NCBI GenBank assembly: GCA_018698675.1
Contig: JABIPA010000063.1
Coordinates: 20,851 to 84,850, forward strand
Origin: a bacterium
GTDB lineage: Bacteria > Margulisbacteria > Marinamargulisbacteria > JABIPA01
Direction of reading: 5' to 3'
Length of the DNA: 64,000 nt
Below, piece after piece: positions 1 through 64,000 of this stretch; positions within the stretch are counted from its first letter, which is position 1; each line of letters begins with the position of its first letter. The notes under the pieces were generated by a model. That model was not told the DNA's origin, ran no database searches, and saw only the letters and a program-made list of their open reading frames with translations. Made by a program: the position numbers and the translations under genes.

Positions 1-100
1 AGCAACATTCACCAATAGAAATTAATTTTCATAGTAATGTTATTTTCAAAAAAGAGACTACCTCTTACGTAGAGAAAGATACTTTGAAAACAGGTATTTA

Positions 101-853
101 TTGGATTATGATTGCGAAGAACCTGATGATTTGTCTCAGAAAAATAGCGTGTCTAGGCTAAGTATGTCAGTGTCGTCTGATAGTTTGTCTCGTTTTGCTG
201 GCTCACGACAACATTCGTTGGATTCATTGACCAGTGTTAGCAGTGGGTCTCCTAATTCTCCCAAATCGGTAGACTATTTTAAAACCACAGGAAAATCGGT
301 TGTTGGATGGACAGTTAAAAGAAATTTAATTCCTAAAACGACTAGTTTGAATAGTTTGTCTACTCGTGAAGTAACTGCTTTTTCAGGAGTTACGGATGCC
401 AGCTTGTTTAAAAGAGTTGGATCCTTTTTTGATATAGGAATTGGTGAAAATTCAAAAAAGACCAGGACAAGTTTGCTACTTAGAAAACATGTTGATATGG
501 ATCTCGCTCGTTGCTTTCGACATCAACGTGTGAGGGTTAGTTATTCTAATGATGTTTGTTCTGAAGATATGACAATGCGGCTTTATTTTAAGTCAAAAAG
601 AATGGACGACGTGTTAAATGTTTTAAACGAAAATATTAGTGATCATCCTGGCAAATGTGAAGACTTTTTTCCTGAAATTTTACCTACAATAGAGAACTCC
701 GGTTCATTAAAATATTCTCAAAATAGAGACATGCATACGGCAAGAGAAATACTTTTTTCTTACGAGCCAGATACCCCATTTAAGAAACAAATTGGCAGAG
801 AAAATTGGGAGACATTAAGAGACATCGTTTTCCAACAGATGTTGGAAAACTGA
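101..853 (+). CDS. hypothetical Ser-rich protein, no recognisable domain
   Basis: 250-codon ORF. It is TTG-initiated in the track, and the first in-frame ATG is codon 22. Convergent with the PAP2 gene. No motif recognised and the start is uncertain. Confidence 0.35.
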   Translation: MDYDCEEPDDLSQKNSVSRLSMSVSSDSLSRFAGSRQHSLDSLTSVSSGSPNSPKSVDYFKTTGKSVVGWTVKRNLIPKTTSLNSLSTREVTAFSGVTDASLFKRVGSFFDIGIGENSKKTRTSLLLRKHVDMDLARCFRHQRVRVSYSNDVCSEDMTMRLYFKSKRMDDVLNVLNENISDHPGKCEDFFPEILPTIENSGSLKYSQNRDMHTAREILFSYEPDTPFKKQIGRENWETLRDIVFQQMLEN

Positions 854-901
854 GAAAATAGGTATTGTTTCAAAATAACTTTTATTTTTGAAAGAGACTT
901 T

Positions 902-1894
902 TTATAACGCGGTTTTAACAGTAAGTCCGAAAGGCATTGCCGGATTCAATACACTAAATTCAAAATCGCGATTAAACACATTCGCAGTGGTAGAAATTGA
1001 TTTCAGACCATTTACGTCGTCCGTTACAATATCCGCAATCAACGTCCCAATTAATGCGCCCGCTAACATATCTGAAAACCAATGATTATGTCCTTCAAAA
1101 TGGGGTAGTACAGCCGCAGATACAATCGAATATCCTAACCACGGGTTATCGTACATATTGCTTATGACACGTCCTACCGAAAAGGCCATCGTAAAATGAA
1201 ATGATGGAAAAGCTGTTCCCGCTGTTGTCGGCACATAATAGATGGGGTGGAAATTAAAAAAGTCTAAAGGATTCCGAGTATAACCTTCTTCAACTTCATT
1301 TGTACTTAAACTTGGGTCGGGCCGATTTCTCGCAAACGCTGTTTTAAGAACCATGTGAGAATAGAAATATGAATAGATAATAGCTTTAGTTGCTTTAATG
1401 GCGGTAACTTGGCCATGATCGTTACCAAAGACAAGCGATGATGCATAAAGGCCTCCTAATCCAAGAAGGATGTATTCATCCGTTGGAGCCAAATGAGGAA
1501 ATAATTTTAAATCTGGAACATCATCTCTAAATAATGGATTTATTGTATTTTGCACGAATTCTGTCGCTGGAATATCTATGGCAATCGCGCCAGCCATTAT
1601 GCCAGCAAACGACAACATTTCGTTAGGATGAGAAAATGGGTAAGTAGCAATGGATACCATGTCAGAAGAAATAGAATTAAATTCCTCTACCAATATGGAG
1701 ACACTGTTTGTTCGATTTTTATTTATATCATCTGACATCGTTAATTTCGAATTAGCTTGAATAAACGATTGGTTAAAAGTAACTATTGATAAAAGAATCA
1801 CTAGTAGTAAGTTTCTTTTAGATTTATTAGAGAATGTCGTATTTTTCATATCGAAAAGTATATCTAAAAAATAGGTAGATTGATATATTGCCAT
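902..1894 (-). CDS. PAP2-family (type 2 phosphatidic acid phosphatase-like) membrane/secreted phosphatase
   Basis: All three PAP2 motifs are present in order: KTAFARNRPD (KxxxxxxRP), FPSFH (PSGH variant) and EGHNHWFSDMLAG (SRxxxxxHxxxD-like). The true start may be the internal ATG at 1849, which gives MKNTTFSNKSKRNLLLVILL, a signal-peptide-like N-terminus. Confidence 0.75.
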   Translation of the reverse strand: MAIYQSTYFLDILFDMKNTTFSNKSKRNLLLVILLSIVTFNQSFIQANSKLTMSDDINKNRTNSVSILVEEFNSISSDMVSIATYPFSHPNEMLSFAGIMAGAIAIDIPATEFVQNTINPLFRDDVPDLKLFPHLAPTDEYILLGLGGLYASSLVFGNDHGQVTAIKATKAIIYSYFYSHMVLKTAFARNRPDPSLSTNEVEEGYTRNPLDFFNFHPIYYVPTTAGTAFPSFHFTMAFSVGRVISNMYDNPWLGYSIVSAAVLPHFEGHNHWFSDMLAGALIGTLIADIVTDDVNGLKSISTTANVFNRDFEFSVLNPAMPFGLTVKTAL

Positions 1895-1929
1895 CCCGAT
1901 TGAACCTGACTATAATAATAGACCTATTT

Positions 1930-2006
1930 GGTGGACGTAGCTCAGTTGGTAGAGCCCCGGATTGTGATTCCGGTGGTCGTGGGTTCAAGCCCCATCGTTC
2001 ACCCCA
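1930..2006 (+). tRNA. tRNA-His (anticodon GTG) with genome-encoded G-1 and CCA
   Basis: The cloverleaf can be folded by hand. Acceptor stem GTGGACG/CGTTCAC, D arm GCTC/GAGC, anticodon stem CCGGA/TCCGG with loop TTGTGAT, and T arm GTGGG-TTCAAGC-CCCAT. The extra 5' G faces C73, followed by CCA. This is diagnostic for tRNA-His. Confidence 0.95.
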
Positions 2007-2018
2007 TTTATATACCTT

Positions 2019-3161
2019 ATGAATTCCTTAAATAATATTTTAGTCTTAGGTTTAATTACATGTTTTTTGATGTGTATTTTTTTAATTGGTTTTTTTATTT
2101 ATAAAATGAACCAAATGACCCGTTTATTTGAAGCATTAAATAGAAAAAATAAAGAACGATACGAAAGCTTACAAGCTCAATTAAATGCGGACACACAGAA
2201 TTTGAATCACAATTTAAAAAGTCAGAGAGAAGAACTGATATCTACGCTTACACAATTTCAAACAATTAACAGCCAACATTCCGAGAAGTTTAGGGACATT
2301 ATGACAACTCATTTTAATCAGCTGTTTCAATTGGTTACCAATAAATTACACGAAACAATCGATAAAAAACTTGGAGAGTCTTTTATGTCGGTTAGTAGCC
2401 GCTTAGACCTCGTTCATCGCGGGCTAGGAGAAATGCAAAATCTAGCTAAAAGTGTGAGTGATATCAAAAATGTATTTCAAAATGTTAAAGCAAAAGGGAT
2501 GTGGGGTGAAGTTCAACTAGAGTCATTGTTGGCTCAGTTCTTGGCTCCAGGTCAATTTAAGAAAAATGTAAATATTAATCCAAGAACATCTGAATTTATT
2601 GAGTTTGTCGTGTTATTTCCGGGCCAGCATGACATGGTAATGTTGCCAATTGACGCAAAATTTCCTCACCGAAGTTATGAAAAAATAATTGAAGCAGATT
2701 CAAAAGGAACAGCTAAAGATCGTGAACAAGCAAGGGCATCATTACGACTCAGAATTGTAGATGAAGCCAAACGAATTAAACAAAAGTATATTGTTCCTCC
2801 TACAACAACCGATTTTGCAATTTTATTTTTACCGCTTGAGAGTTTGTATTTGGAAGTGATCCAGATTCCAGGCTTAGTACAAGACCTTCAGCAGTCCTAC
2901 CAAGTCATTGTTTCTGGGCCTACAACACTTATGGCACTTCTTCATAGTCTGCAAGTAGGGTTTAAAACAATAGCTGTAGAGAAGCGATCTGCGGAGATTA
3001 GAGACTTGCTTGTGAAAGTTAAATCAGATTTTCAAAATTTTGGGCTTATTATCGAAAAAACGCATAAGAAAATTGAAGAAGCAGGCGATAATCTAAATTT
3101 GGCGTCAAAGAAAACGAAACAGATGTCTGAGAATTTTGCACACGTCGAATGGATCGAATAG
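2019..3161 (+). CDS. rmuC: DNA recombination protein RmuC
   Basis: N-terminal TM helix, a long coiled-coil region, then the RmuC nuclease-like core (GMWGEVQLESLLAQFLAPGQF, FVVLFPG, LPIDAKFP, FAILFLPLESLY). Confidence 0.85.
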   Translation: MNSLNNILVLGLITCFLMCIFLIGFFIYKMNQMTRLFEALNRKNKERYESLQAQLNADTQNLNHNLKSQREELISTLTQFQTINSQHSEKFRDIMTTHFNQLFQLVTNKLHETIDKKLGESFMSVSSRLDLVHRGLGEMQNLAKSVSDIKNVFQNVKAKGMWGEVQLESLLAQFLAPGQFKKNVNINPRTSEFIEFVVLFPGQHDMVMLPIDAKFPHRSYEKIIEADSKGTAKDREQARASLRLRIVDEAKRIKQKYIVPPTTTDFAILFLPLESLYLEVIQIPGLVQDLQQSYQVIVSGPTTLMALLHSLQVGFKTIAVEKRSAEIRDLLVKVKSDFQNFGLIIEKTHKKIEEAGDNLNLASKKTKQMSENFAHVEWIE

Positions 3162-4781
3162 TTAGTTAGAAAAGTTAAGAAAAGGCCGCTTCTTAGCGCG
3201 TTCGAAAAGCCATGCTTCGAATTTAGGCTTAAAGTTAAATAAGTGTTTGCTAAACGCTCCTTCGGGTTCCGAATCAAATTTCACCATAAATTTATTAATA
3301 TACGGTAAGATTTCGTCCAAAACAGGATGTCCTTTTTCTACAAAACCTTTTGAAATTAATTTATCCGCACGTTCATCTTTAAAAATAATAACTAAGTATC
3401 CATGTTTTTGGAGGTGAGATCTCTCATCGAAAATTGATGATGTTGGTTTATAGAGTTGAGCGCCATCCAGAAGTGTTTGGTCTATAATTGCTGTAGTTTT
3501 CTTTGTCAGAGTCCCTTTTTCCAAGGAAACACTATCTCCATTTTCAAGAATGTAAATCGACGATTCATCAATACCTGATTCGACACCGATAGCTCTATGT
3601 TTTAGCAAATGTGTATACTCGCCATGAACCGGTATGAAGTATTTTGGTTTGACGATTGAAAGTAGTTTTAATAAATCTTTTTCGTATCCGTGACCGGAGA
3701 CATGAAAAAGACCTTTGTTTCCATCAAATACTTTGATTTGTCGTTTGGCTAGCTGGTTTAAAATTTTATTTACATTATGTTCATTTCCAGGAACCGTTTT
3801 TGCAGAAATGATAATGGCGTCGTCTTTTTTAAGGTTTATGCCCTTGTCTCGAGAGAAAACGGATCGTGTCAGCATTGAATGTGGCTCGCCTTGAGATCCA
3901 GTTGTAATAATTAACAGCTTTTCATCAGGAAGTTGACTGCTTTGACCAAAGGTTATCCTGTGCTCATATTTTGGGATGATTCCAGCTTCTTGAGCAATTT
4001 TTAGAGTATCAACAAGAGCAGCTCCCAACACGAGAACGTTTCTATTTAATTCTTTAGCAAGTTTGAAACATTGAATCACTCGATGAACATGAGATGCAAA
4101 AAGTGCGATGATAATTTTCCCTTTTATAGGTTTCGATTTTTCCAATAAATTTTGGTAAATAGATGATTCGGAAGGGGACGATCCTTTTGAATTTGCGTTG
4201 GTGCTGTCAGAGAGAAGGATATCTATTCCTTTTTCACTCAATTGTTCGATGGTTTCTAAATCGGTAGGTTGATTATCTACAGGGTCTGTATCTAATTTAA
4301 AATCTCCAGAATGAAGGATTCGTCCATTTTTATGCTCAATTAAAAAACTAAAGCAATTCGGAATGCTATGACAAACATGGATAGGGGTAATAGAAAACTC
4401 GCCACATTCTACCTTAGTTTTAGGAACGATGGGTACGAACTCAATTGAGCGCCAAAGGCTTCTGTACCTTAATTTTTGTTTAGCGATTGCAAGTGACAAT
4501 GGGCTGCCATAAAGAGGAGCCGAAATTTTTTGATATAAAAAAGGAAGACCACCCACATGATCTTCGTGACCGTGGGTTAAAAATACGCCACGAATTGGTT
4601 TTGTATAGGAGTCTAAGAAATTAATATGTGCTGTAACTTTTCTGATGCCATGCATATTTGGACTGGGAAACATCATTCCACAGTCGATGATAAAGGCTTC
4701 GTCTTGGCTTTCAATTAGGCACATATTGCGCCCAATTTCGCCAAGACCACCTAAAAAAATGATGCTAAGCGAGTCGCCCAT
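3162..4781 (-). CDS. rnj: ribonuclease J (metallo-beta-lactamase / beta-CASP RNase)
   Basis: N-terminus IIFLGGLGEIGRNMCLIE, the HxHxDH motif as LTHGHEDHVGG, beta-CASP region, and HVSGHGYEKDL near the C-terminal part. Starts 5 nt downstream of dapA. Confidence 0.9.
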   Translation of the reverse strand: MGDSLSIIFLGGLGEIGRNMCLIESQDEAFIIDCGMMFPSPNMHGIRKVTAHINFLDSYTKPIRGVFLTHGHEDHVGGLPFLYQKISAPLYGSPLSLAIAKQKLRYRSLWRSIEFVPIVPKTKVECGEFSITPIHVCHSIPNCFSFLIEHKNGRILHSGDFKLDTDPVDNQPTDLETIEQLSEKGIDILLSDSTNANSKGSSPSESSIYQNLLEKSKPIKGKIIIALFASHVHRVIQCFKLAKELNRNVLVLGAALVDTLKIAQEAGIIPKYEHRITFGQSSQLPDEKLLIITTGSQGEPHSMLTRSVFSRDKGINLKKDDAIIISAKTVPGNEHNVNKILNQLAKRQIKVFDGNKGLFHVSGHGYEKDLLKLLSIVKPKYFIPVHGEYTHLLKHRAIGVESGIDESSIYILENGDSVSLEKGTLTKKTTAIIDQTLLDGAQLYKPTSSIFDERSHLQKHGYLVIIFKDERADKLISKGFVEKGHPVLDEILPYINKFMVKFDSEPEGAFSKHLFNFKPKFEAWLFERAKKRPFLNFSN

Positions 4782-4786
4782 ACTAT

Positions 4787-5677
4787 TTATACGTTAACTA
4801 AAGGAATATCAGACGCTTCTAATAAAGCTCTTAATTTGACCTTTTCGTCGTGCGTCGCTTCTATTAATGGTAATCGTGGAATTCCCACTTCAAATCCCAT
4901 CATTACCATCGCTGCTTTTAATAGTATTGGATTAGAGGTTTCGAATAATCCTTTAAAAAGAGGATTCAAAAGAGCGGACATTGATTCCGCTTTATCGATA
5001 TCACCCTCATAAAATGAAAGTATCATTTCTTTCATAGGTAGCCCTGCTATATGACTTGCTACAGAAACAACACCATTTCCGCCTCGCTCAAGAATAGGAA
5101 CTGTAAGAGCATCGTCTCCTGAATAAATTAAAAAATCCTCGCCAGTTAATTCTCTGATTTTAGACACTTGAGCAAGATCTCCGCTCGCTTCTTTAACTCC
5201 GACAATGTTTTTAATTTCTGATAATCGTGCCATCGTTTCTGGTTCCATATTTACGCCAGTTCTTCCTGGAATGTTATACAAAAGAATAGGAAGAGCAGTA
5301 TTCCCAGCAATTGCTTTAAAGTGTAAATAAATACCTTCTTGAGTCGGTTTGTTGTAATAAGGAACAACTTGAAGAGAAGCCGCAACTCCATAAGACTCTG
5401 CTTTTTGAGTGGATGCGATAGCCGTAGCCGTACAATTAGATCCTGTTCCTGCCATAATTGGTACGTTTAATTCATGAACTAATACTTCAAATAAAAGAAA
5501 TTCTTCTTCGTGTGTAAGTGTTGGGCATTCACCAGTAGTACCGGACGCTAAGACACAATCCGTTCCATTTTTGATCAAATGTTTACCAAGAGTAACCGCC
5601 ATTTCGTAGTTTACCCTGTTATGTTCGTCAAAGGGTGTGATCATTGCTGTAATTAAATGGCCTAGGTTTACGCTCAT
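4787..5677 (-). CDS. dapA: 4-hydroxy-tetrahydrodipicolinate synthase
   Basis: MITPFDEHNRVNY, GTTGECPTLTHEEE, YNKPTQEGIYLHF and LYNIPGRTG are all typical DapA motifs. Start placed at ATG 5677 because a GGAGGA SD sits 7 nt upstream. The track ORF extends to 5737. Confidence 0.92.
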   Translation of the reverse strand: MSVNLGHLITAMITPFDEHNRVNYEMAVTLGKHLIKNGTDCVLASGTTGECPTLTHEEEFLLFEVLVHELNVPIMAGTGSNCTATAIASTQKAESYGVAASLQVVPYYNKPTQEGIYLHFKAIAGNTALPILLYNIPGRTGVNMEPETMARLSEIKNIVGVKEASGDLAQVSKIRELTGEDFLIYSGDDALTVPILERGGNGVVSVASHIAGLPMKEMILSFYEGDIDKAESMSALLNPLFKGLFETSNPILLKAAMVMMGFEVGIPRLPLIEATHDEKVKLRALLEASDIPLVNV

Positions 5678-6022
5678 GGTTTTTCCTCCAAGATTTCTAT
5701 TTTTGGGACGGGCCCAATTTTTGATAAAGAATAGCACAATCTAAGTTAAGATTAGAGGGGTAATTTGTTGATGGAGGAGATATTTTTAGTTATTGGGATG
5801 TATGTTTTTATTTTGAGAAAATTATTGGGTGGTTTTTATTAGTCTATCTCATATGAACTAACATAATGTTAACCATGTTAGTTATGAGATTAGATTTATG
5901 ATAGAGACTATACTGTAAGGATAATATTCCAAATACATACAAATAAGGAAGTAATTTCCATGAAATTTAGACGAAAACGTCATCTAATATTATTTAAATT
6001 TAACTATACTCATACTAAAATT

Positions 6023-6043
6023 TAATAGAAAAAGGGCTTTTTA
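6023..6043. repeat. 21-nt direct repeat, copy 1 (TAATAGAAAAAGGGCTTTTTA)
   Basis: Perfect 21/21 match to 7520-7540 in the same orientation. Lies about 75 nt beyond the stop of the lipoprotein gene 6117-7304. Confidence 0.8.
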
Positions 6044-6116
6044 AATTAACGGATTGTTAGTTTTTTAGGCCTAGTTTTTATTTTCATAATTACCCTTAAA
6101 TTTTCTGAAAATTGTA

Positions 6117-7304
6117 TTAAAGAGGTGTAGACTCCAAGTTCCCTTCTTCATCGAACACGCGTATATACATGATATCGTCAGATTTTGCTTCTAGATATGC
6201 GATTGGCGTCTCTAAATTTGTTGGCAAAAATAAATAGGATGAATACTCGTCATTTCTAATTTCACCAACAAACGTATAATCTCTATTTTTTATTGTTGTC
6301 ACGTTAAAAGAAAACTTCATTGTTTCCTCCTCAGAATAATATGACCCTGAATTAGAGTATACCCCTGTATAAGTAAGTTCAGTACTGAATTCAGGGTAGG
6401 TAACAACCCCATTTCCCATCATTACGGTATCGAGTTCTACTTCAGCCTTGTTATCAATTCTCGTCGAGGTAAATTCCATAACCAGGGAACTAGAAAAATA
6501 TGGGCTCCATAACTCTCTTGTATACTTTACCTGATTCACGCTTCCCCAGTTTTCCTCAACATAAGAAATACTCTCATTTATTGTGAAAGATGTCTTTCTT
6601 AAGTCTCCCGACGAATCATACAAATATTGGTCAGAATATTTTTTATCTGATGTTTCTCGTTCGACAAAATACTCGCAAGCATATAGAGACGATTCTGAAT
6701 AAGATGGATCTGAAAAAAATTCTGTAAAATCTGTCGAAGATGACTGACTATAAATATTATAGTGATTGTAATAATAGGTATTTCCGGTAGAGTAAAAGTC
6801 AAGAGGATCAAACTCTGTAGCCCTTGAACCTCCATGAAAGACATCGGCTCCTGGCGCATGAGAGTCCAGGATAGACATTCCTATCGACGTAAGCGTGTGT
6901 TCGGATTCAGACTGCTTTTGAAATCCATTTTGAGGCAATGGGCTCTCGCTGCCTTGACCAAAAGAGACGACTTCCCCACTTGTAGATGATATAAATGGAA
7001 AAAGCTTACCATTAAAAACTCTAGTCTGTGATCCAAGGCTCATTCCCTGAATAGAACTGGACGACAAATCACTTGAAGACGGATGACCAAAAAAAGAATG
7101 GGAACCTGAAATAACTTTTAAAGCCTCCCTCACAGATCCTAAATCTTTGGTTTCCTCTTCAGCTGGAGACTCAGATTCTAACTGAGAATTTCCCTCAGAT
7201 AAAATTTCCGACAATTTCGAACATCCTGACGATGCAACGAAAAAACAGGAAGAGAACATTAAAATTAAAAAAGACCTCAGAAATATATTTTTAACAAAAT
7301 TCAT
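6117..7304 (-). CDS. hypothetical lipoprotein
   Basis: Signal peptide with lipobox (LILMFSSCFFVASSGC). The mature part is Ser/Tyr-rich with no recognisable domain. Flanked by unusually long AT-rich intergenic regions of 380 and 466 nt. Confidence 0.7.
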   Translation of the reverse strand: MNFVKNIFLRSFLILMFSSCFFVASSGCSKLSEILSEGNSQLESESPAEEETKDLGSVREALKVISGSHSFFGHPSSSDLSSSSIQGMSLGSQTRVFNGKLFPFISSTSGEVVSFGQGSESPLPQNGFQKQSESEHTLTSIGMSILDSHAPGADVFHGGSRATEFDPLDFYSTGNTYYYNHYNIYSQSSSTDFTEFFSDPSYSESSLYACEYFVERETSDKKYSDQYLYDSSGDLRKTSFTINESISYVEENWGSVNQVKYTRELWSPYFSSSLVMEFTSTRIDNKAEVELDTVMMGNGVVTYPEFSTELTYTGVYSNSGSYYSEEETMKFSFNVTTIKNRDYTFVGEIRNDEYSSYLFLPTNLETPIAYLEAKSDDIMYIRVFDEEGNLESTPL

Positions 7305-7519
7305 ATTTAAACACCCCTTCGTTCATTGACCTGAACAAAATATATACACAACTTAACTCTATCCAAAGAACAATACCACGTAATATTATTTTTTTAAATA
7401 TGTAAAAAGCTACGTAAGGTAAGTTTGAAAAAATAAAATAAATAGAAAAATGCACAATCAGTAATGGATTTTATTCATCGTTTTTTTGATATTAATTGGT
7501 CTGTTTTTTCAATGTATTC

Positions 7520-7540
7520 TAATAGAAAAAGGGCTTTTTA
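7520..7540. repeat. 21-nt direct repeat, copy 2 (TAATAGAAAAAGGGCTTTTTA)
   Basis: Perfect match to 6023-6043. Lies about 215 nt upstream of the lipoprotein gene start. Confidence 0.8.
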
Positions 7541-7770
7541 TATTTTTAGTGTTTTTTGTACAACTATTTTATGGTCATCCTCTGAAATAGTTCATGATTT
7601 AAACATAATCATCTTTTTTCATTCACGGTTTAATCTCCTAAAAAAAAGGGAATTCCACAAAAGGTGATTACCAACAACTGACAAAAAAAGTATAGAAAGC
7701 TAAAATGAAATTAATTCACAATAGTTCCTTAATACTGACATACAATTAAAACCAAAGAGGATACATCCAG

Positions 7771-10700
7771 ATGCCAGAAAAAACTGTTAAAGATTCTATT
7801 CAACTCATTCACAAAACATTCACTGATTTGTTAAATGATAAGTCAGAGACCGAGAAGTCCCATTCCATAATAGTTAGTTCATTAATTAAACCAAGCCAAA
7901 CAAAATATTATATCTTCGAATTAAAACCAAAAATTATACGACTCATCCAAAAAGACAATAAAGGTTTAAAGAGAGAATGGGAGTACGCGTTTAATTCCAC
8001 AGGAGATATTTTTCTAAATAATGTTAAAGTTTCCACTGAATTAAGCAATGAGTTTTCCGAGTTATTAGCCGACGTTTCTTTAGATATTAATAAAAATAAA
8101 GTTGAGGTTTTTAAGGCCGAATCCGTAAATTCAATTCCAAAAAATAGCACGGGCGTTATTTCTGCATTGTCTGGAAGAAGCGACAAATTCCTTCATATCA
8201 AACAGCTGTCAAAAGAAGAACTCAAGCAAATTTCTGGTGGAGTTGGCGGAATTGCTCCGGTTGGTTTAGGTGTTAGTCCTTCGTTAAGTCCATCTATGCC
8301 CGTCGCAAGGTCTACCCGAGCAGCATCCATGGATACAATGAGTATTCTGGAGCAAGTAATGGCAGACCTAGAACCTGATGCCCGACTCATTCCTACAACG
8401 AACGTCGAATTTTTGCCAGTTCTTTCTAGAAATATAGAAACATTAGTCAATTTTTTCAGACATACTCCAGATACACTTAGAGCCGATCATGATAATTGGA
8501 GCAGAGATATTCAGGTAGCAGCTGTTCCCCCAAGTCCAGCCCCAGAGGTCGCCGGTGGAATAGTCACTGGAGATGAAGAAGTTGGTTCAGACTTACCTCA
8601 TTTGGCTAGCACGACCGGGTTTAAGGAGTTAATCAGAAATTATCAGAAACAAAAGACAGACTTAAAAGCGATATTAGATGAAGCAACAAGTGGTGATGTG
8701 CATAGAGATGCAGGTGCTTTACAAGATAGGTTTGAGTCTGGCTTAAAAAAGCTAATTGATGCCGCTGAAACGATTCAGATAAAAATTGACATGTGGGTCG
8801 ATTTAAAAGGATTAGATAAAACGGATAGAAATTTTGAAAAGCTCAGAAATTTACAGTCTCATTTATCGTCAGATCTAAAACGATTATCCGTCGAATCGAA
8901 GAAATTAAGAAATGTCGTAACTGTTGAAAACCAAGTTATTTATGAACGGTTAGAAGACTTATCATTAATATCGGCGTCTAAGGTTACAAACTTTAATGAA
9001 GCCGTAGGAGCAGAAAGAGACGTTGTAGCGACTCCAGATGAACCTGTCACGGCAGATGCTCTTCCCAAGCCAAAACATGTTTTCGAAATGGAAGACACAT
9101 CTCGTCTTGAAACAGAGTTAAATCGATTTTTAGCAGGTGGAGTAGGCGCAAGAGAAACGCATGAGTTTAACCTTAGCAGTGCGGAATATAATCAAACGGA
9201 CGGGACGTTAACCGTCACATTCAATTCCGTGGGAGGTGATGCCCGACATAAGATTTTAGTCTTACCATTTAAAGCTATGAATCATTTTGAGTCTTTGGAA
9301 GAAGCTGAGTCTATTCTAAAAAAAGGGTCACTTGGCCCAAGTACCGAAGCTAGCGCATCTTTAGGATCTAATCGATTATTTTCTAAACTTATGTCTCAAG
9401 CGAAAGAAGAAATTGAGGCATTTCCTAGTTTTCGACACATGTCATCCGCAAAAAAGAAGCAATTATTATTGGGTAACTTTAATCGAAAATATAACACCTT
9501 GATAAAGTCCTTGAAGCCAATTGTTACCGAACAAATAAATAAAGAAGCCGGAGTAAAAGAAACACACGATTATGAAGTGATGGCAGCTGGAGGAAGAAAA
9601 GTAAATGTCGTAAGCCATAGTGGCGTAATGATTGGCTTTACTGTTAAACCTACTAGAAGACGGATGTTTTCAGGAGAGGACCTTTTAAAAAATCACACAT
9701 TTAGTCCAAGCAAAAGAGAAGATGGAACGTATCACATAACGGCTAAAAATGACGATTTATTAATTAAAGGCTTGAGATCTGACGGTAAAAAATCGATTCG
9801 AAAATTACAGGAACCAAGTCATATAGCTATTGATAACAAAAAAATGACGAGTTCTATGGTTCTTCGAACAGTCACCGAGATAAAAGATACAATTCCAAAA
9901 GAAATGTTCGACGAATGTCTTCCAAAAGAAACATCCATTTATAGCAAATTCAAAAACAAATTTTTTAAAAAAGCGACGCGTCATGCCGACTTCTATCCAA
10001 CAAAAACATGGACGAATATGATGAAAGACGACTTGAATCCAATGTCTCCAGCAAATAAGGGAATTGGAGGAAAAGTATTGTGGGGACTAAAGGCAGTCGC
10101 TTTTCCAATTACAATGATTGTAAATGGTATTGCCACTGGGATGGTTCATTCAAAACGAAACTGGTTTGGAATACGATCAACGACGAAAAAATTCAAGGAA
10201 AATTACAATACCATTTATACCCAATTAAAAGGTGAGGCGAATCGAAAGATGCCAGTTACTGTTGGAGAACGTGTTCGAGCGACTGCTCAAACAACGCACT
10301 CGACGGTTAGAACAATGGTTTTTTCCATCAAAGAAAGCTATTTCACGAGTATCAAGACAAAGTATAAGCGTGAACTTGAACGATTCGATAGTTCAGTTCA
10401 AGGTGCTGCCAATACATTGGGCATCGACCTTCCCGATACAGGGGATGATATAAGAGATCTTGAGGCCTTATTAGCGAAGAAGGATTATGCGAATTCTAAA
10501 GAAATGTATGACTCGATTAATACAAAACTATTAAAATCTCTCAAAAAACGAGAGGAAAAGTTAGGAGAGGTTATTCGACGTATGCAGAGTGAATTGCTTC
10601 CGATGGCGCAACGATTTGATAAAGATGCGTTTAAGGAAACCCTACAAGGAGCACGGCAATCGGTAAACGCGTTGACCCAACTTTATCTAACGTCTGCAAA

Positions 10701-13700
10701 TCAAGTTCAGTCAATTAAATCTGAGCTTATTAAGGGAACCGTAGATTTATTGAAAACGGATTTATTTGTTAAAAATTTAGATCTTAGTGGAGATATTGAT
10801 GACGATGTTTTGAACGCGAATTTACAGATTTTATTCCAAAAATTATCAGACTACGAGTCTACAAAAAGCGACTCTTCCGATATCGATCAAAAAGAGAAAT
10901 TGAAACAAATTTTAGATTATTTCAACACATCGGTTAAAGATAAATTAGAGGAACATGAATCGGAATTTGTGGAGCCATTTAAGCTAACATTAGCTGATAT
11001 TATGGAAACCTATCGAAGTGATAGAGAAGCCTTATCTGTAGAAACTGCGAATCCGTATCAACACATTCAAGAAAATGTTTTGTTTCAATTATCGCTATTA
11101 GATCAATATGAGTCGTTTACAGAAGGAATGACGGAACTTCCAAATTTAGTGATGAGAGAATTTGGTGCAATAGGAATGACTCCGCTACAAGTGCCTATTG
11201 ATCCAGATGAAATTAATCGGCGAATGGTCAATATTGGGAAGCAAATGTTTATATTGGCAAACGAGCCAATTTTAGACTCAGATAAATTTAGACAATTGGT
11301 TGCTCAGTTACGAGACCTTCAGGTCTTTATTCAAGTAAAGCTATTGGAAGTAGATAATTTAAAATTAGGGTCATCTGCTCAACGAGCGACGTTCGAAAGA
11401 ATTCGTCCAGAAATAGAACGATTAATGACGGACAATCAGACCAAGATAAAAGAGATGTTAAGCAAGTTTATGCTACTTCCAAAAATGATAGGGTCTGATA
11501 TTGACTTAGATGGCATCGATTCATTAGTAAGGCAAATCCAAGATTCGAGTTTTCATTTAGGAACAATGGAAGTGGGGGCTGAACATGGAGTGGATGACGG
11601 TATTCCTAGTCCTGTAGGCGATATTGTAGCAACACGTCCATCGGAAGGGCCTATTCGTGCGCCAAGTTTAGAAACAACGACAGCAGCAATATTAAGAGAA
11701 GATAGGCAGTTCTTTGGAGCTGTAAAAGACATGCAGTCTATGCTTGAAGAGGCAATGAAAACGACTGGATCAAAGACAAGAAAAAAATCACTGTCTAAAC
11801 TGTCTACTGCCTTTAGAATTGCCTTACTTTCTCAACGAAAAGATAAATTAGATGATTTTATGGCAATGTTGGCGAAAGAAGATTTAAAAACACATCATGG
11901 AGCGCTTAAACGGATGGATGGATTTTTGGAAAAAGCAACGCTGTTTAGCGCTCAATTTGTCGATAAATTTGGAACCGTGAAGTCAGAAAACTTACTAAAA
12001 ATCGAAAAACAATTAGCCGAGATGGGCTTAGAAAATTTCGAAGTCTATGACTACTTTTACAGTTCAATAAGTGGAACGATAGAAGTTGCAATCAATTCAT
12101 GGTCAACAGGATTTTTTGGGTCTAAAAAAGAGCCTCGTGTTTACAAACTAAAAATTCCTACACCAGCAATGGTGGAAGCTGGTGTTACGGAGTCAAATTT
12201 CGTACGACACATTGGTGCGTCGAAAAACGAAAAGTCAGCCATTAAAAAATTGGTTAAAGGGACGGGGTTATTAAATCCGTCTGTTTTTTCTAGGGGCTAT
12301 GAAGACTTAAAAACGTTTATTTCTGGAAGTGAGAAGACAAAAGTTGCATTGACGCTCAAAACAGAAGAAGAAATTGATGCGGAAAATGAAACAGCTTTAG
12401 CAAGAGGCGTGTCGTTAAGAGCAGATGCCTTGGTGGATGGCGAAAGGGACGATGAAAGTATTTCGTTGATTGGAGATATTTCCTTCGAAGATTTTATACG
12501 TGATATCCATCAATTTACGTTTTCAAATGCAATTGCTTGCGCGGAATTATTTAATAGTCCTCATCCGTTACCCGATGTTTTAACAGTATTCGATATGCCA
12601 TTTGAAGGGACATCTCTCGATGATTTTCCAAAGATTGTTGAAGATGGCGGTCAGAAATTTGAAATTACGGCAAACCAAGTGAATGATCAGGCGCCTATTC
12701 AGTTGGTTTTGAAAAAATTGGATAAATCGAATGGTGATACCGTTTTAGCAGAACAAAAAATCACATGTTATACAAAAGATACCGATGTATCTGATTTAGA
12801 AGATCACGTTGCAGAACAATTTATAAATATGATGACGAGCCGTAGTTACGAGTCTAATTTGAGCGCATCGTTTCATGGATATCTAGACACAAAAATTGCT
12901 TCAGATCATATAAAAAATGTTTTAGAAGAAGAATTGGTCGGAGGTGAATCTACGATTACTCTTACTCCATTTGAGCGAAAAGTCGCGAAAAAAATTAGAG
13001 AAATGCCAGAATTATTGAACAAATTAAGGCCTGAAGCGATTCAAAAGAAAGTGTCAGACGAAATAGAAAATTTAGTCGATCTTTTTGATGAGACAAGTAC
13101 AGTCGATCTAAAGTCAGTTTTGGATGGGTGTCCTCCTGAGATGGTTGATGGATTAAATGAGTTGATAGATGAAGATAGCACCACTTCGGTATTTGGCGAG
13201 TTAATAAATAACTCAGTAAATGAATTATCAACGAGTATAGGCATAAGTGAGTCATTCGACGATGCATTTGAACAATTCTCGAAGACAAAAAATCAATTGA
13301 AATTTGTTGCTGAAAAAATGATTCGAGAAAATTTGGGTACCGTTATAGATGATGATCCAGAATTTTTTTCGGAATCTTTAGAAAAAGTGTTGGCAGAAAT
13401 TGAAAATAAATTAAATACAATGTTTATTGGACACATAACAGAAAAGTTACTAAAAAAGGTCCCTGAGCTTGATTGTGATAGGGTTGTGGATCCTGATGCA
13501 TTGGACGTGAAAGTTAAATCACATATCGATTTTTTAAAAGATAGAACGGAGGCTGCTAAAAAGATAAATGCTCAATCCATGAAACTATTAGGGGAAAAAT
13601 CAATAAATGAAGAAGCCTTTAATTTATTTAGTGTACAGCACTTGGCAGAGCGATTAGGTGAAATAGATGGTGCTCATTCGGATATTGTATTAGACGATTT

Positions 13701-15582
13701 TTCTGAGGTAAAAGTAAAAACCTTTAAATTGAGTAGCTTGATACATCAGCGGGTACTCCAGGTTGCATCTGGCTTAGAAATGGCACTTTTTTCTGCTGTC
13801 AGAGGTGGTCGTGTTACGGTGGATTCTCGAATACCAATGAGTAGAATTTTAACGAATAAAATTTTACATGAGGAAACGTCTATTGATAAATTTAAAGAAA
13901 AGCTGGCGTCTCTAAAATCAAGCAAACCTTATTTGAGTGAATTACCTGATTCATATGAATTACTAGGAATGGCTTATTCAGATATTGATGAAGAATCGTT
14001 CGTCACGGATATTAGAATACTAACTGATTCTGGCGAAGAAAAATTAATTACTTTTGAACCAACCGAGCCCTATGACAAAAAAGCCTTTCGAACGTTAACA
14101 AAAATCCTCGCAAAAAAAGAAAAAAAGAAACCGTCCGTAATAGCATACGAGAAAAAATACCTAAAGCCGTCTATTGTCGAAAAATATCTACATATGGAGC
14201 CAGGCAGTTTACGAGGTCAAAAGATTGAACTTAAAGGTCCATCTTTTAGCAGGTCATATTATGGTTCGACGCAAATTGCTGGTATATCAATTCAGATTGA
14301 AGGAATGAGCAGTCCATCTATGATTGATTTTGACTCGTTATCAGAAGAAGATGTTTCTCTTAAAACTAATTTTGTTGATTTGTGGACAGCAGGAAAAAAA
14401 GCGATTGTTGAGGAAATTAAGGGCTTAAGTCAATGTAATATGAGAGACGATCTGTTTGGAGCAGATCCTGTTTCACAAGAAATTAAAGAGAGTTATTTAA
14501 CGATACATAATCGACGATTAAACTACGATATTGAACAAGCGTTAGACGGTATCTTTTCGGGAAAATTACAACAATCTATAGATGCCGTGAACAGAGGCCT
14601 TGAACATGATGTCCATGTATCTAGGACCGCTCCATCTCACGTTGTTGAAGTGGCCCAATCAGACAGAGACCGTTTAGATGAACTTGTTGAGCAAAAAACG
14701 AGAGAGTTTGAACTGTCTTATGAAAGAAATATTCAAGCATTTAAACGAGAAACAGATGCTAGAGCGCAGAAAATTTTGAACGAAATAACAGGCTATTCTG
14801 ATATAAAAATTGATCACGTCGTTTTAGATGAATCAGGACGAATTACAGATATATTAATAAGAAAACGAGATAGAGACGATGTAGAATCGTTTAGAAATAT
14901 AAACAGATTAAAGAGGTCTTTAAAACATACGTCTTTTAAAAATGATTTTCCTGGCTTTTTAGATGAAGTAAACCGACAGGTGAGTGAACAGTTTACGGCA
15001 TCAATAGCAACGTTTAGGAAAGAAGAATCTCTACAGGTTCAGGTGGCGCAGGTGTGTTCGGGCGTTAATTCATTAATTGCAAATTTGTCGCCGGACAAAT
15101 TTGATGTTTTCAATATGAAACCGGCAGTAAATGGATTGCCAACTGATTCTGAAAAACAAGCCGTTTTTGATAAATTAGAAGAATTTAAAGAAACCGTTTT
15201 TAGTCCAATTAACGAAATGTTAAGTCATTTACCGGGTGGATTAGAAGGTTCTATTCCGAAGGAGGATGTTGAATTCTTTTTTACGCATTTGGAATCAGGA
15301 AGCGCTTACGATGTTAAAAAATCTATCGAAAAAATGCCTATCGCGGTGCAGGTAATATTTAAACGATTAGCAGGGTTAAGGACTATGATTGGTGATAAAT
15401 TGAATCATTTGGAATCGGCATATGATTTAGATTATGAAGACATGCCAGATGGCACTGAATTTGAAGCAAGTAACTTTTTGTCAGGATTTGCAGCGAATGA
15501 AGGACCTGATTCTAAAAAAGATTCGATAATTTTAAAGTTTTTGTCTAAAAAATATGGGTCTTATTTTAATAGTAAGACTTAG
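7771..15582 (+). CDS. giant hypothetical protein, paralogue A (2603 aa), no recognisable domains
   Basis: Uninterrupted 7.8-kb ORF with an AAGAGGA SD 9 nt upstream of the ATG. Collinear with 15697-23680 along its whole length. Hydrophilic N-terminus with no signal peptide, and one conserved hydrophobic segment around aa 764-795. Confidence 0.88.
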   Translation: MPEKTVKDSIQLIHKTFTDLLNDKSETEKSHSIIVSSLIKPSQTKYYIFELKPKIIRLIQKDNKGLKREWEYAFNSTGDIFLNNVKVSTELSNEFSELLADVSLDINKNKVEVFKAESVNSIPKNSTGVISALSGRSDKFLHIKQLSKEELKQISGGVGGIAPVGLGVSPSLSPSMPVARSTRAASMDTMSILEQVMADLEPDARLIPTTNVEFLPVLSRNIETLVNFFRHTPDTLRADHDNWSRDIQVAAVPPSPAPEVAGGIVTGDEEVGSDLPHLASTTGFKELIRNYQKQKTDLKAILDEATSGDVHRDAGALQDRFESGLKKLIDAAETIQIKIDMWVDLKGLDKTDRNFEKLRNLQSHLSSDLKRLSVESKKLRNVVTVENQVIYERLEDLSLISASKVTNFNEAVGAERDVVATPDEPVTADALPKPKHVFEMEDTSRLETELNRFLAGGVGARETHEFNLSSAEYNQTDGTLTVTFNSVGGDARHKILVLPFKAMNHFESLEEAESILKKGSLGPSTEASASLGSNRLFSKLMSQAKEEIEAFPSFRHMSSAKKKQLLLGNFNRKYNTLIKSLKPIVTEQINKEAGVKETHDYEVMAAGGRKVNVVSHSGVMIGFTVKPTRRRMFSGEDLLKNHTFSPSKREDGTYHITAKNDDLLIKGLRSDGKKSIRKLQEPSHIAIDNKKMTSSMVLRTVTEIKDTIPKEMFDECLPKETSIYSKFKNKFFKKATRHADFYPTKTWTNMMKDDLNPMSPANKGIGGKVLWGLKAVAFPITMIVNGIATGMVHSKRNWFGIRSTTKKFKENYNTIYTQLKGEANRKMPVTVGERVRATAQTTHSTVRTMVFSIKESYFTSIKTKYKRELERFDSSVQGAANTLGIDLPDTGDDIRDLEALLAKKDYANSKEMYDSINTKLLKSLKKREEKLGEVIRRMQSELLPMAQRFDKDAFKETLQGARQSVNALTQLYLTSANQVQSIKSELIKGTVDLLKTDLFVKNLDLSGDIDDDVLNANLQILFQKLSDYESTKSDSSDIDQKEKLKQILDYFNTSVKDKLEEHESEFVEPFKLTLADIMETYRSDREALSVETANPYQHIQENVLFQLSLLDQYESFTEGMTELPNLVMREFGAIGMTPLQVPIDPDEINRRMVNIGKQMFILANEPILDSDKFRQLVAQLRDLQVFIQVKLLEVDNLKLGSSAQRATFERIRPEIERLMTDNQTKIKEMLSKFMLLPKMIGSDIDLDGIDSLVRQIQDSSFHLGTMEVGAEHGVDDGIPSPVGDIVATRPSEGPIRAPSLETTTAAILREDRQFFGAVKDMQSMLEEAMKTTGSKTRKKSLSKLSTAFRIALLSQRKDKLDDFMAMLAKEDLKTHHGALKRMDGFLEKATLFSAQFVDKFGTVKSENLLKIEKQLAEMGLENFEVYDYFYSSISGTIEVAINSWSTGFFGSKKEPRVYKLKIPTPAMVEAGVTESNFVRHIGASKNEKSAIKKLVKGTGLLNPSVFSRGYEDLKTFISGSEKTKVALTLKTEEEIDAENETALARGVSLRADALVDGERDDESISLIGDISFEDFIRDIHQFTFSNAIACAELFNSPHPLPDVLTVFDMPFEGTSLDDFPKIVEDGGQKFEITANQVNDQAPIQLVLKKLDKSNGDTVLAEQKITCYTKDTDVSDLEDHVAEQFINMMTSRSYESNLSASFHGYLDTKIASDHIKNVLEEELVGGESTITLTPFERKVAKKIREMPELLNKLRPEAIQKKVSDEIENLVDLFDETSTVDLKSVLDGCPPEMVDGLNELIDEDSTTSVFGELINNSVNELSTSIGISESFDDAFEQFSKTKNQLKFVAEKMIRENLGTVIDDDPEFFSESLEKVLAEIENKLNTMFIGHITEKLLKKVPELDCDRVVDPDALDVKVKSHIDFLKDRTEAAKKINAQSMKLLGEKSINEEAFNLFSVQHLAERLGEIDGAHSDIVLDDFSEVKVKTFKLSSLIHQRVLQVASGLEMALFSAVRGGRVTVDSRIPMSRILTNKILHEETSIDKFKEKLASLKSSKPYLSELPDSYELLGMAYSDIDEESFVTDIRILTDSGEEKLITFEPTEPYDKKAFRTLTKILAKKEKKKPSVIAYEKKYLKPSIVEKYLHMEPGSLRGQKIELKGPSFSRSYYGSTQIAGISIQIEGMSSPSMIDFDSLSEEDVSLKTNFVDLWTAGKKAIVEEIKGLSQCNMRDDLFGADPVSQEIKESYLTIHNRRLNYDIEQALDGIFSGKLQQSIDAVNRGLEHDVHVSRTAPSHVVEVAQSDRDRLDELVEQKTREFELSYERNIQAFKRETDARAQKILNEITGYSDIKIDHVVLDESGRITDILIRKRDRDDVESFRNINRLKRSLKHTSFKNDFPGFLDEVNRQVSEQFTASIATFRKEESLQVQVAQVCSGVNSLIANLSPDKFDVFNMKPAVNGLPTDSEKQAVFDKLEEFKETVFSPINEMLSHLPGGLEGSIPKEDVEFFFTHLESGSAYDVKKSIEKMPIAVQVIFKRLAGLRTMIGDKLNHLESAYDLDYEDMPDGTEFEASNFLSGFAANEGPDSKKDSIILKFLSKKYGSYFNSKT

Positions 15583-15696
15583 TACTAACTTATTTCTTAT
15601 CCAATAAGTTAAGAACCCTGAATTTTTGGGTATATAAATAGAAGACCACTATGATTATGTAGTTAGGTTAATGATTTAATACGTAGGAATGATTTT

Positions 15697-16185
15697 ATGG
15701 GGAAGGTAGATATTAAGCAGCTGATACTAGAGTTGCGAAAGAATTTTTCGGCAATAATTGAGTCTGATGATGATTCAGTTATTATTACCTCACTTCGTCA
15801 AAAAGATCAGCCATCCTATTATATTTTTGAACTTCAACCTAAACCTCTTTTAATTCGGTTAATGGAAAAAAAAATAGATATTTCAAAGAATGAATGGACG
15901 TATTCGTTTGGGGACAAAACCGATGTTTTCTTAAACGGACAAAAATGTTCGAATGCAATGTTCAAGGTTTTTACAGAGAGGATCAAAAAGGTGGCTTCGG
16001 ATATTTCAAAAGAATCGGTGGAAGTTTTTACTGCTAAAAAAGAGAAAAAAGAAAAGGTTTCGGACAATCCAAGAATGTTTTCTTCCACGTTTAATCAAAA
16101 TTATTCTAATGGGAAAAAAAGAGATTTTTCTAAAATTAAACAATTAACAGGAGAAGAAATGAAAAGTAAGGTGAGAAGTGTCTAA
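15697..16185 (+). CDS. hypothetical protein homologous to the N-terminal ~160 aa of paralogue A (detached N-domain of paralogue B)
   Basis: Aligns to residues 1 to ~200 of the 7771 protein (YYIFELQPK vs YYIFELKPK, NEWTYSF vs REWEYAF, SVEVFTAKK vs KVEVFKAES, IKQLTGEEMK vs IKQLSKEELK). Its stop overlaps the GTG start of the next ORF. Confidence 0.75.
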   Translation: MGKVDIKQLILELRKNFSAIIESDDDSVIITSLRQKDQPSYYIFELQPKPLLIRLMEKKIDISKNEWTYSFGDKTDVFLNGQKCSNAMFKVFTERIKKVASDISKESVEVFTAKKEKKEKVSDNPRMFSSTFNQNYSNGKKRDFSKIKQLTGEEMKSKVRSV

Positions 16186-19100
16186 TTCAGGTGGAATAGG
16201 TATAAGGCAATCCGTTACTCCTGGTAAACTTTCGGGTTCTTCCAAGTCAGCACCTGCGGGGAAGGTGTCTAATGGTGATGGGGACGTAGCTACCCAACTT
16301 GCTAAAGACTTAGATGGGTTAAAAATTTCAACTCCAGCTAACAGAGACTTTTTACCTGGATTGGAAAAAAACTTACAGGGATTGGTTGAATTTTTTGATC
16401 AAATTCCAGAAATGCTTAATGTTGATGTTCCAAGTTGGGAAGAGCCTCCAAGCATAAACATTACTCAGAAAAATTGCTCACCTGATGTTGTCGTTGTTTC
16501 TCCTAATCCTAAAGCAACAAATTTAAAAGCATCGTTCAAAGAATTACTTACAGATTATAAATCTGTTAAATCTGAGTTAAAAGAAATGCTTCAGGAATTA
16601 AAAAAGGGATCTGCAGATTCTGAAACTATCCAATCCGATTTTGAAGAAAAATTAGGAGAATTATTGGATTATGGAGAAGTAATTCAAGACAAAATAGATG
16701 CATGGCAAGAAAAAAATGAAGGAAAGGAAAAAACTTCCGTATTTAAAAAGATGAATGGGTTACAGGCAGGGCTAGCTTCTGATTTTGCCAGATTATCTAG
16801 GTATTCGAGTAAAATCGGGGATTCCGTTAAAACTAACAAAAGTCCTGTTTATGATAAATTAAAAAACTTTGCTGCCAATACGAGTAGTAAAGCTGCTGCT
16901 ACAAATAACGTTGTCTTAGCTCAGCCTAATGTAAATTCTTTACCAAACGATGTTCCAAAAGAGTCAGTTCTACCAGAAGCAAAAGATATTTTTAAGGTTC
17001 CTTATAAAGAAGAATTTGAAACTCAAATGAGTTATTTATTTGCAGACACTGCGGGTTCAAGAGAAACGAAAGAAATGCAAATAGACGGTTTGGAATATAA
17101 TAAAACGGATAACTCAGTTTGTATTCATATGGATTCAGTAGACGGGCTTAGAAGCAAGTCCGTTGAATTGCCGTTTGCAGATGGATACGAATTTAAGTCT
17201 ATGGAAGACGCTGAAAATATAATAGCGAAAGGTAGTTTAGATAGAGGAAAGAGTCCAAAAGAATTGTTGGGGTCGAAACGTTTATTTAATAAATTAAAAA
17301 ATCAAGCGAGTGCAGAGTTAGAAAAAATGCCAGGGTTTAAAAAAATGGATCCAGACTTAAAAAAGAGCCTTTTAACTCGAAAGTTTAATGAGAAATATCA
17401 AGCCTTAGTTAAGAATTTGAAACCGACTATTGTAGACCAACTAGAGCAAATTGATAAAACTGGAGAGGTAAACTTTGAACCAGTTGATAAGAATTTCAAG
17501 ATGACCTCAACGAAAGTTAAGACATCGTGGCTATCTTCGGGTCTTACTATTATTGCCGTCGGATCTGGTAAAAGCGGGATAAAGTTTAAAGTTACAACAA
17601 CTAAAAGAAAAGAATTTTCGTATAAGGATACGATAAAACAAAGAAGTTTTACCGCTGATAATCCTGTTTCAAAGGCCGATGATCCAACATCTGGAAGTAT
17701 GTCAGTTGTTGCAAAAGGAGGAAAACTTTTCTTTAAAGGAAAAGCAGGAGGTAAAGATAGGATAAAAGCCTTAATAGGATCAGATACAATAAACGTGACA
17801 TCAAAAAAAACAAAAAAGCAATTAAGTACGGTAACCGAGATAAAGTCGACGATTCCTAAAAAAATGTTTGAAAAGTGTTTGCCTCAACCCAAGTCAATGT
17901 TTTCTATAGCAACCCGTGTAGAAAATAAAGTTTTTAAAAAAGCGGAGAAATCTGTTGGTTTGACGAGGCCTAGTACGTTTGGGAACTTAATTAAAGAAGA
18001 TCTTTGGCCAACTTCTACTCAAAATAAAAGTATTCTTGGGAAATTAGGCGTAGTCGTTAAATTATTACCTAATCTTGCTTATACATTGCCTATAGGTCTT
18101 ATCGTGAATGCCGTTATAATGACTTCTGCTCATTCGAAAGGTGATTCTTTAAAACTTCAATCGACCATGAAATCGTTTAAAGGAAACTACGAGACCCTTA
18201 CAAAAAATCTGTTAGGAGAAGTAAGCAGAGGAACAAATACAAGAATAATGGAGATGCCAAAAGCTGTTGCTCAATCAACCACATCGGTAGGGAAAACGGT
18301 CAAATTTGCGATGGGGTCAGCATTTAAAAATATGATGAAAGATAAATTTAAAGAGCAAATGGAGCTTTTTGATAAGTCAATTCAAGAAACAACGAATGTA
18401 CTTGGAGTAGCAATTCCAGATAGTAAAGCAGAAATAGAAGAAATGGAAAGATTAATAGATAGTGGCGATTTTAAAAGTGCTGAAGATGTGTTCAAACTTA
18501 TCGATCAGAAACTTACATCTTCAATGAACAAACGAACCAAGGCCTTAGGATCCTTAATCGACCAGATGCAGGAAAAATTACTCCCTGCCGCTAAAGATGC
18601 CAGTAAATTAAAAAGTACATTGATCAATGCAAGAGCAACCGTAAATGAATTGACAGGACTGTATTTAAAATCCGCAAATTCGGTTCAATCAATTCGATCT
18701 GATTTGATTACGGGTACGGTAGAAATATTGAAAAATGACGATGCAATGTCGAAGTTAGGAAGTAAGGGAGCTGAAGGAAAGGTGAAGTCAAAAGTTAGCT
18801 CCTTTATGAAAAAAATGGAAGACTATGAGTCAAGGAAATCAGGAATGGATCCCGCGGAAAAGAAAGATGTTTTGAATTCTATAGTTTCAGAGTTTAAAGA
18901 TATAGAAGCTATTAGCGAAAATGGCGATAATTTTATGGATAAGAAAGAATTAGAAATAATTATGAATTCTTTGGAAGGCGTTATGAAACCTTTAGAAAGC
19001 ATAATGAAAACGTATCAATCTGATATCGAAGTATTTTCCAAAGAAGCGCCAAACCCATATCAAGGAATGGAAAGTAATATTGATTTTCAAATTTCTTTAC

Positions 19101-22100
19101 TAGAAGATGTAGACGCCTTTAAAGCAGAAATGAACGATTTACCAAATATGGTTGCAAGAGAGTTTAAAGGCAGTCCTCATAGTATTCCTCTCGACATGAA
19201 TGAAATAAATCAAAAAATGGTAAGCGTTCAAAAAGAAATGTTTGAGTTCTTAAACAAACCTGACAGTAAGGATGATAAGGCGGGGTTTGATAAAATTTTG
19301 ACAAAATTGAGAAATTTGGAGACGTTGACCCAAACAAAAACCTTGCAAGTGGATAGCTTGACATTAAATACAAAAGAGAAAAACGAAATTTTAACTAAGA
19401 TTAAACCAGAAATACGACGGCTTTTAAAAAATAATCAAGAAAATATTCAAGACATAATTGTTAAATTTATGAGTATGGATGTAGCCACCGTTTTAGACGC
19501 AAAAGGGGATGGGATTAATGCTATTGCAAGTGAAACACATGGATTAGCCGTAAAATCGGAAAGCTTAGGTGATTTTGGTTTACATGACGACATGACGACA
19601 ACCATGTTAAAAGGAGATATGTCGTTTGGAGCAACAGTCAGCGATATGTCCAATTCTTTAAGAGATGCAGCCGCTAAAACAAATTCGAGTTCAAGAAAAA
19701 AAGCGTTACAAACACTATCCAAATCCTTCGAAATTGCGATTCTTTCTCAACGAGAGGACAAACTACAAGATTTTATGAGTTTAATAGACTCTGAGATGTC
19801 AAAGACCAATAGTGGTGCTTTAAAAACAATGGAATTTTTTAAAGATAATGCAGGTTTGTTTAGGATGCAGTTTCTTGAAAAATTTGGGGAAGAAAAAGCA
19901 AATACGTTAAAGTCCGTTGAAAAGAGTCTTTCTGACATGGGTTTAAGAAATTTTGAAGTTTATGATTGTTTCGAAAACAAGACCACCGGTGCTATTGAGG
20001 TATCGATAAATACGTGGGAAAAAGGAACGCCTGAATCTAAAAGACAGCCGAGAATTTTGAAATTAAAACTTCCTCGAGTTGATGATAGCTTAAAATTTTC
20101 GAAGGAATCTTTTTTAGTAGGAAATGAGGACAAAAAAGCGAGTTCTAAATCAGAAACGAGGGGTACGTTCGCAAAAGATGAGTTTTATGGAAAAGTAGGA
20201 GTATCATCTGAAGATGAAAAAGCCTTGAGGTTTTTGTTGAAAGATAGGTCTAAAAAAGCAACTAACACTAAAGATATTTTAAATAAGAGTACCTACGCAG
20301 AGTTTTTTAACGACCTTAGCTCCATGCTTAATTCGAACGAAGATCCGACCGTCGATTTGGATGCGCCAAAACTTACTGTTGAAGAATTGGAATCTAGAAA
20401 TGAACAAATAGGTAGTGATAAAAAATTGAAAATGGAAGGTCTTTCAGCAACAGCATCCATGTCTGATTATTCGGGCGAAAGTTCTGAGTTCGGGGATGAT
20501 ATATCTGATCGAGGTTCCATAAATTCTGCGGGAGGCCTTTCAGTTCCTGACGATGAATTAGCCTCCGTTAGTTCGGAAGATTCGATGATATCTCAAATGC
20601 AGGCTGCCGCTGAAGCTAGCAATAAATTTTCTCTTGATACTCCGGAAACGGTTGCTCAATTATTTCAAACTGACAAACCATTACCAAAACATATCGCCTT
20701 GTTCGGTTTTCCGGAGGGTGGATTAAAATTGGGGGACCATCCGAAAGTAATAGACGGTGGAGACTTCACTGTCGAAATCGAAATGACTCAATCAAATGAG
20801 TCAGATCCAATTCAGTTAGTCTATAAAAAAACAGATAAAAAAACAGGTGTGTTACAAGAACAAGAACTAACCATTTACAACAAAGAAACAGCCGTCGATT
20901 CCATAAATGAAGATGTTGCCTCCCAATATGTCGATTTGGCAATAAGTAGAGACTATTCAGTAAATTTTGGAAGTGGAGGAGAAGGGTTTTATATTTCAGG
21001 GGGCGCGGCTAGAGCGATCAATGTCTCTATAGTTAGTGGCTTAAATAATCCAGATGTTTTTCCCGAGGGATATGATACGAGTTTGTCGGAATTTGAGTTT
21101 CAAGTAAAACAAAAAATACTTGAAACTCCAAGCCTGTTAGAAAAGATAACTCCTGGAGCTGCGCGTGAGAAAATAATAGATACATTAACGGATCGATTCG
21201 ACAATTTAGATCTATCTGAATTTCTAGAAAATTCAAATAGATTAATTGGTTCCGATGGAATGTCTTCTGGTGCAGATGGAATAAACGCCTCTTTTGATGC
21301 GTTCGAAACGTTAAGTACTGAATTCGAAGAAACTCTGGTTCAATCTCTAAAAGAAACCATCGGCACGGCAATCCAAGGAAATGAAACTCTTTTCGATGAT
21401 GAACTAGGTGAAAAAATGGATGAACTCAAGGTAACAATGAGAAAAAAGTTTTTAAGTTCGTTAGGGGCGGTTCATTTAGCTACTTTTCCATCGGTAGGCA
21501 CAAGTTTTGTTGAGAACGGGTCAACAATGGACAATAAAATGAAGGCTTTTTCAAAGGCATTGACTAGTTTTCACGCCGCTTCAAACGCATTGGAACAAAA
21601 ATCGATAGAATTATCGGGCGCCGGTTTATTTAACGAACAGACCCTTTTTAAAACTAGTTTAGCCGATAATATTGGTGAAATGTATGAATCTGAAGGGACT
21701 TCTTCAACAATAAGATCTGCTAATGGCGAAAATATAGAAAATTCATCATTTACATTATCGGGACTAGTTGCTCAAAAAACATTAGAGTTTTCGTCCAATT
21801 TTAGCCAAGATGTTTTTGGCGTATCAAACGAGCATGGTGAATACCCAACAGTTGGATTGAATCAAGACTTGGATTTTAAAATGGCGCAGACCTCCCGGGT
21901 ATTGAATACAAGTTCAAATATGGATAAATTGTCCGAAAAATTAACGAAGATGAAAAATTCCAAACCTCAAAAAGAGTATTTAAAAAATTTACCGGATAAT
22001 TTTAGCATCATAAGTATCCGAAATGACAGTATTGAAACTCCTGATAAAAGTGGAAAAATGGTGAGTAATTCTTACGTAGGAGGCATTCTTGTTTCAACTC

Positions 22101-23680
22101 CAGAAGGAAAGGAGATCTTAATAGAAATTGAGCCTGATGAAAATTTTGATGAGAATGTTTTAAAAGATTTAACAGGAATTTTGGAGAAAACAGAACGAAA
22201 ACCAACTGTTAAGAAATTTGAAGACAATTTTTTGAATAACGTAAATCTAGCATTAGTGTTAAACGAAGACCCAGATAGTTTTGGAATGCGAAACGCAAAA
22301 ATAACCATTCCAATTATGGATTCCGATGACAATATACAAGGCATATCGATAGAAATTGAACCAACAAAAGAACAGAAGAAAAGGGGAATGAAACCTACTG
22401 TAAAAGAAATAAAATTCAGCAGCATTCCATCAAGTATTAGAGAACAATTTAGTACAGAATTAACCAGTATGTGGAGCGGATGCATAAATGAAGAAAAAAA
22501 TAAGATAGTTGATTCGGTAGTCAGTCAATTAAATACGCGATCTGAATGTTTTGGATCCGATGCTGCAGGGCAACAAGCGAAAGGGATTTTTAATGATGCC
22601 TTACGTCAAAAAGTTTCTAGAGAAGTGGGTTATTCTATGGAGGCAGTCCAAAATCCTCAAGGTGGCCAATTGGAGAGTTTAATTGTCAGAGTTAATGAAG
22701 GGGTTCGTCACAATAGTATTGCTAAAAACACGAACACAGATAATTTGTTTCATACCGCTGCTGAGAGCAAAGAACGCGTATCTAAAACCTGCAATGAATC
22801 TTTAGCTCCACTTAAACAGAAATATGAAAATAAAGTAACCGAATTTAGGAAAACGGTACCCAAATTTGTTCAAGATAAAATGAAAGATTTAATAGGAGCT
22901 GATGTAAAGGTAGATTCTGTAAGGTTTGATTCAAACGGAAACGTCACTGATATTATGATCGTCAAAAAAAATAGTAAGGATGGGATAGATAGAGTTGTTT
23001 CGTTTAGAGATATAGGACGTGTTAAAAAGGGAGTGAAAGATAGCGCTTCGTTGAATGGAAGTTTCGACAAATTGTTAGACTCTATTAATAAAGGCGTTCA
23101 ATCTAGACAAGAAACAGCTACTAATGAAGAGCTATCAAACCTTGCTCTGGCGAAAGATAATGCGGAAGCTGCAATATTTACAACCCAGACTATAGCCGAG
23201 TTCAACGATGAATCGTTTAGCCTGTTTAAAATGAGACCCACGATCCCATCTGCCCCAACAAAATCTGAACTTGCCGAATTGAGATCTGGAATCGATGACT
23301 TTTCAGAATCTGTATTGACGCCCTTGAACGAAGCCTTAAGTGGATTAAAAGATGGTTTAGAAGGAGCAATTCCTCCTGAAAATAGAAATGAACTTTTTGC
23401 TTCACTAGAAAAGGGGAACTCTATGGAGATTAGAAGAGCTATAAATAAGCTACCTCCTGAACTTAAGATACTATTTAAGAGATTGGCGGGAGCTGTTCAT
23501 ATGATAAAAGAAAAAACAGACGCTCTATCAGAAGCCTATGGAATGTCTACAAATAACTTTGAAGATGGATTACAACTAGATGATGATTTCGTTACTAATT
23601 TTGTAGCTACTAACGGTGATGCAACGATCCTACTAGATTTAGCGAAGCATTATGGTACCGTTTTTAACAATAAAGACTAA
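16178..23680 (+). CDS. giant hypothetical protein, paralogue B body (2500 aa)
   Basis: 7.5-kb ORF starting at GTG 16178, preceded by an AAGGTGA SD-like sequence. An in-frame TGA at 16172-16174 fixes the upstream limit. Collinear with paralogue A from SGGVGG/SGGIG to the C-terminal FKRLAG block. Confidence 0.85.
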   Translation: MSNSGGIGIRQSVTPGKLSGSSKSAPAGKVSNGDGDVATQLAKDLDGLKISTPANRDFLPGLEKNLQGLVEFFDQIPEMLNVDVPSWEEPPSINITQKNCSPDVVVVSPNPKATNLKASFKELLTDYKSVKSELKEMLQELKKGSADSETIQSDFEEKLGELLDYGEVIQDKIDAWQEKNEGKEKTSVFKKMNGLQAGLASDFARLSRYSSKIGDSVKTNKSPVYDKLKNFAANTSSKAAATNNVVLAQPNVNSLPNDVPKESVLPEAKDIFKVPYKEEFETQMSYLFADTAGSRETKEMQIDGLEYNKTDNSVCIHMDSVDGLRSKSVELPFADGYEFKSMEDAENIIAKGSLDRGKSPKELLGSKRLFNKLKNQASAELEKMPGFKKMDPDLKKSLLTRKFNEKYQALVKNLKPTIVDQLEQIDKTGEVNFEPVDKNFKMTSTKVKTSWLSSGLTIIAVGSGKSGIKFKVTTTKRKEFSYKDTIKQRSFTADNPVSKADDPTSGSMSVVAKGGKLFFKGKAGGKDRIKALIGSDTINVTSKKTKKQLSTVTEIKSTIPKKMFEKCLPQPKSMFSIATRVENKVFKKAEKSVGLTRPSTFGNLIKEDLWPTSTQNKSILGKLGVVVKLLPNLAYTLPIGLIVNAVIMTSAHSKGDSLKLQSTMKSFKGNYETLTKNLLGEVSRGTNTRIMEMPKAVAQSTTSVGKTVKFAMGSAFKNMMKDKFKEQMELFDKSIQETTNVLGVAIPDSKAEIEEMERLIDSGDFKSAEDVFKLIDQKLTSSMNKRTKALGSLIDQMQEKLLPAAKDASKLKSTLINARATVNELTGLYLKSANSVQSIRSDLITGTVEILKNDDAMSKLGSKGAEGKVKSKVSSFMKKMEDYESRKSGMDPAEKKDVLNSIVSEFKDIEAISENGDNFMDKKELEIIMNSLEGVMKPLESIMKTYQSDIEVFSKEAPNPYQGMESNIDFQISLLEDVDAFKAEMNDLPNMVAREFKGSPHSIPLDMNEINQKMVSVQKEMFEFLNKPDSKDDKAGFDKILTKLRNLETLTQTKTLQVDSLTLNTKEKNEILTKIKPEIRRLLKNNQENIQDIIVKFMSMDVATVLDAKGDGINAIASETHGLAVKSESLGDFGLHDDMTTTMLKGDMSFGATVSDMSNSLRDAAAKTNSSSRKKALQTLSKSFEIAILSQREDKLQDFMSLIDSEMSKTNSGALKTMEFFKDNAGLFRMQFLEKFGEEKANTLKSVEKSLSDMGLRNFEVYDCFENKTTGAIEVSINTWEKGTPESKRQPRILKLKLPRVDDSLKFSKESFLVGNEDKKASSKSETRGTFAKDEFYGKVGVSSEDEKALRFLLKDRSKKATNTKDILNKSTYAEFFNDLSSMLNSNEDPTVDLDAPKLTVEELESRNEQIGSDKKLKMEGLSATASMSDYSGESSEFGDDISDRGSINSAGGLSVPDDELASVSSEDSMISQMQAAAEASNKFSLDTPETVAQLFQTDKPLPKHIALFGFPEGGLKLGDHPKVIDGGDFTVEIEMTQSNESDPIQLVYKKTDKKTGVLQEQELTIYNKETAVDSINEDVASQYVDLAISRDYSVNFGSGGEGFYISGGAARAINVSIVSGLNNPDVFPEGYDTSLSEFEFQVKQKILETPSLLEKITPGAAREKIIDTLTDRFDNLDLSEFLENSNRLIGSDGMSSGADGINASFDAFETLSTEFEETLVQSLKETIGTAIQGNETLFDDELGEKMDELKVTMRKKFLSSLGAVHLATFPSVGTSFVENGSTMDNKMKAFSKALTSFHAASNALEQKSIELSGAGLFNEQTLFKTSLADNIGEMYESEGTSSTIRSANGENIENSSFTLSGLVAQKTLEFSSNFSQDVFGVSNEHGEYPTVGLNQDLDFKMAQTSRVLNTSSNMDKLSEKLTKMKNSKPQKEYLKNLPDNFSIISIRNDSIETPDKSGKMVSNSYVGGILVSTPEGKEILIEIEPDENFDENVLKDLTGILEKTERKPTVKKFEDNFLNNVNLALVLNEDPDSFGMRNAKITIPIMDSDDNIQGISIEIEPTKEQKKRGMKPTVKEIKFSSIPSSIREQFSTELTSMWSGCINEEKNKIVDSVVSQLNTRSECFGSDAAGQQAKGIFNDALRQKVSREVGYSMEAVQNPQGGQLESLIVRVNEGVRHNSIAKNTNTDNLFHTAAESKERVSKTCNESLAPLKQKYENKVTEFRKTVPKFVQDKMKDLIGADVKVDSVRFDSNGNVTDIMIVKKNSKDGIDRVVSFRDIGRVKKGVKDSASLNGSFDKLLDSINKGVQSRQETATNEELSNLALAKDNAEAAIFTTQTIAEFNDESFSLFKMRPTIPSAPTKSELAELRSGIDDFSESVLTPLNEALSGLKDGLEGAIPPENRNELFASLEKGNSMEIRRAINKLPPELKILFKRLAGAVHMIKEKTDALSEAYGMSTNNFEDGLQLDDDFVTNFVATNGDATILLDLAKHYGTVFNNKD

Positions 23681-23697
23681 GTTTTTAACTTGCTTTT

Positions 23698-23973
23698 CTA
23701 ATGAAATAATTTAATTTTAATAGAGTCTTCAGTCATCTCAACTGTTTTTTGAAAGAAATTAGGGTCAAAGAAAACAATTGGAGATTCATCTTTAATTTCT
23801 AATTTGTAAGAACCGATGACAGGCTTTTCAACAGATAAAATCACTAAATTTTCCTTTGTCGATCCACCTTGAGTATCTAAGTTTAATCCAAATGAATCAG
23901 ATAAATTAAGTATTTCTTCTGGGCTTAACAGCTTGTGAGTATCTTTCATTTTGTTTTCTTTTTTGTCTTTCAT
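23698..23973 (-). CDS. small acidic hypothetical protein (91 aa)
   Basis: Strong AAGGGGGA SD about 7 nt upstream of the ATG. Convergent with paralogue B, 17 nt from its stop. No motif recognised. Confidence 0.55.
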   Translation of the reverse strand: MKDKKENKMKDTHKLLSPEEILNLSDSFGLNLDTQGGSTKENLVILSVEKPVIGSYKLEIKDESPIVFFDPNFFQKTVEMTEDSIKIKLFH

Positions 23974-24271
23974 ATTGAAATCCCCCTTTTATTTTCAAAA
24001 ACCATTTATTCAGTCTTTAAAATTTCCTTTTAACTTGTATCTTAATTAGTTATCGGGAAATAAAAAAATAAATTTCATTTTATTTGTTTTTAAGGTGTTA
24101 GTTCGTACGAATGGTAGTTGTGAACACCAAGTCCTTTTGAAATTAGACATAAAATACCGAAGGCAACAAAAAACCAGTAGAGCCAAGAAAGTATTCAGTT
24201 TGGAGGTACGGAATCGTGAAGCATATTAAAAATATGTAAACGATTTCATACGTTCGAAATGAACACTTTCT

Positions 24272-25309
24272 TTATTTTACGTAGTGGGCTAGTCGGGATT
24301 TTCGGTTAGGATGGCGTAGTTTTTTAAGAGCTTTTTCTTCTATTTGCCGAATTCGTTCTCTCGTAACATTATACACTTTTCCAACTTCTTCTAATGTACG
24401 AGGTCGTCCGTCATCAAAGCCAAAACGTAGCTTAAGAATCATCTGTTCTCGTTCGGTTAAAATATCCATTGCCTTTTCAATATCTTCTCGCATAACTGAT
24501 TTCATCATGAATGTGTCAGGAGCATCAAATTTTTTGTCTTCAATAAAGTTACCTAATTGAGACGACTCTTCATCTCCGATAGGTGTTTCTAAAGAAAGAG
24601 GGATTTGAGAATATTTTCTAACGGCTTTCACATTTTCAACAGAAAGTTCAGAATGTTTTGCCACCTCTTCATCAGTAGGCCAACGTCCCAATTCTTGCAT
24701 AAGCAATCGAATAGTTTTCTTAACTTTATATATGGTTTCAACCATATGAACAGGGACTCGTATCGTTCTGCTTTGATCTGCAATTGCCCGAGTAACGCCT
24801 TGTTTTACCCACCATGTTGCATATGTTGAAAATTTATATCCTTTTCGATAGTCAAATTTTTCAACGGCACGAATAAGACCTGTGTTTCCTTCTTGAATTA
24901 AATCTAAAAAGAGAAGCCCTTGTCCCGTATATTTTTTAGCAATAGAGACGACTAACCTCAGGTTTGCATTAATCAAAGCATCCTTCGCTTTTTGTTCGCC
25001 AGCTTCTACACCTTTTGCTAAATCGATTTCTTCTTGTGGCTTAAGTAGTTTTATTGTTCCTATTTCACGTAGGTACATTTTTACGGAATCATCTATTACA
25101 AGATTTTTTTCGCGAACACGGGTTGCTTCTTCTTCTTCTTCATCGGAGGATGTTAAACTTTCAGGTGTGAATGTTGGTTCTGCTTCTGTGACTGACGATC
25201 GTGGGGCATCTATTTTTTTTCTGGATTTTTCGGCGTCTAGTAGGTCGGGGCTATCAAATTCTTCGTATTTCTCTTTTCGATTACGATCATTCAAGGTTTC
25301 AAAAGACAT
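24272..25309 (-). CDS. rpoD: RNA polymerase primary-like sigma-70 factor (short, 345 aa)
   Basis: Regions 1.2 to 4.2 are present: [74 protein letters not shown], and region 4.2 as [28 protein letters not shown]. Acidic N-terminal tail only, with no long region 1.1 or non-conserved insert. Confidence 0.9.
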
Positions 25310-25770
25310 TAATTCTCCTTTAGTAACAATTAATTAAGATATCTATTTAATATGCGATCTATTTGTATGGGTACAAATCAGATTATATGGATTTTTTTCT
25401 CGAATGACAATAAGTGAGTTAAACTTAAATAAGTGAATCCCAACAAAGGCTATAATTTGAGAGTTTATACCATAACTAAAATTGAGTGCATTATAGATTA
25501 TAACGACCGTTTATTATTTATTTGATAATCTCTTACGAACAAAAAGATATGGAGTTAATATGAAAATGTTCTAAAAAATAACATTCGATTAAAACAAACT
25601 GTTTTTTTTATCATAAAACTTTTCTATACTAAATGATAATAGATTTATTCAGTGGAACTCTTTGAATTATAAATGAGTGAAATAAAAGTTAATCGATTTT
25701 TTTTAATATCGAAGTTGAATAAAAAATAGATAAGGAATCGGTAAGTAATAAGATAGTATCTGGTAAAAAT

Positions 25771-26154
25771 ATGAAAAAACACGTATTAATTTTAATAATA
25801 AGTATTGGTATGACATCGAGCCTTCTATATGCCCAATTTGACGAAGTTGGTTTGGCTGCTCAAAGACATGCGATACAACAATACAATATCGAACATTCGG
25901 GTAAAACGATAAAACAAATTCGGGCCGGCGAATATATTGTAAAGCCGGACCCAAATAAGGACATAAAAGATACGAAGAAAATAGCTAAAAAGAAAAAGGT
26001 AGGGTTATCATTTGGTCAGTTTGCGAAACGGATTAAAAAGAAGACTCCAGAAGTACCTACTAAAAATCGAGTGAAAAAGTTAAAAGGAACATTTCGTGGA
26101 ATGTCTTACAGAATTAAAAAACGAAATATGCGAAAAAGAGATACGGATAATTAG
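25771..26154 (+). CDS. small secreted Lys-rich hypothetical protein
   Basis: Signal-peptide-like N-terminus (MKKHVLILIISIGMTSSLLYA) followed by a very basic C-terminal half. Confidence 0.5.
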   Translation: MKKHVLILIISIGMTSSLLYAQFDEVGLAAQRHAIQQYNIEHSGKTIKQIRAGEYIVKPDPNKDIKDTKKIAKKKKVGLSFGQFAKRIKKKTPEVPTKNRVKKLKGTFRGMSYRIKKRNMRKRDTDN

Positions 26155-26256
26155 AAAGAATTAAAAAAAGAACAAAATTTCTTTAGGTTTTGTGAGTTTT
26201 TTAATACAATAAACTAAAAGATTGTTAAATAAAGGTCTTTTATTGAGAGGGTTAGT

Positions 26257-27171
26257 ATGTTTTTACTTAAACAAATGGATCGGTTTTTTTGGGCGTTTAT
26301 ATCTTTGGGTGTTGTTTTAGGATTTTTATTTCCTAGCTTCATGGGGCAGTTCGAGCCTTATGTTTTATACATTGTAATGGGCATTATCTGTGTTTTATTT
26401 TTAAAAGTAGATATTATAAGTGTATGTGCTCACGTTAAGAAACCAATGTTTCTTTTATATGTTTTAGCCTTTAATCTTCTTGTTATTCCGTTGATTTGTT
26501 TTTTTACTTATTTTCAATTTTTTGATGAAAACTTGGCAATGGCGTTGTTGTTGTTGTCAGCTTTACCGGCCGGTGTTTCATCTGCCGCATTTACTGATAT
26601 TATGAGAGGAAAGACATCCTTAGGTTTAACCATCGTAATTTTTACGAACTTGCTTGCTCCACTTACGATTCCTCTTTTATTTTGGATGATATTTGAAACT
26701 AATATTGAACTTGATTATGTAAGTTTAATAAAAGATACATCGATGATTATGATAGTTCCTTTTTTAGTTGCAAAATGTTTAAAACATGTCATATTAAAGC
26801 CAATTATTCACAAAATATCTGATTACTATGACGTAACGATTTTATCCCTTCTATCTATGATGATGATGGTTACGATTGGATCTCAAGCAGAATTCGTTAT
26901 GCAGAATATATCGTCTCAATTGAAAACCATTGGTATTCTTTTTTCAGCTTTCTTCTTATTTCAAATATTGGGTTATATCAGTGTTTTTTGGGTTAAAAAA
27001 GGCGAAAAATTGGCCGTTTCAAATTCTAAAATGATTATGAATAATATTTTAGGAATTGTTCTTGGTTTGGCTTTTTTCCCTCCTGAAGTGTCTCACATTA
27101 TCATTCTTTCTCTAATTCCTTGGGGAACTATGATAATTGTAAAACATTGGTATAAAAAATACCTACCTTAG
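26257..27171 (+). CDS. bile acid:sodium symporter (BASS/SBF-like) family transporter
   Basis: About 8-9 hydrophobic helices. LLLLSALPAGVSSAAFTDIMRGKTSLGLT resembles the BASS core motif (PgG..S...t....Gd..Ls). Confidence 0.55.
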   Translation: MFLLKQMDRFFWAFISLGVVLGFLFPSFMGQFEPYVLYIVMGIICVLFLKVDIISVCAHVKKPMFLLYVLAFNLLVIPLICFFTYFQFFDENLAMALLLLSALPAGVSSAAFTDIMRGKTSLGLTIVIFTNLLAPLTIPLLFWMIFETNIELDYVSLIKDTSMIMIVPFLVAKCLKHVILKPIIHKISDYYDVTILSLLSMMMMVTIGSQAEFVMQNISSQLKTIGILFSAFFLFQILGYISVFWVKKGEKLAVSNSKMIMNNILGIVLGLAFFPPEVSHIIILSLIPWGTMIIVKHWYKKYLP

Positions 27172-27178
27172 GCTTAAA

Positions 27179-27772
27179 TTGGGGTCCACATTCTTAATCG
27201 TATGTCTCGGCAACCCGGGACAAAAATACGAAAACACACGGCATAATATAGGGTTTAGAATTGGCGATTCCTTGGCTAAATCTTTGTCTCTTGATCAAGT
27301 AGGATCAAAATTTAAATCAACTTATTTCAAGGGAACTTTTCAGTCGTCGATTACGAATATACATTTAATAAAACCCCTAACATATATGAATTTATCAGGT
27401 GAAGCCGTTATTGCCGCTGCTAATTATTATAAAGTTGAGCCGTCAAATATTATTGTGGTTTACGATGATTATGATATTGAATTAGGTACGATTCGTCTGA
27501 GGATGAAGGGGAGTGGTGGGACCCATAATGGAATGAAATCAATTATCCAACATGTTGGGAATAATTTGTTTCCTCGGTTAAGAATTGGTATCGGTCCAAA
27601 ACCCTCGTTTATGGACACTTCTAGATTTGTTCTTTCTAATTTTTCGAATTCAGAGGAAGATATTTTGAAAGACGTTATCTCTCAGTCAGTAGACGCTATA
27701 AAAAGTGTCTTGTCAGATGGTATTGAAAAAGCGATGAATAAGGTAAATACTAAACCAAAGTCAATTCAATAA
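27179..27772 (+). CDS. pth: peptidyl-tRNA hydrolase
   Basis: FLIVCLGNPGQKYENTRHNIGF, KPLTYMNLSGEAV, VVYDDYDIELGTIRLRMKGSGGTHNGMKSI and RLRIGIG. TTG start. Confidence 0.9.
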   Translation: MGSTFLIVCLGNPGQKYENTRHNIGFRIGDSLAKSLSLDQVGSKFKSTYFKGTFQSSITNIHLIKPLTYMNLSGEAVIAAANYYKVEPSNIIVVYDDYDIELGTIRLRMKGSGGTHNGMKSIIQHVGNNLFPRLRIGIGPKPSFMDTSRFVLSNFSNSEEDILKDVISQSVDAIKSVLSDGIEKAMNKVNTKPKSIQ

Positions 27773-27793
27773 CGAATTTAAATAATCTAAGCG

Positions 27794-28135
27794 TTAAGCA
27801 CGTCCATAATCATCTGAAACACGAATAATATCATCTTCTCCAAAATAAGTTCCGTATTGAACTTCTATTAATATCAAAGGGATATTTAGCGTATTAGCAA
27901 TTCTATGAAAAGATCCTTGAGGAATATGCAAGCTTTGGCCTTCTTGTAGCTGAATTTGAACGTCGTCTAGGGTAACAGTAGCTGTTCCATTTACGACAGT
28001 CCAATATTCACTTCGCTTAAAATGTTTTTGGTAGCTGAGTCTGTGAAAAGGGTTAACGAGTATTCGTTTAACTTTAGTGTAAGATTCATCTAGTAATACT
28101 TCCCACCAACCCCAAGGCGTAAGTGTTTTTTGCAT
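27794..28135 (-). CDS. cupin-domain protein (type II phosphomannose isomerase C-terminal-like)
   Basis: WGWWEVLLDESYTKVKRILVNPFHRLSYQKHFKRSEYWTVVNGTA...HIPQGSFHRIAN matches the ManC-type cupin barrel. Confidence 0.7.
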   Translation of the reverse strand: MQKTLTPWGWWEVLLDESYTKVKRILVNPFHRLSYQKHFKRSEYWTVVNGTATVTLDDVQIQLQEGQSLHIPQGSFHRIANTLNIPLILIEVQYGTYFGEDDIIRVSDDYGRA

Positions 28136-28202
28136 TTTTTCTCCAATAAATTAGATTGACTAACTTTAGTATTTTGTAGCTTAATATAGTCAGAGAAATA
28201 GT

Positions 28203-28904
28203 GTGAAAAGTCAATTAAAATATAGCAGTAAAAAAATAGGCGTGGTTATTACATGTGCTGGCACGGGTAGTAGATATGATTCAAAAGAGTTAAAGCAATT
28301 AGTTCTTGTAAATGGTATGTCTATTTTGGAACACACGTGTAGATGTTTTTTACCTTTTGAAAAATTCATATCTGAAATAGTTTTGACGGTTCCTAGTTCA
28401 AAAAAAAGTGAAATTAAAAAACATGTAGAGGACGTAGAGTTTCCCTTTAAGGTTAATGTCGTTGTGGGCGGAGTTAGTAGGGCTGAATCTGTGAAAATTG
28501 GATTCGAAGAATTGGGATCCGTCGATATTGTATTGATACATGATGGCGTTCGACCAAATGTAAGTAAATCGTTAATTGAACGCCTTTTAGATTCTCTCGA
28601 AACAAATGATGCCGTTGTTCCCGCAATAAAAGTGTCAGACACTCTTAAAACAATCAATAAAGGAATAATTTCTGGTTCTGTTGATAGAGATAATGTAATG
28701 GCGATTCAGACGCCACAGGGATTTAAATATTCTTTAATAAAGAAAGCATATCGCTCTTCGTTTAGTGATCAGGCAACCGACGAGTCGTCATTGGTTCAAA
28801 AATTAGGAGAGCCCGTACACACGATTCTAGGTGAAGCAAATAATATAAAAATTACGACAAAATTCGATTTATCTTTGTTTAAGCTATTTTTGGAGTCGTT
28901 TTAG
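28203..28904 (+). CDS. ispD: 2-C-methyl-D-erythritol 4-phosphate cytidylyltransferase
   Basis: VVITCAGTGSRY, KQLVLVNGMSILEHT, VLIHDGVRPNVS, AIQTPQGFKY and NIKITTKFDL. GTG start. Confidence 0.85.
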   Translation: MKSQLKYSSKKIGVVITCAGTGSRYDSKELKQLVLVNGMSILEHTCRCFLPFEKFISEIVLTVPSSKKSEIKKHVEDVEFPFKVNVVVGGVSRAESVKIGFEELGSVDIVLIHDGVRPNVSKSLIERLLDSLETNDAVVPAIKVSDTLKTINKGIISGSVDRDNVMAIQTPQGFKYSLIKKAYRSSFSDQATDESSLVQKLGEPVHTILGEANNIKITTKFDLSLFKLFLESF

Positions 28905-30237
28905 AATTCCGTTTATAAATTCCCTCTAATCCAGCCTGTAGCCTATATTTTGCAACGGATCGTCTTGCTACATCTAGTCCATGAAGACTTAAATGCGATT
29001 GAATACGTTCGTCAGTGAGGGTTGAATCAGTTTTAACTAGTTTCGAGATAATAGATTGAATTTGAACTGCCGTATAGCCTTTGTGACCTCGTGGACAGAG
29101 CTGTTTTAAAGAAAATGTTCCATGAGGGGTTTCAACATATTTGGATGTTAGGATTCTAGAAATAGTTGATGGGGAGAGGTTTAATTCTCTAGATAGAGAC
29201 TTTTGAAGTAGAGGCTTCATATATTCGATTCCATTTTTCAAAAAATCATGTTGATGGTTCGCTAATGTTTGAGTCATCGATTCTAAATTTTTTCGTCTGT
29301 TTTCTATGTTTTCTAAAAATGATGTGGCTCGATCAAGTTTTTGTTTTAGAAATTCTTGGGTGTCTGAATCCAAATCAGGGTTTTCTAACATTTTTTGATA
29401 AGTTGGAGAGAGTCCCAATTGAAATCCTTTTTTTTCTTCATAATTTATTATTTTGATTTTGCTGTTTTCGAGTTCAAACGAAAAAGAAGGTATAACTACT
29501 TTCTCGACAGGTTCGTTTGAGAATTTTGAACCAGGAACAGGATTTAATGTCTGAATAAATTGAATGATATTTGGAATTCCCTCTGAAGGAATAGATAGTC
29601 CTTTTTCTATTGCTTTTAAATTATTGTCGGCGATATCTTCTAAATGATTTTGAATCGTTTTTTTTAGGATAGACTCGAGTTGAGGGTTTTCGAAGTTTTT
29701 TTGGTGCAGCTGAATTAACAAACATTCTTTTAAGTCTCGAGCTCCAACGCCCTCTGGTTCAAATGTGTGTATGGTTTTCAAAATATCAAATATTTTTCGT
29801 CCTTGGACCTTATGTTTTTTTTGAATATCGATTTTAAGTTCATTGTAATTAGAAATGTAACCACGTGAGTCTATTGAATCGATAAGTTCCATGGCAATTT
29901 TCGATTCTTTATCTTTAAAATTTTCTAAATTTAGTTGATTTAACAAATATTCATTTAATGAAACTTTGGATGAGTGACTAATAAAATTTTCAAAATCTGC
30001 TGTGTTTTCGGAACCAGCCGAAAAAGAAGAGCTTTGTTTAGACAACCCATCAAATTTTGTAAACTCAAGAAAAACGTTTTCATGGACTTCTAATTTTGCG
30101 GATTCTAAAAGATCGTTGTAAGGAAGTTGAAATGTTTTTAGCATTTGTATTATTTTGGGGGTAAGCGTTTGTTTAAGTTTCAAAGATTGTTTCAATGCAG
30201 GACGTTGTTGCAGGTTCATATACCAAGGATACCACAT
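28879..30237 (-). CDS. rpoN: RNA polymerase sigma-54 factor
   Basis: N-terminal LKQSLKLKQTLTPKIIQMLKTFQLP (region I), a core-binding region, an HTH, and the RpoN box as ARRSVAKYR. Its 3' end overlaps ispD by 26 nt in convergent orientation. Confidence 0.9.
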   Translation of the reverse strand: MWYPWYMNLQQRPALKQSLKLKQTLTPKIIQMLKTFQLPYNDLLESAKLEVHENVFLEFTKFDGLSKQSSSFSAGSENTADFENFISHSSKVSLNEYLLNQLNLENFKDKESKIAMELIDSIDSRGYISNYNELKIDIQKKHKVQGRKIFDILKTIHTFEPEGVGARDLKECLLIQLHQKNFENPQLESILKKTIQNHLEDIADNNLKAIEKGLSIPSEGIPNIIQFIQTLNPVPGSKFSNEPVEKVVIPSFSFELENSKIKIINYEEKKGFQLGLSPTYQKMLENPDLDSDTQEFLKQKLDRATSFLENIENRRKNLESMTQTLANHQHDFLKNGIEYMKPLLQKSLSRELNLSPSTISRILTSKYVETPHGTFSLKQLCPRGHKGYTAVQIQSIISKLVKTDSTLTDERIQSHLSLHGLDVARRSVAKYRLQAGLEGIYKRNSKTTPKIA

Positions 30238-30381
30238 AGAACAACTGCTATAGAGAATAGAACGACCTATAGGTATTATGTAAAAAAGGATGACAGAGGA
30301 CGTTTTTAGTTGGGGAGTTAGGGAGAACCAATTTTGCTAGATGTAAATAACTGAAGCGTAACTTTTTAGGGAGTCCTAATA

Positions 30382-31395
30382 TTAAATAGAAAGTCCTGAG
30401 TTCACACTTCCGAGATTTGCTGCAGAGTAGTTGGAAAGCACAGGGTTCTCGTCTAATTTAAATCTGTGGTAAGCCGCAAGCCCTATCATCGCCGCATTAT
30501 CGGTACAGTTAATTTTAGACGGAACAAAACAATTGTAACCTAAAGGAGTTAACTCCTTATTTAAAAAATGATTTAGTGCTTGATTTGCCGCAACTCCACC
30601 GGTAATGACACAATTGGAAATGCCAAAATCATTACATGCTTTTTTAATCTTTTTTGATAGGACACTAAAGACTGCGTGTTGAAAACTTGCGCATATATTT
30701 TCGACATTTAAGGTATTATTTTTTCTTTCACGGTCTATAGTTTGTATTACGGCTGTTTTCAATCCGCTAAAGCTAAACTCATAGCCTTGATGCAACATGG
30801 GTTGCGGAAAAGAATGAGATAAAGGGTCTCCATCAAGGGCGAGTTTTTCGACAATGGGGCCGCCTGGATATCCTAATTCCATATATCTGGCTATTTTATC
30901 AAAGGCTTCTCCTGCAGCGTCATCTCGTGTTTGGCCAATTAATTCGAATTGATAATGATTTCGAGCGACGACAAGTTGAGTATGTCCTCCAGAAACAATT
31001 AAACACATAAAAGGGAATGTTAAAGATGGGTTATCTAAAAAAGCAGCATATAAATGTCCGTGGAGATGGTTAACACCGATAACGGGACAGTCTAATAATG
31101 TTGAAAGAGATTTAGCAGCTGTTTGCCCAATCAAAAGAGCGCCTTCTAAGCCGGGCCCTTTTGTAACACCGATAAGATTTATATCTTGAAAGCAAAGTTC
31201 AGCTTTTTTTAAGCACTTTTCGATTAAAAAATGAATGGATTCCGTATGAAGTCTAGATGCAAGTTCTGGAACAACGCCACCAAATTTTTTATGTTTGTTA
31301 ATTTGAGTTATGAGTTCAGAAGAAACGACAGATGTATCTTTTAAAAGAGCAATTCCCGTTTCGTCACAAGAAGATTCTATGGATAAAATATTCAC
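30382..31395 (-). CDS. tsaD: tRNA N6-adenosine threonylcarbamoyltransferase TsaD
   Basis: ILSIESSCDETGIALL, VNHLHGHLY, LIVSGGHTQL, DDAAGEAFDKIAR and GYPGGP. Start set at GTG 31395 by homology to the usual M..ILGIETSCDET N-terminus. The track ORF extends to a TTG at 31431. Confidence 0.88.
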   Translation of the reverse strand: MNILSIESSCDETGIALLKDTSVVSSELITQINKHKKFGGVVPELASRLHTESIHFLIEKCLKKAELCFQDINLIGVTKGPGLEGALLIGQTAAKSLSTLLDCPVIGVNHLHGHLYAAFLDNPSLTFPFMCLIVSGGHTQLVVARNHYQFELIGQTRDDAAGEAFDKIARYMELGYPGGPIVEKLALDGDPLSHSFPQPMLHQGYEFSFSGLKTAVIQTIDRERKNNTLNVENICASFQHAVFSVLSKKIKKACNDFGISNCVITGGVAANQALNHFLNKELTPLGYNCFVPSKINCTDNAAMIGLAAYHRFKLDENPVLSNYSAANLGSVNSGLSI

Positions 31396-31803
31396 AATAT
31401 AGATTTTAAAAAAAACGTTGAGATAAGACAAGAATCTAAAAAGTAGAAATACAATAAACTACATATTTTGAATGTTTAAAATATGTATAAATTGGGAATG
31501 AATATATGTTAATCATTCATTTAATTAATAAACGTTGAAATATTGACATGTGTTGGAATAAAATAAATATAAGTTTTCAAAAAAGAATGACGATTTAGTC
31601 TACATATACAGCACACAATTTTTAGAACGGATTTATAATATTTTTTTGTTTTGACGATTGGAGACTATTTCTTTGCCATGTTACTCATAAAGCTAACATT
31701 GGAAAAAAGTAGTTTCTTATACTCGCGAAAGGAGAAACGGAATAACTAATTTGCTATCTAGAATCGAAACAAAATATTTTTAAAATTAAAAAAGGGAGAA
31801 AAT

Positions 31804-34800
31804 ATGTTTAAAATATTCAAAAGTTGGCGATGGTTGTCAGTCGCTCTATCAATAGGGTTGATAGTTAGTCTTACAGGCTGCGCCAAATTACAAGAAGCGT
31901 TAAATCAAGTTATTACCGATTATGAATCAAGTCAGGGAACTGAAGTTGTAGAAACTACCGTTGATGTTGAAATCACGGGTTCTGTGACGGCCCAAAACTC
32001 TGAAGGTTTAACTGCACCGGTTAACCAAGCTTCCGTAGTTGTTTCTTATGACAACGGAAATTACGAGAATTTTGGCTATACAGGAACTGACGGAAATTTC
32101 TCTGTTTATGGCGAATCTCTTGAGAATGTTGATGAAATTCAAGTATCTGTATCTAAATCCGGATATGAATCTGGGTCATCAACTGTTTTAAGAGTTGGAG
32201 ACGATTATGACGGAGATGACACTCGTATTCGTATAGGAAATACAACTCTTTCTAGAGACAGTGGTACTGCATTAGGTGGTACGATTTATGGAACTGTTGA
32301 ATTTAGATTTAAAGGTGTTCCAGGAGCAATCGTTTCAATTAATGATTCATCCGGAGCAAATGTATCTGAAGTAAAAACTAATGCGAATGGTGAATATGTA
32401 TATTCAGGATTAACATTAGGTACGTCTTCAGCTCCTAGTGTGTATTCTTTAACAGTAAGTAAAAAAGATGATTCTGGAACGGAATTGTTTGTTCAAACGA
32501 CCCAATCCGTATCTTTATCAACGCCTTCTTATATTGATGTAAAACAAAACTTTGTGTTGGAGCCAACTGGAGATTTTGCAGATGATTTCGAAAATACGGA
32601 CTATGGAATCGTTTATGCACAATTGGTTCCTTCTGATGAAGGAAACGATAATCATGACGATGGCCAAGGAAACTCAAGTTCCGACAAAAATGAATTTGAA
32701 TTACCGAGCTTTGTCGTAGAAGCTAAAGCCACTTTAATTGAATTTAAAGGGAAAGATAGTGACGGTTATGCGACGATTCCAGTTTCGGAACAACCAGAAA
32801 CGTTAATTGATAGGCATACAGGTCAAATTATTTTTCCTAACGTTCAAGAAGGCGAATATGTAATGCGAGTCCAATTTGGTGTTGAAGGGGCCGCATTAGA
32901 CTCTACAGAAACGGTTTATGACTCATACGAATATGTTGTTCATACCTTTCCTATGGAAAATTTAACAGTGCTTCCAGATCCTGAACTTGTTTATATTACA
33001 AAGGACCAATTCGGAGAAATTTCTGAGGCGTTTGATCATATAGACAGCAATAATATTTGGATTGAGAACGAAGTAAGAATTAATGCCGGAGGATGGGATT
33101 CGCCTGCAAGTTATTCAAAACTATCGTTTGAAAAAGATGGAATAACATTTGAAACATTTGCAAATAAAGATGGTTGGTTCGGTTTAGACCTTCCAGAAAG
33201 TGGCGATTATGTTTTTAAAGTATATTTAAAAAATGAAAATGGTTCGTTAGAAGCTAATCCTTCAATTGAAGAAAGCGTATATATTCAGGGACCAGATAAT
33301 AGTCAGAATAGCGATGGCAACTATTACAACTCATGGGAATGGTGGTCACAAAACGGACATGACTGGATAGTTATGATTTATAAAGACCTCGATTCTGGTG
33401 ATTTGGCCAGTGTACCTATGGGTAAAATTCAAGGAAACTTGAGACTTAGTGGTCAGGACTATAACGATCTTTATTCTGAATCGATTGAACTTGAAATATA
33501 TTTCGTAAATGATAATTCAGTTAGCTATACAGTAACAACAAGTACCGGCGAATTTTCGGTTGATGTGGCTATGTTAAATGGTGGATACCGAATTAAAGTT
33601 TTAAACAGTGATTCTGTTACGGTTGCAAACGAGTGGGATGAGTATTGGCCTCAAGATCAGTATTCTGGTGGTTACAATAATTCAATGGACGTTTGGCTAA
33701 GAACGCAAGGTCTAACGCTAGAATCAAAAATTTACGCTAAAGTTGGAAATGATGATATTGGAGTTGGTGGCGCTACTGTCACTTTAAGTAAAGTAGAAGA
33801 CGGCGTTAAAACATTTGTTGCAGATACAGTGACATATGACGGAAATAAAGCAGAGCAACATGGTGAATTTACTTTAGTATTTCCAGAGGACGAAGGCGAT
33901 TTTGAACTTGTAATATCAGGAGATGATATTAAAACGAAAACACTTATTGCCTGGATTGAAAATGATCCAAACTCTGGTGATGATTATAATTGGCATTCAT
34001 ATGACAGTAACTTAAAAGGCTATACAACTTGGAATGGTATTAAAGTTAAAGCTACGAGTTACTTGGGTTCGTACTTTCCAGTAGTTAAAGGAAAAGTAGG
34101 TACAGACGAAGTTAATATGGATAATGTCAAAAACGCTCAAGTTACTATATCTTTTGTTGGAACAGATTTATCTGCTTCAGGAACTACAGATAGCGAAGGT
34201 AATTTTGAAATAGAAAATGTACCTGCTTTTGATGGTGAAATGAATTTAACAGTAACAAAGGGATCTGACACTGGAAAAACGGATTGGACATTCCGATATG
34301 ACTGGAATGACGTAAATGCGATTAAGACGGACCCTTTAAATTTTGATGATGATGTTTATGTTCCGTGGGGAAATACATCAGAAACACTATGGGTTCAGTA
34401 TGACGGATTTGAGTTGAATGAAATGTTTGTTGAAATGAATTTTAATAACAATTCTTACGGGGTTGAGGGAGCCATACTAATTGTTTCTGACGAAAATGAT
34501 GAAGAAGTTAGTGTTTCCAGAGACTCTAAGGAAGATGGGCGAATTCAAGGTGTCTATATTCCGAAAGATGGAACATACGAAGCTAGTATTATGATGGCAG
34601 GGTTTGTTACTCAAACATTTGATAACCAACAATTGAGCAAACAAGATTGGGATAATCATGGATGGACGGCAGGACAAAGGTTTACTCTCAAAGTAGATGA
34701 TATCTCGAATGAAGAGTTAGTTTCTATTCTTCCGAATGTTGAAGTTTATGGAAAAGTCGAATTTGACGGAATTTCTCTACCCGGTGTAGAAGTCGTATTT

Positions 34801-36249
34801 ACTCCTTCAAATGAAGACGACTTTAGGTTTGTAGCCGTTACCGATGAAGATGGTGATTATTCCATTAATATTCCTCAAGTTGGTGAATATACAATTACGA
34901 TTGATTCAGAAGGCTTTGTTGAAGAAGTAAGAAATGAATGGTTTGATAGCCATAACGGTAATTCAAAAGAAATTGATTTTGATATGAAGGTTCCTGGAGA
35001 TACAGGAAGTATGTATGTTCAGTCCTTTAAAGTTGGATTTTTAGGTACTAAAGAAGTGGGTGATACTGCTGATGAAGGTGTTTATGTGTCAGCTACCATT
35101 GAAGAATGGAATGGGTCCAATAATGTTGCCTTTGACGGAGAAGAAGGAGTAAGGGTTGTTTTAGTTGACGCTGAAAACCCTGAAACGGAACTTATTGAAC
35201 TTACTCATTCGGGATTTGGAGTTTGGTCTGCAGGTACTATGGTTGTTGAAGGGCGAACTGTGATTGAAACGTCTGTATTCGACGGTGTTGAAGATATGCA
35301 ACTAGTTATTCAATCTGAGACATCTACAAGTGCGGGTGATTTCACACATATAATTTTCCCAAATCAGGGAGATACATGGCAACTTTCTCAATCAGAGAGA
35401 GAAGTTCCATCTGTAGGTAGTTATGTATATCTTGATGAATTGGATTTAGATATTGTTAAAAACCAAAATGGCATTGCACGACTTAAGGTTAGTTTTCAAA
35501 ATTTCTGGTTGAACCAAGGGATTGATGGACTTTATGAAATTAGATTCACTTTGGATTCAAATACAAGCGGCACTCCAGATTTTCATGTTCAAGAATGGGT
35601 TAACGCTGATTCGAACTCTGGTTCGATTTATGAATTAAGTGTTGAACCGTGGATGTGGGCAGGTAATGATAGCTTGGAAAACATATATCCAAACGGACTT
35701 CCAGCGGGAGATTGGAAAGTCGAAGTAACCTTGTCTAAAGATAGTTCTGTGAAAGTAACGACTTATGATTCAATTGTGGTTGATGATGTAATGCCTTGGT
35801 ATGAGGAATATGATGGAAATACAACAATTGATGACTTTGGAGCGGTTCCTCATGAAGCGACTGACCCAGATGATGAAGTATCTCCACAAGTTTTTCTTTT
35901 TCCGGCAGATTTTCCAATGGATGAAGATGGGAATCCAAGTCAGTTATCAGAAGATTTAGCGAACTATACGACTCTATTGGGAAGATTAGAGGTTGAATCT
36001 AAAGAAGCTTTATCTGTTCCAGAGGCTATGGAAGCAAGAGATGCTGAGTCTAAAGAAGTGTTAACTGAAATTTATCCGGTTCAATCGGATGATAGTCCAA
36101 CGTTAGTAATGTTAATGTTGCCAAACGATTTTGATGGAGAGATGGACTCCGATACAATTGGAGAAGCAGTAAACGGAACCCATGTAATGATTGATTTAGG
36201 TGGCGGCATCGTTACTTTCCATGTTCTTGATAATTCGAGCATAGATTAA
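31804..36249 (+). CDS. large acidic surface lipoprotein with repeated carboxypeptidase-regulatory-like (CarboxypepD_reg/Ig-like) domains
   Basis: Lipobox LIVSLTGC and an AAGGGAGA SD. At least 5 copies of the pattern G.V.....pgA.V........T...G.F.......g.Y...v...G, for example TGTDGNFSVYG, TNANGEYVYSGL, EQHGEFTLVFP, TDSEGNFEIENVP and TDEDGDYSINIPQ. Confidence 0.75.
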   Translation: MFKIFKSWRWLSVALSIGLIVSLTGCAKLQEALNQVITDYESSQGTEVVETTVDVEITGSVTAQNSEGLTAPVNQASVVVSYDNGNYENFGYTGTDGNFSVYGESLENVDEIQVSVSKSGYESGSSTVLRVGDDYDGDDTRIRIGNTTLSRDSGTALGGTIYGTVEFRFKGVPGAIVSINDSSGANVSEVKTNANGEYVYSGLTLGTSSAPSVYSLTVSKKDDSGTELFVQTTQSVSLSTPSYIDVKQNFVLEPTGDFADDFENTDYGIVYAQLVPSDEGNDNHDDGQGNSSSDKNEFELPSFVVEAKATLIEFKGKDSDGYATIPVSEQPETLIDRHTGQIIFPNVQEGEYVMRVQFGVEGAALDSTETVYDSYEYVVHTFPMENLTVLPDPELVYITKDQFGEISEAFDHIDSNNIWIENEVRINAGGWDSPASYSKLSFEKDGITFETFANKDGWFGLDLPESGDYVFKVYLKNENGSLEANPSIEESVYIQGPDNSQNSDGNYYNSWEWWSQNGHDWIVMIYKDLDSGDLASVPMGKIQGNLRLSGQDYNDLYSESIELEIYFVNDNSVSYTVTTSTGEFSVDVAMLNGGYRIKVLNSDSVTVANEWDEYWPQDQYSGGYNNSMDVWLRTQGLTLESKIYAKVGNDDIGVGGATVTLSKVEDGVKTFVADTVTYDGNKAEQHGEFTLVFPEDEGDFELVISGDDIKTKTLIAWIENDPNSGDDYNWHSYDSNLKGYTTWNGIKVKATSYLGSYFPVVKGKVGTDEVNMDNVKNAQVTISFVGTDLSASGTTDSEGNFEIENVPAFDGEMNLTVTKGSDTGKTDWTFRYDWNDVNAIKTDPLNFDDDVYVPWGNTSETLWVQYDGFELNEMFVEMNFNNNSYGVEGAILIVSDENDEEVSVSRDSKEDGRIQGVYIPKDGTYEASIMMAGFVTQTFDNQQLSKQDWDNHGWTAGQRFTLKVDDISNEELVSILPNVEVYGKVEFDGISLPGVEVVFTPSNEDDFRFVAVTDEDGDYSINIPQVGEYTITIDSEGFVEEVRNEWFDSHNGNSKEIDFDMKVPGDTGSMYVQSFKVGFLGTKEVGDTADEGVYVSATIEEWNGSNNVAFDGEEGVRVVLVDAENPETELIELTHSGFGVWSAGTMVVEGRTVIETSVFDGVEDMQLVIQSETSTSAGDFTHIIFPNQGDTWQLSQSEREVPSVGSYVYLDELDLDIVKNQNGIARLKVSFQNFWLNQGIDGLYEIRFTLDSNTSGTPDFHVQEWVNADSNSGSIYELSVEPWMWAGNDSLENIYPNGLPAGDWKVEVTLSKDSSVKVTTYDSIVVDDVMPWYEEYDGNTTIDDFGAVPHEATDPDDEVSPQVFLFPADFPMDEDGNPSQLSEDLANYTTLLGRLEVESKEALSVPEAMEARDAESKEVLTEIYPVQSDDSPTLVMLMLPNDFDGEMDSDTIGEAVNGTHVMIDLGGGIVTFHVLDNSSID

Positions 36250-36323
36250 TAGGTACTTCTAAATAGTGGCCCGAAAATATAAAAAATTGTTATAAGAAGT
36301 TTTTTAGCAATTTGAATCGAAAA

Positions 36324-36357
36324 AGCCCTCACTTTAAAATGTGAGGGCTTTTTTTTT
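36324..36357 (+). terminator. rho-independent terminator
   Basis: Perfect 9-bp GC-containing stem AGCCCTCAC / GTGAGGGCT, an 8-nt loop, then a run of 8 T. Lies 75 nt downstream of the lipoprotein stop. Confidence 0.85.
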
Positions 36358-36623
36358 GCGAAAAAAATAAATGTATTTTAATTAAAAGAAGGGACTTTTA
36401 TTAGAGAGTCTCAATACTTTTAAAATTCTATTTAGAGGAATTTATTTTTTCTAACTTAAAACAAACGAGTTTGAATATTATATATTTAAAAACATAAAAA
36501 CTTTAAGGCTAGTTTTTACTGAATAAGTTAAGTCTTCGTTACGTAAATTTATCGTTTAATTAACGTCGTCTAAGTCGAGTTATTGGATTGGTAATATTAT
36601 TAAAGTTATTTTGTTGTTAACTT

Positions 36624-36956
36624 TTAAAATAAAGTCGGTTGATTTATAAGTAATTTACGTTGAATTACTAGTTCAATATTTTTTGCGGGATAGTTTTTTA
36701 TTAATACAGTTTTCTGACTAGATGTGTGTCCTTTTACCACATCCGGACGAGAAGATTCTAAGTCTAGAATCGAGCTCAAAAATTTACAAAGCTCTTTATT
36801 CGCCTTATTTTTTTCTGGTACTGCTGCAATTTTAAGTTTAAGACGATCTCCTAATATCCCAACAACTTCATTTTGTTTGGAATGAGGAACTATTTTTAAA
36901 TAGAGGAGACAATCTTTTTTGGAAGCCTTTAAATAAGAAGGTAATAAGTCAGACAC
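36624..36956 (-). CDS. DUF167 (YggU) family protein
   Basis: LKIVPHSKQNEVVG...LKLKIAAVPEKNKANKELCKFLSSIL is typical of DUF167. Last gene of the proC-yggT cluster. Confidence 0.75.
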   Translation of the reverse strand: MSDLLPSYLKASKKDCLLYLKIVPHSKQNEVVGILGDRLKLKIAAVPEKNKANKELCKFLSSILDLESSRPDVVKGHTSSQKTVLIKNYPAKNIELVIQRKLLINQPTLF

Positions 36957-36966
36957 TTTTTTTAAT

Positions 36967-37230
36967 CTAAAAAAGAATAAATATAGTAAATCTTTCTAAA
37001 ACATAAAGTGCCATAAATGCAAAAATTATACTGACATCGAAACCACCAAGTTTTTCTGGAGGAATTAAGTCTTGGAAAGGTTTAAGAATAGGGTCTGTTA
37101 TTTTGTATAACATATCTATAATTTGATTATAACGATCATGAGGAATCCAAGATATGATAATTCTTGCCCATAGAGCAAAATAAACAAATTTGAAAATAGC
37201 ATGCATAAGTTGATAAAGAAGTACGTTCAT
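36967..37230 (-). CDS. YggT family membrane protein
   Basis: 87 aa with two TM helices. WARIIISWIP...ITDPILKPFQDLIPPEKLGGFDVS matches the YggT signature. Confidence 0.8.
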   Translation of the reverse strand: MNVLLYQLMHAIFKFVYFALWARIIISWIPHDRYNQIIDMLYKITDPILKPFQDLIPPEKLGGFDVSIIFAFMALYVLERFTIFILF

Positions 37231-37233
37231 TAG

Positions 37234-38061
37234 TTAGGTTCCTTTAGTTTTTAATTCAATAGACCTGTCATAGGCCCCTTCAATGGTTTTTTGAATACCG
37301 CTACTTGTGTTGGCGTTGGTGTAAGCGTTTAAGCCTGCTAGCGTTGTTCCTCCGGGTGACGTAACTTGGTTAATTAATTGAATAGGATCAGCTGGTTCGT
37401 TAGGATTGGCAAGATTTCCCGAAAGAAGCATTTCGGCGGCACCTTTCATAGTTTGAGCAGCTAGTCGTATGGCCGTTGGTTTGTTAAGTCCTTTTTTTAT
37501 ACCCATTTCAACAATGTCTTGGCAAATCTTGTAAAAGTAAGCGGGACCACTGCCACTTATTGCTGTAACGATATCTATTAGCTCTTCAGGAAGGACTTCG
37601 ACCTTACCAAAAGATTCGAAAACGGTTTCAATAAATTTTGATTTTTCTGGATGGACCAAATGTTCGGTACATAAAACCGACATTCCTTCATTTACCATGG
37701 CAGGCGTATTAGGCATGATTCGGATAATATCAATTGCGCCAAGTCCATTTTTAAAGGTTGAAATAGGAATTCCAGCCAAAATTGAAACAAAGCAGGTGTT
37801 ATTTAGTGAATCAGAGTGTCTAATTTGTTCAATTAAATCAGCAATGTTTTGAGGTTTCACGCAGACAAAAACATAATCGCAACGGTCAATCATTGGCATT
37901 ATTTCTAAAGTGGATAGTTTGAATTTTGATTTAACAAAATCTGTATTTTCTTTATTCACATCATAAAAGAAAGCGTCCTTAGATGTGAGAAGTTTAGAAG
38001 CTACTATCCCTAACCATATTGCTTGAGCCATTTTTCCGAAGCCGATAAATCCTATTTTCAT
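37234..38061 (-). CDS. proC: pyrroline-5-carboxylate reductase
   Basis: MKIGFIGFGKMAQAI (Rossmann fold), RIMPNTPAMVNEGMSV, SGSGPAYFY and VTSPGGTTLAGL. Confidence 0.88.
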   Translation of the reverse strand: MKIGFIGFGKMAQAIWLGIVASKLLTSKDAFFYDVNKENTDFVKSKFKLSTLEIMPMIDRCDYVFVCVKPQNIADLIEQIRHSDSLNNTCFVSILAGIPISTFKNGLGAIDIIRIMPNTPAMVNEGMSVLCTEHLVHPEKSKFIETVFESFGKVEVLPEELIDIVTAISGSGPAYFYKICQDIVEMGIKKGLNKPTAIRLAAQTMKGAAEMLLSGNLANPNEPADPIQLINQVTSPGGTTLAGLNAYTNANTSSGIQKTIEGAYDRSIELKTKGT

Positions 38062-38071
38062 TTTTGTTCCT

Positions 38072-38572
38072 TTATATATTGAATTGTTTGAGTTGAGTTA
38101 AATTAAAAGATTGAGCCACTTTATTTTTAGGGAAAACAGAAAGCTGAGTATTATATAGAGAGACATGCTGGTTAAAAAGCATTGCTTCATCATTTATTCT
38201 CAAATTTAGTTTCAAAAATGTATCGTTGTTAAAGTTTGTTGTAGATGCAATTGTTTCGAGAAAAGAATGTAAGTTTTGATAAGAGACCGCGTATTCATTA
38301 AGCGTATTACTAATTGCTATTTGAGAATAAATCTCATGAAATTTTTTCATGTTTTCTAGTTTTTTATCTTCAGGAAGGTTTCTAATAATTTCTGGGAAAT
38401 AGGAGGCTTGATGTTTAATTTCAATTTCAAGTTGATTCCATGCAAAGTTACTCCCGTTTTCGAGGGTTCTAAAATCGTTCCGAATTGCATTCGTCCACAC
38501 GAAAAGTCCTAGAATGAGGCCTGCAATAATTGAAAACGTAGTCAGCAACTTATTTTTTTTTAATGTAGTCAT
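38072..38572 (-). CDS. LemA family protein
   Basis: N-terminal TM anchor. AWNQLEIEIKHQASYFPEIIRNL corresponds to the aW..idvqLkRR.dLiPNLv motif, and the C-terminal YNTQLSVFPKNKVAQSFNL to YN......fP.n.vA..fgf. Confidence 0.6.
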   Translation of the reverse strand: MTTLKKNKLLTTFSIIAGLILGLFVWTNAIRNDFRTLENGSNFAWNQLEIEIKHQASYFPEIIRNLPEDKKLENMKKFHEIYSQIAISNTLNEYAVSYQNLHSFLETIASTTNFNNDTFLKLNLRINDEAMLFNQHVSLYNTQLSVFPKNKVAQSFNLTQLKQFNI

Positions 38573-38696
38573 ATTAATTCTATTTTACTCTTCAACTCTT
38601 AATTTTTCCATCAAATTTTATCGATGTTTTATTTGTTTAGATATCAGGCATACCTTTAATTGTAACCAAGATTAACATAGTAAAGCGGAGGAAATT

Positions 38697-38831
38697 ATGA
38701 CTGAAGAACAATTGAAAACATTAATAACAAATTCAACACCGGAAACGAAACTATTTAGAAAGCAAAATAACAGTTTATATAAAATGCAATTTGGAGATAT
38801 TTCGATTCAATTTGATTGCTGTTTAAACTAA
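38697..38831 (+). CDS. candidate small protein (44 aa), below the ORF-track cutoff
   Basis: ATG preceded by GGAGGA at a 5-nt spacing. MTEEQLKTLITNSTPETKLFRKQNNSLYKMQFGDISIQFDCCLN. Lies alone on the + strand in a 372-nt gap between two minus-strand genes. Confidence 0.3.
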   Translation: MTEEQLKTLITNSTPETKLFRKQNNSLYKMQFGDISIQFDCCLN

Positions 38832-38944
38832 ATTATATACATAAAATACCTCGCATAATTTAAAGGCGAGTACGTAAAAGAAAGGAAACAATTATATTAA
38901 ATGTTTGACCGAAAGGAGATAAGATTGTCGACTAAAATATCCCT

Positions 38945-40207
38945 TTAAGAAGGGTATGTCATTGGATTTTTAGGATCGTAGAAATATAGAAATAAAGATT
39001 GTCGTTTTGGACTGTTTTTAAAAACAGATTGAAGACTAAAGTCGATAATATCTGCTTTGACTCCCATAATATAAAGGATGGGTTTTTTATAATGAAATGG
39101 AGAGAATGACTTTAGTATTTTTTGACCCATTGGCATTGTTTGAAAGTGGCCTTGTCCTTTCAATATATGAATATCCGCTTCTTTTACTGATTTTTTATAG
39201 TCCTTACTCACATCGTACACATACTTACCCGCAACCGCCGAACCAGAATTAACAATCTTTAATTTTTTTGAATCCAAATATGTTTCCAGTGTCTCGAAAG
39301 AGTATGTTTTTAAAATATGAGATAAATCATCGAGTGTTACGTCGTTTAAGAATGGCTTTTCTTTTACTGACAACAGAACAGTATGTCCGTTTTCAAGCAA
39401 ATATTCGATTAGCATTAAATCAAAAAAGAATTCTCCGCAATTATCAGATTCATATAAAATCGTTTGCTTTTTCTCCTTTAAAAAAGAATCAAATTGTTTG
39501 TGATGAAAGAATTTATGCTCGTCTTTGAAATAAGATAACTGTTCGTCACTATCCACAAAGTCATTTATTTCCGAAGAAAATTGATTTAGAAAAGGGGTGA
39601 CAGACGGTTCTGCACAGTCGATCCAGTTTGAGCGAGTACAGAGTAGTAAGGTAATGAGAAACCGATTTTTATGCGCTTTAATTTCGTTGTGAATTTCATA
39701 ATAAATTTCGGAGCAGTGATCGTGATGTTCGATTTTTTGAGATGCGAAACAATCTAGACTTAGGTCATTTGTTTCAGCCCAAATGGAAAGTGTTTTAGAT
39801 ATAAAATAAAAGAAATCTGTAAACCCTGAGTCCCGTATAGACGAAGGACTTTGTTCTAAAATAGAGTAGAGACTATCTAAGTATTTTTGCTCGAGTCGAT
39901 CAATATCTTTTATATGCTTGGAATGATTTTTCATATATGCCGCGTAGGGAATTAAAAACCGCATATTCATATTTTTTAAAATTTTTGGCCAAGCAATGTG
40001 CTTCCACATAAATGGAGAAATAGAAGATATCGTATTATTTAAATATTTTTGAGTAGGGGAGATTCCGAATGAACCAAATGTTAGGTAATCGGGAAAGTAT
40101 GTTGATGAGAGAGAGTTTAAGAGCCAGCCTAGTTTTTTGTTGTAAGTCGTTCTGTTTCTAATTCTGTCTAAATATAAGTCGAACTCTCGTTTAAATGCGC
40201 GATTCAC
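38945..40207 (-). CDS. DUF89 (ARMT1-like damage-control phosphatase) family protein
   Basis: YESDNCGEFFFDLMLIEYLLENGHTVLLSVKEKPFLNDVTLDD and HILKGQGHFQTM match the DUF89 metal-site blocks (DNaG.E...D..l and KG..Nye.l). The start overlaps aroQ by 17 nt. Confidence 0.65.
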   Translation of the reverse strand: MNRAFKREFDLYLDRIRNRTTYNKKLGWLLNSLSSTYFPDYLTFGSFGISPTQKYLNNTISSISPFMWKHIAWPKILKNMNMRFLIPYAAYMKNHSKHIKDIDRLEQKYLDSLYSILEQSPSSIRDSGFTDFFYFISKTLSIWAETNDLSLDCFASQKIEHHDHCSEIYYEIHNEIKAHKNRFLITLLLCTRSNWIDCAEPSVTPFLNQFSSEINDFVDSDEQLSYFKDEHKFFHHKQFDSFLKEKKQTILYESDNCGEFFFDLMLIEYLLENGHTVLLSVKEKPFLNDVTLDDLSHILKTYSFETLETYLDSKKLKIVNSGSAVAGKYVYDVSKDYKKSVKEADIHILKGQGHFQTMPMGQKILKSFSPFHYKKPILYIMGVKADIIDFSLQSVFKNSPKRQSLFLYFYDPKNPMTYPS

Positions 40208-40628
40208 CTGAATGCTTTAAATAATTTAGGGCTAAAATATACCCATAAGTTCCCAATCCTGAAATTTGACCAGTACATTCTGCAACTGTATAAGAAACGT
40301 GTCTAAATGATTCTCGTTTATGAATGTTTGAAATATGGACTTCAATTTTTGGAATAGATATAGAAGCTAGTGCATCTCTTAACGCGATACTTGTATGAGT
40401 GAATGCTGCAGGATTGATGACTAAACCATCATATTTTTCTGCAGAGTGAATTGTGTCTATAATTGTTTCTTCGCTATTTGATTGAACACATGTTGCTTCA
40501 ATTTGATTTTCTTTTGCATACTTGTGAATTTTTGAGTTAACTTGTTCGAGTGTTTCGTGACCATAAACGTCAGGTTCTCGTTTTCCAAGTCTATTTAAGT
40601 TTGGTCCGTGGATAATTAAAATTTTCAT
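40191..40628 (-). CDS. aroQ: type II 3-dehydroquinate dehydratase
   Basis: MKILIIHGPNLNRLGKREPDVYG, INPAAFTHTSIALRDAL, EVHISNIHKRESFR. Confidence 0.92.
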   Translation of the reverse strand: MKILIIHGPNLNRLGKREPDVYGHETLEQVNSKIHKYAKENQIEATCVQSNSEETIIDTIHSAEKYDGLVINPAAFTHTSIALRDALASISIPKIEVHISNIHKRESFRHVSYTVAECTGQISGLGTYGYILALNYLKHSGESRI

Positions 40629-40706
40629 AGAATAATAATACCTTTTTTTAATGACTTTTACACATGTTTTTCTGTGGGTTTTGTGATTTATTATTAATAT
40701 AGATGA

Positions 40707-41819
40707 CTATTTAAAAAGAGATTGAATAGCCGATTTAACGAGTTCTCTAGGAACATCATTTCTGGTTTCTGTTTTCCCAATTTCTGATGCTAAAATAAAG
40801 CGAATTTTTCCATTCTTAACTTTTTTATCAGATTCCATAGGAATAAGTAGTTTTTCGATAGGTATCGTTGGTATTTTTGTTCCAAATCCTAATTCTTTTA
40901 AGAGCGTTTCGATTCTGTCGGATATATCTTGAGCCATTAGGTTTAGATGTACGCTAATTTCACATGCTGAAATCATACCTAAAGCAACGGCTTCACCGTG
41001 AGAAAAGGTACCATAAGCATATGCAGACTCTATGGCATGACCAATCGTGTGCCCAAAATTTAAAGTCTCTCTTAGACCAGCTTCTCTTTCGTCGTTAGAG
41101 ACAACTTCCGCTTTATCATTCGCAGATGACTCGATTAAGTGGCGCCATATTGCGGAGTGTTTTTTAGGGGTGAATTCTGCAATATCTTTTATATTGGATT
41201 CTATGAAATGAAATAGCTCAACATTTTTTATGATTCCGTACTTCACTATTTCTGCCATTCCACATTTTAATTCATGTTTTGGCAACGTATCTAAGCAGTC
41301 TAGGTCAATTAATGTTAGCTTTGGTTGGTAAAAGCTTCCGATAAGGTTTTTACCCGTCGAATGATTGACTGCTGTTTTTCCGCCAATACATGCATCTACT
41401 TGGGCTAATAAGGACGTTGGAATTTGGAATAAATTTATTCCTCGCAAACATAAAGATGCAACAAATCCGGCTAAGTCTCCTATGACGCCTCCACCAAGTG
41501 CAACGACAGAATCGTTTCGTTCTACCTTAAGCTCTAAAATTTGGTCTAATAGCGAACTTACATTTTTAAACGATTTTTGAGATTCACCTTGAGGCAATAC
41601 AATAAATGTTACAGAGTAATTGTTTTTTGAAAGAACTGACTCTAAGTTGCGACCGTATAAGGGAGCAACATTTTCGTCAGTAATTAAAAATACTTTTTTA
41701 CCTACCTTATGCTCGATAAGGTAGGTAGGTAATGTTTTAAGAATATCCGCGCCAACATCAATAGGATAACTTCGGTTATCTAATTGTACCGAAATTGAAG
41801 TGACAGCTTTTTTAGGCAA
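40707..41819 (-). CDS. aroB: 3-dehydroquinate synthase
   Basis: [58 protein letters not shown]. Confidence 0.92.
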
Positions 41820-43809
41820 GAGTTTTTAATTCTTTTGAAAGAATAGATTCTGCCGTCTGAATGATATTTTTGACGCTGAATCCAAATTTTTCCATAACTA
41901 AAGGTCCAGGCGCTGATGCACCAAAAGAATTAATACCTATATGCTCACAAGGCCCAACGATATCTCCCCATCCAGTCGTAATGCCAGCTTCAACTACAAT
42001 TTTATTTGTAGTGCTAGGGAAAAGTTCTGAACGGTACCTTTTCGATTGTCGTTTTAATAATTCCCAACAAGGAACAGAAACAACTTGAACCTGAATACCT
42101 TTTGCTTCTAGCTCTTTAGCTGCTTCCATACAAAGAGATACTTCTGACCCACTTGCAATTAATTGCAAAGGATTTTCGGAAGCGTTAGGTGTTGTATAAA
42201 GAGGGTAAGCCCCTTTAACAAAGAGATCTTCAATGAGTTCTTTTTTATCGTTCATAACGGGTAGTCCCTGACGAGTAAGAAGAATAGCTACAGGACCTTG
42301 TCCTGATAATGCATATCTCCAAGACTCGTTTGTTTCTATAGCATCCGCAGGTCTTAATACAGATAAACCAGGAATTAAACGAAGTGACATTAGTTGCTCA
42401 ATGGGTTGGTGGGTAGGCCCATCTTCACCAAGACCAACACTGTCATGAGTAAAAACATATACAACATTTGTATTCATAAGTGCAGAAAGTCGGATGGAGG
42501 ATCTCATATAATCAGAAAAGATTAAAAATGTTCCACCATATGGAAGGATTCCACCATGAAGAGCCATTCCGTTTAAGGCAGCTCCCATCGCATGTTCTCG
42601 TACTCCAAATCTTACATTTTTTCCGGCTTTATCTTGTTTAAAGATTCCAGCATTATTTAAAAATGTGTTATTTGAAGGCGCTAAATCTGCGGATCCTCCT
42701 ACTAATGTAGGAAAATAAGGCTCAATCGCGTTAAGTACTTTTCCAGAAGCCGCTCGAGTAGCAATTTTTGCTACATCATAGGTCGGTAATTCGATGTTTT
42801 CTGGGTCAAAATCTTTTGCAATTGCTTTTGTTAAGGCTAAAGCAAGTTCTGGGTATTTTTTCTTATAGTTCGCAAATAAAGTATTCCAGGCAGATTCTGA
42901 TTTTTTTCCATTTTCGGCTACTTGTCCAAAAACGTCTTTTGTTTCTTCAGGAACCGTAAACTCAGGATAATCCCAGTTGTAGTGATTTCTTGTTAGTTGC
43001 ATCGCTTCTTTTCCAAGAGGAGAGCCGTGAGAAGATTCACTGTTTGCTTTTGGACTCCCGTGTCCTATTTCTGTTCTGATTTTAATTAACGATGGTTTAT
43101 CAGTTAGTTTTGCGTTGTTTACAGCTTCAACAATTGCACTAACGTCATTTCCATCAGGGAGCTCAACGACATCCCATCCAAAAGATTCAAATCGTTTTTT
43201 TGTATCTTCTGTAAAAGAAATAGATGTCGGGCCTTCAATAGAAATTTCATTATCGTCATACAAGCAGATGAGTTTTTTTAGATTTAAATGGCCAGCAAGA
43301 GATGCTGATTCGGAAGAAATTCCTTCCATTAAATCTCCGTCTGAAACGATAGCGTAGGTGTAATGTTCAACAATATTAAAGTCTGGTTTATTGAATTGTT
43401 CTGCTAAGAATTCTTCTGCCATTGCCATACCAACTGCCATTCCGATTCCTTGACCTAATGGACCAGTCGTTGCTTCAACCCCAGGTGTGTGTCCAACTTC
43501 TGGATGTCCAGGCGTTTTACTTCCCCATTGACGAAAGTTTTTTAAATCATCGATAGATAAATCGAATCCGTAACAATGTAAGAGAGAATATAATAGTCCA
43601 CTTGCATGTCCGGCAGATAAGACAAATCTGTCTCGGTTAAACCACTGTGGGTTTTTTGGATTTTGTTGAATAAAATTTTGCCAAAGAGCAAACGCCATAG
43701 GGGCGGCTCCTAATGGCATTCCTGGATGTCCTGAATTTGCTTTTTCGACGGCTTCAATTGCTAAGAATCTGATAGTATTTATGGCGAGATTTTCATTTGT
43801 TTGTTTCAT
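41812..43809 (-). CDS. tkt: transketolase
   Basis: [69 protein letters not shown]. Overlaps aroB by 8 nt. Confidence 0.95.
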
Positions 43810-43933
43810 AGAAATATAGTGTAGCTGTCCCCGTGAATTGCATCAAGAGATGGATTTTAATTGTCCTATAAGAGGACTCTATCTAATAAGAATTTTGAAT
43901 AATTTGGCCTTAATTAATTTTCGAAAAAGTTAT

Positions 43934-44203
43934 TTAAATTCTTGTATGAGATCCGTCACAATAAGGTAGTGTTTTAGAGTGTCTGCATAAACAAATAGTA
44001 ACCGATGTTGGCTCAGATATTTTGAATCGTTTAGGCTTTAATGAGGTTTCCGAATGAGATCCATCACAAAATGGTTCGTCGTCGGTTCTCCCACAAGCAC
44101 AGTATTGGTAGGTGTCTGGGTAAAGATTCATCATTTTACATTGTTTAGATACGATGACTGGTTCGTCTGGTCCGTATTCACTTTTATCTTTTTGGTCTGA
44201 CAT
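43934..44203 (-). CDS. tandem CDGSH iron-sulfur domain protein
   Basis: Two complete CDGSH motifs: YCACGRTDDEPFCDGSH and ICLCRHSKTLPYCDGSH. Confidence 0.85.
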   Translation of the reverse strand: MSDQKDKSEYGPDEPVIVSKQCKMMNLYPDTYQYCACGRTDDEPFCDGSHSETSLKPKRFKISEPTSVTICLCRHSKTLPYCDGSHTRI

Positions 44204-44298
44204 TTGAGTTTCTCCTAATAGTAAAATGTTTCAAGGTTTTTAAGTATGAACACTTTATCATCCTTGAGATAAACCGTCATCCAGAATAAACTCACTTT

Positions 44299-45249
44299 GT
44301 GAAAAAAGATTTTTGGAAAAAATTGAATAAGCCAATTATAGGTTTGGCACCAATGGAAGGGTATTCAGACAGCCCGTTTAGGCGTATCTGTAAACGCATT
44401 AATCCTGACATCATCACTGTTACAGAATTTACTTCTGCTGATGGAATTTACCATAACGCGAAACAATTAATGAAAAAGTTATCTTTTGAAAAAGAAGAAC
44501 ATCCAATCATTGCTCAGATTTTTGGTAAAAATATGGATACATTTATTGCAGCTGCCAAAGTTTGTGAAGATATGGGCTTTGATGGAATAGATATAAATAT
44601 GGGATGCCCTGCTAAAAAGGTTGTGAAGTCTGAACATGGTGTCGCTTTGAGACGGAATTTACCTTTAGCCTTCAAATTAATCGAAACGTTAGCTAATGCT
44701 ACTTCATTGCCTGTTTCTGTTAAAACTAGGTTAGGGTGGGACGATGCATCAGATTTAACTGAATTTGGAAAAGGTGCAGAGAATGCCGGCGCGGACATGA
44801 TTTGTATTCATGGACGAACTTATATAGAGCCCTATAATGTGCCCGCTCAATGGGAACCTGTTTATGAAATGAAACGAAATATATCAATTCCTGTTTTAGG
44901 AAATGGCGGGATTTTAAATGTTCAAGATGGATTGGAAAAAATTGGAAATCTAGATGGATTTTTAATTGGACAGGCCACGTTTGGGAATCCATGGGCGTTT
45001 CTTGAAAAGAGTAGAGAGATAAGTTTTGAAGAAAAACTCCCTATTATAAAGCTTCATTCTCAGATGTTAATTGAGCAAAAGGGAGAATATGTAGGGACTC
45101 GGGAGATTAGAAAACACTTAGTTAGTTACTGTAGAGGATTTCCTGGAGCTAAACAATTTAGGCCTCAACTTGTTCGGGTCGAATCGTATAAACAGATTTG
45201 TGACGTTTTAGATCGAATTGCTGAGGCTGTGGAGCCCATGTTTCATTAA
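44299..45249 (+). CDS. tRNA-dihydrouridine synthase
   Basis: LAPMEGYSDSPFR, FDGIDINMGCPAKKV, VSVKTRLGW and ICIHGRT. GTG start. Confidence 0.85.
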   Translation: MKKDFWKKLNKPIIGLAPMEGYSDSPFRRICKRINPDIITVTEFTSADGIYHNAKQLMKKLSFEKEEHPIIAQIFGKNMDTFIAAAKVCEDMGFDGIDINMGCPAKKVVKSEHGVALRRNLPLAFKLIETLANATSLPVSVKTRLGWDDASDLTEFGKGAENAGADMICIHGRTYIEPYNVPAQWEPVYEMKRNISIPVLGNGGILNVQDGLEKIGNLDGFLIGQATFGNPWAFLEKSREISFEEKLPIIKLHSQMLIEQKGEYVGTREIRKHLVSYCRGFPGAKQFRPQLVRVESYKQICDVLDRIAEAVEPMFH

Positions 45250-45250
45250 A

Positions 45251-45799
45251 TTAATATTTTAAAACGGAATGAATTGGATAATCACCCAATAAATCTCGTC
45301 CTTTTAAAAAGGATAATTCAATAAGCACAGAGATTCCTATAATATTTCCTTCTAGTTTTTCAACGAGTTCAATTGCAGCTTTCATTGTTCCACCTGTGGC
45401 TAATAAATCATCTATTAAAATAATAGAATCTCCGGGTTTAATAGCATCGGTATGAATTGCAATTTTATCGGTACCATATTCTAGTTCATAGTTTACTTCG
45501 ATAGTTTTGTAAGGAAGTTTTCCAGGCTTTCTGATTGGAACAAAGCCAGCTTTTAAACGATCTGCTATTGGAACTCCAAATATAAAGCCTCGACTCTCTA
45601 TGCTCGCTACATGATGAATCGATTCATTTTTATAAGGAACAGCTAGAGCATCTAATGAATAAGAGAGAGCCTCAGAATCATTAAGTAGCGTCGTGATATC
45701 CTTAAAGACAATTCCCTTTTTTGGAAAATCAGGAATATCACGAATTTTTGACTTTAAATCAATTATTTCAATATTAGATTGTTTGCTTTGTTCCATCAT
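45251..45799 (-). CDS. apt: adenine phosphoribosyltransferase
   Basis: IRDIPDFPKKGIVFKDITTLL, IESRGFIFG, and the PRPP loop ILIDDLLATGGT. Confidence 0.92.
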   Translation of the reverse strand: MMEQSKQSNIEIIDLKSKIRDIPDFPKKGIVFKDITTLLNDSEALSYSLDALAVPYKNESIHHVASIESRGFIFGVPIADRLKAGFVPIRKPGKLPYKTIEVNYELEYGTDKIAIHTDAIKPGDSIILIDDLLATGGTMKAAIELVEKLEGNIIGISVLIELSFLKGRDLLGDYPIHSVLKY

Positions 45800-45813
45800 T
45801 AACTCACTCAGTC

Positions 45814-46773
45814 CTAGGTGTATAACGTTGAAATAGACCGTTTTTCATAATTTCGTTTAATTGCTTCACCAATCATCGGTGCAACAGATAAAACCTTAAG
45901 TCCAGGGAAACGCTTTTCAGCAGGAATATTAATAGTGTCGGTTACAACAACTTCTTTAAACCCTGCAGTAGACATACGTTCAACAGCTGGACCAGAAAAA
46001 ACAGCGTGAGTCGTAGCTAAATAAATTTCGTCTTTACATCCATGTTTTCTAAGAGTTTCTAATCCAGATGTAACAGATCCTCCAGTATCAACCATGTCAT
46101 CAACTAAAAGAATTGTTTTACCTTTAACATTACCTACGATATTAACAATTTCAGCTACATTATGACTTGGTCTAGTCTTATGAAGAATAGCGAGTTCAGC
46201 ACCTAATCTATCGCCTAATTTTTTTGCGTATTTGGCGCGTCCTGCATCAGGCGCAACAACGACTAAATCTTGTAGGTTTTTCTTTTTAAAATAATCGACA
46301 AATAATCCAAGAGCAGTTAAATGGTCAACCGGTTGAGAGAAGAATCCCTGAATTTGATCGGCATGTAAATCAACGGTCATCAATCGATCAAGACCTACCG
46401 CATCTAATAAATCAGCAATCATACGACTAGAAATCGGTTCACGAGGAGCCGATTTTTTATCTTGTCTCGCATATCCAAAATGAGGAATGATTACGTGAAT
46501 TGCTTTTGCAGATGCTCGTTTCATAGCATCCATCATTAAAAATAATTCCATATAATCGTCATTTACCTGAAGGCCAGAGGATTGAAGTAAATAAACTTCA
46601 TATCCACGAATGGACTCTTCAATTTTAGCGTAATTTTCGCCACAGCTAAATTTAGATAAGTTTATTTTTCCAGGGTCTATTCCTAAGCTTTTAGCAATAT
46701 TTTTACCCAGTTCTGGATGAGATGATCCGCAAAAGAAGTGCATGTTAGAAAAATGATTTCGTTGATTAGTCAT
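45814..46773 (-). CDS. prs: ribose-phosphate pyrophosphokinase
   Basis: HFFCGSSHPELG, IPHFGYARQDKK, TVDLHADQIQGFF and LLVDDMVDTGGS. Confidence 0.93.
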   Translation of the reverse strand: MTNQRNHFSNMHFFCGSSHPELGKNIAKSLGIDPGKINLSKFSCGENYAKIEESIRGYEVYLLQSSGLQVNDDYMELFLMMDAMKRASAKAIHVIIPHFGYARQDKKSAPREPISSRMIADLLDAVGLDRLMTVDLHADQIQGFFSQPVDHLTALGLFVDYFKKKNLQDLVVVAPDAGRAKYAKKLGDRLGAELAILHKTRPSHNVAEIVNIVGNVKGKTILLVDDMVDTGGSVTSGLETLRKHGCKDEIYLATTHAVFSGPAVERMSTAGFKEVVVTDTINIPAEKRFPGLKVLSVAPMIGEAIKRNYEKRSISTLYT

Positions 46774-46782
46774 GGTTATTTG

Positions 46783-48075
46783 TCATTCCTTGTCTATAAA
46801 AAATTCTGTGCTCACGTTTCTACTTGCGAAGAAGACTTCGTTTTCGATATCTACGCTAACGAAGTCACAGTTTAAGGTATCATTGTCATCCTTTTCAATA
46901 GAGACCTTTCCGGAAAGGAAAATCCAACCTATTGCATCGTCCATTTTTAGGTGATCACAAGTGATAGTTTTATCGGGTTGAACGATGACAACGTCTCCAA
47001 AAAGAACGAGTTCTTTTGTTTGAGAATTAAAGGTTAATTTTTTACAAGTAATACTCGTTTCACTTTCGATAGACTCTTTTGTTTTGTCACCTTTAACCTC
47101 TGATTTTTTAGACGGACTTAAAAGCCATTTTAGATTTGTAGATTTGAATTTAACGTCATCTTCGACTTGGAATTCACCGGTATCTTCATTATAAATTGCT
47201 TTTTTTCCAGTTATAGATTTATCGTCTTGGAATATTTTTACATTACCAAAAAGTTCGACTATTTTTGTATCATCTTTTTGGCTATATCTCATTTGGTCGC
47301 AGGAAAGATAGGTGTCATTTTTTTTGAGCTGAATCTCTCGTTCATCTAAGTTTTCATCGACTGATTGAGTGGCGGGTCTATGACCACGAATATTATTTTT
47401 TATGACAGAATATTTTTCGTCGATATAAATGGTCATAGCGTCTGCCGAAACGATAAACCCATCGTGATCTATTGTTAATCCATTTTCTATAAATGCGATA
47501 TTTTCTTTATTGTCTACCCAGACACCTTCTTTAGGAAAAATTAGAGTCTTATTTTTTTGGATGGTAACGTTGTCTGTTAAATATGTTTTATTACTAATAC
47601 TAAAAAATTTAAAATTATCTGCTTTTATGTTTATTTTTTCGTCGTCGCCAACCAAATGTGTGTTTTGACTGGCTATTAATCCTTTAGATATTTTTTTGTT
47701 TTTTCTTGGATGAAAATTTGCGCTTACTTGTCCGTTTGCGTGAATAGTTTTTGAGCGCGTATTTATTTTTGCGTTACTTGCTTTTAAATTATCTAAGATA
47801 ATTGTTCCATCATAATCAAAAAGTTTTCCCTCTTGAATATCGCGGGCTCTGAAAAGGTAAGAACTTCGTCCCGTCCATAAATAGTCTGCGTGAACTTCCC
47901 AATTTTTTTTTCCATTTTTATAGCCTTGGATTTTTGATTTTGAAATTTCTAATTCTTTATCATTTCCTGAAAATTCTTCTAGTTCAAGAAACACGGGTGA
48001 TAGAAATAGTCCGAAAAGTAGAATTAGGGTTATCCCAAATATCCACTTTATCGTTAATTTTGAAGGAAGGTTCAT
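46783..48075 (-). CDS. membrane-anchored OstA/LptA-like repeat protein (possible LptC/LptA-type LPS transport component)
   Basis: N-terminal TM anchor followed by repeated OstA-like strands (FGNVKIFQDDKSITGKKAIYNEDTGEFQVEDDVKF; LFGDVVIVQPDKTITCDHLKMDD). Ends 9 nt upstream of prs. Confidence 0.5.
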   Translation of the reverse strand: MNLPSKLTIKWIFGITLILLFGLFLSPVFLELEEFSGNDKELEISKSKIQGYKNGKKNWEVHADYLWTGRSSYLFRARDIQEGKLFDYDGTIILDNLKASNAKINTRSKTIHANGQVSANFHPRKNKKISKGLIASQNTHLVGDDEKINIKADNFKFFSISNKTYLTDNVTIQKNKTLIFPKEGVWVDNKENIAFIENGLTIDHDGFIVSADAMTIYIDEKYSVIKNNIRGHRPATQSVDENLDEREIQLKKNDTYLSCDQMRYSQKDDTKIVELFGNVKIFQDDKSITGKKAIYNEDTGEFQVEDDVKFKSTNLKWLLSPSKKSEVKGDKTKESIESETSITCKKLTFNSQTKELVLFGDVVIVQPDKTITCDHLKMDDAIGWIFLSGKVSIEKDDNDTLNCDFVSVDIENEVFFASRNVSTEFFIDKE

Positions 48076-48242
48076 GTTGATTATTGTAAATGATTTGGGA
48101 TGTGGCGTCTAAATGGAAAGTTGATAATTTTTAAATAAATCGATGAATTTCAAATTGTTTTGTTTGAGAAGACCTTAATATGCTTAAGTATATATAAATC
48201 TTTCTGGTATTTCATTAGTATCACAAAGTAAACTTGGAATAT

Positions 48243-50816
48243 ATGTCTCAAATAAAAATGAATCTGGTGTGCATAATTGCTTTTTTGTTTTTAGGTTTTC
48301 ACCCTCTGCAATCGGCGTCGAGTCGATATGTTCCGAATGAGTTAATTATTGGATTGGACCTGCCAATCGAATCAAGTCAACACTCTGAATTTTCGAAAAA
48401 TTCTGTTAATCGAGTTGATTTTAATTCTGATCAACCTAAAGGAATGGTTTCTACTTATGTACAGTTAAAATCAGTTGATGAGCTTGAATCACTCCTTAAT
48501 CTATTACCATCTACGGACAAGCTTTCTATTCGGTCAAAATCATCGAGTCTGAAATTTTGGAATCGAATTGATCAGTTGAATTTGAATTCGGGAAATAAAA
48601 ACGGGCGGAATTTATCGTCTGATGAAACAAATATACCCTCACAATTGGTCGTAAAATTTTCTGATACTACGCCGATATTAGATCTCATTTCGAAATTTGA
48701 GAGGACGTCTGGAATTAAATTTGTTCAACCAAACTTTATCTATAGTATTTGGCCTGAAGGGGTCAAAGATACCGTTTTAGATAAAATTAACGAACACGAC
48801 GGAAACGAACCTACATTTCAAGTCAATCATTCTGGCACAATATATGGACCAAACTCTTTTCAATTTGCATCTCTTTCTGACGCCGTAAATGATCCATTTG
48901 TAGACAGACTATGGAATTTGGAAATTATGAGTTCAGAGGAAGTATGGGATTTAACAATAGGAAGTTCGTCAACGGTTATAGCCGTTGTAGATACGGGTGT
49001 GGATTTAGGACATCCTGATTTAAACGATAATATTTGGACAAATGAGAATGAAATTCCTAACAACGGTGTCGACGACGATAACAATGGATTCGTAGATGAT
49101 GTATTTGGATGGGACTTCATTTCTTCAACTCAATCGAATAACCCTTCGGACCAGAATGGGCACGGAACCCATGTCGCAGGAGACGCGTCGGCCGTCGCTA
49201 ATAATGCGGTGGGAATAGCGAGTATTGGATATTCTTGTAAAATAATGGCTATAAGGGCAGGAGACGAAGACGGCAATTTCACGTCTGCATCGATTTCGGA
49301 TTCTGTAGACTACGCTGTTGCTAATGGAGCAGATGTAATTAATTTAAGTATTGGCGGGCAGTCCGAAGCATCAGAAATAGTTTTACAGACGTCGATCGCG
49401 AACGCAATTGCTGCAGGAATTCCTGTAGTAGCAGCTGCTGGTAATGCAGACCCAAGAAGGAATATTGATACAAATAATATTATTCCTGCTAGTTATCCAA
49501 ACGTGATTACGGTTGGGGCTTTAACCGAAGAATTAGATAAGTCTGTAAGCTATGCTTTTTACAGTAATTATGGACCGTCTCTGGATATTATGGCAGCGGG
49601 AACGAATGTTTATTCTACGTACTACAGCACCTTGTTTAAAAGCATTTATGTTTATGATAGTGGGACGTCTATGGCGAGTCCTCAGGTGGCAGGAGTTGTT
49701 GGGCTTATGAAGTCGGTATACCCTCAATTGACGACTGAGCAAGTTACAAACGCATTGACGTCTACTGCGCGAGATTTAGGAGTTAGTGGGAGGGATGACG
49801 ACTATGGCTATGGATTGGTTCAATCTGCGTCAGCGTTGTTAAGCTTAGACTCGAAAAAGGCAACGGCTACGTATTTGCAATCGTTAACAGTTGATGTTTC
49901 TGCTTCGTTTACGGTATCAATAAATGTAACGGATGACTTATTTTCTACCGTTGTACCAACCGTAAATATTGTTTATCAATTTGAGCCTAATTCAGATTCT
50001 TCAAGTTGGATGACAAAAGGGATGAATCGTTCTGGGGACCAATTTTTTACAAGTTTAGATTCTGCGTCTAGTCCGGGAACATTTAACTATTATTTTGAGG
50101 TAAATGATTTAAATAGAAGTAACGATTTTGAATATCCTGAAGAGGGAGCAACAAACCCTTTATCTGCAATAGTAAAAGATATCTCACCGCCGATAATTTC
50201 AAGTGCTTATATCAATAATGATTATTTTGCTAAAAATGGCATTTTTAAAGAGACCATAACCGATAATACATCTGTTGATTCGTCTAGCATTTCATTAGCA
50301 ATATTAGCGGACGGCTTTTCTGAAAGTTTTGATGTTTCTGATGAAGGCGTTACGTTTGAAGATTCTGTTTTTAGTGTTGATTTATCGACGGTTGATTTTT
50401 CGTCTAGTTCGTCATTTACATTTTTAACATCGGTTTCGGATATTAACGGACTAAGTTCGTCATCAGAAGTTGTCTTAAAAACAGAAGAAACATCCGGATT
50501 TAACATATTTGGACCGAACGACGAATCGGAACCAATAGTGAATTCTCCAAATCCATTTAATCCTGAAAATGAGGTAACTAATATCTCATTTCAATTAAAT
50601 CAAAATGCGGATATTTTGATTAATATCTATTCGATTTCTTATGAAAAAGTATTCGACTATTCGTCTTATCATTTCGCTGGATATCATCAGGTGGAATGGG
50701 ATGGACGAAACACTAACGGGAGCAGACTTCCTATGGGTGCGTATCTTATATTTTTGAGAGGGGAATCGAATGGGGAAGTAATTGTTCGTAAAACAAAAGC
50801 GATGATTATTTATTAA
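48243..50816 (+). CDS. secreted subtilisin-like (S8) serine protease with C-terminal FlgD-Ig/T9SS-like sorting domain
   Basis: Catalytic triad blocks VAVVDTGVDLGHPDL, HGTHVAG and SGTSMASPQVAG. Signal peptide present. The last ~90 aa, NSPNPFNPENEVTNISFQL...VEWDGRNTNGSRLPMGAYLIFL, resemble a FlgD-Ig/Por-type CTD. The start could be TTG 48234, ATG 48243 or ATG 48258. Confidence 0.88.
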   Translation: MSQIKMNLVCIIAFLFLGFHPLQSASSRYVPNELIIGLDLPIESSQHSEFSKNSVNRVDFNSDQPKGMVSTYVQLKSVDELESLLNLLPSTDKLSIRSKSSSLKFWNRIDQLNLNSGNKNGRNLSSDETNIPSQLVVKFSDTTPILDLISKFERTSGIKFVQPNFIYSIWPEGVKDTVLDKINEHDGNEPTFQVNHSGTIYGPNSFQFASLSDAVNDPFVDRLWNLEIMSSEEVWDLTIGSSSTVIAVVDTGVDLGHPDLNDNIWTNENEIPNNGVDDDNNGFVDDVFGWDFISSTQSNNPSDQNGHGTHVAGDASAVANNAVGIASIGYSCKIMAIRAGDEDGNFTSASISDSVDYAVANGADVINLSIGGQSEASEIVLQTSIANAIAAGIPVVAAAGNADPRRNIDTNNIIPASYPNVITVGALTEELDKSVSYAFYSNYGPSLDIMAAGTNVYSTYYSTLFKSIYVYDSGTSMASPQVAGVVGLMKSVYPQLTTEQVTNALTSTARDLGVSGRDDDYGYGLVQSASALLSLDSKKATATYLQSLTVDVSASFTVSINVTDDLFSTVVPTVNIVYQFEPNSDSSSWMTKGMNRSGDQFFTSLDSASSPGTFNYYFEVNDLNRSNDFEYPEEGATNPLSAIVKDISPPIISSAYINNDYFAKNGIFKETITDNTSVDSSSISLAILADGFSESFDVSDEGVTFEDSVFSVDLSTVDFSSSSSFTFLTSVSDINGLSSSSEVVLKTEETSGFNIFGPNDESEPIVNSPNPFNPENEVTNISFQLNQNADILINIYSISYEKVFDYSSYHFAGYHQVEWDGRNTNGSRLPMGAYLIFLRGESNGEVIVRKTKAMIIY

Positions 50817-50820
50817 CTAG

Positions 50821-52920
50821 CTATAAAATACTAGCTGGATTAAAATCCACAATCGTTCGCACGTATTGAATCCGTGGAAGATCTCTCAAATAAGCATGAA
50901 TGTCATCAAATTTGTCCGGTGGGCACTTAATTAAAAAGTGCCATCGGATATGTTTGTTGATGAGTTCAACAGGGGCAGGTGAGGGCCCTAAAACTTGAGC
51001 CCCAAATTTTTCATTTATTTTTTTAACAAATGGAGAAATATCATTAATATAAGTCGTTAAAGTTCGTTGAGACACGCAAGATATTAATATATTAATAAGT
51101 TTAGAATACGGTGGGTATTTTAGTAACTTCCGATAATTAACTTCCTTTTTATAGAATGATTTAAAGTCATGTGTTTTCGCCATATCAAACACGTAGTGTT
51201 CGGGCTGAGATGTTTGTATAATTACATTTCCTTGCTCTTTGTCACGACCAGCGCGGCCTGCAACTTGTAGCATAAGTTGGAATGTTCGTTCGGTGGACCT
51301 AAAATCTGGAATATTTAATTGATTGTCGATAGCTAAAATCCCAACCAAATTTACATTTTCGATATGATGACCTTTGGCAATCATCTGTGTTCCTATAAGT
51401 ATATCGCCTTTTGTACGGAACTCATCGAGGATAGATTCAATTTTCTTGCCAGTGCTCCCCGTATCTTTATCTAATCGTAAAATATTGGCGTTAGGAAAGA
51501 GTCGACGACAATCATATTCTATTTTTTGGATACCTGTTCCTGAAAATTTAAGTGTATTTTTTTTGCAGGCTGAACATTGGTGGGTAATAGGTGTTATTTT
51601 GAAACACCGGTGGCAGCGAAACGATTTATCTTTGTGATAAGTGTAACTCAAATTACAATTTGGACAGCAGTGAACTTGGCCACACTTTTGGCAATCTATG
51701 TAAGGAGCGAATCCTCTTCGGTTCACCAATATCATCGTTTTTTGACCCTTGTCCAACGTGGTTTTCATTGCATCGAGTAGTGGCAATGAAAAAAGTCTGT
51801 TTTGCATTTCTTGTTTCTTGATATCTACAAGATTCATGTTAGGAAGCGGTGTTTTGTGAACACGTTCAAGAATTTCGAAATGGGTCGAATCAACCCCTTT
51901 AAAATAGGATTCTAATTTTGGTGTTGCGGAACCTTTAATCAACAAGGCGTTAGTCTTCTTTGCGCGATATCTAGCGACATCTATTACTCGGTATCTTGGT
52001 GACGATTCTTGATTGTAAGCGCCATCATGCTCTTCATCAATTACAATTAGGCCTAAGTTTTTAACGGGAGAAAATATTGCAGACCGTGGTCCTAAAACAA
52101 GGCTGGTTGCGTCTTCGTTCATAGTATTCCATGCCATATCTTTTTGTTTTGGTGTTAGCCCAGAATGCAAAAGGTGAACCTTATCTCCAAATCGTTCGAT
52201 GAAATTTTTAGATAGTTGAGGTGTTAATGCGATTTCAGGTACAAGAATTATAACGGACTGTTTATTATCTAAAGCACGTTTTGCAAGATTTAGGTAAACT
52301 TCTGTTTTTCCACTTCCCGTTATTCCATGAATTAAGCGTTCGGTATATGTTTTAAAGGTTAGACAGTCATCGATTATTTTTTTTTGAGGAGGGGTAAGCG
52401 TTGGCCATTTATTAGTATTATCAGACAAGTCTTTTGAAGGAGAGTCTGATTTAACAGAGGTATCAATGTCTAAGGTTTGATCGAGAGTCAACTCCGTTCC
52501 TTTAGCCTTCAATGCAGCTTTAGTTGCTTTTTGTTTCTTTAAAGTTGCTTTTCTCTCTTTTTCTTCCTTTTTAGCGATTTCTAGTTTGATATCTCTATAT
52601 TTTCGAGCACCTATAACCGCTTGATACCCTTTGTGTAATGTTACATGGTGATAGTCTGACATCCAAAATATGCAGGAAATTAAGTCAGCAGGAATCACTG
52701 GTTTTTTCTCGTCAATTTCAGCGATAGGCTTTAATTTGAGGTTAGGGGTAGTTCCCGATTCAGCTTCTTGTTTTTCAATATCTACAATTAAACCGGAAAC
52801 AGAACTTCTTCCAAACGGTATAGTGACATGGGTTCCAATTTGAATAGATTCTAATTCAGGAGGAATTGTATAGGTATATGTTTGAGGTACCCCTCTAAAA
52901 ACAAGGACTGTTGCTAGCAT
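50821..52920 (-). CDS. priA: primosomal protein N' (replication restart helicase PriA)
   Basis: Walker A GITGSGKTEVY, a DEEHD box, Cys-rich zinc fingers CQKCGQVHCCPNCNLSYTYHKDKSFRCHRC...CSAC, and QVAGRAGR. Confidence 0.92.
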   Translation of the reverse strand: MLATVLVFRGVPQTYTYTIPPELESIQIGTHVTIPFGRSSVSGLIVDIEKQEAESGTTPNLKLKPIAEIDEKKPVIPADLISCIFWMSDYHHVTLHKGYQAVIGARKYRDIKLEIAKKEEKERKATLKKQKATKAALKAKGTELTLDQTLDIDTSVKSDSPSKDLSDNTNKWPTLTPPQKKIIDDCLTFKTYTERLIHGITGSGKTEVYLNLAKRALDNKQSVIILVPEIALTPQLSKNFIERFGDKVHLLHSGLTPKQKDMAWNTMNEDATSLVLGPRSAIFSPVKNLGLIVIDEEHDGAYNQESSPRYRVIDVARYRAKKTNALLIKGSATPKLESYFKGVDSTHFEILERVHKTPLPNMNLVDIKKQEMQNRLFSLPLLDAMKTTLDKGQKTMILVNRRGFAPYIDCQKCGQVHCCPNCNLSYTYHKDKSFRCHRCFKITPITHQCSACKKNTLKFSGTGIQKIEYDCRRLFPNANILRLDKDTGSTGKKIESILDEFRTKGDILIGTQMIAKGHHIENVNLVGILAIDNQLNIPDFRSTERTFQLMLQVAGRAGRDKEQGNVIIQTSQPEHYVFDMAKTHDFKSFYKKEVNYRKLLKYPPYSKLINILISCVSQRTLTTYINDISPFVKKINEKFGAQVLGPSPAPVELINKHIRWHFLIKCPPDKFDDIHAYLRDLPRIQYVRTIVDFNPASIL

Positions 52921-53017
52921 AATGTATTAGTGTAACGATTTTTTAGATTAATGTTGAATGGATATCCTATGTTGTCGCTAAAACACAAAAATGGAAAAGG
53001 AATATTTTGTTTTGGTA

Positions 53018-54070
53018 CTATATAGCTTTATAAATTAAGTCTAAGTAAGAACATGACCCAAGAAGAGCGGCATGATCAGGATCTGGAGCTTGATAAATCT
53101 TTACATCGATACCCATTTCATAAATTTGAGAGCGAGCAGAGCTAAGAATCGTTTTCCCCAAACGACCTTTGCAGCCAATGCTTCCACCTAATATATACGT
53201 GTTAAACTCAGATACTATATGTGTATCCTCTTCGGACCATCCTTTTTTCGATGTCATTCCCGATTGAATCAGATAAATAAGTTCTGCGATATAACGGCCG
53301 ACGGACTCAATAATTTCTTTAGACTTATTCCAAGCGACAACGTCGGTGTTTAGTTCTTTCGCTTGAAACCCGGTTAGTCTGATGATTCCTCTGTGAGACA
53401 AAATATTTTCTACGGGTTCATTTGGAAACGATGGGATTTCTAAATCAAATATATGTCCATCAGTATAAAACATAGGATATTGATTTTCTGACATATCTAA
53501 AAATGCTCCTCCTAGACCAGTTCCTATCCCTATAAATCCGTAATGAAACGTTTCTTCCAAAGCTAATTTTCTATCTAATAACATAATGTACGAGCCTAAA
53601 CATTGAGCGAGTGCATCGTTTTGAATAAAGAATAATTTTTCAGGTGATAACTTCATGAGTTCTTCTTTTGGAGAAAATAAATCAAATTCTCCATCGAACG
53701 TCCCTAGGTTTTCTGCTGAACCAGGTTTTAGTCGTCCTTTGTCATCAAAATTTCCAGGCATGGATATGGAAACCATATTTGAGGAGACAAGACATTTTTC
53801 GTCTATATCAAGGTCTAATGCGCTGTTTAACGTTTGAAGTTTATTTTTAAAGGATGATGTTCCAACCGTGCGATCAATTTCATTTATTATGTCTAATAAT
53901 TGATTGCAAAGTACTTTTTTTCCTTTTTTTGTTGAATAAGATTTTTTAAATAGGCAAAGAGGGTAGCTCTGTGTTTTAGACGATAAAAAATAGGCAGCAT
54001 GAATTGATGTTCCTCCGACATCTAAACAAATATAAGTTGGAAAAAGATAAGAAGGATCTTTAATGGACAC
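53018..54070 (-). CDS. ROK/ASKHA-type sugar kinase-like protein
   Basis: ICLDVGGTSIHAAYF (phosphate-1 loop), GIGTGLGGAF, ILGGSIGCKG and AALLGSCSY. The start overlaps the upstream dehydrogenase-like gene by 11 nt. Confidence 0.5.
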   Translation of the reverse strand: MSIKDPSYLFPTYICLDVGGTSIHAAYFLSSKTQSYPLCLFKKSYSTKKGKKVLCNQLLDIINEIDRTVGTSSFKNKLQTLNSALDLDIDEKCLVSSNMVSISMPGNFDDKGRLKPGSAENLGTFDGEFDLFSPKEELMKLSPEKLFFIQNDALAQCLGSYIMLLDRKLALEETFHYGFIGIGTGLGGAFLDMSENQYPMFYTDGHIFDLEIPSFPNEPVENILSHRGIIRLTGFQAKELNTDVVAWNKSKEIIESVGRYIAELIYLIQSGMTSKKGWSEEDTHIVSEFNTYILGGSIGCKGRLGKTILSSARSQIYEMGIDVKIYQAPDPDHAALLGSCSYLDLIYKAI

Positions 54071-55130
54071 TTAGTTTGCCAATTCGTTGAATGGCATATT
54101 TATTAGCTACTTCTAGAGGAGGAATATTTGACATAGAGCTGTCTGCGATAATTGTTTTTAATGTATTTCGTATATCAAAAACTTGAGGGTATACATGTTC
54201 TTCTTGAATTGCTGGTGTCCGATATTCATGGATGACGGCGATTGCGCCGCCAGAGTTCACAACATAATCAGGAGCATAAAGAATATTTTTTTCGTATAAA
54301 TCGAGAGCTAAATCATCACTCTCAAGTTGGCAGTTTGCAGCACCAATAATTATATCTGTATTTATTAAATTAATATTTGATTTCGTTATAGATGGACCAT
54401 ATGCACATGGACAATAGACATCGACTTTTTCTTTAAACTTATCTTCTGGTTTAATTATTTCTATATTGGGAAATCGAGCAAGTGCCTTTTTACATTGGCT
54501 GTCCGAGGTGTCGATTCCTATTATTCGTTTTGTTTTCGAATAAAGATGTTCGATGAGGGTGCATCCTAATTTTCCGAGACCTTCTACTAGAATTGTTCGG
54601 TTATTTAACTCTTCAGTCCCATAATAGGCGAGCAAACATTCTTTTAACGAAGAAATAATTCCTATTCCTGTAAATTTAATGGGATCCAAACGTTTGCCCA
54701 AAATTTGTTCTGAACACTCGGCAATATTATTAAATGCACTGGTTGTCATTCCGGTATCTGCGCCAGTAAAAAAGTAAGGAGTTTTTAAAAGGTCTTTGCC
54801 ATATTTTTTGAAAAACCATTGTGTAGATGCAACATCTTCTCGCAACGGTTCCCCGGGAGGGTGAAAAAGAACAGCACTTCCTCCACCATAGGGTAGTCGG
54901 GCCAGAGCGAGTTTGTAGGTCATCATTTTTGATAATCGAAGTGCGTCGGTTAGTCCATCTAGAAATGAGTCATACGATCGAATTCGGGTGGATCCAAAGC
55001 AGGGTGTATTTTGATTTCCTTTATGAACAGAAATAAGACCGTATACACCTTGAGTATCAAATAGAAAACTTACATTTTCATGATCTTTGAACTCTTTTAC
55101 ATTTTTTAAACTTTTTGCTGTTATTTGCAT
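54060..55130 (-). CDS. Leu/Phe/Val (Glu-family) amino-acid dehydrogenase homologue lacking the catalytic lysine
   Basis: Collinear with leucine dehydrogenase: ALRLSKMMTYKLALARLPYGGGSAVLF, VEGLGKLGCTL (Rossmann fold), GAANCQL and YAPDYVVNSGGAI. Start set at ATG 55130 by N-terminal alignment. The track ORF begins at TTG 55193. Confidence 0.75.
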   Translation of the reverse strand: MQITAKSLKNVKEFKDHENVSFLFDTQGVYGLISVHKGNQNTPCFGSTRIRSYDSFLDGLTDALRLSKMMTYKLALARLPYGGGSAVLFHPPGEPLREDVASTQWFFKKYGKDLLKTPYFFTGADTGMTTSAFNNIAECSEQILGKRLDPIKFTGIGIISSLKECLLAYYGTEELNNRTILVEGLGKLGCTLIEHLYSKTKRIIGIDTSDSQCKKALARFPNIEIIKPEDKFKEKVDVYCPCAYGPSITKSNINLINTDIIIGAANCQLESDDLALDLYEKNILYAPDYVVNSGGAIAVIHEYRTPAIQEEHVYPQVFDIRNTLKTIIADSSMSNIPPLEVANKYAIQRIGKLSVH

Positions 55131-55280
55131 TGTGAATCTAATGCAAGTGTATGCATTTTTTTGTGATTTTTCAATATAAAATAGGTAGATCAACTAGTGA
55201 AGCTAGAACTCTAGGTTCATTTGAATAAATGGACAATATAAGATATTTAAAACATTTGATGGAAATTATTATATATACGT

Positions 55281-58200
55281 TTACAATTTCATTATGTATG
55301 CGATCGTATAATACGAGGGCCTGTTGTCAAACGAGGTACCACTTCCAGTGGAGTTTGTTGTAAATGTGTGAGAGTGTGATCCACCATTTTCTGTGGCATG
55401 GTGATTACCCCATGTACCACTATCTGATCCAAAAGAAGGTCCTCCATTGATGGCAGTGACATTGTAGTCATCTTGTTGAGTATTTATATTATGAGCATGA
55501 GATCCTCCGGTAACTGTTGTTCCTGTATGCGTATGAGAAGGTATATTTGCTGTTGTTAGGGTTCTATTGTCTGATCCCCCTGAATCACCAATCGCATTGT
55601 AGTCAGCATTCGCTGAATTATAACCAACGACAAATTTTCCTCTTAAATCAGGGGTGCCAGCATCACCGTCACAAAGTTCCCATCCAGCAGGAATGGCCCC
55701 TATTGATCCACTCCACATAATAATTGCGCCCGCTGGTACAACAGATATTCCGTTGGATAATACAAAGTCGGTTGCCTTAACATCGCCTACAACCTCAAGT
55801 TTTTCTGATGGAGCTGACGTGCCCATACCAATAAGTCCAGTTCCTCGAATGACCATGGATGTATCAACTGTATTATCGGAGCCTACATTTGTAAAAGCGA
55901 TGAGTCCGTCAGGATTAGTTTGATTCCAATCTGTTTTTTCAAACACCAACGCATCGAAGTTGGATGCCCCAAGAAAGTCACGATCGTGATAGATACGGAA
56001 ACTGTCGAGGACTGGGGTAACTCCTGCTGCAGATGGTTCAGCACGGATAGCATCATTTAAAATTCCAGAACCATCGGTGATTATTTCTGAGGCAGTGATG
56101 TTACCAGAAACATCAAGATTACCTTCCGGGGTAAGTCTCATGCGTTCAGTTAAAGTAGCACCACCTTGGCTATAAAAAACAAGATGTTCTAGGCCATCGT
56201 CACCATACCCAATGACGGCTTCACCCGTATTACTTGTGCCACCATCAATATCGTTAACACCGAGAAATAAATTGTCGGTATCATTTCTAATAAAAATACC
56301 ACTCATACCAATAAAAGGTGCGTTATTACCACCACCATCACCAATTTCTAAGTCAAGAAAGTTTGTATTAGACGGAGATCCTAACGCCAATTTATTCGAA
56401 TGAATATTTCCCCATAAGTTAGCAGTTGTTCCTAAAGACCCTTGGCCAGAAGTATCAGGATAGAGAGCATAAGTTTCTGCATCAGCGGCGTATTCAGCAT
56501 GCATGCTTCCGTAACTATTAAATCCAATTGTTGTTCGAGCACTGGTACCAGTCCCCATAGCCGAGCGAACGACAAAGTCGTTGTAGCCGTCTTCGTCTTT
56601 AATAACGAGGGGCCAAGTAACTAAACTGTCATCATTGTCGTAGCCAGAAATGGAAAGTTTTATTCCTTGGGCATTTACCCCTTGATCTACATTACCCGTA
56701 ATTGACATTTGATAATTAGCGTAATCATTAGTTACATGATTATCGATAATATCAACAGCTCCATCATCCCAAACTTTAACCAAGTCAGTGTATGTTTCAG
56801 TATCAAATTGATTTGTATTGCTTCTAAAGTAGAAGAGAGCATTGGAAGGGGTAATATCATAGCCATTAAAAACCATGCTAGAACTTGATACGAGATGGAC
56901 GGGATTATTGTGATTTGTATCTCCAGTACGACCAATTTTAAAGGCGCCAGTATCATTGATATCATTAATTTGAAAAGGAGCAGGGGCACCGGCTGTTGTG
57001 TTCGCACTAATTTGAATAGATTCGGTATAAATTTTACTCCAGTTGTTAGCAGACGTACCTAATGATCCTTTACCAGTAGCGTCTGGGTAAAGAGCATAAG
57101 TATCTTCTGTAGAATCGAATTCAAAAAGAGCATGACCTTTAGCGCTAAACCCGAATCTAAATTGGCCACCGTCGGTGGAGTTTGAGGCACTTCTAAACCA
57201 GAAATCGTCGTTAGAATCTTCGTCTCTTAGCAAAAGAGGGTAGGTATAATCAGTGTCATCGTTATCGTAGTTTGTAATAGAAAGTTTGTATCCTTCAGCA
57301 TTTACACCAGAATCTGTAGGGCCCCAAAATGCTACTTGAGAATCGACACCTGAGTTTCCACCAGCACCGTTAATCATTAATGTATCGGCAATAAGACCTC
57401 CAAAACCACTGGCCGTGATATTACCAGAAATTTCAAGGTTACCATCAGAAGTAAGTCTCATACGTTCGGTGAGAGTTGTTAGGTTTTGGCTATAAAAAAC
57501 AAGGTGCTCCTCTCCATTATCACCAAATCCAATAACTGCTTCTGCTGCATCACCAGCTCCACCGTCGATATCGTTAACGCCGATAAAAAGGTTATCGGAA
57601 TTATTTCTAATAAAAAGACCTCTCATTCCAATATAGGGAGCATTAACACCAATTCCATCGCCAATTTCAAGGTCAAGGAAGTCCTTGCTTTGTGGCGAGT
57701 TAAATGGGACTCCTAACTGTAATTTATTGGCATGTATATTTCCCCATAAATTTGCAGAAGTTCCTAAAGATCCTTCTCCAGTTGTATCTGGGTAAAGAGC
57801 ATAAGTATCAACGACAGAGTCGTATTCAAAAAGAGCGCTGCCTTTCGAACTAAACCCGAATTTGAATTGACCGCCACTTGGGCCATGAGAACCTGAGCGA
57901 AACTGGAAATCAACGTTTCCGTCTTCATCTACAAGTTTAAGAGGGTATGTGTAGTTCGTATCATCGTTGTCATAACCCGAAATTAGGAGTTTAGTTCCAT
58001 CGGCATTTGTACCGGTATCATTTGTACCAGCTAACTCTAATTGAGTGCCTGATTGAGGACCAGGGGAAGGTAAAAGAACTTTACCGTCGTTATAAATTTG
58101 CATGAGATCCGTGTTTGTGAAGACATCGAATTTAGTGACGCTAGCACGATAATAAAAGACTGGAGCAGAAGCAGCTGCCGTATAAGCATTTAAAACCATT

Positions 58201-61200
58201 TCTCTGTTGGTTACGAGGTGATGGGGACCATTTCCACCAATTTTGAAAGCAGATAAATCATCGGCATCATTAATTTGAAAAGGAATAAGAGACACATCAG
58301 CATTTGCGCTGACGTAAATAGCATCAGAAACATGGAGCCCCGTCGCATTAATAGAAACGATTTCAGAGCCAGAGATATCAAAACGGATAATGTCTTCGTC
58401 AGCAGATTCTTCGACATGAACTTTAGTGTCGGCGTCTGCATCTGAAATAAGGGCTGTGTCGATACTAAGGTTAGTAAGAGCAGATCCGTCTCCACTAAAA
58501 GAAGCAGCTGTTACAGAACCGGATGATAAAATGTTCCCAGCAACGTGAAGTGGCTGAGTTGGGTTTGTTGTGCCTATTCCGACATTTCCGGTACCTCGAA
58601 TAACCATGGATGTATTGACGGTATTGTCATTGGCAACATTTGTAAACGCGATGCCTCCATCAACATATGAATGATTAAAGTCTGTTTTTTCAAAAACTAG
58701 GCCGTCAAGATTACTTCCAAAAAAGTTGCCGTCTTGGTACATACGGAATCCGTCTGTAGCAGGATCCTCTCCCGGTGCTGATGATTCATTACGCAAAATA
58801 TCGACTGAGTTAACATATATACCGCTATTAAACGTTGCTGACGTATTAACGGATATCCCACCTGCAGCAACTATGTTTCCAGAAACATCAAGGTTGCCGG
58901 ATTCATCTAAACGCATGGTCTCAGTTAATGTAGCCTGATTTTGATTATAAAAAACAAGGCTTTCATCGCCGTCATCACCATAGGAGATAAGCGTTTCGTG
59001 ATAGCCGTTGTCAGACGAAACGTCTTGCATCCCAAAAAAAGCGCCGTCACTAGAGTTAGAGATAAGAATACCATCCATGGAATTGAACGGGTTGTCGTAA
59101 GATGCCCCATTACCTACTTCTAAAAGAGAACCGGGAATCGTATTCCCAATACCAACTCGATTGGTGGAAGCATCAACAAACAGAGTATTTGTATCAACAG
59201 TTAAGTCCGCACCAAAAATACCGTTTGAAGAGGCGTTTATAGATCCAACGACGTCAAGTTTTTCAGAAGGAGTGGTGGTACCGATGCCAAAGTCTCCAGC
59301 GGTCGAAAGCCGAGCTTTTTCTGCACCATTTATGGCAAGTGTTAAGGGTATACTTCCCGCCGCATTAATTCGGAATCCGTCCGATACTCCCATAGGTCCA
59401 ATGTGTGAAACATTTCCTGCGCGATTAAATCCTATTTGAGAAGTGTCTCCAGTCCCAGCTACATATAATTCGATTTGGTTAGCAGGTGACGATGTTCCGA
59501 TTCCAAAGCCAGTTGCTGTCAACACGGCCGTTTCAACTGATTCAATATCGAAACGAATAATATTTTCGTCTGACGTTTCCTCGACGTGAATTTTGGTATT
59601 CCCATCGTCATCGGAAACAAAATTAATAGTAGGAATACTATCCAAATTTAGATTAGTAATAAGAGATCCGTCACCTGAAAAAGCATTTGCAGTAACTGTG
59701 CCAGAAAAATTAGCAGTAACAGCAGAGAGACCAGCGGAAAGCACAGAATGGGTACCAGTTAAGAAGCTAGAAAAAGAACCAGATGTTCCGGAGATAGCTC
59801 CAGAAAAAGAACCTGAAGTAGCCGTTAGAGATCCATCAGCGACGATGTTTCCAGAAACAAGAGAATGGCTAGATGAATGAATGCTTCCAACAACATCGAG
59901 GTTATAAAGAGGGGTTGTCGTCCCTATACCAAGTGAGTTGGAAGAGACATCAACAAAAAGGGAGTTATCACCAACAAGTAAATTCCCTTCTTTGGAAAGA
60001 ATCATACGGAGCTCAGTATTTGTATAAAAACGCATGTCTCTATCTTCAGCTAGATAAAGATTAAAGTAATTGGTACCAAATCCAATAAAGGAAGAATCGT
60101 TACCACGAGAAAAGGTCAATTTAGACCAAGTAGATTGGTCTGGAACATAAAGGTCAAGTAAAGAGGTAGGGGTTGTTGTACCAATACCAAGCCCGGTGGA
60201 AGTAAGCGTGGCAGATTCCGTATTATCAATATTGAATCTAATAATATCTTCGTTAGCAAATTCTTCCGTATGAATACTCGTTGTACCATCAGAATCGCTA
60301 ATGATGTTTACAGTAGGAATAGAGGTAGCTGTAACGTTTGTTAAGCCGGAGCCATCACCCAAGAATGCAGCGGCTGTAATATTGCTAGAAACATCAAGAT
60401 TCCCATCTCCATCAAGAATCATACGAGACGTTAATGTGCTACTTGTTTGATTATAAAAAACAAGGTTTGCGTTTGAGCTGTCACCGTACCCAATAAGCGC
60501 TTGAGCTGTACTTCCTCCCGGAAGTTCTTTCATTCCTAGAAATAAATTGTCAGTATTTTCTCGAATAAAGATACCTCTCATAGAGGTGTAAGGAGAGTTT
60601 GTTCCAGAACCGTCACCAATTTCTAAGTCCAGAAAGTTTGTGTTAGAAGGTGTTCCTAATGCCAATTTATTGGCATGAATATTACCCCAAAGGTTTGTTG
60701 TTGTACCTAAAGATCCTTGGCCGGTCGCGTCAGGGTATAATGAGTATGTATTTGAAGCTGCTGTATAGTCAAAAAGAGCGCTACCTTTCGAGCTAAAACC
60801 AAATGTAAATTGACCACCGTTGGGACCTAAAGAAGCCGATCTGTACTGGAAATCAACGCCACCGTCTTCGTTCATAAGTTTAAGCGGATACGTGTAGTTT
60901 GTATCGTCATTGTCGTAGTTTCTAATTAGAAGTTTAGTTCCTTCTGCATTAGTGCCTGTATCAATGGAACCGCCCAATTCTAGTTGAATACCTGCTTGAG
61001 GACCAGGAGAAGGGAGAAGGACTCGCCCATCATTAAAAATTTGAAAAATATCGTCATAAGATGTTGAGTCGAATTTAGTTGGATTAGACCTGAAATAAAA
61101 AATAGGAACAGATGATTGAGCCGTATATGAATTAAAAATTGTAGATGTGTTTGAAACAATGTGGGTAGGAGCATTTCCATTAGAATGTCCAAATTTAATT

Positions 61201-64000
61201 GCAGACGCGTCATCGACAGAATTGATTTGAAAAGGAGCAGACGTATTTGATAGTTCTGATGTAATGAAAATACCACCAGAAACATTTAAGCTTTCGTCTG
61301 TGAGAGTAGCACGTTCATCCCCAGCAATATCGAAACGGATAATATCGTCATCTGTAGATTCTTCGACAAGGATTTTAGTATCATTGTCCGCGTCAGAAAT
61401 AATATTGATACTAGGAATAACAGAAGCGTCGAGGACACCAGAGGTAATATTAGAAGCATTCAAGTCAGTAAGGTAAAGACCATCACCATGAAAGGCGTTA
61501 GCCGTAACGGTTCCTGTAAAATCACCAGTGACCGCGTTAAAGAGCCCACCAACGCTAGCATTACCAGAAAAAGCACCAGTAAGAGCATTAACATCTTGGC
61601 CAAAAATAGATTTCCAACGTTTATCATTTTTACCTAATGAACCAGCTGTGGATGTGGAAGGGTAAAAAACGTAATTGGAAGCGGAATCGTCATAATCCAT
61701 GAGAGCAGAGCCACGAGATCCAAAGCCGAATGTGAATTGACCGCCATCGGTAGAGTTAGATGCGGACCTGAATTGGAAATCAACATTGTTATCTTCGTCT
61801 TTAAGTTTAATAGGATATGTATAGTTCGTATCGTCATTGTCATAGTTGGCAATTAAAAGTTTGGTACCAGCCATATTCGAACCAGCATCGGTAGCCCCAA
61901 ATAATGATAAATGTTCACCGTTTTCGGGACCTTGACCGTTAAGAACGACTTCACCATTTTTATAAATAGACACCAGGCTATTGTAATTGTCCGTATCATA
62001 TTTAGTTGGACCTGCTCTGAATTGAAAAACAGGTGTGGATTCAGAGGCAGAATATCCATGGAAAAGAAGGTCTCTATTTGAAACAAGGTAGTGTGGATCG
62101 TTGTCTGTCGAGTCGCCAAAACGAATGGAAGAGTCGTCATCAGCAGAATTGATTTGAAGAGGAGCTAAGGATCCATTGGAATTAGATTTAACAAAAATAC
62201 TGTCGGCGACGTTGAGACCTGTGGAATTAATAGAAACAGATTCGGAGCCATCGGCAATGAAACGAATAATATCTTCATCGACCGATTGTTCAACAAAAAT
62301 AGACGTGTCGTTATCATCATCCGCAATAGAATTAAGACTAGGAATAAGAGCGGAGTTAATGACACCGAGAGTAAGGTTGGAGGCATTAAGGTCAGTTAAA
62401 TAAGATCCGTTTCCATAGAAAGAGTTAGCGGTAACGTCTGACGAAAAATTAGCAGTAGCGGCAGTTAATCCGGATGCAACGTTAATCTCTGTTGTATATG
62501 TTTTTTTCCAATAGTAGGAAGCCGTTCCAAGCGTACCATCGTTATTGGCACTAGGGTAAAGAGAATAGGTATCTTCAGTGGCATCATATTCAGCAAGAAG
62601 GCTTCCTTGGTCTACAAATCCAAAAAGAAATTGACCACCGTTTAATCCACCGTCTGAAGCAGACCGATAATAAAAGTTAGTTTTATTGTTTTCATCAACC
62701 ATTTTGAGAGGGTAAGTGTAATTTGTATCGTCATTATCATAACTAGAAATTAAAAGTTTAGTTCCAGAGGCATTAACACCGGTGTTTACGGTACCAGCAA
62801 GTTCTAGTTGAGTTCCAGCTGGGGTCCCAGGAGCAGATAAGAGGACTTTACCATCATTATAAATTTGAAATAGATTTGTGTAAGAGCCATTATCAAATTT
62901 AGTGGAGTTGTCACGAAAATTAAAAATGGGAGACGAGACGCCCAAAGTATATGCGTTAAAGACCATGTCTCTATTAGATACGATATGATGAGGATTAATT
63001 CCGGTTGAATCACCAATTTTAAGGGCAGAAGAATCGTCAGCAGAATTGATTTGCAAAGCGGGAGCAGAAGAAACAGAGTTAATAAAAACAGAGTCATCAA
63101 CATGGAGTCCTGTCGCGTTTATAGACACGCGTTCAGAACCTGAGGTATTAAAGCGAATAATATCCTCGTCCGTTGAGTTTTCGACAAGAATAGTTGTGTC
63201 ATTATCAGCATCAGAAAGAGAGTTAATGCTAGGTATGAGACTAGGGTCAAGAAGACCGGACGATATGTTGTCAGCACTTAGGTCGGTAAGGTAGAGCCCA
63301 TTTCCATGAAAAGCATTGGCGGTAATATCGCTAGAAAAGTTAGCGGTAACAGCAGATAGTCCAGCAGAAAGAACTTCATGAGTACCGGATAATATTTGAG
63401 TGAAGGTACCTGATGTAGCTGAAAGAGCATCTGTGAAGGTTGCAGTTGTACCCGAAACAGCTCCTGAAAAATTACCAGCAACCCCAGAGATATCACTCGT
63501 GAATGTACCAGTCGAACCAGAAACAGCGCCAGAAAAGGACCCAGAAGCAGCCGATAATGATCCGTCGGAAACAATATTTCCAGAAACATATGAATGGCTA
63601 GACGAGTGAATGGTACCAATGACATCTATATTATGTTCGGGAGATGTTGTACCAACTCCAATTTTGTCTTGGTCGAGGTTGACATAAAAAGAGTTGGAGC
63701 CGATGTAAAAATTTCCGTTCTTTGACAGGGTCATTTGGTTAACGCCATCGGTATAAAATCGAAGGTGTTTATCTTCGGCAACGTTTAGTTTAAAGGCATC
63801 AGACGTGTCATACCCTATGAATGAGGATGTACCACCTCTGTTAAAGGTGAGTATTGAGTCTGTCGAGTCATCAGGAACATAAAGTTCAAGTTGAGACGAA
63901 GGAGCGGAGGTGCCGATACCAAGCCCAGTAGATGTAAGTGTCACTTTTTCGGAACCATCAATATTGAAGCGAATAATATCTTCATCGGTCGATTGCTCAA
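55281..64000 (-). CDS. giant mosaic-repeat tail-fibre-like protein with C-terminal phage tail-collar domain (5' end outside the window)
   Basis: The open frame continues upstream of the track's GTG (63944) to the window edge. It translates as EQSTDEDIIRFNIDGSEKVTLTS, another copy of the internal repeat, so the protein exceeds 2,906 aa. The C-terminus carries PAGAIIMWSGSIGAIPAGWELCDGDAGTPDLRGKFVVG ... FDNRPSYYTIAYIMKL, a tail-collar/MdpB-type domain. Confidence 0.88.
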   Translation of the reverse strand, partial: EQSTDEDIIRFNIDGSEKVTLTSTGLGIGTSAPSSQLELYVPDDSTDSILTFNRGGTSSFIGYDTSDAFKLNVAEDKHLRFYTDGVNQMTLSKNGNFYIGSNSFYVNLDQDKIGVGTTSPEHNIDVIGTIHSSSHSYVSGNIVSDGSLSAASGSFSGAVSGSTGTFTSDISGVAGNFSGAVSGTTATFTDALSATSGTFTQILSGTHEVLSAGLSAVTANFSSDITANAFHGNGLYLTDLSADNISSGLLDPSLIPSINSLSDADNDTTILVENSTDEDIIRFNTSGSERVSINATGLHVDDSVFINSVSSAPALQINSADDSSALKIGDSTGINPHHIVSNRDMVFNAYTLGVSSPIFNFRDNSTKFDNGSYTNLFQIYNDGKVLLSAPGTPAGTQLELAGTVNTGVNASGTKLLISSYDNDDTNYTYPLKMVDENNKTNFYYRSASDGGLNGGQFLFGFVDQGSLLAEYDATEDTYSLYPSANNDGTLGTASYYWKKTYTTEINVASGLTAATANFSSDVTANSFYGNGSYLTDLNASNLTLGVINSALIPSLNSIADDDNDTSIFVEQSVDEDIIRFIADGSESVSINSTGLNVADSIFVKSNSNGSLAPLQINSADDDSSIRFGDSTDNDPHYLVSNRDLLFHGYSASESTPVFQFRAGPTKYDTDNYNSLVSIYKNGEVVLNGQGPENGEHLSLFGATDAGSNMAGTKLLIANYDNDDTNYTYPIKLKDEDNNVDFQFRSASNSTDGGQFTFGFGSRGSALMDYDDSASNYVFYPSTSTAGSLGKNDKRWKSIFGQDVNALTGAFSGNASVGGLFNAVTGDFTGTVTANAFHGDGLYLTDLNASNITSGVLDASVIPSINIISDADNDTKILVEESTDDDIIRFDIAGDERATLTDESLNVSGGIFITSELSNTSAPFQINSVDDASAIKFGHSNGNAPTHIVSNTSTIFNSYTAQSSVPIFYFRSNPTKFDSTSYDDIFQIFNDGRVLLPSPGPQAGIQLELGGSIDTGTNAEGTKLLIRNYDNDDTNYTYPLKLMNEDGGVDFQYRSASLGPNGGQFTFGFSSKGSALFDYTAASNTYSLYPDATGQGSLGTTTNLWGNIHANKLALGTPSNTNFLDLEIGDGSGTNSPYTSMRGIFIRENTDNLFLGMKELPGGSTAQALIGYGDSSNANLVFYNQTSSTLTSRMILDGDGNLDVSSNITAAAFLGDGSGLTNVTATSIPTVNIISDSDGTTSIHTEEFANEDIIRFNIDNTESATLTSTGLGIGTTTPTSLLDLYVPDQSTWSKLTFSRGNDSSFIGFGTNYFNLYLAEDRDMRFYTNTELRMILSKEGNLLVGDNSLFVDVSSNSLGIGTTTPLYNLDVVGSIHSSSHSLVSGNIVADGSLTATSGSFSGAISGTSGSFSSFLTGTHSVLSAGLSAVTANFSGTVTANAFSGDGSLITNLNLDSIPTINFVSDDDGNTKIHVEETSDENIIRFDIESVETAVLTATGFGIGTSSPANQIELYVAGTGDTSQIGFNRAGNVSHIGPMGVSDGFRINAAGSIPLTLAINGAEKARLSTAGDFGIGTTTPSEKLDVVGSINASSNGIFGADLTVDTNTLFVDASTNRVGIGNTIPGSLLEVGNGASYDNPFNSMDGILISNSSDGAFFGMQDVSSDNGYHETLISYGDDGDESLVFYNQNQATLTETMRLDESGNLDVSGNIVAAGGISVNTSATFNSGIYVNSVDILRNESSAPGEDPATDGFRMYQDGNFFGSNLDGLVFEKTDFNHSYVDGGIAFTNVANDNTVNTSMVIRGTGNVGIGTTNPTQPLHVAGNILSSGSVTAASFSGDGSALTNLSIDTALISDADADTKVHVEESADEDIIRFDISGSEIVSINATGLHVSDAIYVSANADVSLIPFQINDADDLSAFKIGGNGPHHLVTNREMVLNAYTAAASAPVFYYRASVTKFDVFTNTDLMQIYNDGKVLLPSPGPQSGTQLELAGTNDTGTNADGTKLLISGYDNDDTNYTYPLKLVDEDGNVDFQFRSGSHGPSGGQFKFGFSSKGSALFEYDSVVDTYALYPDTTGEGSLGTSANLWGNIHANKLQLGVPFNSPQSKDFLDLEIGDGIGVNAPYIGMRGLFIRNNSDNLFIGVNDIDGGAGDAAEAVIGFGDNGEEHLVFYSQNLTTLTERMRLTSDGNLEISGNITASGFGGLIADTLMINGAGGNSGVDSQVAFWGPTDSGVNAEGYKLSITNYDNDDTDYTYPLLLRDEDSNDDFWFRSASNSTDGGQFRFGFSAKGHALFEFDSTEDTYALYPDATGKGSLGTSANNWSKIYTESIQISANTTAGAPAPFQINDINDTGAFKIGRTGDTNHNNPVHLVSSSSMVFNGYDITPSNALFYFRSNTNQFDTETYTDLVKVWDDGAVDIIDNHVTNDYANYQMSITGNVDQGVNAQGIKLSISGYDNDDSLVTWPLVIKDEDGYNDFVVRSAMGTGTSARTTIGFNSYGSMHAEYAADAETYALYPDTSGQGSLGTTANLWGNIHSNKLALGSPSNTNFLDLEIGDGGGNNAPFIGMSGIFIRNDTDNLFLGVNDIDGGTSNTGEAVIGYGDDGLEHLVFYSQGGATLTERMRLTPEGNLDVSGNITASEIITDGSGILNDAIRAEPSAAGVTPVLDSFRIYHDRDFLGASNFDALVFEKTDWNQTNPDGLIAFTNVGSDNTVDTSMVIRGTGLIGMGTSAPSEKLEVVGDVKATDFVLSNGISVVPAGAIIMWSGSIGAIPAGWELCDGDAGTPDLRGKFVVGYNSANADYNAIGDSGGSDNRTLTTANIPSHTHTGTTVTGGSHAHNINTQQDDYNVTAINGGPSFGSDSGTWGNHHATENGGSHSHTFTTNSTGSGTSFDNRPSYYTIAYIMKL
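60234..63164 (-). repeat. three tandem ~300-366-aa coding repeat modules inside the giant tail-fibre-like gene
   Basis: D(I/N)IIRF anchors at 63150-63164, 62259-62273, 61332-61346 and 60234-60248, spaced 891, 927 and 1098 nt apart. Each unit also carries FQINSADD..., YDNDDTNYTYP(L/I)K and GGQF.FGF blocks. Confidence 0.75.

Follow-up and report, generated by a model that had tools for sequence, protein, structure and literature searches.

Two adjacent genes, here called A and B, span about one quarter of the 64-kb window (the whole stretch of DNA that was analysed). What could a pair of giant proteins do in which the original prediction recognised neither a signal nor a domain, and why is only one of the two encoded as a single chain? 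The host is a bacterium of a poorly sampled lineage from oxygen-depleted marine water; the part of its genome seen here encodes ordinary biosynthetic pathways and does not resemble that of an obligate symbiont. DapA and transketolase reach no more than 53% identity to any sequence outside the metagenome-assembled genome SI072_bin15, and a T9SS-type C-terminal domain on the window's S8 peptidase hints at an affiliation with the FCB group.

An ancient pair of giant paralogues

The genes and their expression signals, by window coordinates, are:

7678..7706, + strand: sigma-70-like promoter candidate CTGACA-17-TAAAAT, upstream of A (consensus scan, 10/12 matches)
7754..7773, + strand: SD-like AAAGAGGA and ATG start of A, read from the sequence
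7771..15582, + strand: gene A (ORF), putative pro-protein of 2603 aa consisting of N-domain, GG leader and giant cargo
15583..15696, + strand: A-B spacer, 114 nt, with TAGGAA preceding the B1 ATG
15697..16185, + strand: B1, stand-alone N-domain with a degenerate leader (..KQLTGEEMKSKVRSV*), 162 aa, pI 9.5
16178..23680, + strand: B2, cargo-only paralogue, 2500 aa, GTG start, beginning MSNSGGIGI..

The lengths, coordinates and 114-nt spacing of the two same-strand frames are as originally described, and the end-to-end collinearity of their products, first noted by eye, is borne out by alignment. A and B2 share 31% identity over 2612 BLASTP columns (1086 bits, E = 0), with B2 aligning to A residues 165-2603 at 31% identity, and the N-terminus of A matches the 162-aa B1 at 41% identity (E 3e-22, BLASTP); the global MAFFT alignment is collinear throughout, with 34% identity over aligned columns, and all seven peptide blocks that had been quoted are present at collinear positions. 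The duplication is old, as had been proposed: no DNA tract shared by A and B exceeds 73% identity, on which ground recent gene conversion was also rejected, and A-type and B-type N-domains are already separate in relatives. The C-terminal ends are conserved across A, B and another family member, P0006. Horizontal acquisition was rejected, since A and B do not differ from the host genes in GC or GC3. A and B are anciently duplicated genes for giant proteins with a predicted mature size of ~2450 aa. The spacer contains no terminator-like hairpin, and the two genes are probably co-transcribed; the promoter candidate is weak evidence, given that sigma-70-like consensus matches are as frequent in shuffled sequence as here. 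No small same-strand gene follows downstream.

Gene A is under purifying selection. Compared with its orthologue in the metagenome-assembled genome SI072_bin15 (65% amino acid identity), it shows dN 0.237, dS 1.08 and omega 0.22, and the orthologous frame is open over 1426 codons. Evolution is nevertheless fast, at ~10 times the rate of transketolase in the same pair of genomes (dN 0.024). Selection had been claimed for both copies; this holds directly for A, and for B2 we infer it from the 2500-codon frame, still open long after the split, and from the existence of a 2480-aa counterpart in another organism.

A double-glycine motif behind a novel domain

The claim that these proteins lack any recognisable signal or domain holds for Sec signals, the N-termini of A and B being hydrophilic, but not for the beginning of A, where a novel conserved domain is followed by a double-glycine leader motif:

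7771..8124, + strand: N-domain, A residues 1-118, predicted as helix, five beta-strands, long helix, strand (AF2 pLDDT ~70)
8125..8196, + strand: predicted disordered linker, A residues 119-142 (AF2 pLDDT <50; poorly conserved in the N-domain alignment)
8197..8241, + strand: double-glycine leader motif IKQLSKEELKQISGG, A residues 143-157, predicted cleavage after G157
8242..8298, + strand: Gly/Pro/Ser-rich predicted mature N-terminus VGGIAPVGLGVSPSLSPSM

Homologues of the N-domain were found in P0003, P0007-P0010, P0012 and P0013. PDB and Foldseek searches gave no match beyond the weak ones mentioned below, and the possibility that the domain repeats an internal module was rejected (hhalign probability 0.07). 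The TIGR01847 model (bacteriocin_sig) scores 15.1 bits (E 0.027) on A residues 143-157, just below its cutoff of 15.7, and 17.1 bits, above the cutoff, on the same motif in the A orthologue P0003, through which the A family reaches the leader consensus; B, with RS in place of GG, does not. The leader part of TIGR03949 also matches A, and the P0003 motif is additionally matched by the TIGR03949, NF047798 and TIGR04149 leader models. A helix is predicted by AF2 at A residues 148-155, and the hydrophobic positions -4, -7, -12 and -15 are occupied by I, L, L and I; in PCAT1, leader positions -4, -7 and -12 contact the C39 domain (PMC6959990). The motif is conserved in P0009 (..LSNEELKLIVGG..) and P0013 (..LSEDDLRQIVGG..), which are 25-28% identical to the A N-domain and have C-terminal parts unrelated to A. 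After the GG, an IAPV-type motif can be seen by eye in A, P0003 and P0013; the A peptide beginning at V158, the predicted first residue after GG, is VGGIAPVGLGVSPSLSPSMPVAR. Judged from these profile matches, A residues 143-157 represent a leader motif of the class-II-bacteriocin double-glycine type, which together with the N-domain also stands before unrelated cargo in other uncultured bacteria.

Fission of gene B at the equivalent site

The 162 and 2500 residues of B had been treated as a single frame; they are instead the two products of a fixed gene fission at the site equivalent to the GG of A:

16168..16185, + strand: fission junction, with SD-like AAGGTGA at 16168-16174, B2 GTG at 16178 and B1 TAA stop at 16183-16185

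At the break the frame shifts by +1 and the two ORFs overlap by 8 nt (GTGTCTAA). The exact 162-aa B1 with an overlapping downstream ORF was found on 11 contigs, which come from no fewer than 10 independent assemblies; nine of these contigs were aligned and are 99.96-100% identical to the window. Such recurrence shows that the break does not stem from misassembly. The B1 terminus, '..EEMKSKVRSV*', matches '..EELKQISGGV' of A codon for codon, with GG changed to RS, and, when aligned to A at the DNA level, B lacks 8 nt directly after the GG-equivalent codons. Two other explanations of the junction were rejected: programmed +1 frameshifting at GUC-UAA, because the P-site tRNA cannot re-pair in +1 and B lost the GG motif, and phase variation, because the junction lacks a repeat tract and all assemblies share one fixed break.

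A giant, predicted helical cargo

The following features of the cargo were delineated:

9079..9324, + strand: small alpha/beta domain, A residues 437-518, with a GxRET...EYNxTD...LPF block (AF2 pLDDT 60-78)
10063..10155, + strand: conserved hydrophobic segment, A residues 765-795 (Kyte-Doolittle)
10333..12159, + strand: long-helix core, A residues 855-1243 and 1300-1418, plus a three-strand beta-meander, 1424-1463 (AF2 pLDDT 60-85)
18038..18145, + strand: B2 counterpart of the hydrophobic segment

The AF2 models as a whole are of low to medium confidence (pLDDT 54-56). The long-helix core with its beta-meander is the most conserved part of the family (A and B are 41-53% identical per 100 columns) and aligns with the cargo-only homologue P0004; the small alpha/beta domain is likewise conserved in A, B and P0004, and the two beta-modules show no significant mutual relation. 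The segment at residues 765-795 is the top Kyte-Doolittle window of A (1.61), the homologous place in B reaches 1.77, and P0004 is also hydrophobic there; this may be a membrane-inserting or re-entrant stretch. AF2 confidence is low at this point. A and B2 have pI 5.3-5.5 (B2, 5.3) and contain 0.27-0.28% Cys (B2, 0.28%), compared with 1-2% in housekeeping and 0.03-0.23% in likely secreted proteins of the window. Their K+R content of 13% is like that of this genome's cytoplasmic proteins and unlike that of its other secreted proteins. As modelled, the cargo is thus giant, mostly alpha-helical, acidic and Cys-poor, and the long-helix architecture with one conserved hydrophobic segment suggests a structural or membrane-interacting protein of the envelope or the extracellular space. 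Regular-expression searches found no HExxH and no conserved GxSxG or Walker A, as originally reported, and the absence of the repeats usual in giant proteins was confirmed by the lack of RTX and YD motifs, by a self-BLAST without internal repeats, and by an empty Pfam search.

An orphan family

Among 1.84 billion representative proteins, the A/B family is represented by 13 matches, and judging from these, it is an orphan family that is very rare, occurs in uncultured marine bacteria and has no described protein relatives. No known family surfaced that would undo the claim of novelty: searches of the cargo against Pfam, NCBIfam, PHROGs and PADLOC, profile searches of the PDB, and Foldseek searches of the PDB with both AF2 models produced nothing significant, the best PADLOC defence models reaching E 0.003 or weaker over short stretches (ZorA, Cas2) that we take as chance-level. 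A word-indexed homology search with A returned no matches; because even the window's own proteins were missed, negatives from this search are weak. With the N-domain profile it returned only P0010 and P0012, and with the profile of the C-terminal half only P0006. Pattern scans with A over genome contigs, with P0004, and over viral contigs found none; the metagenome scan found only B itself, and a scan with the A/B/P0006 profile only the contig of the A orthologue. The N-domain alignment is too variable to serve as a scan pattern.

The members differ in how module and cargo are joined. P0004 (2517 aa) is cargo only and starts with MSVPISPVSVGFDPS, which by eye resembles A residues 161-171. P0007 is B1-like (80 bits to B1 versus 45 to A) and precedes a separate 2480-aa ORF, in an organism whose B1-like ORF is only 44% identical to B1. 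P0010 is the N-domain alone, abutting a 702-aa ORF, and P0012 is a stand-alone N-domain without a giant neighbour. The P0009 module heads an in-frame run into a protein of 1849 aa that bears eukaryote-type protein kinase domains; orphan ORFs of 1317 aa and at least 1197 aa come next at that locus. Across the family, interruptions fall between N-module and cargo or shortly after, never deep in the cargo. Of two further contigs, both at 1.9x coverage, possibly chimeric and judged unreliable, L112 may carry a truncated A orthologue and L114, in which the order A to B1 is also present, a B-deleted variant. What survives of the suggestion of an undescribed system is the undescribed family; that it forms a system is unproven, as no partner genes were found and the neighbours are housekeeping genes.

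Possible processing and export, and alternatives

The reading that we favour, tentatively and at somewhat short of an even chance, takes A for a pro-protein whose GG site serves for processing and probably for export, and B for the gene-fission version of the same arrangement. A would be made as an N-domain of ~118 aa, a disordered linker, the 15-residue GG helix and the Gly/Pro/Ser-rich start of the cargo; a C39-type cysteine peptidase would cut after G157, most likely as the peptidase domain of an ABC exporter whose gene lies in another part of the genome, and the cargo would be exported or released in step with removal of the N-module. B would obtain the same two products genetically, the 8-nt deletion past the former GG ending B1 and B2 restarting by translational coupling at the SD-preceded GTG that overlaps the B1 stop. 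The cleavage, the protease and the export in this scheme are all deduced from sequence features.

Several observations sit uneasily with this scheme. Canonical GG leaders are the first 15-30 residues of their precursors; the motif of A lies 142 residues in, after a 118-aa domain and a linker. To our knowledge, nothing approaching the 2446-aa cargo of A is known to pass a PCAT; the PCAT1 cavity fits roughly one 66-residue cargo (PMC6959990). B2, P0004 and the 2480-aa ORF have no fused leader, so that, if the leader is required for export, they would stay inside the cell unless they travel along with A or are served by an N-module in trans. Dedicated PCATs usually adjoin their substrates, and neither a C39 peptidase nor an ABC transporter was found in the 64-kb window or within ~10 kb of seven other family members.

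This absence of transporter and peptidase in eight contexts also speaks for an alternative that we consider possible, if on the unlikely side, namely that A and B are giant cytoplasmic or membrane-associated scaffolds in which the N-domain is a regulatory or adaptor domain, possibly PH-like, acting in cis in A and in trans in B1 plus B2, with the LSxEELxxIxGG helix an uncleaved docking site or hinge unrelated to export. The cytoplasmic-type K+R content, the lack of a Sec signal, T9SS C-terminal domain or RTX signature, the N-domain that can stand alone without a giant nearby (P0012), its weak Foldseek matches that include PH domains, and the combination of fusion and fission between N-domain and cargo, a classic sign of interacting partners, all fit such a scaffold. 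It does not, however, account for a motif that four or five independent GG-leader HMMs recognise, that attains the curated cutoff in an orthologue and that has the exact -4/-7/-12 spacing, nor for the flexible G/P/S stretch that follows it, as a protease site would have; moreover, the decay of GG to RS once the chain of B was broken fits a site that served only for cutting, and the depletion of Cys is like that of secreted proteins.

Unlikely, in our estimate, is that B, after a frameshift, has begun to decay as a pseudogene, with A alone functional and the position of the break coincidental. The break does separate N-module and cargo, two patterns recovered no B orthologue from SI072_bin15, and the junction of B1 codon 55 with B residue ~2488 in L114 could be a large deletion in B, although that contig is the low-coverage, possibly chimeric one. 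Against decay stand 2500 codons open at 36% GC, where the off-frames of an orthologous A (L113) carry 124-173 stops per 4.3 kb; a break so old that GG has since changed to RS; an SD-like sequence and a GTG placed exactly at the restart; and the recurrence of a B1-like ORF with a separate 2480-aa ORF in the organism with the 44%-identical B1. The chance that a break at a random position lands this near the GG site, a few codons away at most, is ~0.2% of gene length.

Slightly less probable again is that the N-domain and GG module form a lineage-specific tag that delivers giant effectors or toxins such as A and B against protist hosts or competitors: the kinase-domain protein behind the P0009 module in another organism, the fast evolution of A and the patchy distribution of an orphan family would fit, but toxin, immunity and secretion-apparatus genes are absent nearby, the C-terminal ends are conserved rather than polymorphic, an omega of 0.22 does not indicate overall positive selection, and the genome, with its normal biosynthetic pathways, is unlike that of an obligate symbiont.

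Comparison with known systems

The pro-protein reading of A finds its closest parallel in the class II bacteriocin and microcin GG precursors (PCAT/AMS, TIGR01847), which share with A a 15-residue amphipathic leader, LSxxELxxIxGG, with hydrophobic -4/-7/-12, followed by cargo, and in which, as with the A module, one leader type precedes unrelated cargo. In contrast to these precursors, the motif of A ends a 157-aa module instead of forming the N-terminus itself, its cargo is ~2450 aa rather than <~100 aa, an adjacent cognate PCAT is absent, and B swaps cleavage for gene fission. NHLP (TIGR03793) and Nif11-like (TIGR03798) RiPP leaders likewise are long or folded N-terminal domains, of ~70-80 aa, that end in GG before diverse cargo; however, TIGR03793, TIGR03798 and PF07862 gave no hit in NCBIfam and Pfam searches at E up to 1, the Nif11-like fold is all-helical whereas the N-domain of A is predicted to be alpha/beta, and the cargo of A is a giant protein, not a peptide, with no modification enzymes nearby. 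Like A, the LapG-released T1SS giant adhesins of the LapA/MpIBP type are giant, acidic and Cys-poor, with a small folded N-module, a linker and a short cleavage motif, but that motif is di-alanine rather than of the GG-leader type, and A lacks RTX nonapeptides (GGxGxD), Ig-like domains and internal repeats (regular expressions, self-BLAST, Pfam) as well as T1SS genes nearby. The C-terminal 120 residues of A and of B showed no T9SS sorting domain (Por_Secre_tail, CHU_C), in a search that did detect one in the window's S8 peptidase. Of the traits of polymorphic toxins (RHS/YD, CdiA, MafB), YD/RHS repeats are absent in Pfam searches, the C-termini are conserved, and no immunity-like gene lies downstream.

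Implications

The established role of GG leaders is to tag peptides and small proteins. A conserved folded domain with a GG leader at its end, ahead of 2,400-residue proteins, would mean either that this route takes far larger cargo than thought or that the motif has a second use, and the natural fission of B, falling where cleavage is predicted, is an uncommon genetic clue to the position of the cut. Being under selection and without a homologue of known function, these genes are a clean target for existing Saanich Inlet transcript and protein data. A broader conjecture, unlikely as it stands, is that the ~118-aa domain, linker and GG helix constitute an unrecognised class of leader that sends diverse proteins of 700-2500 aa, helical giants and kinase-domain giants among them, to C39-type processing and export in a deep uncultured lineage, the module working in cis, where it is cleaved, or in trans, after fission at the cleavage site. 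If this were true, GG-dependent export would extend from peptides to megadalton-scale cargo, and the cargo family would represent a novel type of giant protein in the envelope or the extracellular space.

The split paralogue pair and its host

The locus comprises one giant gene, A, and its paralogue B, which is divided between two genes, B1 and B2 (ORF map):

7771-15582, + strand: A, 2603 aa
114 nt: spacer between A and B1
15697-16185, + strand: B1, 162 aa
16178-23680, + strand: B2, 2500 aa, GTG start

The tandem, collinear arrangement put forward in the original prediction is borne out by this map and by alignment from end to end: A and B2 match over 2612 columns at 31% identity (BLAST, E = 0), B1 matches the N-terminus of A (E 3e-22, 41% identity), and the global alignment is collinear at 34% identity, with the best 100-column blocks at 41-53%. 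Every peptide block quoted in that prediction was located in the pair. No internal repeats were found and no tract of DNA is shared at more than 73% identity, so the duplication is old, as had been proposed, and recent gene conversion is ruled out. The GC and GC3 of the pair are the same as those of adjacent housekeeping genes, the neighbors being RmuC, RNase J, DapA, sigma-70, Pth, IspD, RpoN, TsaD, Tkt, AroB/AroQ, PrsA and PriA; that A and B are an artefact or non-coding sequence is excluded. Divergent from A lies a gene for a 395-aa Ser/Tyr-rich predicted lipoprotein (6117-7304, - strand; signal peptide, lipobox-like SSGC), and convergent with B2 is a 91-aa ORF (23698-23973, - strand), a called gene in the JGI record; neither has a family match.

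The window lies on a contig of 262 kb from JGI sample 3300072015. Closest to the window's transketolase, at 95% identity, is that of the MAG 'bacterium SI072_bin15' (GCA_018699495.1), the other matches found reaching at most 53%, and no relative above 50% identity was found for DapA, so the lineage is poorly sampled. The last 120 aa of a subtilase (Peptidase_S8; 48234-50816, + strand) match FlgD_ig, CHU_C and Por_Secre_tail and are a T9SS-type sorting domain, which hints at a host in the FCB group. Elsewhere in the window, a highly acidic 1481-aa protein (31804-36249, + strand; D+E 17.9%, W 2.1%, Cys 0.07%), which contains CarboxypepD_reg domains and weakly matches bMG3/SdrD_B, is probably secreted or surface-located. 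A 2887-aa ORF (55281-63944, - strand; Cys 0.03%, low K+R) shows no BLAST relationship to A or B; its sole match is a Gp10_C-like domain of phage baseplates at the very C-terminus, with E 8e-6 when the entire protein is searched and 6.7e-7 when only the tail is.

A rare family under constraint

A profile built on residues 1-1200 was run exhaustively with HMMER against 1.84 billion representative proteins and yielded 13 matches in total: the window's own proteins and their fragments; two A-orthologue fragments, P0003 and, from SI072_bin15, P0006; a single full-length homologue, the distant P0004 (2517 aa, 24% identical to A 414-1633); a few small proteins in which nothing but the N-terminal domain is shared; and P0011, a BED-finger repeat protein that is probably spurious. 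The cargo, that is, B2 or the ~2450-aa remainder of A after G157, gave nothing significant against Pfam, NCBIfam, PHROGs, PADLOC or, in profile searches, the PDB, nor did two AF2 models in Foldseek. The cargo family is undescribed, in line with the original prediction, and so is the N-terminal domain.

Selection on A, also part of the original prediction, is supported by the SI072_bin15 orthologue, in which all 1426 codons on its contig are open (65% amino acid identity, dN 0.237, dS 1.08, omega 0.22). For the transketolase of the same genome pair, omega is 0.036 and dN 0.024; A is therefore constrained, yet evolves about 10 times faster than a core enzyme.

Predicted anatomy of the A cargo (AF2 tile of A 414-1613, mean pLDDT 54)
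A 437-518: small alpha/beta domain
A 534-593: helices
A 590-855: low-confidence stretch
A 765-795, with its counterpart in B: only conserved hydrophobic segment, inside the low-confidence stretch
A 855-1243 and 1300-1418: long helices
A 1424-1463: three-strand meander

Both paralogues have a pI of 5.3-5.5; their Cys content (0.27-0.28%) resembles that of the window's probable secreted proteins (1-2% in housekeeping proteins there), and their K+R content (13%) that of cytoplasmic proteins. No Sec signal, T9SS CTD or RTX motif was found in them, in agreement with the earlier reading as to the signal peptide and RTX.

The double-glycine motif and the N-domain

A had been thought to contain no recognisable domains, but this overlooked A 143-157 (IKQLSKEELKQISGG), which corresponds to the 15-residue bacteriocin-type double-glycine (GG) signal TIGR01847 of NCBIfam at 15.1 bits, below the cutoff of 15.7, and is also matched by the leader part of TIGR03949. 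In P0003, the shorter orthologue fragment, the same motif scores 17.1 bits, over the cutoff, and is matched by the leader models NF047798, NF033383 and TIGR04149. Positions -4, -7, -12 and -15 of the A leader are I, L, L and I; in the structure of PCAT1 with its substrate, leader positions -4, -7 and -12 dock on the C39 peptidase domain (PMC6959990).

Ahead of the motif stands a conserved N-domain, modeled by AF2 (pLDDT ~70) as a helix (6-21), five strands (33-82), a helix (89-107) and a strand (112-115), the N-terminal model being otherwise disordered except for helix 148-155, the leader itself. Foldseek returned no significant structural neighbors for this domain, only a few PH domains at poor scores. 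N-domain, linker and motif, jointly the N-module, recur in P0009 (..LSNEELKLIVGG..) and P0013 (..LSEDDLRQIVGG..), at 25-28% identity to the domain of A and followed by unrelated sequence, which indicates that the module is portable and that the motif is its best-conserved part.

Breaks at the module boundary

Relative to B1, B2 is read in the +1 frame, and the two overlap over 8 nt (GTGTCTAA). At least 10 assemblies (ENA, Logan, JGI) contain the exact 162-aa B1 with an overlapping downstream ORF, on 11 contigs in all; the nine contigs that were aligned match the window at 99.96-100% identity, as does contig L027. The frame break is real. In the DNA alignment, the end of B1 (..GAA GAA ATG AAA AGT AAG GTG AGA AGT GTC TAA, ..EEMKSKVRSV*) pairs with ..EELKQISGGV of A, so that GG is replaced by RS; after these codons B has 8 nt fewer than A, shifting the frame, and MSNSGGIGI of B2 pairs with ..APVGLGV. 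AAGGTGA lies 3 nt 5' of the B2 GTG, and similar elements precede A (AAAGAGGA) and B1 (TAGGAA) at a similar distance, making a restart of B2 by translational coupling plausible.

Comparable breaks occur in relatives. P0007, from another organism and clearly B1-like (80 bits to B1, 45 to A), is followed after 189 nt by a separate orphan ORF of 2480 aa. P0010 consists of the N-domain only, and a stop codon is all that lies between it and a 702-aa orphan ORF, which begins at the very next codon; P0009, a 238-aa ORF with N-domain and GG motif on a contig belonging to JGI 3300072015, is followed in frame 22 nt later (stop + 21 nt) by a 1849-aa ORF with a Pkinase domain and then by two more giants. 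At each of the latter two junctions there may be an in-frame stop, read-through or a coupled restart. P0004 has no N-domain and starts with MSVPISPVSVGFDPS, by eye resembling A 161-171 (IAPVGLGVSPS). Every interruption in the family lies where the N-module meets the cargo or a short way beyond, and none deep in the cargo, which argues for selection on the cargo and for a separable N-module.

The order A to B1 is kept in L114, a 651-bp contig of an SI072-like relative (1.9x coverage). Over positions 1-651 it carries the C-terminal end of the A orthologue, the spacer and codons 1-55 of the B1 orthologue joined to B residues ~2488-2547, and is either a ~7-kb deletion variant of B or an assembly chimera. 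Another contig, L112, carries over positions 323-3782 the N-terminal part of the A orthologue (67-69% identity), the match ending abruptly at residue 545, and then a PorP_SprF (T9SS) gene on the opposite strand; at 1.9x coverage it is probably chimeric. In several independent short-read assemblies of the window's population, contigs end at ~15406-15433 and ~17757-17797, where no repeat is present; a possible cause of these shared ends is heterogeneity between strains on either side of the A/B junction.

Possible roles of A and B

The structure-level observation is solid; as to function, we tentatively infer from sequence that A is a pro-protein from which a C39-type peptidase would cut the N-module after G157, probably in a step coupled to export, and that B would be a gene-fission derivative no longer in need of the cut, the genetic break sitting where A would be cleaved. 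Against cleavage and export, neither the window nor the surroundings of seven other family members contain a C39 or ABC gene, the leader sits inside the protein instead of at its N-terminus, every known cargo of a PCAT (C39-peptidase ABC transporter) is far smaller, and B2 and P0004 are leaderless, so that their way out of the cell is unexplained. The chief rival, which we consider somewhat less likely, is that the GG motif serves as a non-cleaved docking site or hinge, A and B being scaffolds in the cytoplasm or associated with a membrane; the N-domain would then work either in cis or in trans. That B is a decaying pseudogene is improbable: 2500 codons are open, GG has decayed, restart signals are present, and a divergent organism shows the pattern again. 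About equally improbable is that A and B are delivered effectors or toxins.

Only the GG-leader motif connects A with known biology. Three features that define the PCAT-substrate family were looked for and not found, namely an N-terminal leader, an adjacent transporter and a small cargo, and A is placed outside that family. It differs in that the motif ends a 157-aa module, the cargo spans ~2450 aa and, in B, the gene is split at the very site, a setting for a GG leader that is unprecedented.

Follow-up and report, generated by a model that had tools for sequence, protein, structure and literature searches.

A conserved gene fission beside a double-glycine-type motif in one of two giant paralogues of a marinamargulisbacterial genome

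Two homologous giant proteins are encoded next to each other in the window, the 64,000-nucleotide stretch of contig JABIPA010000063.1 that was analysed here. In paralogue A, an N-terminal domain (N-domain) of approx. 155-157 amino acids is fused to a cargo of 2446 amino acids, whereas in paralogue B the corresponding domain is encoded by a gene of its own, Bn, which is followed by the cargo gene Bc. The sequence data support the conclusion that paralogue B represents a conserved gene fission, and neither an error nor a fresh pseudogene. We consider it probable that this fission is fixed, that the N-domain serves as a leader in A, and that Bn escorts Bc in trans.

Architecture of the two paralogous loci

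The features of the two loci, all on the plus strand, are as follows.

7771..15582, plus strand: paralogue A, a giant protein of 2603 amino acids with the N-domain fused in frame (open reading frame and translation)
7771..8241, plus strand: leader region of A (amino acids 1-157), consisting of the α/β core, a linker and the double-glycine motif (core-family profile match with E 5.8e-32; alignments)
8206..8241, plus strand: putative double-glycine leader motif LSKEELKQISGG of A (amino acids 146-157), with predicted cleavage after G157
15697..16185, plus strand: Bn, the detached 162-amino-acid N-domain gene of paralogue B, from the ATG at 15697 to the TAA at 16183-16185
15754..16041, plus strand: folded core of Bn (amino acids 20-115; AlphaFold2 model and conservation relative to the sister species)
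16132..16182, plus strand: Bn tail KIKQLTGEEMKSKVRSV, a putative leader-motif remnant, aligned with IKQLSKEELKQISGG of A
16169..16174, plus strand: SD-like AGGTGA, 3 nt 5' of the GTG start of Bc
16178..16185, plus strand: stop/start overlap GTGTCTAA of 8 nt (sequence)
16178..23680, plus strand: Bc, the 2500-amino-acid cargo part of paralogue B, which starts with MSNSGGIGIRQS (open reading frame and translation)

A preceding sequence-only reading had proposed that the same N-domain is fused in A and separate in B, and this is confirmed by the alignment of A with Bn (41% identity, E 3e-22). A also matches Bc with 31% identity over approx. 2600 columns (E 0). Bn ends with ...IKQLTGEEMKSKVRSV, and Bc begins with (M/V)SNSGGIGIRQS, read from the GTG at 16178 in the +1 frame relative to Bn; a frame-2 TGA at 16172-16174 lies just 5' of this start codon. 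The positions that had been reported for the TAA, the GTG, the TGA and the 8-nt overlap were all found to be correct. The genome has a GC content of 35%, and Bc is a frame of 2500 codons that has been kept open.

Comparison of the paralogues at the junction revealed that B is approx. 16 nt longer than A between EEMK and SGG, and B is thus not a simple one-base variant of A. The only place where a shift could join the Bn and Bc frames is 16175-16185, and neither a homopolymer nor a slippery sequence was found in this interval, in agreement with the earlier reading. The orthologue of A in genome G001 of the same genus (contigs C23 and C17; 73% and 62% identical) is likewise fused.

Conservation of the split in independent assemblies and in a sister species

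One of the explanations offered by the sequence-only reading was a single-base sequencing error. An error in sequencing or assembly, or a frameshift that turned B into a pseudogene only very recently, would be in line with the genome being a MAG of 74 contigs, and single-base indels are the commonest cause of split open reading frames. However, the exact 162-amino-acid Bn protein is present on eight public contigs from several sources (NCBI, JGI, ENA and Logan), and the independent JGI metagenome contig Ga0233437_1130206 is 100% identical to window positions 15652-16836, including the junction. In addition, the site contains no homopolymer, the difference between A and B is approx. 16 nt and not 1 nt, both reading frames are intact and conserved, and a sister species with only 57-79% protein identity is split in the same way. 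An error or a recent inactivation is therefore effectively refuted.

The sister species is represented by a single JGI contig of 14.8 kb (14,805 nt), which encodes P0004 (162 amino acids) and P0006 (2478 amino acids) with the break at the same residue. The comparison of fused and split states in related genomes, which the earlier reading had recommended, thus finds A fused in G001 and the sister B split into 162 and 2478 amino acids. The two sister orthologues of Bn, P0004 and P0023, are both 162 amino acids long and 71% identical to Bn, while P0006 and Bc share 57.5% identity overall. The core of Bn is the best-conserved part of locus B (79% identity to the sister species), whereas its tail is only 47% identical. 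The C-terminus of P0006 is identical to G001:C114, which ties the sister contig to the same-genus genome.

P0004 ends with KNKMRNV and P0006 starts with MSNGGIGVRQS. Reading the sister junction from these protein ends (NV followed by the stop, and MSN), the codons N(AAT)-V(GTC)-TAA would give ATG-TCT-AAT (M-S-N) in the +1 frame, and the same 8-nt overlap would be kept with ATG in place of GTG. The expected junction DNA is AATGTCTAA[T/C]. The sister species probably lacks AGGTGA, since the change from V to M implies GATGA.

A first metagenome scan with P0004 returned no match, and the single contig retrieved by a second one belongs to the same population as the window. The sole match in a scan of genome contigs was the A orthologue of G001, and a search for shorter proteins with further B-type N-termini gave none. 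P0010 is B-like but ends at 96 amino acids, short of the junction region.

Frameshifting versus translational coupling at the junction

A +1 frameshift had been considered as a further explanation, and a programmed ribosomal frameshift between 16175 and 16185 would produce a single Bn-Bc giant. The in-frame TAA, the upstream AGGTGA and the +1 position of the downstream frame resemble the layout of prfB, and this layout is conserved in the sister species. Nevertheless, no frame-1 codon in the 11-nt window re-pairs in the +1 frame: the P-site candidates AGA, AGT and GTC cannot re-pair as GAA, GTG and TCT, so a prfB-like shift site is lacking. The distance between the SD-like sequence and the shift codon would be 5 nt, compared to 3 nt in prfB. 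A start codon is kept at the same place in both species (GTG, and presumably ATG in the sister), which frameshifting does not require, and the fused product would lack a correctly spaced GG because of five additional residues in between. Moreover, further pairs of the family in the genome differ in frame or are separated by a gap (C21 with a 1-nt overlap, C71 with a 4-nt gap and C18 with a 48-nt gap). Programmed frameshifting is thus highly improbable. The junction of such a frameshift product would read ...KVRSVNSGGIGIR.

Bn and Bc are probably translationally coupled, and they would then yield two separate products. All six nucleotides of AGGTGA are complementary to the 16S rRNA tail ...GATCACCTCCTTTCT (contig C42), which agrees with the SD-like sequence that the earlier reading had seen before the GTG. 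In this genome, SD motifs precede 34% of the starts compared to a background of 9%, and among the overlaps between long frames, those of 8 nt rank third in frequency (38 candidate pairs). The same-strand overlap with a valid start codon appears to be kept across both species. AGGTGA is only 3 nt away from the GTG, which counts against coupling. Of the earlier suggestion of a genuine fission with translational coupling, the fission is borne out by the eight contigs and by the sister break at the same residue, and the coupling is deduced from the layout.

Gene pairs that arise by fission (Rosetta-stone pairs) show the same features as B, i.e. a same-strand stop/start overlap and an SD-like site within the upstream gene, and in them, as in A and B, paralogues exist in both fused and split form. 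Unlike in ordinary fission pairs, the break in B is located two to three residues 5' of a predicted proteolytic processing site, so that the split would genetically imitate the processed state.

The N-domain core defines a family of small proteins

The N-domain appears to consist of a folded α/β core, a disordered linker and a double-glycine motif. The core was modelled by AlphaFold2 from an alignment of 45 sequences with a mean pLDDT of 82 (88-95 in the core blocks). No significant match to A, Bn or Bc was found in Pfam, NCBIfam or the PDB sequences, and Foldseek returned no match in the PDB at E <= 0.001 for either model. The best hit of a wide VIA search was the hypothetical protein VC0508 (2w56; Z 7.3-7.6), followed by FcpB and polo-box folds; none of them scored high enough to imply more than a common arrangement, and the fold gave no functional clue. 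The ESM Atlas gave only uninformative matches (scores < 0.9, TM < 0.5).

Of the 55 genomes in the class, 40 contain core-family members, most of which are small genes that stand alone; the genome studied here has 14 copies. Many of them are located directly upstream of large orphan genes: in this genome, the downstream genes encode 692, 691, 1429 and 567 amino acids, and the same arrangement of a small gene followed by a large one is seen at approx. 10 of 27 loci in other genomes. The partners lack detectable homology to each other, and one of them is IpgD/SopB-like. Their N-termini are rich in Ser/Thr. The genes downstream of the C31 and C54 members encode housekeeping proteins (a glutamate synthase domain and an FtsJ/S4 methyltransferase) and were not counted as partners, and P0013 and P0014 from the representative search were discarded as repetitive false positives. 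The earlier suggestion that the N-domain is a separable module acting in trans is therefore supported at the family level, given the stand-alone genes and their frequent position 5' of large genes; Bn itself may act in trans.

The family is fast-evolving and occurs in multiple copies, some in tandem arrays or as two-domain forms, and its members are mostly basic (median pI 8.65; Bn 9.5).

A double-glycine leader motif in the fused members

The N-domain of A appears to be a double-glycine leader that would be cut off after G157. LSKEELKQISGG conforms to the consensus LSxxELxxIxGG: positions -4, -7 and -12 are hydrophobic (I, L and L), and Gly-Gly occupies -2/-1. It is the only match to the motif in a fused domain (N-proximal, non-housekeeping) in the whole genome. 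The sequence-only reading had quoted this stretch of A without recognising a double-glycine cleavage motif, just upstream of which B is broken. The 19 residues KFLHIKQLSKEELKQISGG are identical in A and its G001 orthologue. The motif [LS]xx[ED][LI]xx[IV]xGG is located 30-45 amino acids past the core in every fused member inspected except one (approx. ten: A, G001-A, P0012, P0016, P0017, G014:C9, G014:C25, G002:C161, G008:C5 and G011:C431); in the exception, G014:C92, GA replaces GG. The cargos behind the motif range from approx. 40 to approx. 2450 amino acids. TIGR01847 and related NCBIfam models of GG leaders match family members weakly (best E 0.0015).

Bn does not conform to a GG leader, as its tail LTGEEMKSKVRS has K at -4 and RS instead of GG, and B is broken two to three residues upstream of its GG dipeptide.

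These features bear on the direction of the event. Separate small and large genes could be ancestral for A and B, with A as a secondary fusion, and split pairs are indeed the commonest arrangement of the family in the genome and in the class. Yet among the stand-alone members, only Bn and its orthologue retain the linker of approx. 30 amino acids and the half-motif IKQL[ST]xEEMK, which are otherwise confined to fused members of the GG type from several families of the class. The remaining stand-alone members stop directly behind the final strand of the core, and Bc still opens near SGG. We therefore regard this reverse order as unlikely and favour fission of a fused ancestor.

The C39-peptidase exporter and known leader systems

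The genome contains a single match to PF03412, a 716-amino-acid protein with C39, ABC_membrane and ABC_tran domains and the catalytic residues Cys21 and His94. Its operon on contig C65, which is unlinked to A and B, encodes an HlyD protein (TIGR03794, 221 bits, above the cut-off), the C39-peptidase ABC exporter (PCAT; TIGR03796, 843 bits with a cut-off of 853) and a second ABC protein (TIGR03797, 619 bits with a cut-off of 709). The PCAT is also present in G001 and G014. A C39 peptidase is found in five of the six genomes with verified GG-type members, compared to 13 of 55 in the class; the exception is G002, in which the search returned no C39 peptidase (genome 89% complete). Pairs of a stand-alone N-domain gene and a partner gene also occur in high-quality genomes that lack any C39 peptidase (G013, G024, G027 and G028), and a function in trans can thus not depend on the PCAT in general.

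The closest parallel is provided by the long protein-like leaders of the NHLP and Nif11 (N11P) types, which go together with the cassette TIGR03794/03796/03797 (Haft et al. 2010, PMC2887384; PMC12537861). Like the N-domain, these leaders are long, folded and related to a stand-alone family of small proteins, and their family conservation stops at the Gly-Gly cleavage motif. The HlyD, PCAT and second ABC protein of the genome match the models of this cassette best, GG-type members and the cassette co-occur, and two cargos (G014:C9 and G014:C92) are short (approx. 40-60 amino acids) and resemble RiPP or bacteriocin precursors. A short hypervariable core peptide after GG is seen only in these two and in P0012, while the cargos of A, G011:C431, G008:C5 and G014:C25 comprise 540-2450 amino acids. 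In contrast to the NHLP/Nif11 leaders, the N-domain core is α/β and not helical and shares no detectable sequence kinship with them: none of 21 members matched TIGR03793 (nitrile hydratase alpha) or TIGR03798 (Nif11), which leaves homology undetected. One member gave an insignificant match to nitrile_alph (E 0.089). Further differences are a leader of approximately twice the length, cargos that reach 700-2450 amino acids, an unlinked cassette and the lack of modification enzymes near the N-domain loci. Most N-domain members, moreover, stand alone and are found in genomes without a C39 peptidase.

The GG leaders of class II bacteriocins, microcins and competence peptides are cut by PCATs such as ComA, LagD, CvaB and PCAT1 (PMC6959990, PMC6363468). 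A shares with them LSxxELxxIxGG and the hydrophobic residues at -4/-7/-12, and the PCAT of the genome has Cys21 and His94. Canonical leaders, however, comprise 15-30 unstructured residues in front of cargos below approx. 10 kDa, whereas the motif of A follows a folded domain of approx. 115 amino acids within a leader of approx. 157 amino acids with a confidently folded core and precedes a 270-kDa cargo of 2446 amino acids; Bn lacks the -4 residue and GG. PCATs handle small cargos, the cavity of PCAT1 being estimated to fit one cargo of approx. 66 residues, and the leader remains in the cytoplasm after cleavage (PMC6959990). Export of a cargo of approx. 2450 amino acids by a C39-peptidase ABC exporter would be unprecedented, as far as a limited literature search shows; in the same search, neither giant GG-leader proteins nor the N-domain were found to have been described.

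A cytoplasmic leader would also suit a different role, in which the N-domain is an inhibitor or immunity-like module that silences its large partner in the producing cell, covalently and until GG cleavage in A and non-covalently in B. The fast-evolving multi-copy family, with tandem arrays and two-domain forms reminiscent of polyimmunity loci, and the effector-like nature of the IpgD/SopB-like partner are in accordance with it. The small gene, however, is located upstream of its partner, whereas immunity genes are usually found downstream, and one conserved domain combined with partners that lack detectable homology is more readily explained by a general adaptor than by a specific inhibitor. 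We consider an inhibitory role rather unlikely and prefer that of a leader and escort.

Adaptor-like arrangements are known from T3SS class I chaperones, T6SS Eag/DUF1795 and DUF4123, where, as for the N-domain, a small gene, often overlapping, lies 5' of a large effector or orphan gene; the N-domain proteins also resemble them in size (approx. 110-160 amino acids) and α/β composition and in having one IpgD/SopB-like partner. T3SS class I chaperones are acidic, whereas the N-domain family is mostly basic, and the T3SS (CesT/SycE) and T6SS chaperone folds were absent among the top 50 fold matches. The T3SS core genes of the genome adjoin FliM, FliN, an FlhG-like gene and a small FliA-like sigma-factor gene and thus look flagellar; no flagellin was found in the genome. 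The fused members also differ by carrying a GG site of the T1SS/PCAT type. A T3SS chaperone/effector relationship, suggested by the IpgD-like partner and the Ser/Thr-rich N-termini, is therefore regarded as unsupported, given the basic family, the flagellar-type T3SS and the GG site of the fused forms.

A model for paralogues A and B

The ancestor of both loci would have been an A-type giant with the N-domain core, a linker, the LSxxELxxIxGG leader motif and a cargo of approx. 2450 amino acids. In B, approx. 16 nt of extra sequence, two to three residues upstream of the double-glycine site, may have split this ancestor into two genes by providing the TAA of Bn and a start codon of Bc, which lies in the +1 frame 5 nt upstream of the TAA. 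Two polypeptides could then be produced by coupled termination and reinitiation. In A, the N-domain would act as a long, folded double-glycine leader that is removed after G157 by the single C39-peptidase ABC exporter of the genome, which belongs to a three-gene cassette of the NHLP/Nif11 type. In B, the leader would be pre-detached, with the cleavage residues I(-4) and GG lost, and Bn may serve Bc in trans as an escort that binds its partner; the genes of many stand-alone family members likewise immediately precede those of large orphan proteins.

More tentatively, and with considerable doubt, the N-domain may constitute a third family of protein-like double-glycine leaders, previously undescribed, in addition to NHLP and Nif11, with a covalent (GG-cut) and a trans mode and with cargos of up to approx. 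2450 amino acids, including an IpgD/SopB-like phosphatase homologue.

Should the functional assignment fail, an ordinary but well-documented gene fission would remain. If it is correct, A and B represent a natural side-by-side experiment on a leader or escort that works in trans. Double-glycine leaders and peptidase-ABC exporters are usually regarded as devices for handling small peptides (e.g. bacteriocins, RiPPs and pheromones), and this locus links a canonical cleavage motif with an uncharacterised folded domain and with cargos of hundreds to thousands of residues. The fused and detached paralogues make it testable whether a leader can function in trans, and whether giant proteins pass through a C39-type exporter or take another route. 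The analysis also provides a first handle on a small-protein family that is present in most genomes of a little-known class of uncultured marine bacteria.

A conserved split in one of two giant paralogues

The window, from an uncultured marine bacterium, carries two giant paralogous genes in tandem on one strand. Paralogue A is a single frame, and paralogue B consists of a detached N-domain ORF (Bn) and a cargo ORF (Bc).

Features of the locus
7771-15582, same strand as B: paralogue A, 2603 aa
15697-16185, same strand as A: Bn, 162 aa, ORF of paralogue B
16178-23680, same strand as A: Bc, 2500 aa, GTG start, +1 frame relative to Bn
16178-16185: overlap common to both ORFs, GTGTCTAA
16169-16174: Shine-Dalgarno (SD)-like AGGTGA, perfect 6-mer complement of the anti-SD tail, 3 nt from the GTG
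23698-23973, minus strand: 91-aa ORF without family match, convergent with the end of B

A is 41% identical to Bn (E 3e-22) and 31% identical to Bc from end to end. Re-checking the ORFs confirmed all coordinates of the sequence-only reading, which had offered three explanations for the break: genuine fission with translational coupling, a +1 frameshift, or a single-base sequencing error. The last is contradicted by several observations. The exact 162-aa Bn is present on 8 contigs (NCBI, JGI/IMG, ENA, Logan; the longest 262 kb), and the JGI metagenome contig Ga0233437_1130206 (1185 nt, a separate assembly) is 100% identical to 15652-16836 including the junction. B is also about 16 nt longer than A between EEMK and SGG, and thus the two do not differ by one base.

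The same split is found in a sister species of the genus. A 14.8-kb JGI contig codes for both P0004 (162 aa, 71% identity to Bn, C-terminus ...KNKMRNV) and P0006 (2478 aa, N-terminus MSNGGIGVRQS). The C-terminus of P0006 is identical to a fragment on contig C114 of the sister-species genome G001, where the 91-aa convergent ORF known from the window comes next; this assigns both proteins to this species. P0023, a variant of P0004 that is also 162 aa long, comes from yet another assembly. Identity between Bc and its orthologue is 57.5% over the full length; it reaches about 70-77% in the N-terminal half and falls to 30-45% across much of the C-terminal half. Despite this strong divergence, the two species keep both ORFs intact, with the break at the same residue. 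Comparing fused and split states in orthologous loci, as had been proposed from the sequence, separates the paralogues: the sister orthologue of A (contigs C23 and C17; 73% and 62% identity) is fused, and that of B is split. Together, these data exclude an assembly error or a recent pseudogene for practical purposes.

Between the two species, B has diverged more rapidly than A (57.5% for Bc versus 73% and 62% for the A fragments), and identity is only 30-45% in much of Bc residues 1300-2400. The 91-aa ORF keeps its position and length in the sister species (G001 contig C114; L020:627-902, minus strand), which makes a real gene with linkage to the giant pair probable.

Probably two products rather than a frameshift

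A TGA in frame 2 (16172-16174) and the TAA in frame 1 (16183-16185) leave just 11 nt in which a frameshift could fuse the Bn and Bc frames. None of the frame-1 codons of this stretch (AGA, AGT, GTC) is able to re-pair in +1, and it contains no homopolymer, in agreement with the sequence-only reading. The sister junction was deduced from the protein ends alone, assuming the same overlap: Asn161-Val162-stop must read Met-Ser-Asn in +1, which gives AAT GTC TAA and hence ATG TCT AA(T/C). The sister species would accordingly have the same 8-nt overlap with GTG replaced by ATG. The overlapping Bn codon would change from Ser AGT to Asn AAT while the start codon is retained, as expected of a real initiation site and needless for a frameshift site. 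These points favour initiation at Bc over a frameshift.

The anti-SD tail is canonical in this genome, and an SD motif precedes 34% of starts versus 9% in the background. AGGTGA, however, is separated from the GTG by a mere 3 nt and was probably lost in the sister species through a Val-to-Met change. Eight nt is the minimum possible overlap when the downstream frame is +1, and this class ranks third among overlaps between long frames in the genome (122 of 4 nt, 44 of 1 nt, 38 of 8 nt). The fission considered in the sequence-only reading stands as a conserved split, and from the sequence we infer coupling of the termination-reinitiation type.

The N-domain family and its double-glycine motif

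Pfam, NCBIfam and PDB sequence searches with A, Bn and Bc found nothing, and only 15 matches came from an exhaustive profile search across 1.84 billion representatives. Read from these matches together with genome searches, the family has a conserved core of about 100 residues (...S.IITN...YY..L....L.E....Y.F....LN....F..K......VxVF). In every fused member inspected, a stretch of 30-45 residues with little conservation separates the core from a canonical double-glycine (GG) leader motif.

Leader motif and next residues in fused members (G numbers, genomes of the class; P numbers, fused relatives)
A, 2603 aa: LSKEELKQISGG, then VGG
G001 orthologue of A, contig-truncated, 1267 + 1309 aa: motif identical to A
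P0012, 238 aa: LSNEELKLIVGG
P0016, 373 aa: LSEDDLRQIVGG
P0017, 692 aa: LSAKELKTITGG
G014 contig C9, 174 aa: LTASELKSVIGG
G014 contig C92, 227 aa: LSPEELSKIIGA
G014 contig C25, 710 aa: LSQSDIAQIIGG
G002 contig C161, 252 aa: LSESDLSSVVGG
G008 contig C5, 801 aa: LSRQDLANIYGG
G011 contig C431, 1913 aa: LTEEEIKKISGG

In the PCAT1 structure, hydrophobic residues at -4, -7 and -12 and the GG dock into the C39 peptidase (PMC6959990). The NCBIfam GG-leader models (TIGR01847 bacteriocin_sig, TIGR03949, NF047798, TIGR04149) match family members weakly, in line with a motif length of just 12 residues. In a whole-genome regex scan A was the sole fused-domain match; one further N-proximal match presumably represents a housekeeping LpxD-type N-terminus. 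In A, 19 residues (KFLHIKQLSKEELKQISGG) are identical in both species. Two family members (contig C61:8413-9009, minus strand, of the own genome; L071:318-800, plus strand, G002 contig C205) carry a degenerate motif, LDYEELNQVSGH or LSKEELDKLTCC, the latter with Cys-Cys where Gly-Gly is expected; such motifs could represent processing sites that are in decay or of an alternative type.

Among stand-alone members, only Bn and its orthologue retain the linker together with the initial half of the motif (IKQLTGEEMK in Bn versus IKQLSKEELK in A). Bn then ends in SKVRSV-stop where A has QISGG, and Bc starts with MSN-SGG-IGIRQS. Ile(-4) and the GG are missing from Bn, and the GG dipeptide now occupies Bc residues 5-6. 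Thus, the fission is real and conserved, and its position is 2-3 residues before the GG leader site that the sequence defines, where cleavage is predicted. The Bn core is the best-conserved part of the whole locus (79% identity to the sister), followed by the linker (60%) and the leader remnant (47%), whereas the leader motif of A is invariant. This pattern and the half-motif remnant argue for descent of B from a fused ancestor of the GG type and against A being a secondary fusion.

A candidate exporter cassette

The genome has one Peptidase_C39 gene, in the middle of an operon on contig C65 (L024:5950-11946, minus strand; about 73950-79950 of the contig).

Operon proteins and best models
HlyD-like adaptor: TIGR03794, 221 bits, above cut-off
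C39-peptidase ABC exporter (PCAT), 716 aa, Cys21 and His94 present: TIGR03796, 843 bits versus cut-off 853
Second ABC protein, 965 aa: TIGR03797, 619 bits versus cut-off 709, by far the best match

The best matches of all three are NHLP/Nif11 export cassette models. Haft et al. linked this three-gene cassette to long NHLP and Nif11 leaders, and argued that leader conservation reflects handling by the transporter (PMC2887384). The genome shares the cassette with these systems, and its scanned proteins include no NHLP or Nif11 precursor. The cassette is also present in the sister species and G014. C39 occurs in 13 of 55 genomes of the class and in 5 of the 6 with a verified GG-type fused member (hypergeometric p about 0.002, with relatives non-independent and GG-type ascertainment partial); the exception, G002, is 89% complete.

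Stand-alone members and their partners

With the core profile, 14 copies turn up in the own genome. Of the 55 genomes of the class, 40 have matches, among them 14 of the 18 of high quality, and the number of copies per genome is 1-12. Most copies are ORFs of 110-200 aa. Two-domain proteins of about 260-330 aa (L010, L011, L050, L059, L062, L064) and tandem arrays, such as three adjacent small copies at L043 (G013 contig C29), occur in several families of the class. Four further small copies of the own genome lie directly upstream of a large same-strand gene:

C21, junction L031:2256-2262, minus strand: 1-nt overlap TAGTG, partner 692 aa, start VSGGVAGV
C71, small gene L032:2111-2521, minus strand: 4-nt gap, partner L032:28-2103, minus strand, 691 aa
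C18: 48-nt gap, partner 1429 aa
C70: overlap, partner 567 aa

The C21 partner start resembles the SGG[VI]xG after the leader of A and at the Bc start. The C71 partner, with an N-terminus rich in Ser/Thr/Asn, matches Pfam IpgD (PF05925, 55 bits, above cut-off), a family of Shigella/Salmonella phosphoinositide-phosphatase effectors. In other genomes, about 10 of 27 loci have, at a distance of -4 to +20 nt after the small gene, an ORF without Pfam domains that is at least 320-513 aa long and continues beyond the retrieved sequence. Genomes with such pairs include G013, G024, G027 and G028, which are high-quality and lack any C39 peptidase; thus, the stand-alone function is not in general that of a leader for the PCAT. 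In one genome group, the partner is a conserved hydrophobic protein of about 217-239 aa (L046, L048, L053, L057, L067; also L055, L068), and the small gene extends about 26 nt into its coding sequence if the longest start is taken. It represents another recurrent class of partner, distinct from the large orphan proteins.

The core domain thus belongs to a widespread family, fused with a GG motif or free and then often adjoining a large gene, which at family level supports the suggestion that it is a separable module.

Predicted structure and charge

An AlphaFold2 model of Bn, built on a 45-sequence alignment (mean pLDDT 82, pTM 0.72, core blocks 88-95), predicts a helix, five antiparallel strands, a long helix and a final strand, followed by a disordered linker (residues 126-135 below 50) and a short helix over the leader remnant (152-159). 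Foldseek with N-domain models gave no match at E <= 0.001. The best VIA-align match is the hypothetical V. cholerae protein VC0508 (2w56_B; Z 7.6, rmsd 3.5, 108 residues aligned), followed by FcpB (Z 7.2) and polo-box domains (Z about 5), all below the level at which a match would signify anything beyond a common arrangement. The family is mostly basic (median pI 8.65; Bn 9.5), whereas T3SS class I chaperones are acidic. The genome has a flagellar-type export cluster on contig C74 (L038:10648-19416, minus strand; FliM, FlhG-like ATPase, FliN, FliP, FliR, FlhB, FlhA, small FliA-like sigma factor); flagellin (PF00669) was not found in this 91% complete genome.

Proposed mechanism and significance

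We propose four points, in order of decreasing confidence. Most probably, the coupled overlap yields Bn and Bc as separate polypeptides. The C39 exporter would remove the domain of A after G157. Less firmly, the core may bind or escort its large partner; the link would be covalent in A, and non-covalent in B and the remaining pairs. Most tentatively, the giants may be exported. The PCAT1 cavity is estimated to have room for a single cargo of about 66 residues (PMC6959990). Set against the 270-kDa cargo of A, size is the main difficulty for cleavage by the exporter and for export. Such a cargo would need a threading mode, which to our knowledge is established only for T1SS substrates with C-terminal signals. 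Alternatively, the core could remain in the cytoplasm as an inhibitor or immunity-like module.

Limited literature searching found no description of such N-domain/GG-leader giants or of the domain itself. Gene fission with overlapping ORFs is ordinary. Out of the ordinary are the split just upstream of a predicted processing site, and an N-domain attached to, or encoded beside, very large proteins. Equally unusual is the N-domain itself, an undescribed family that behaves like a third protein-like GG leader.
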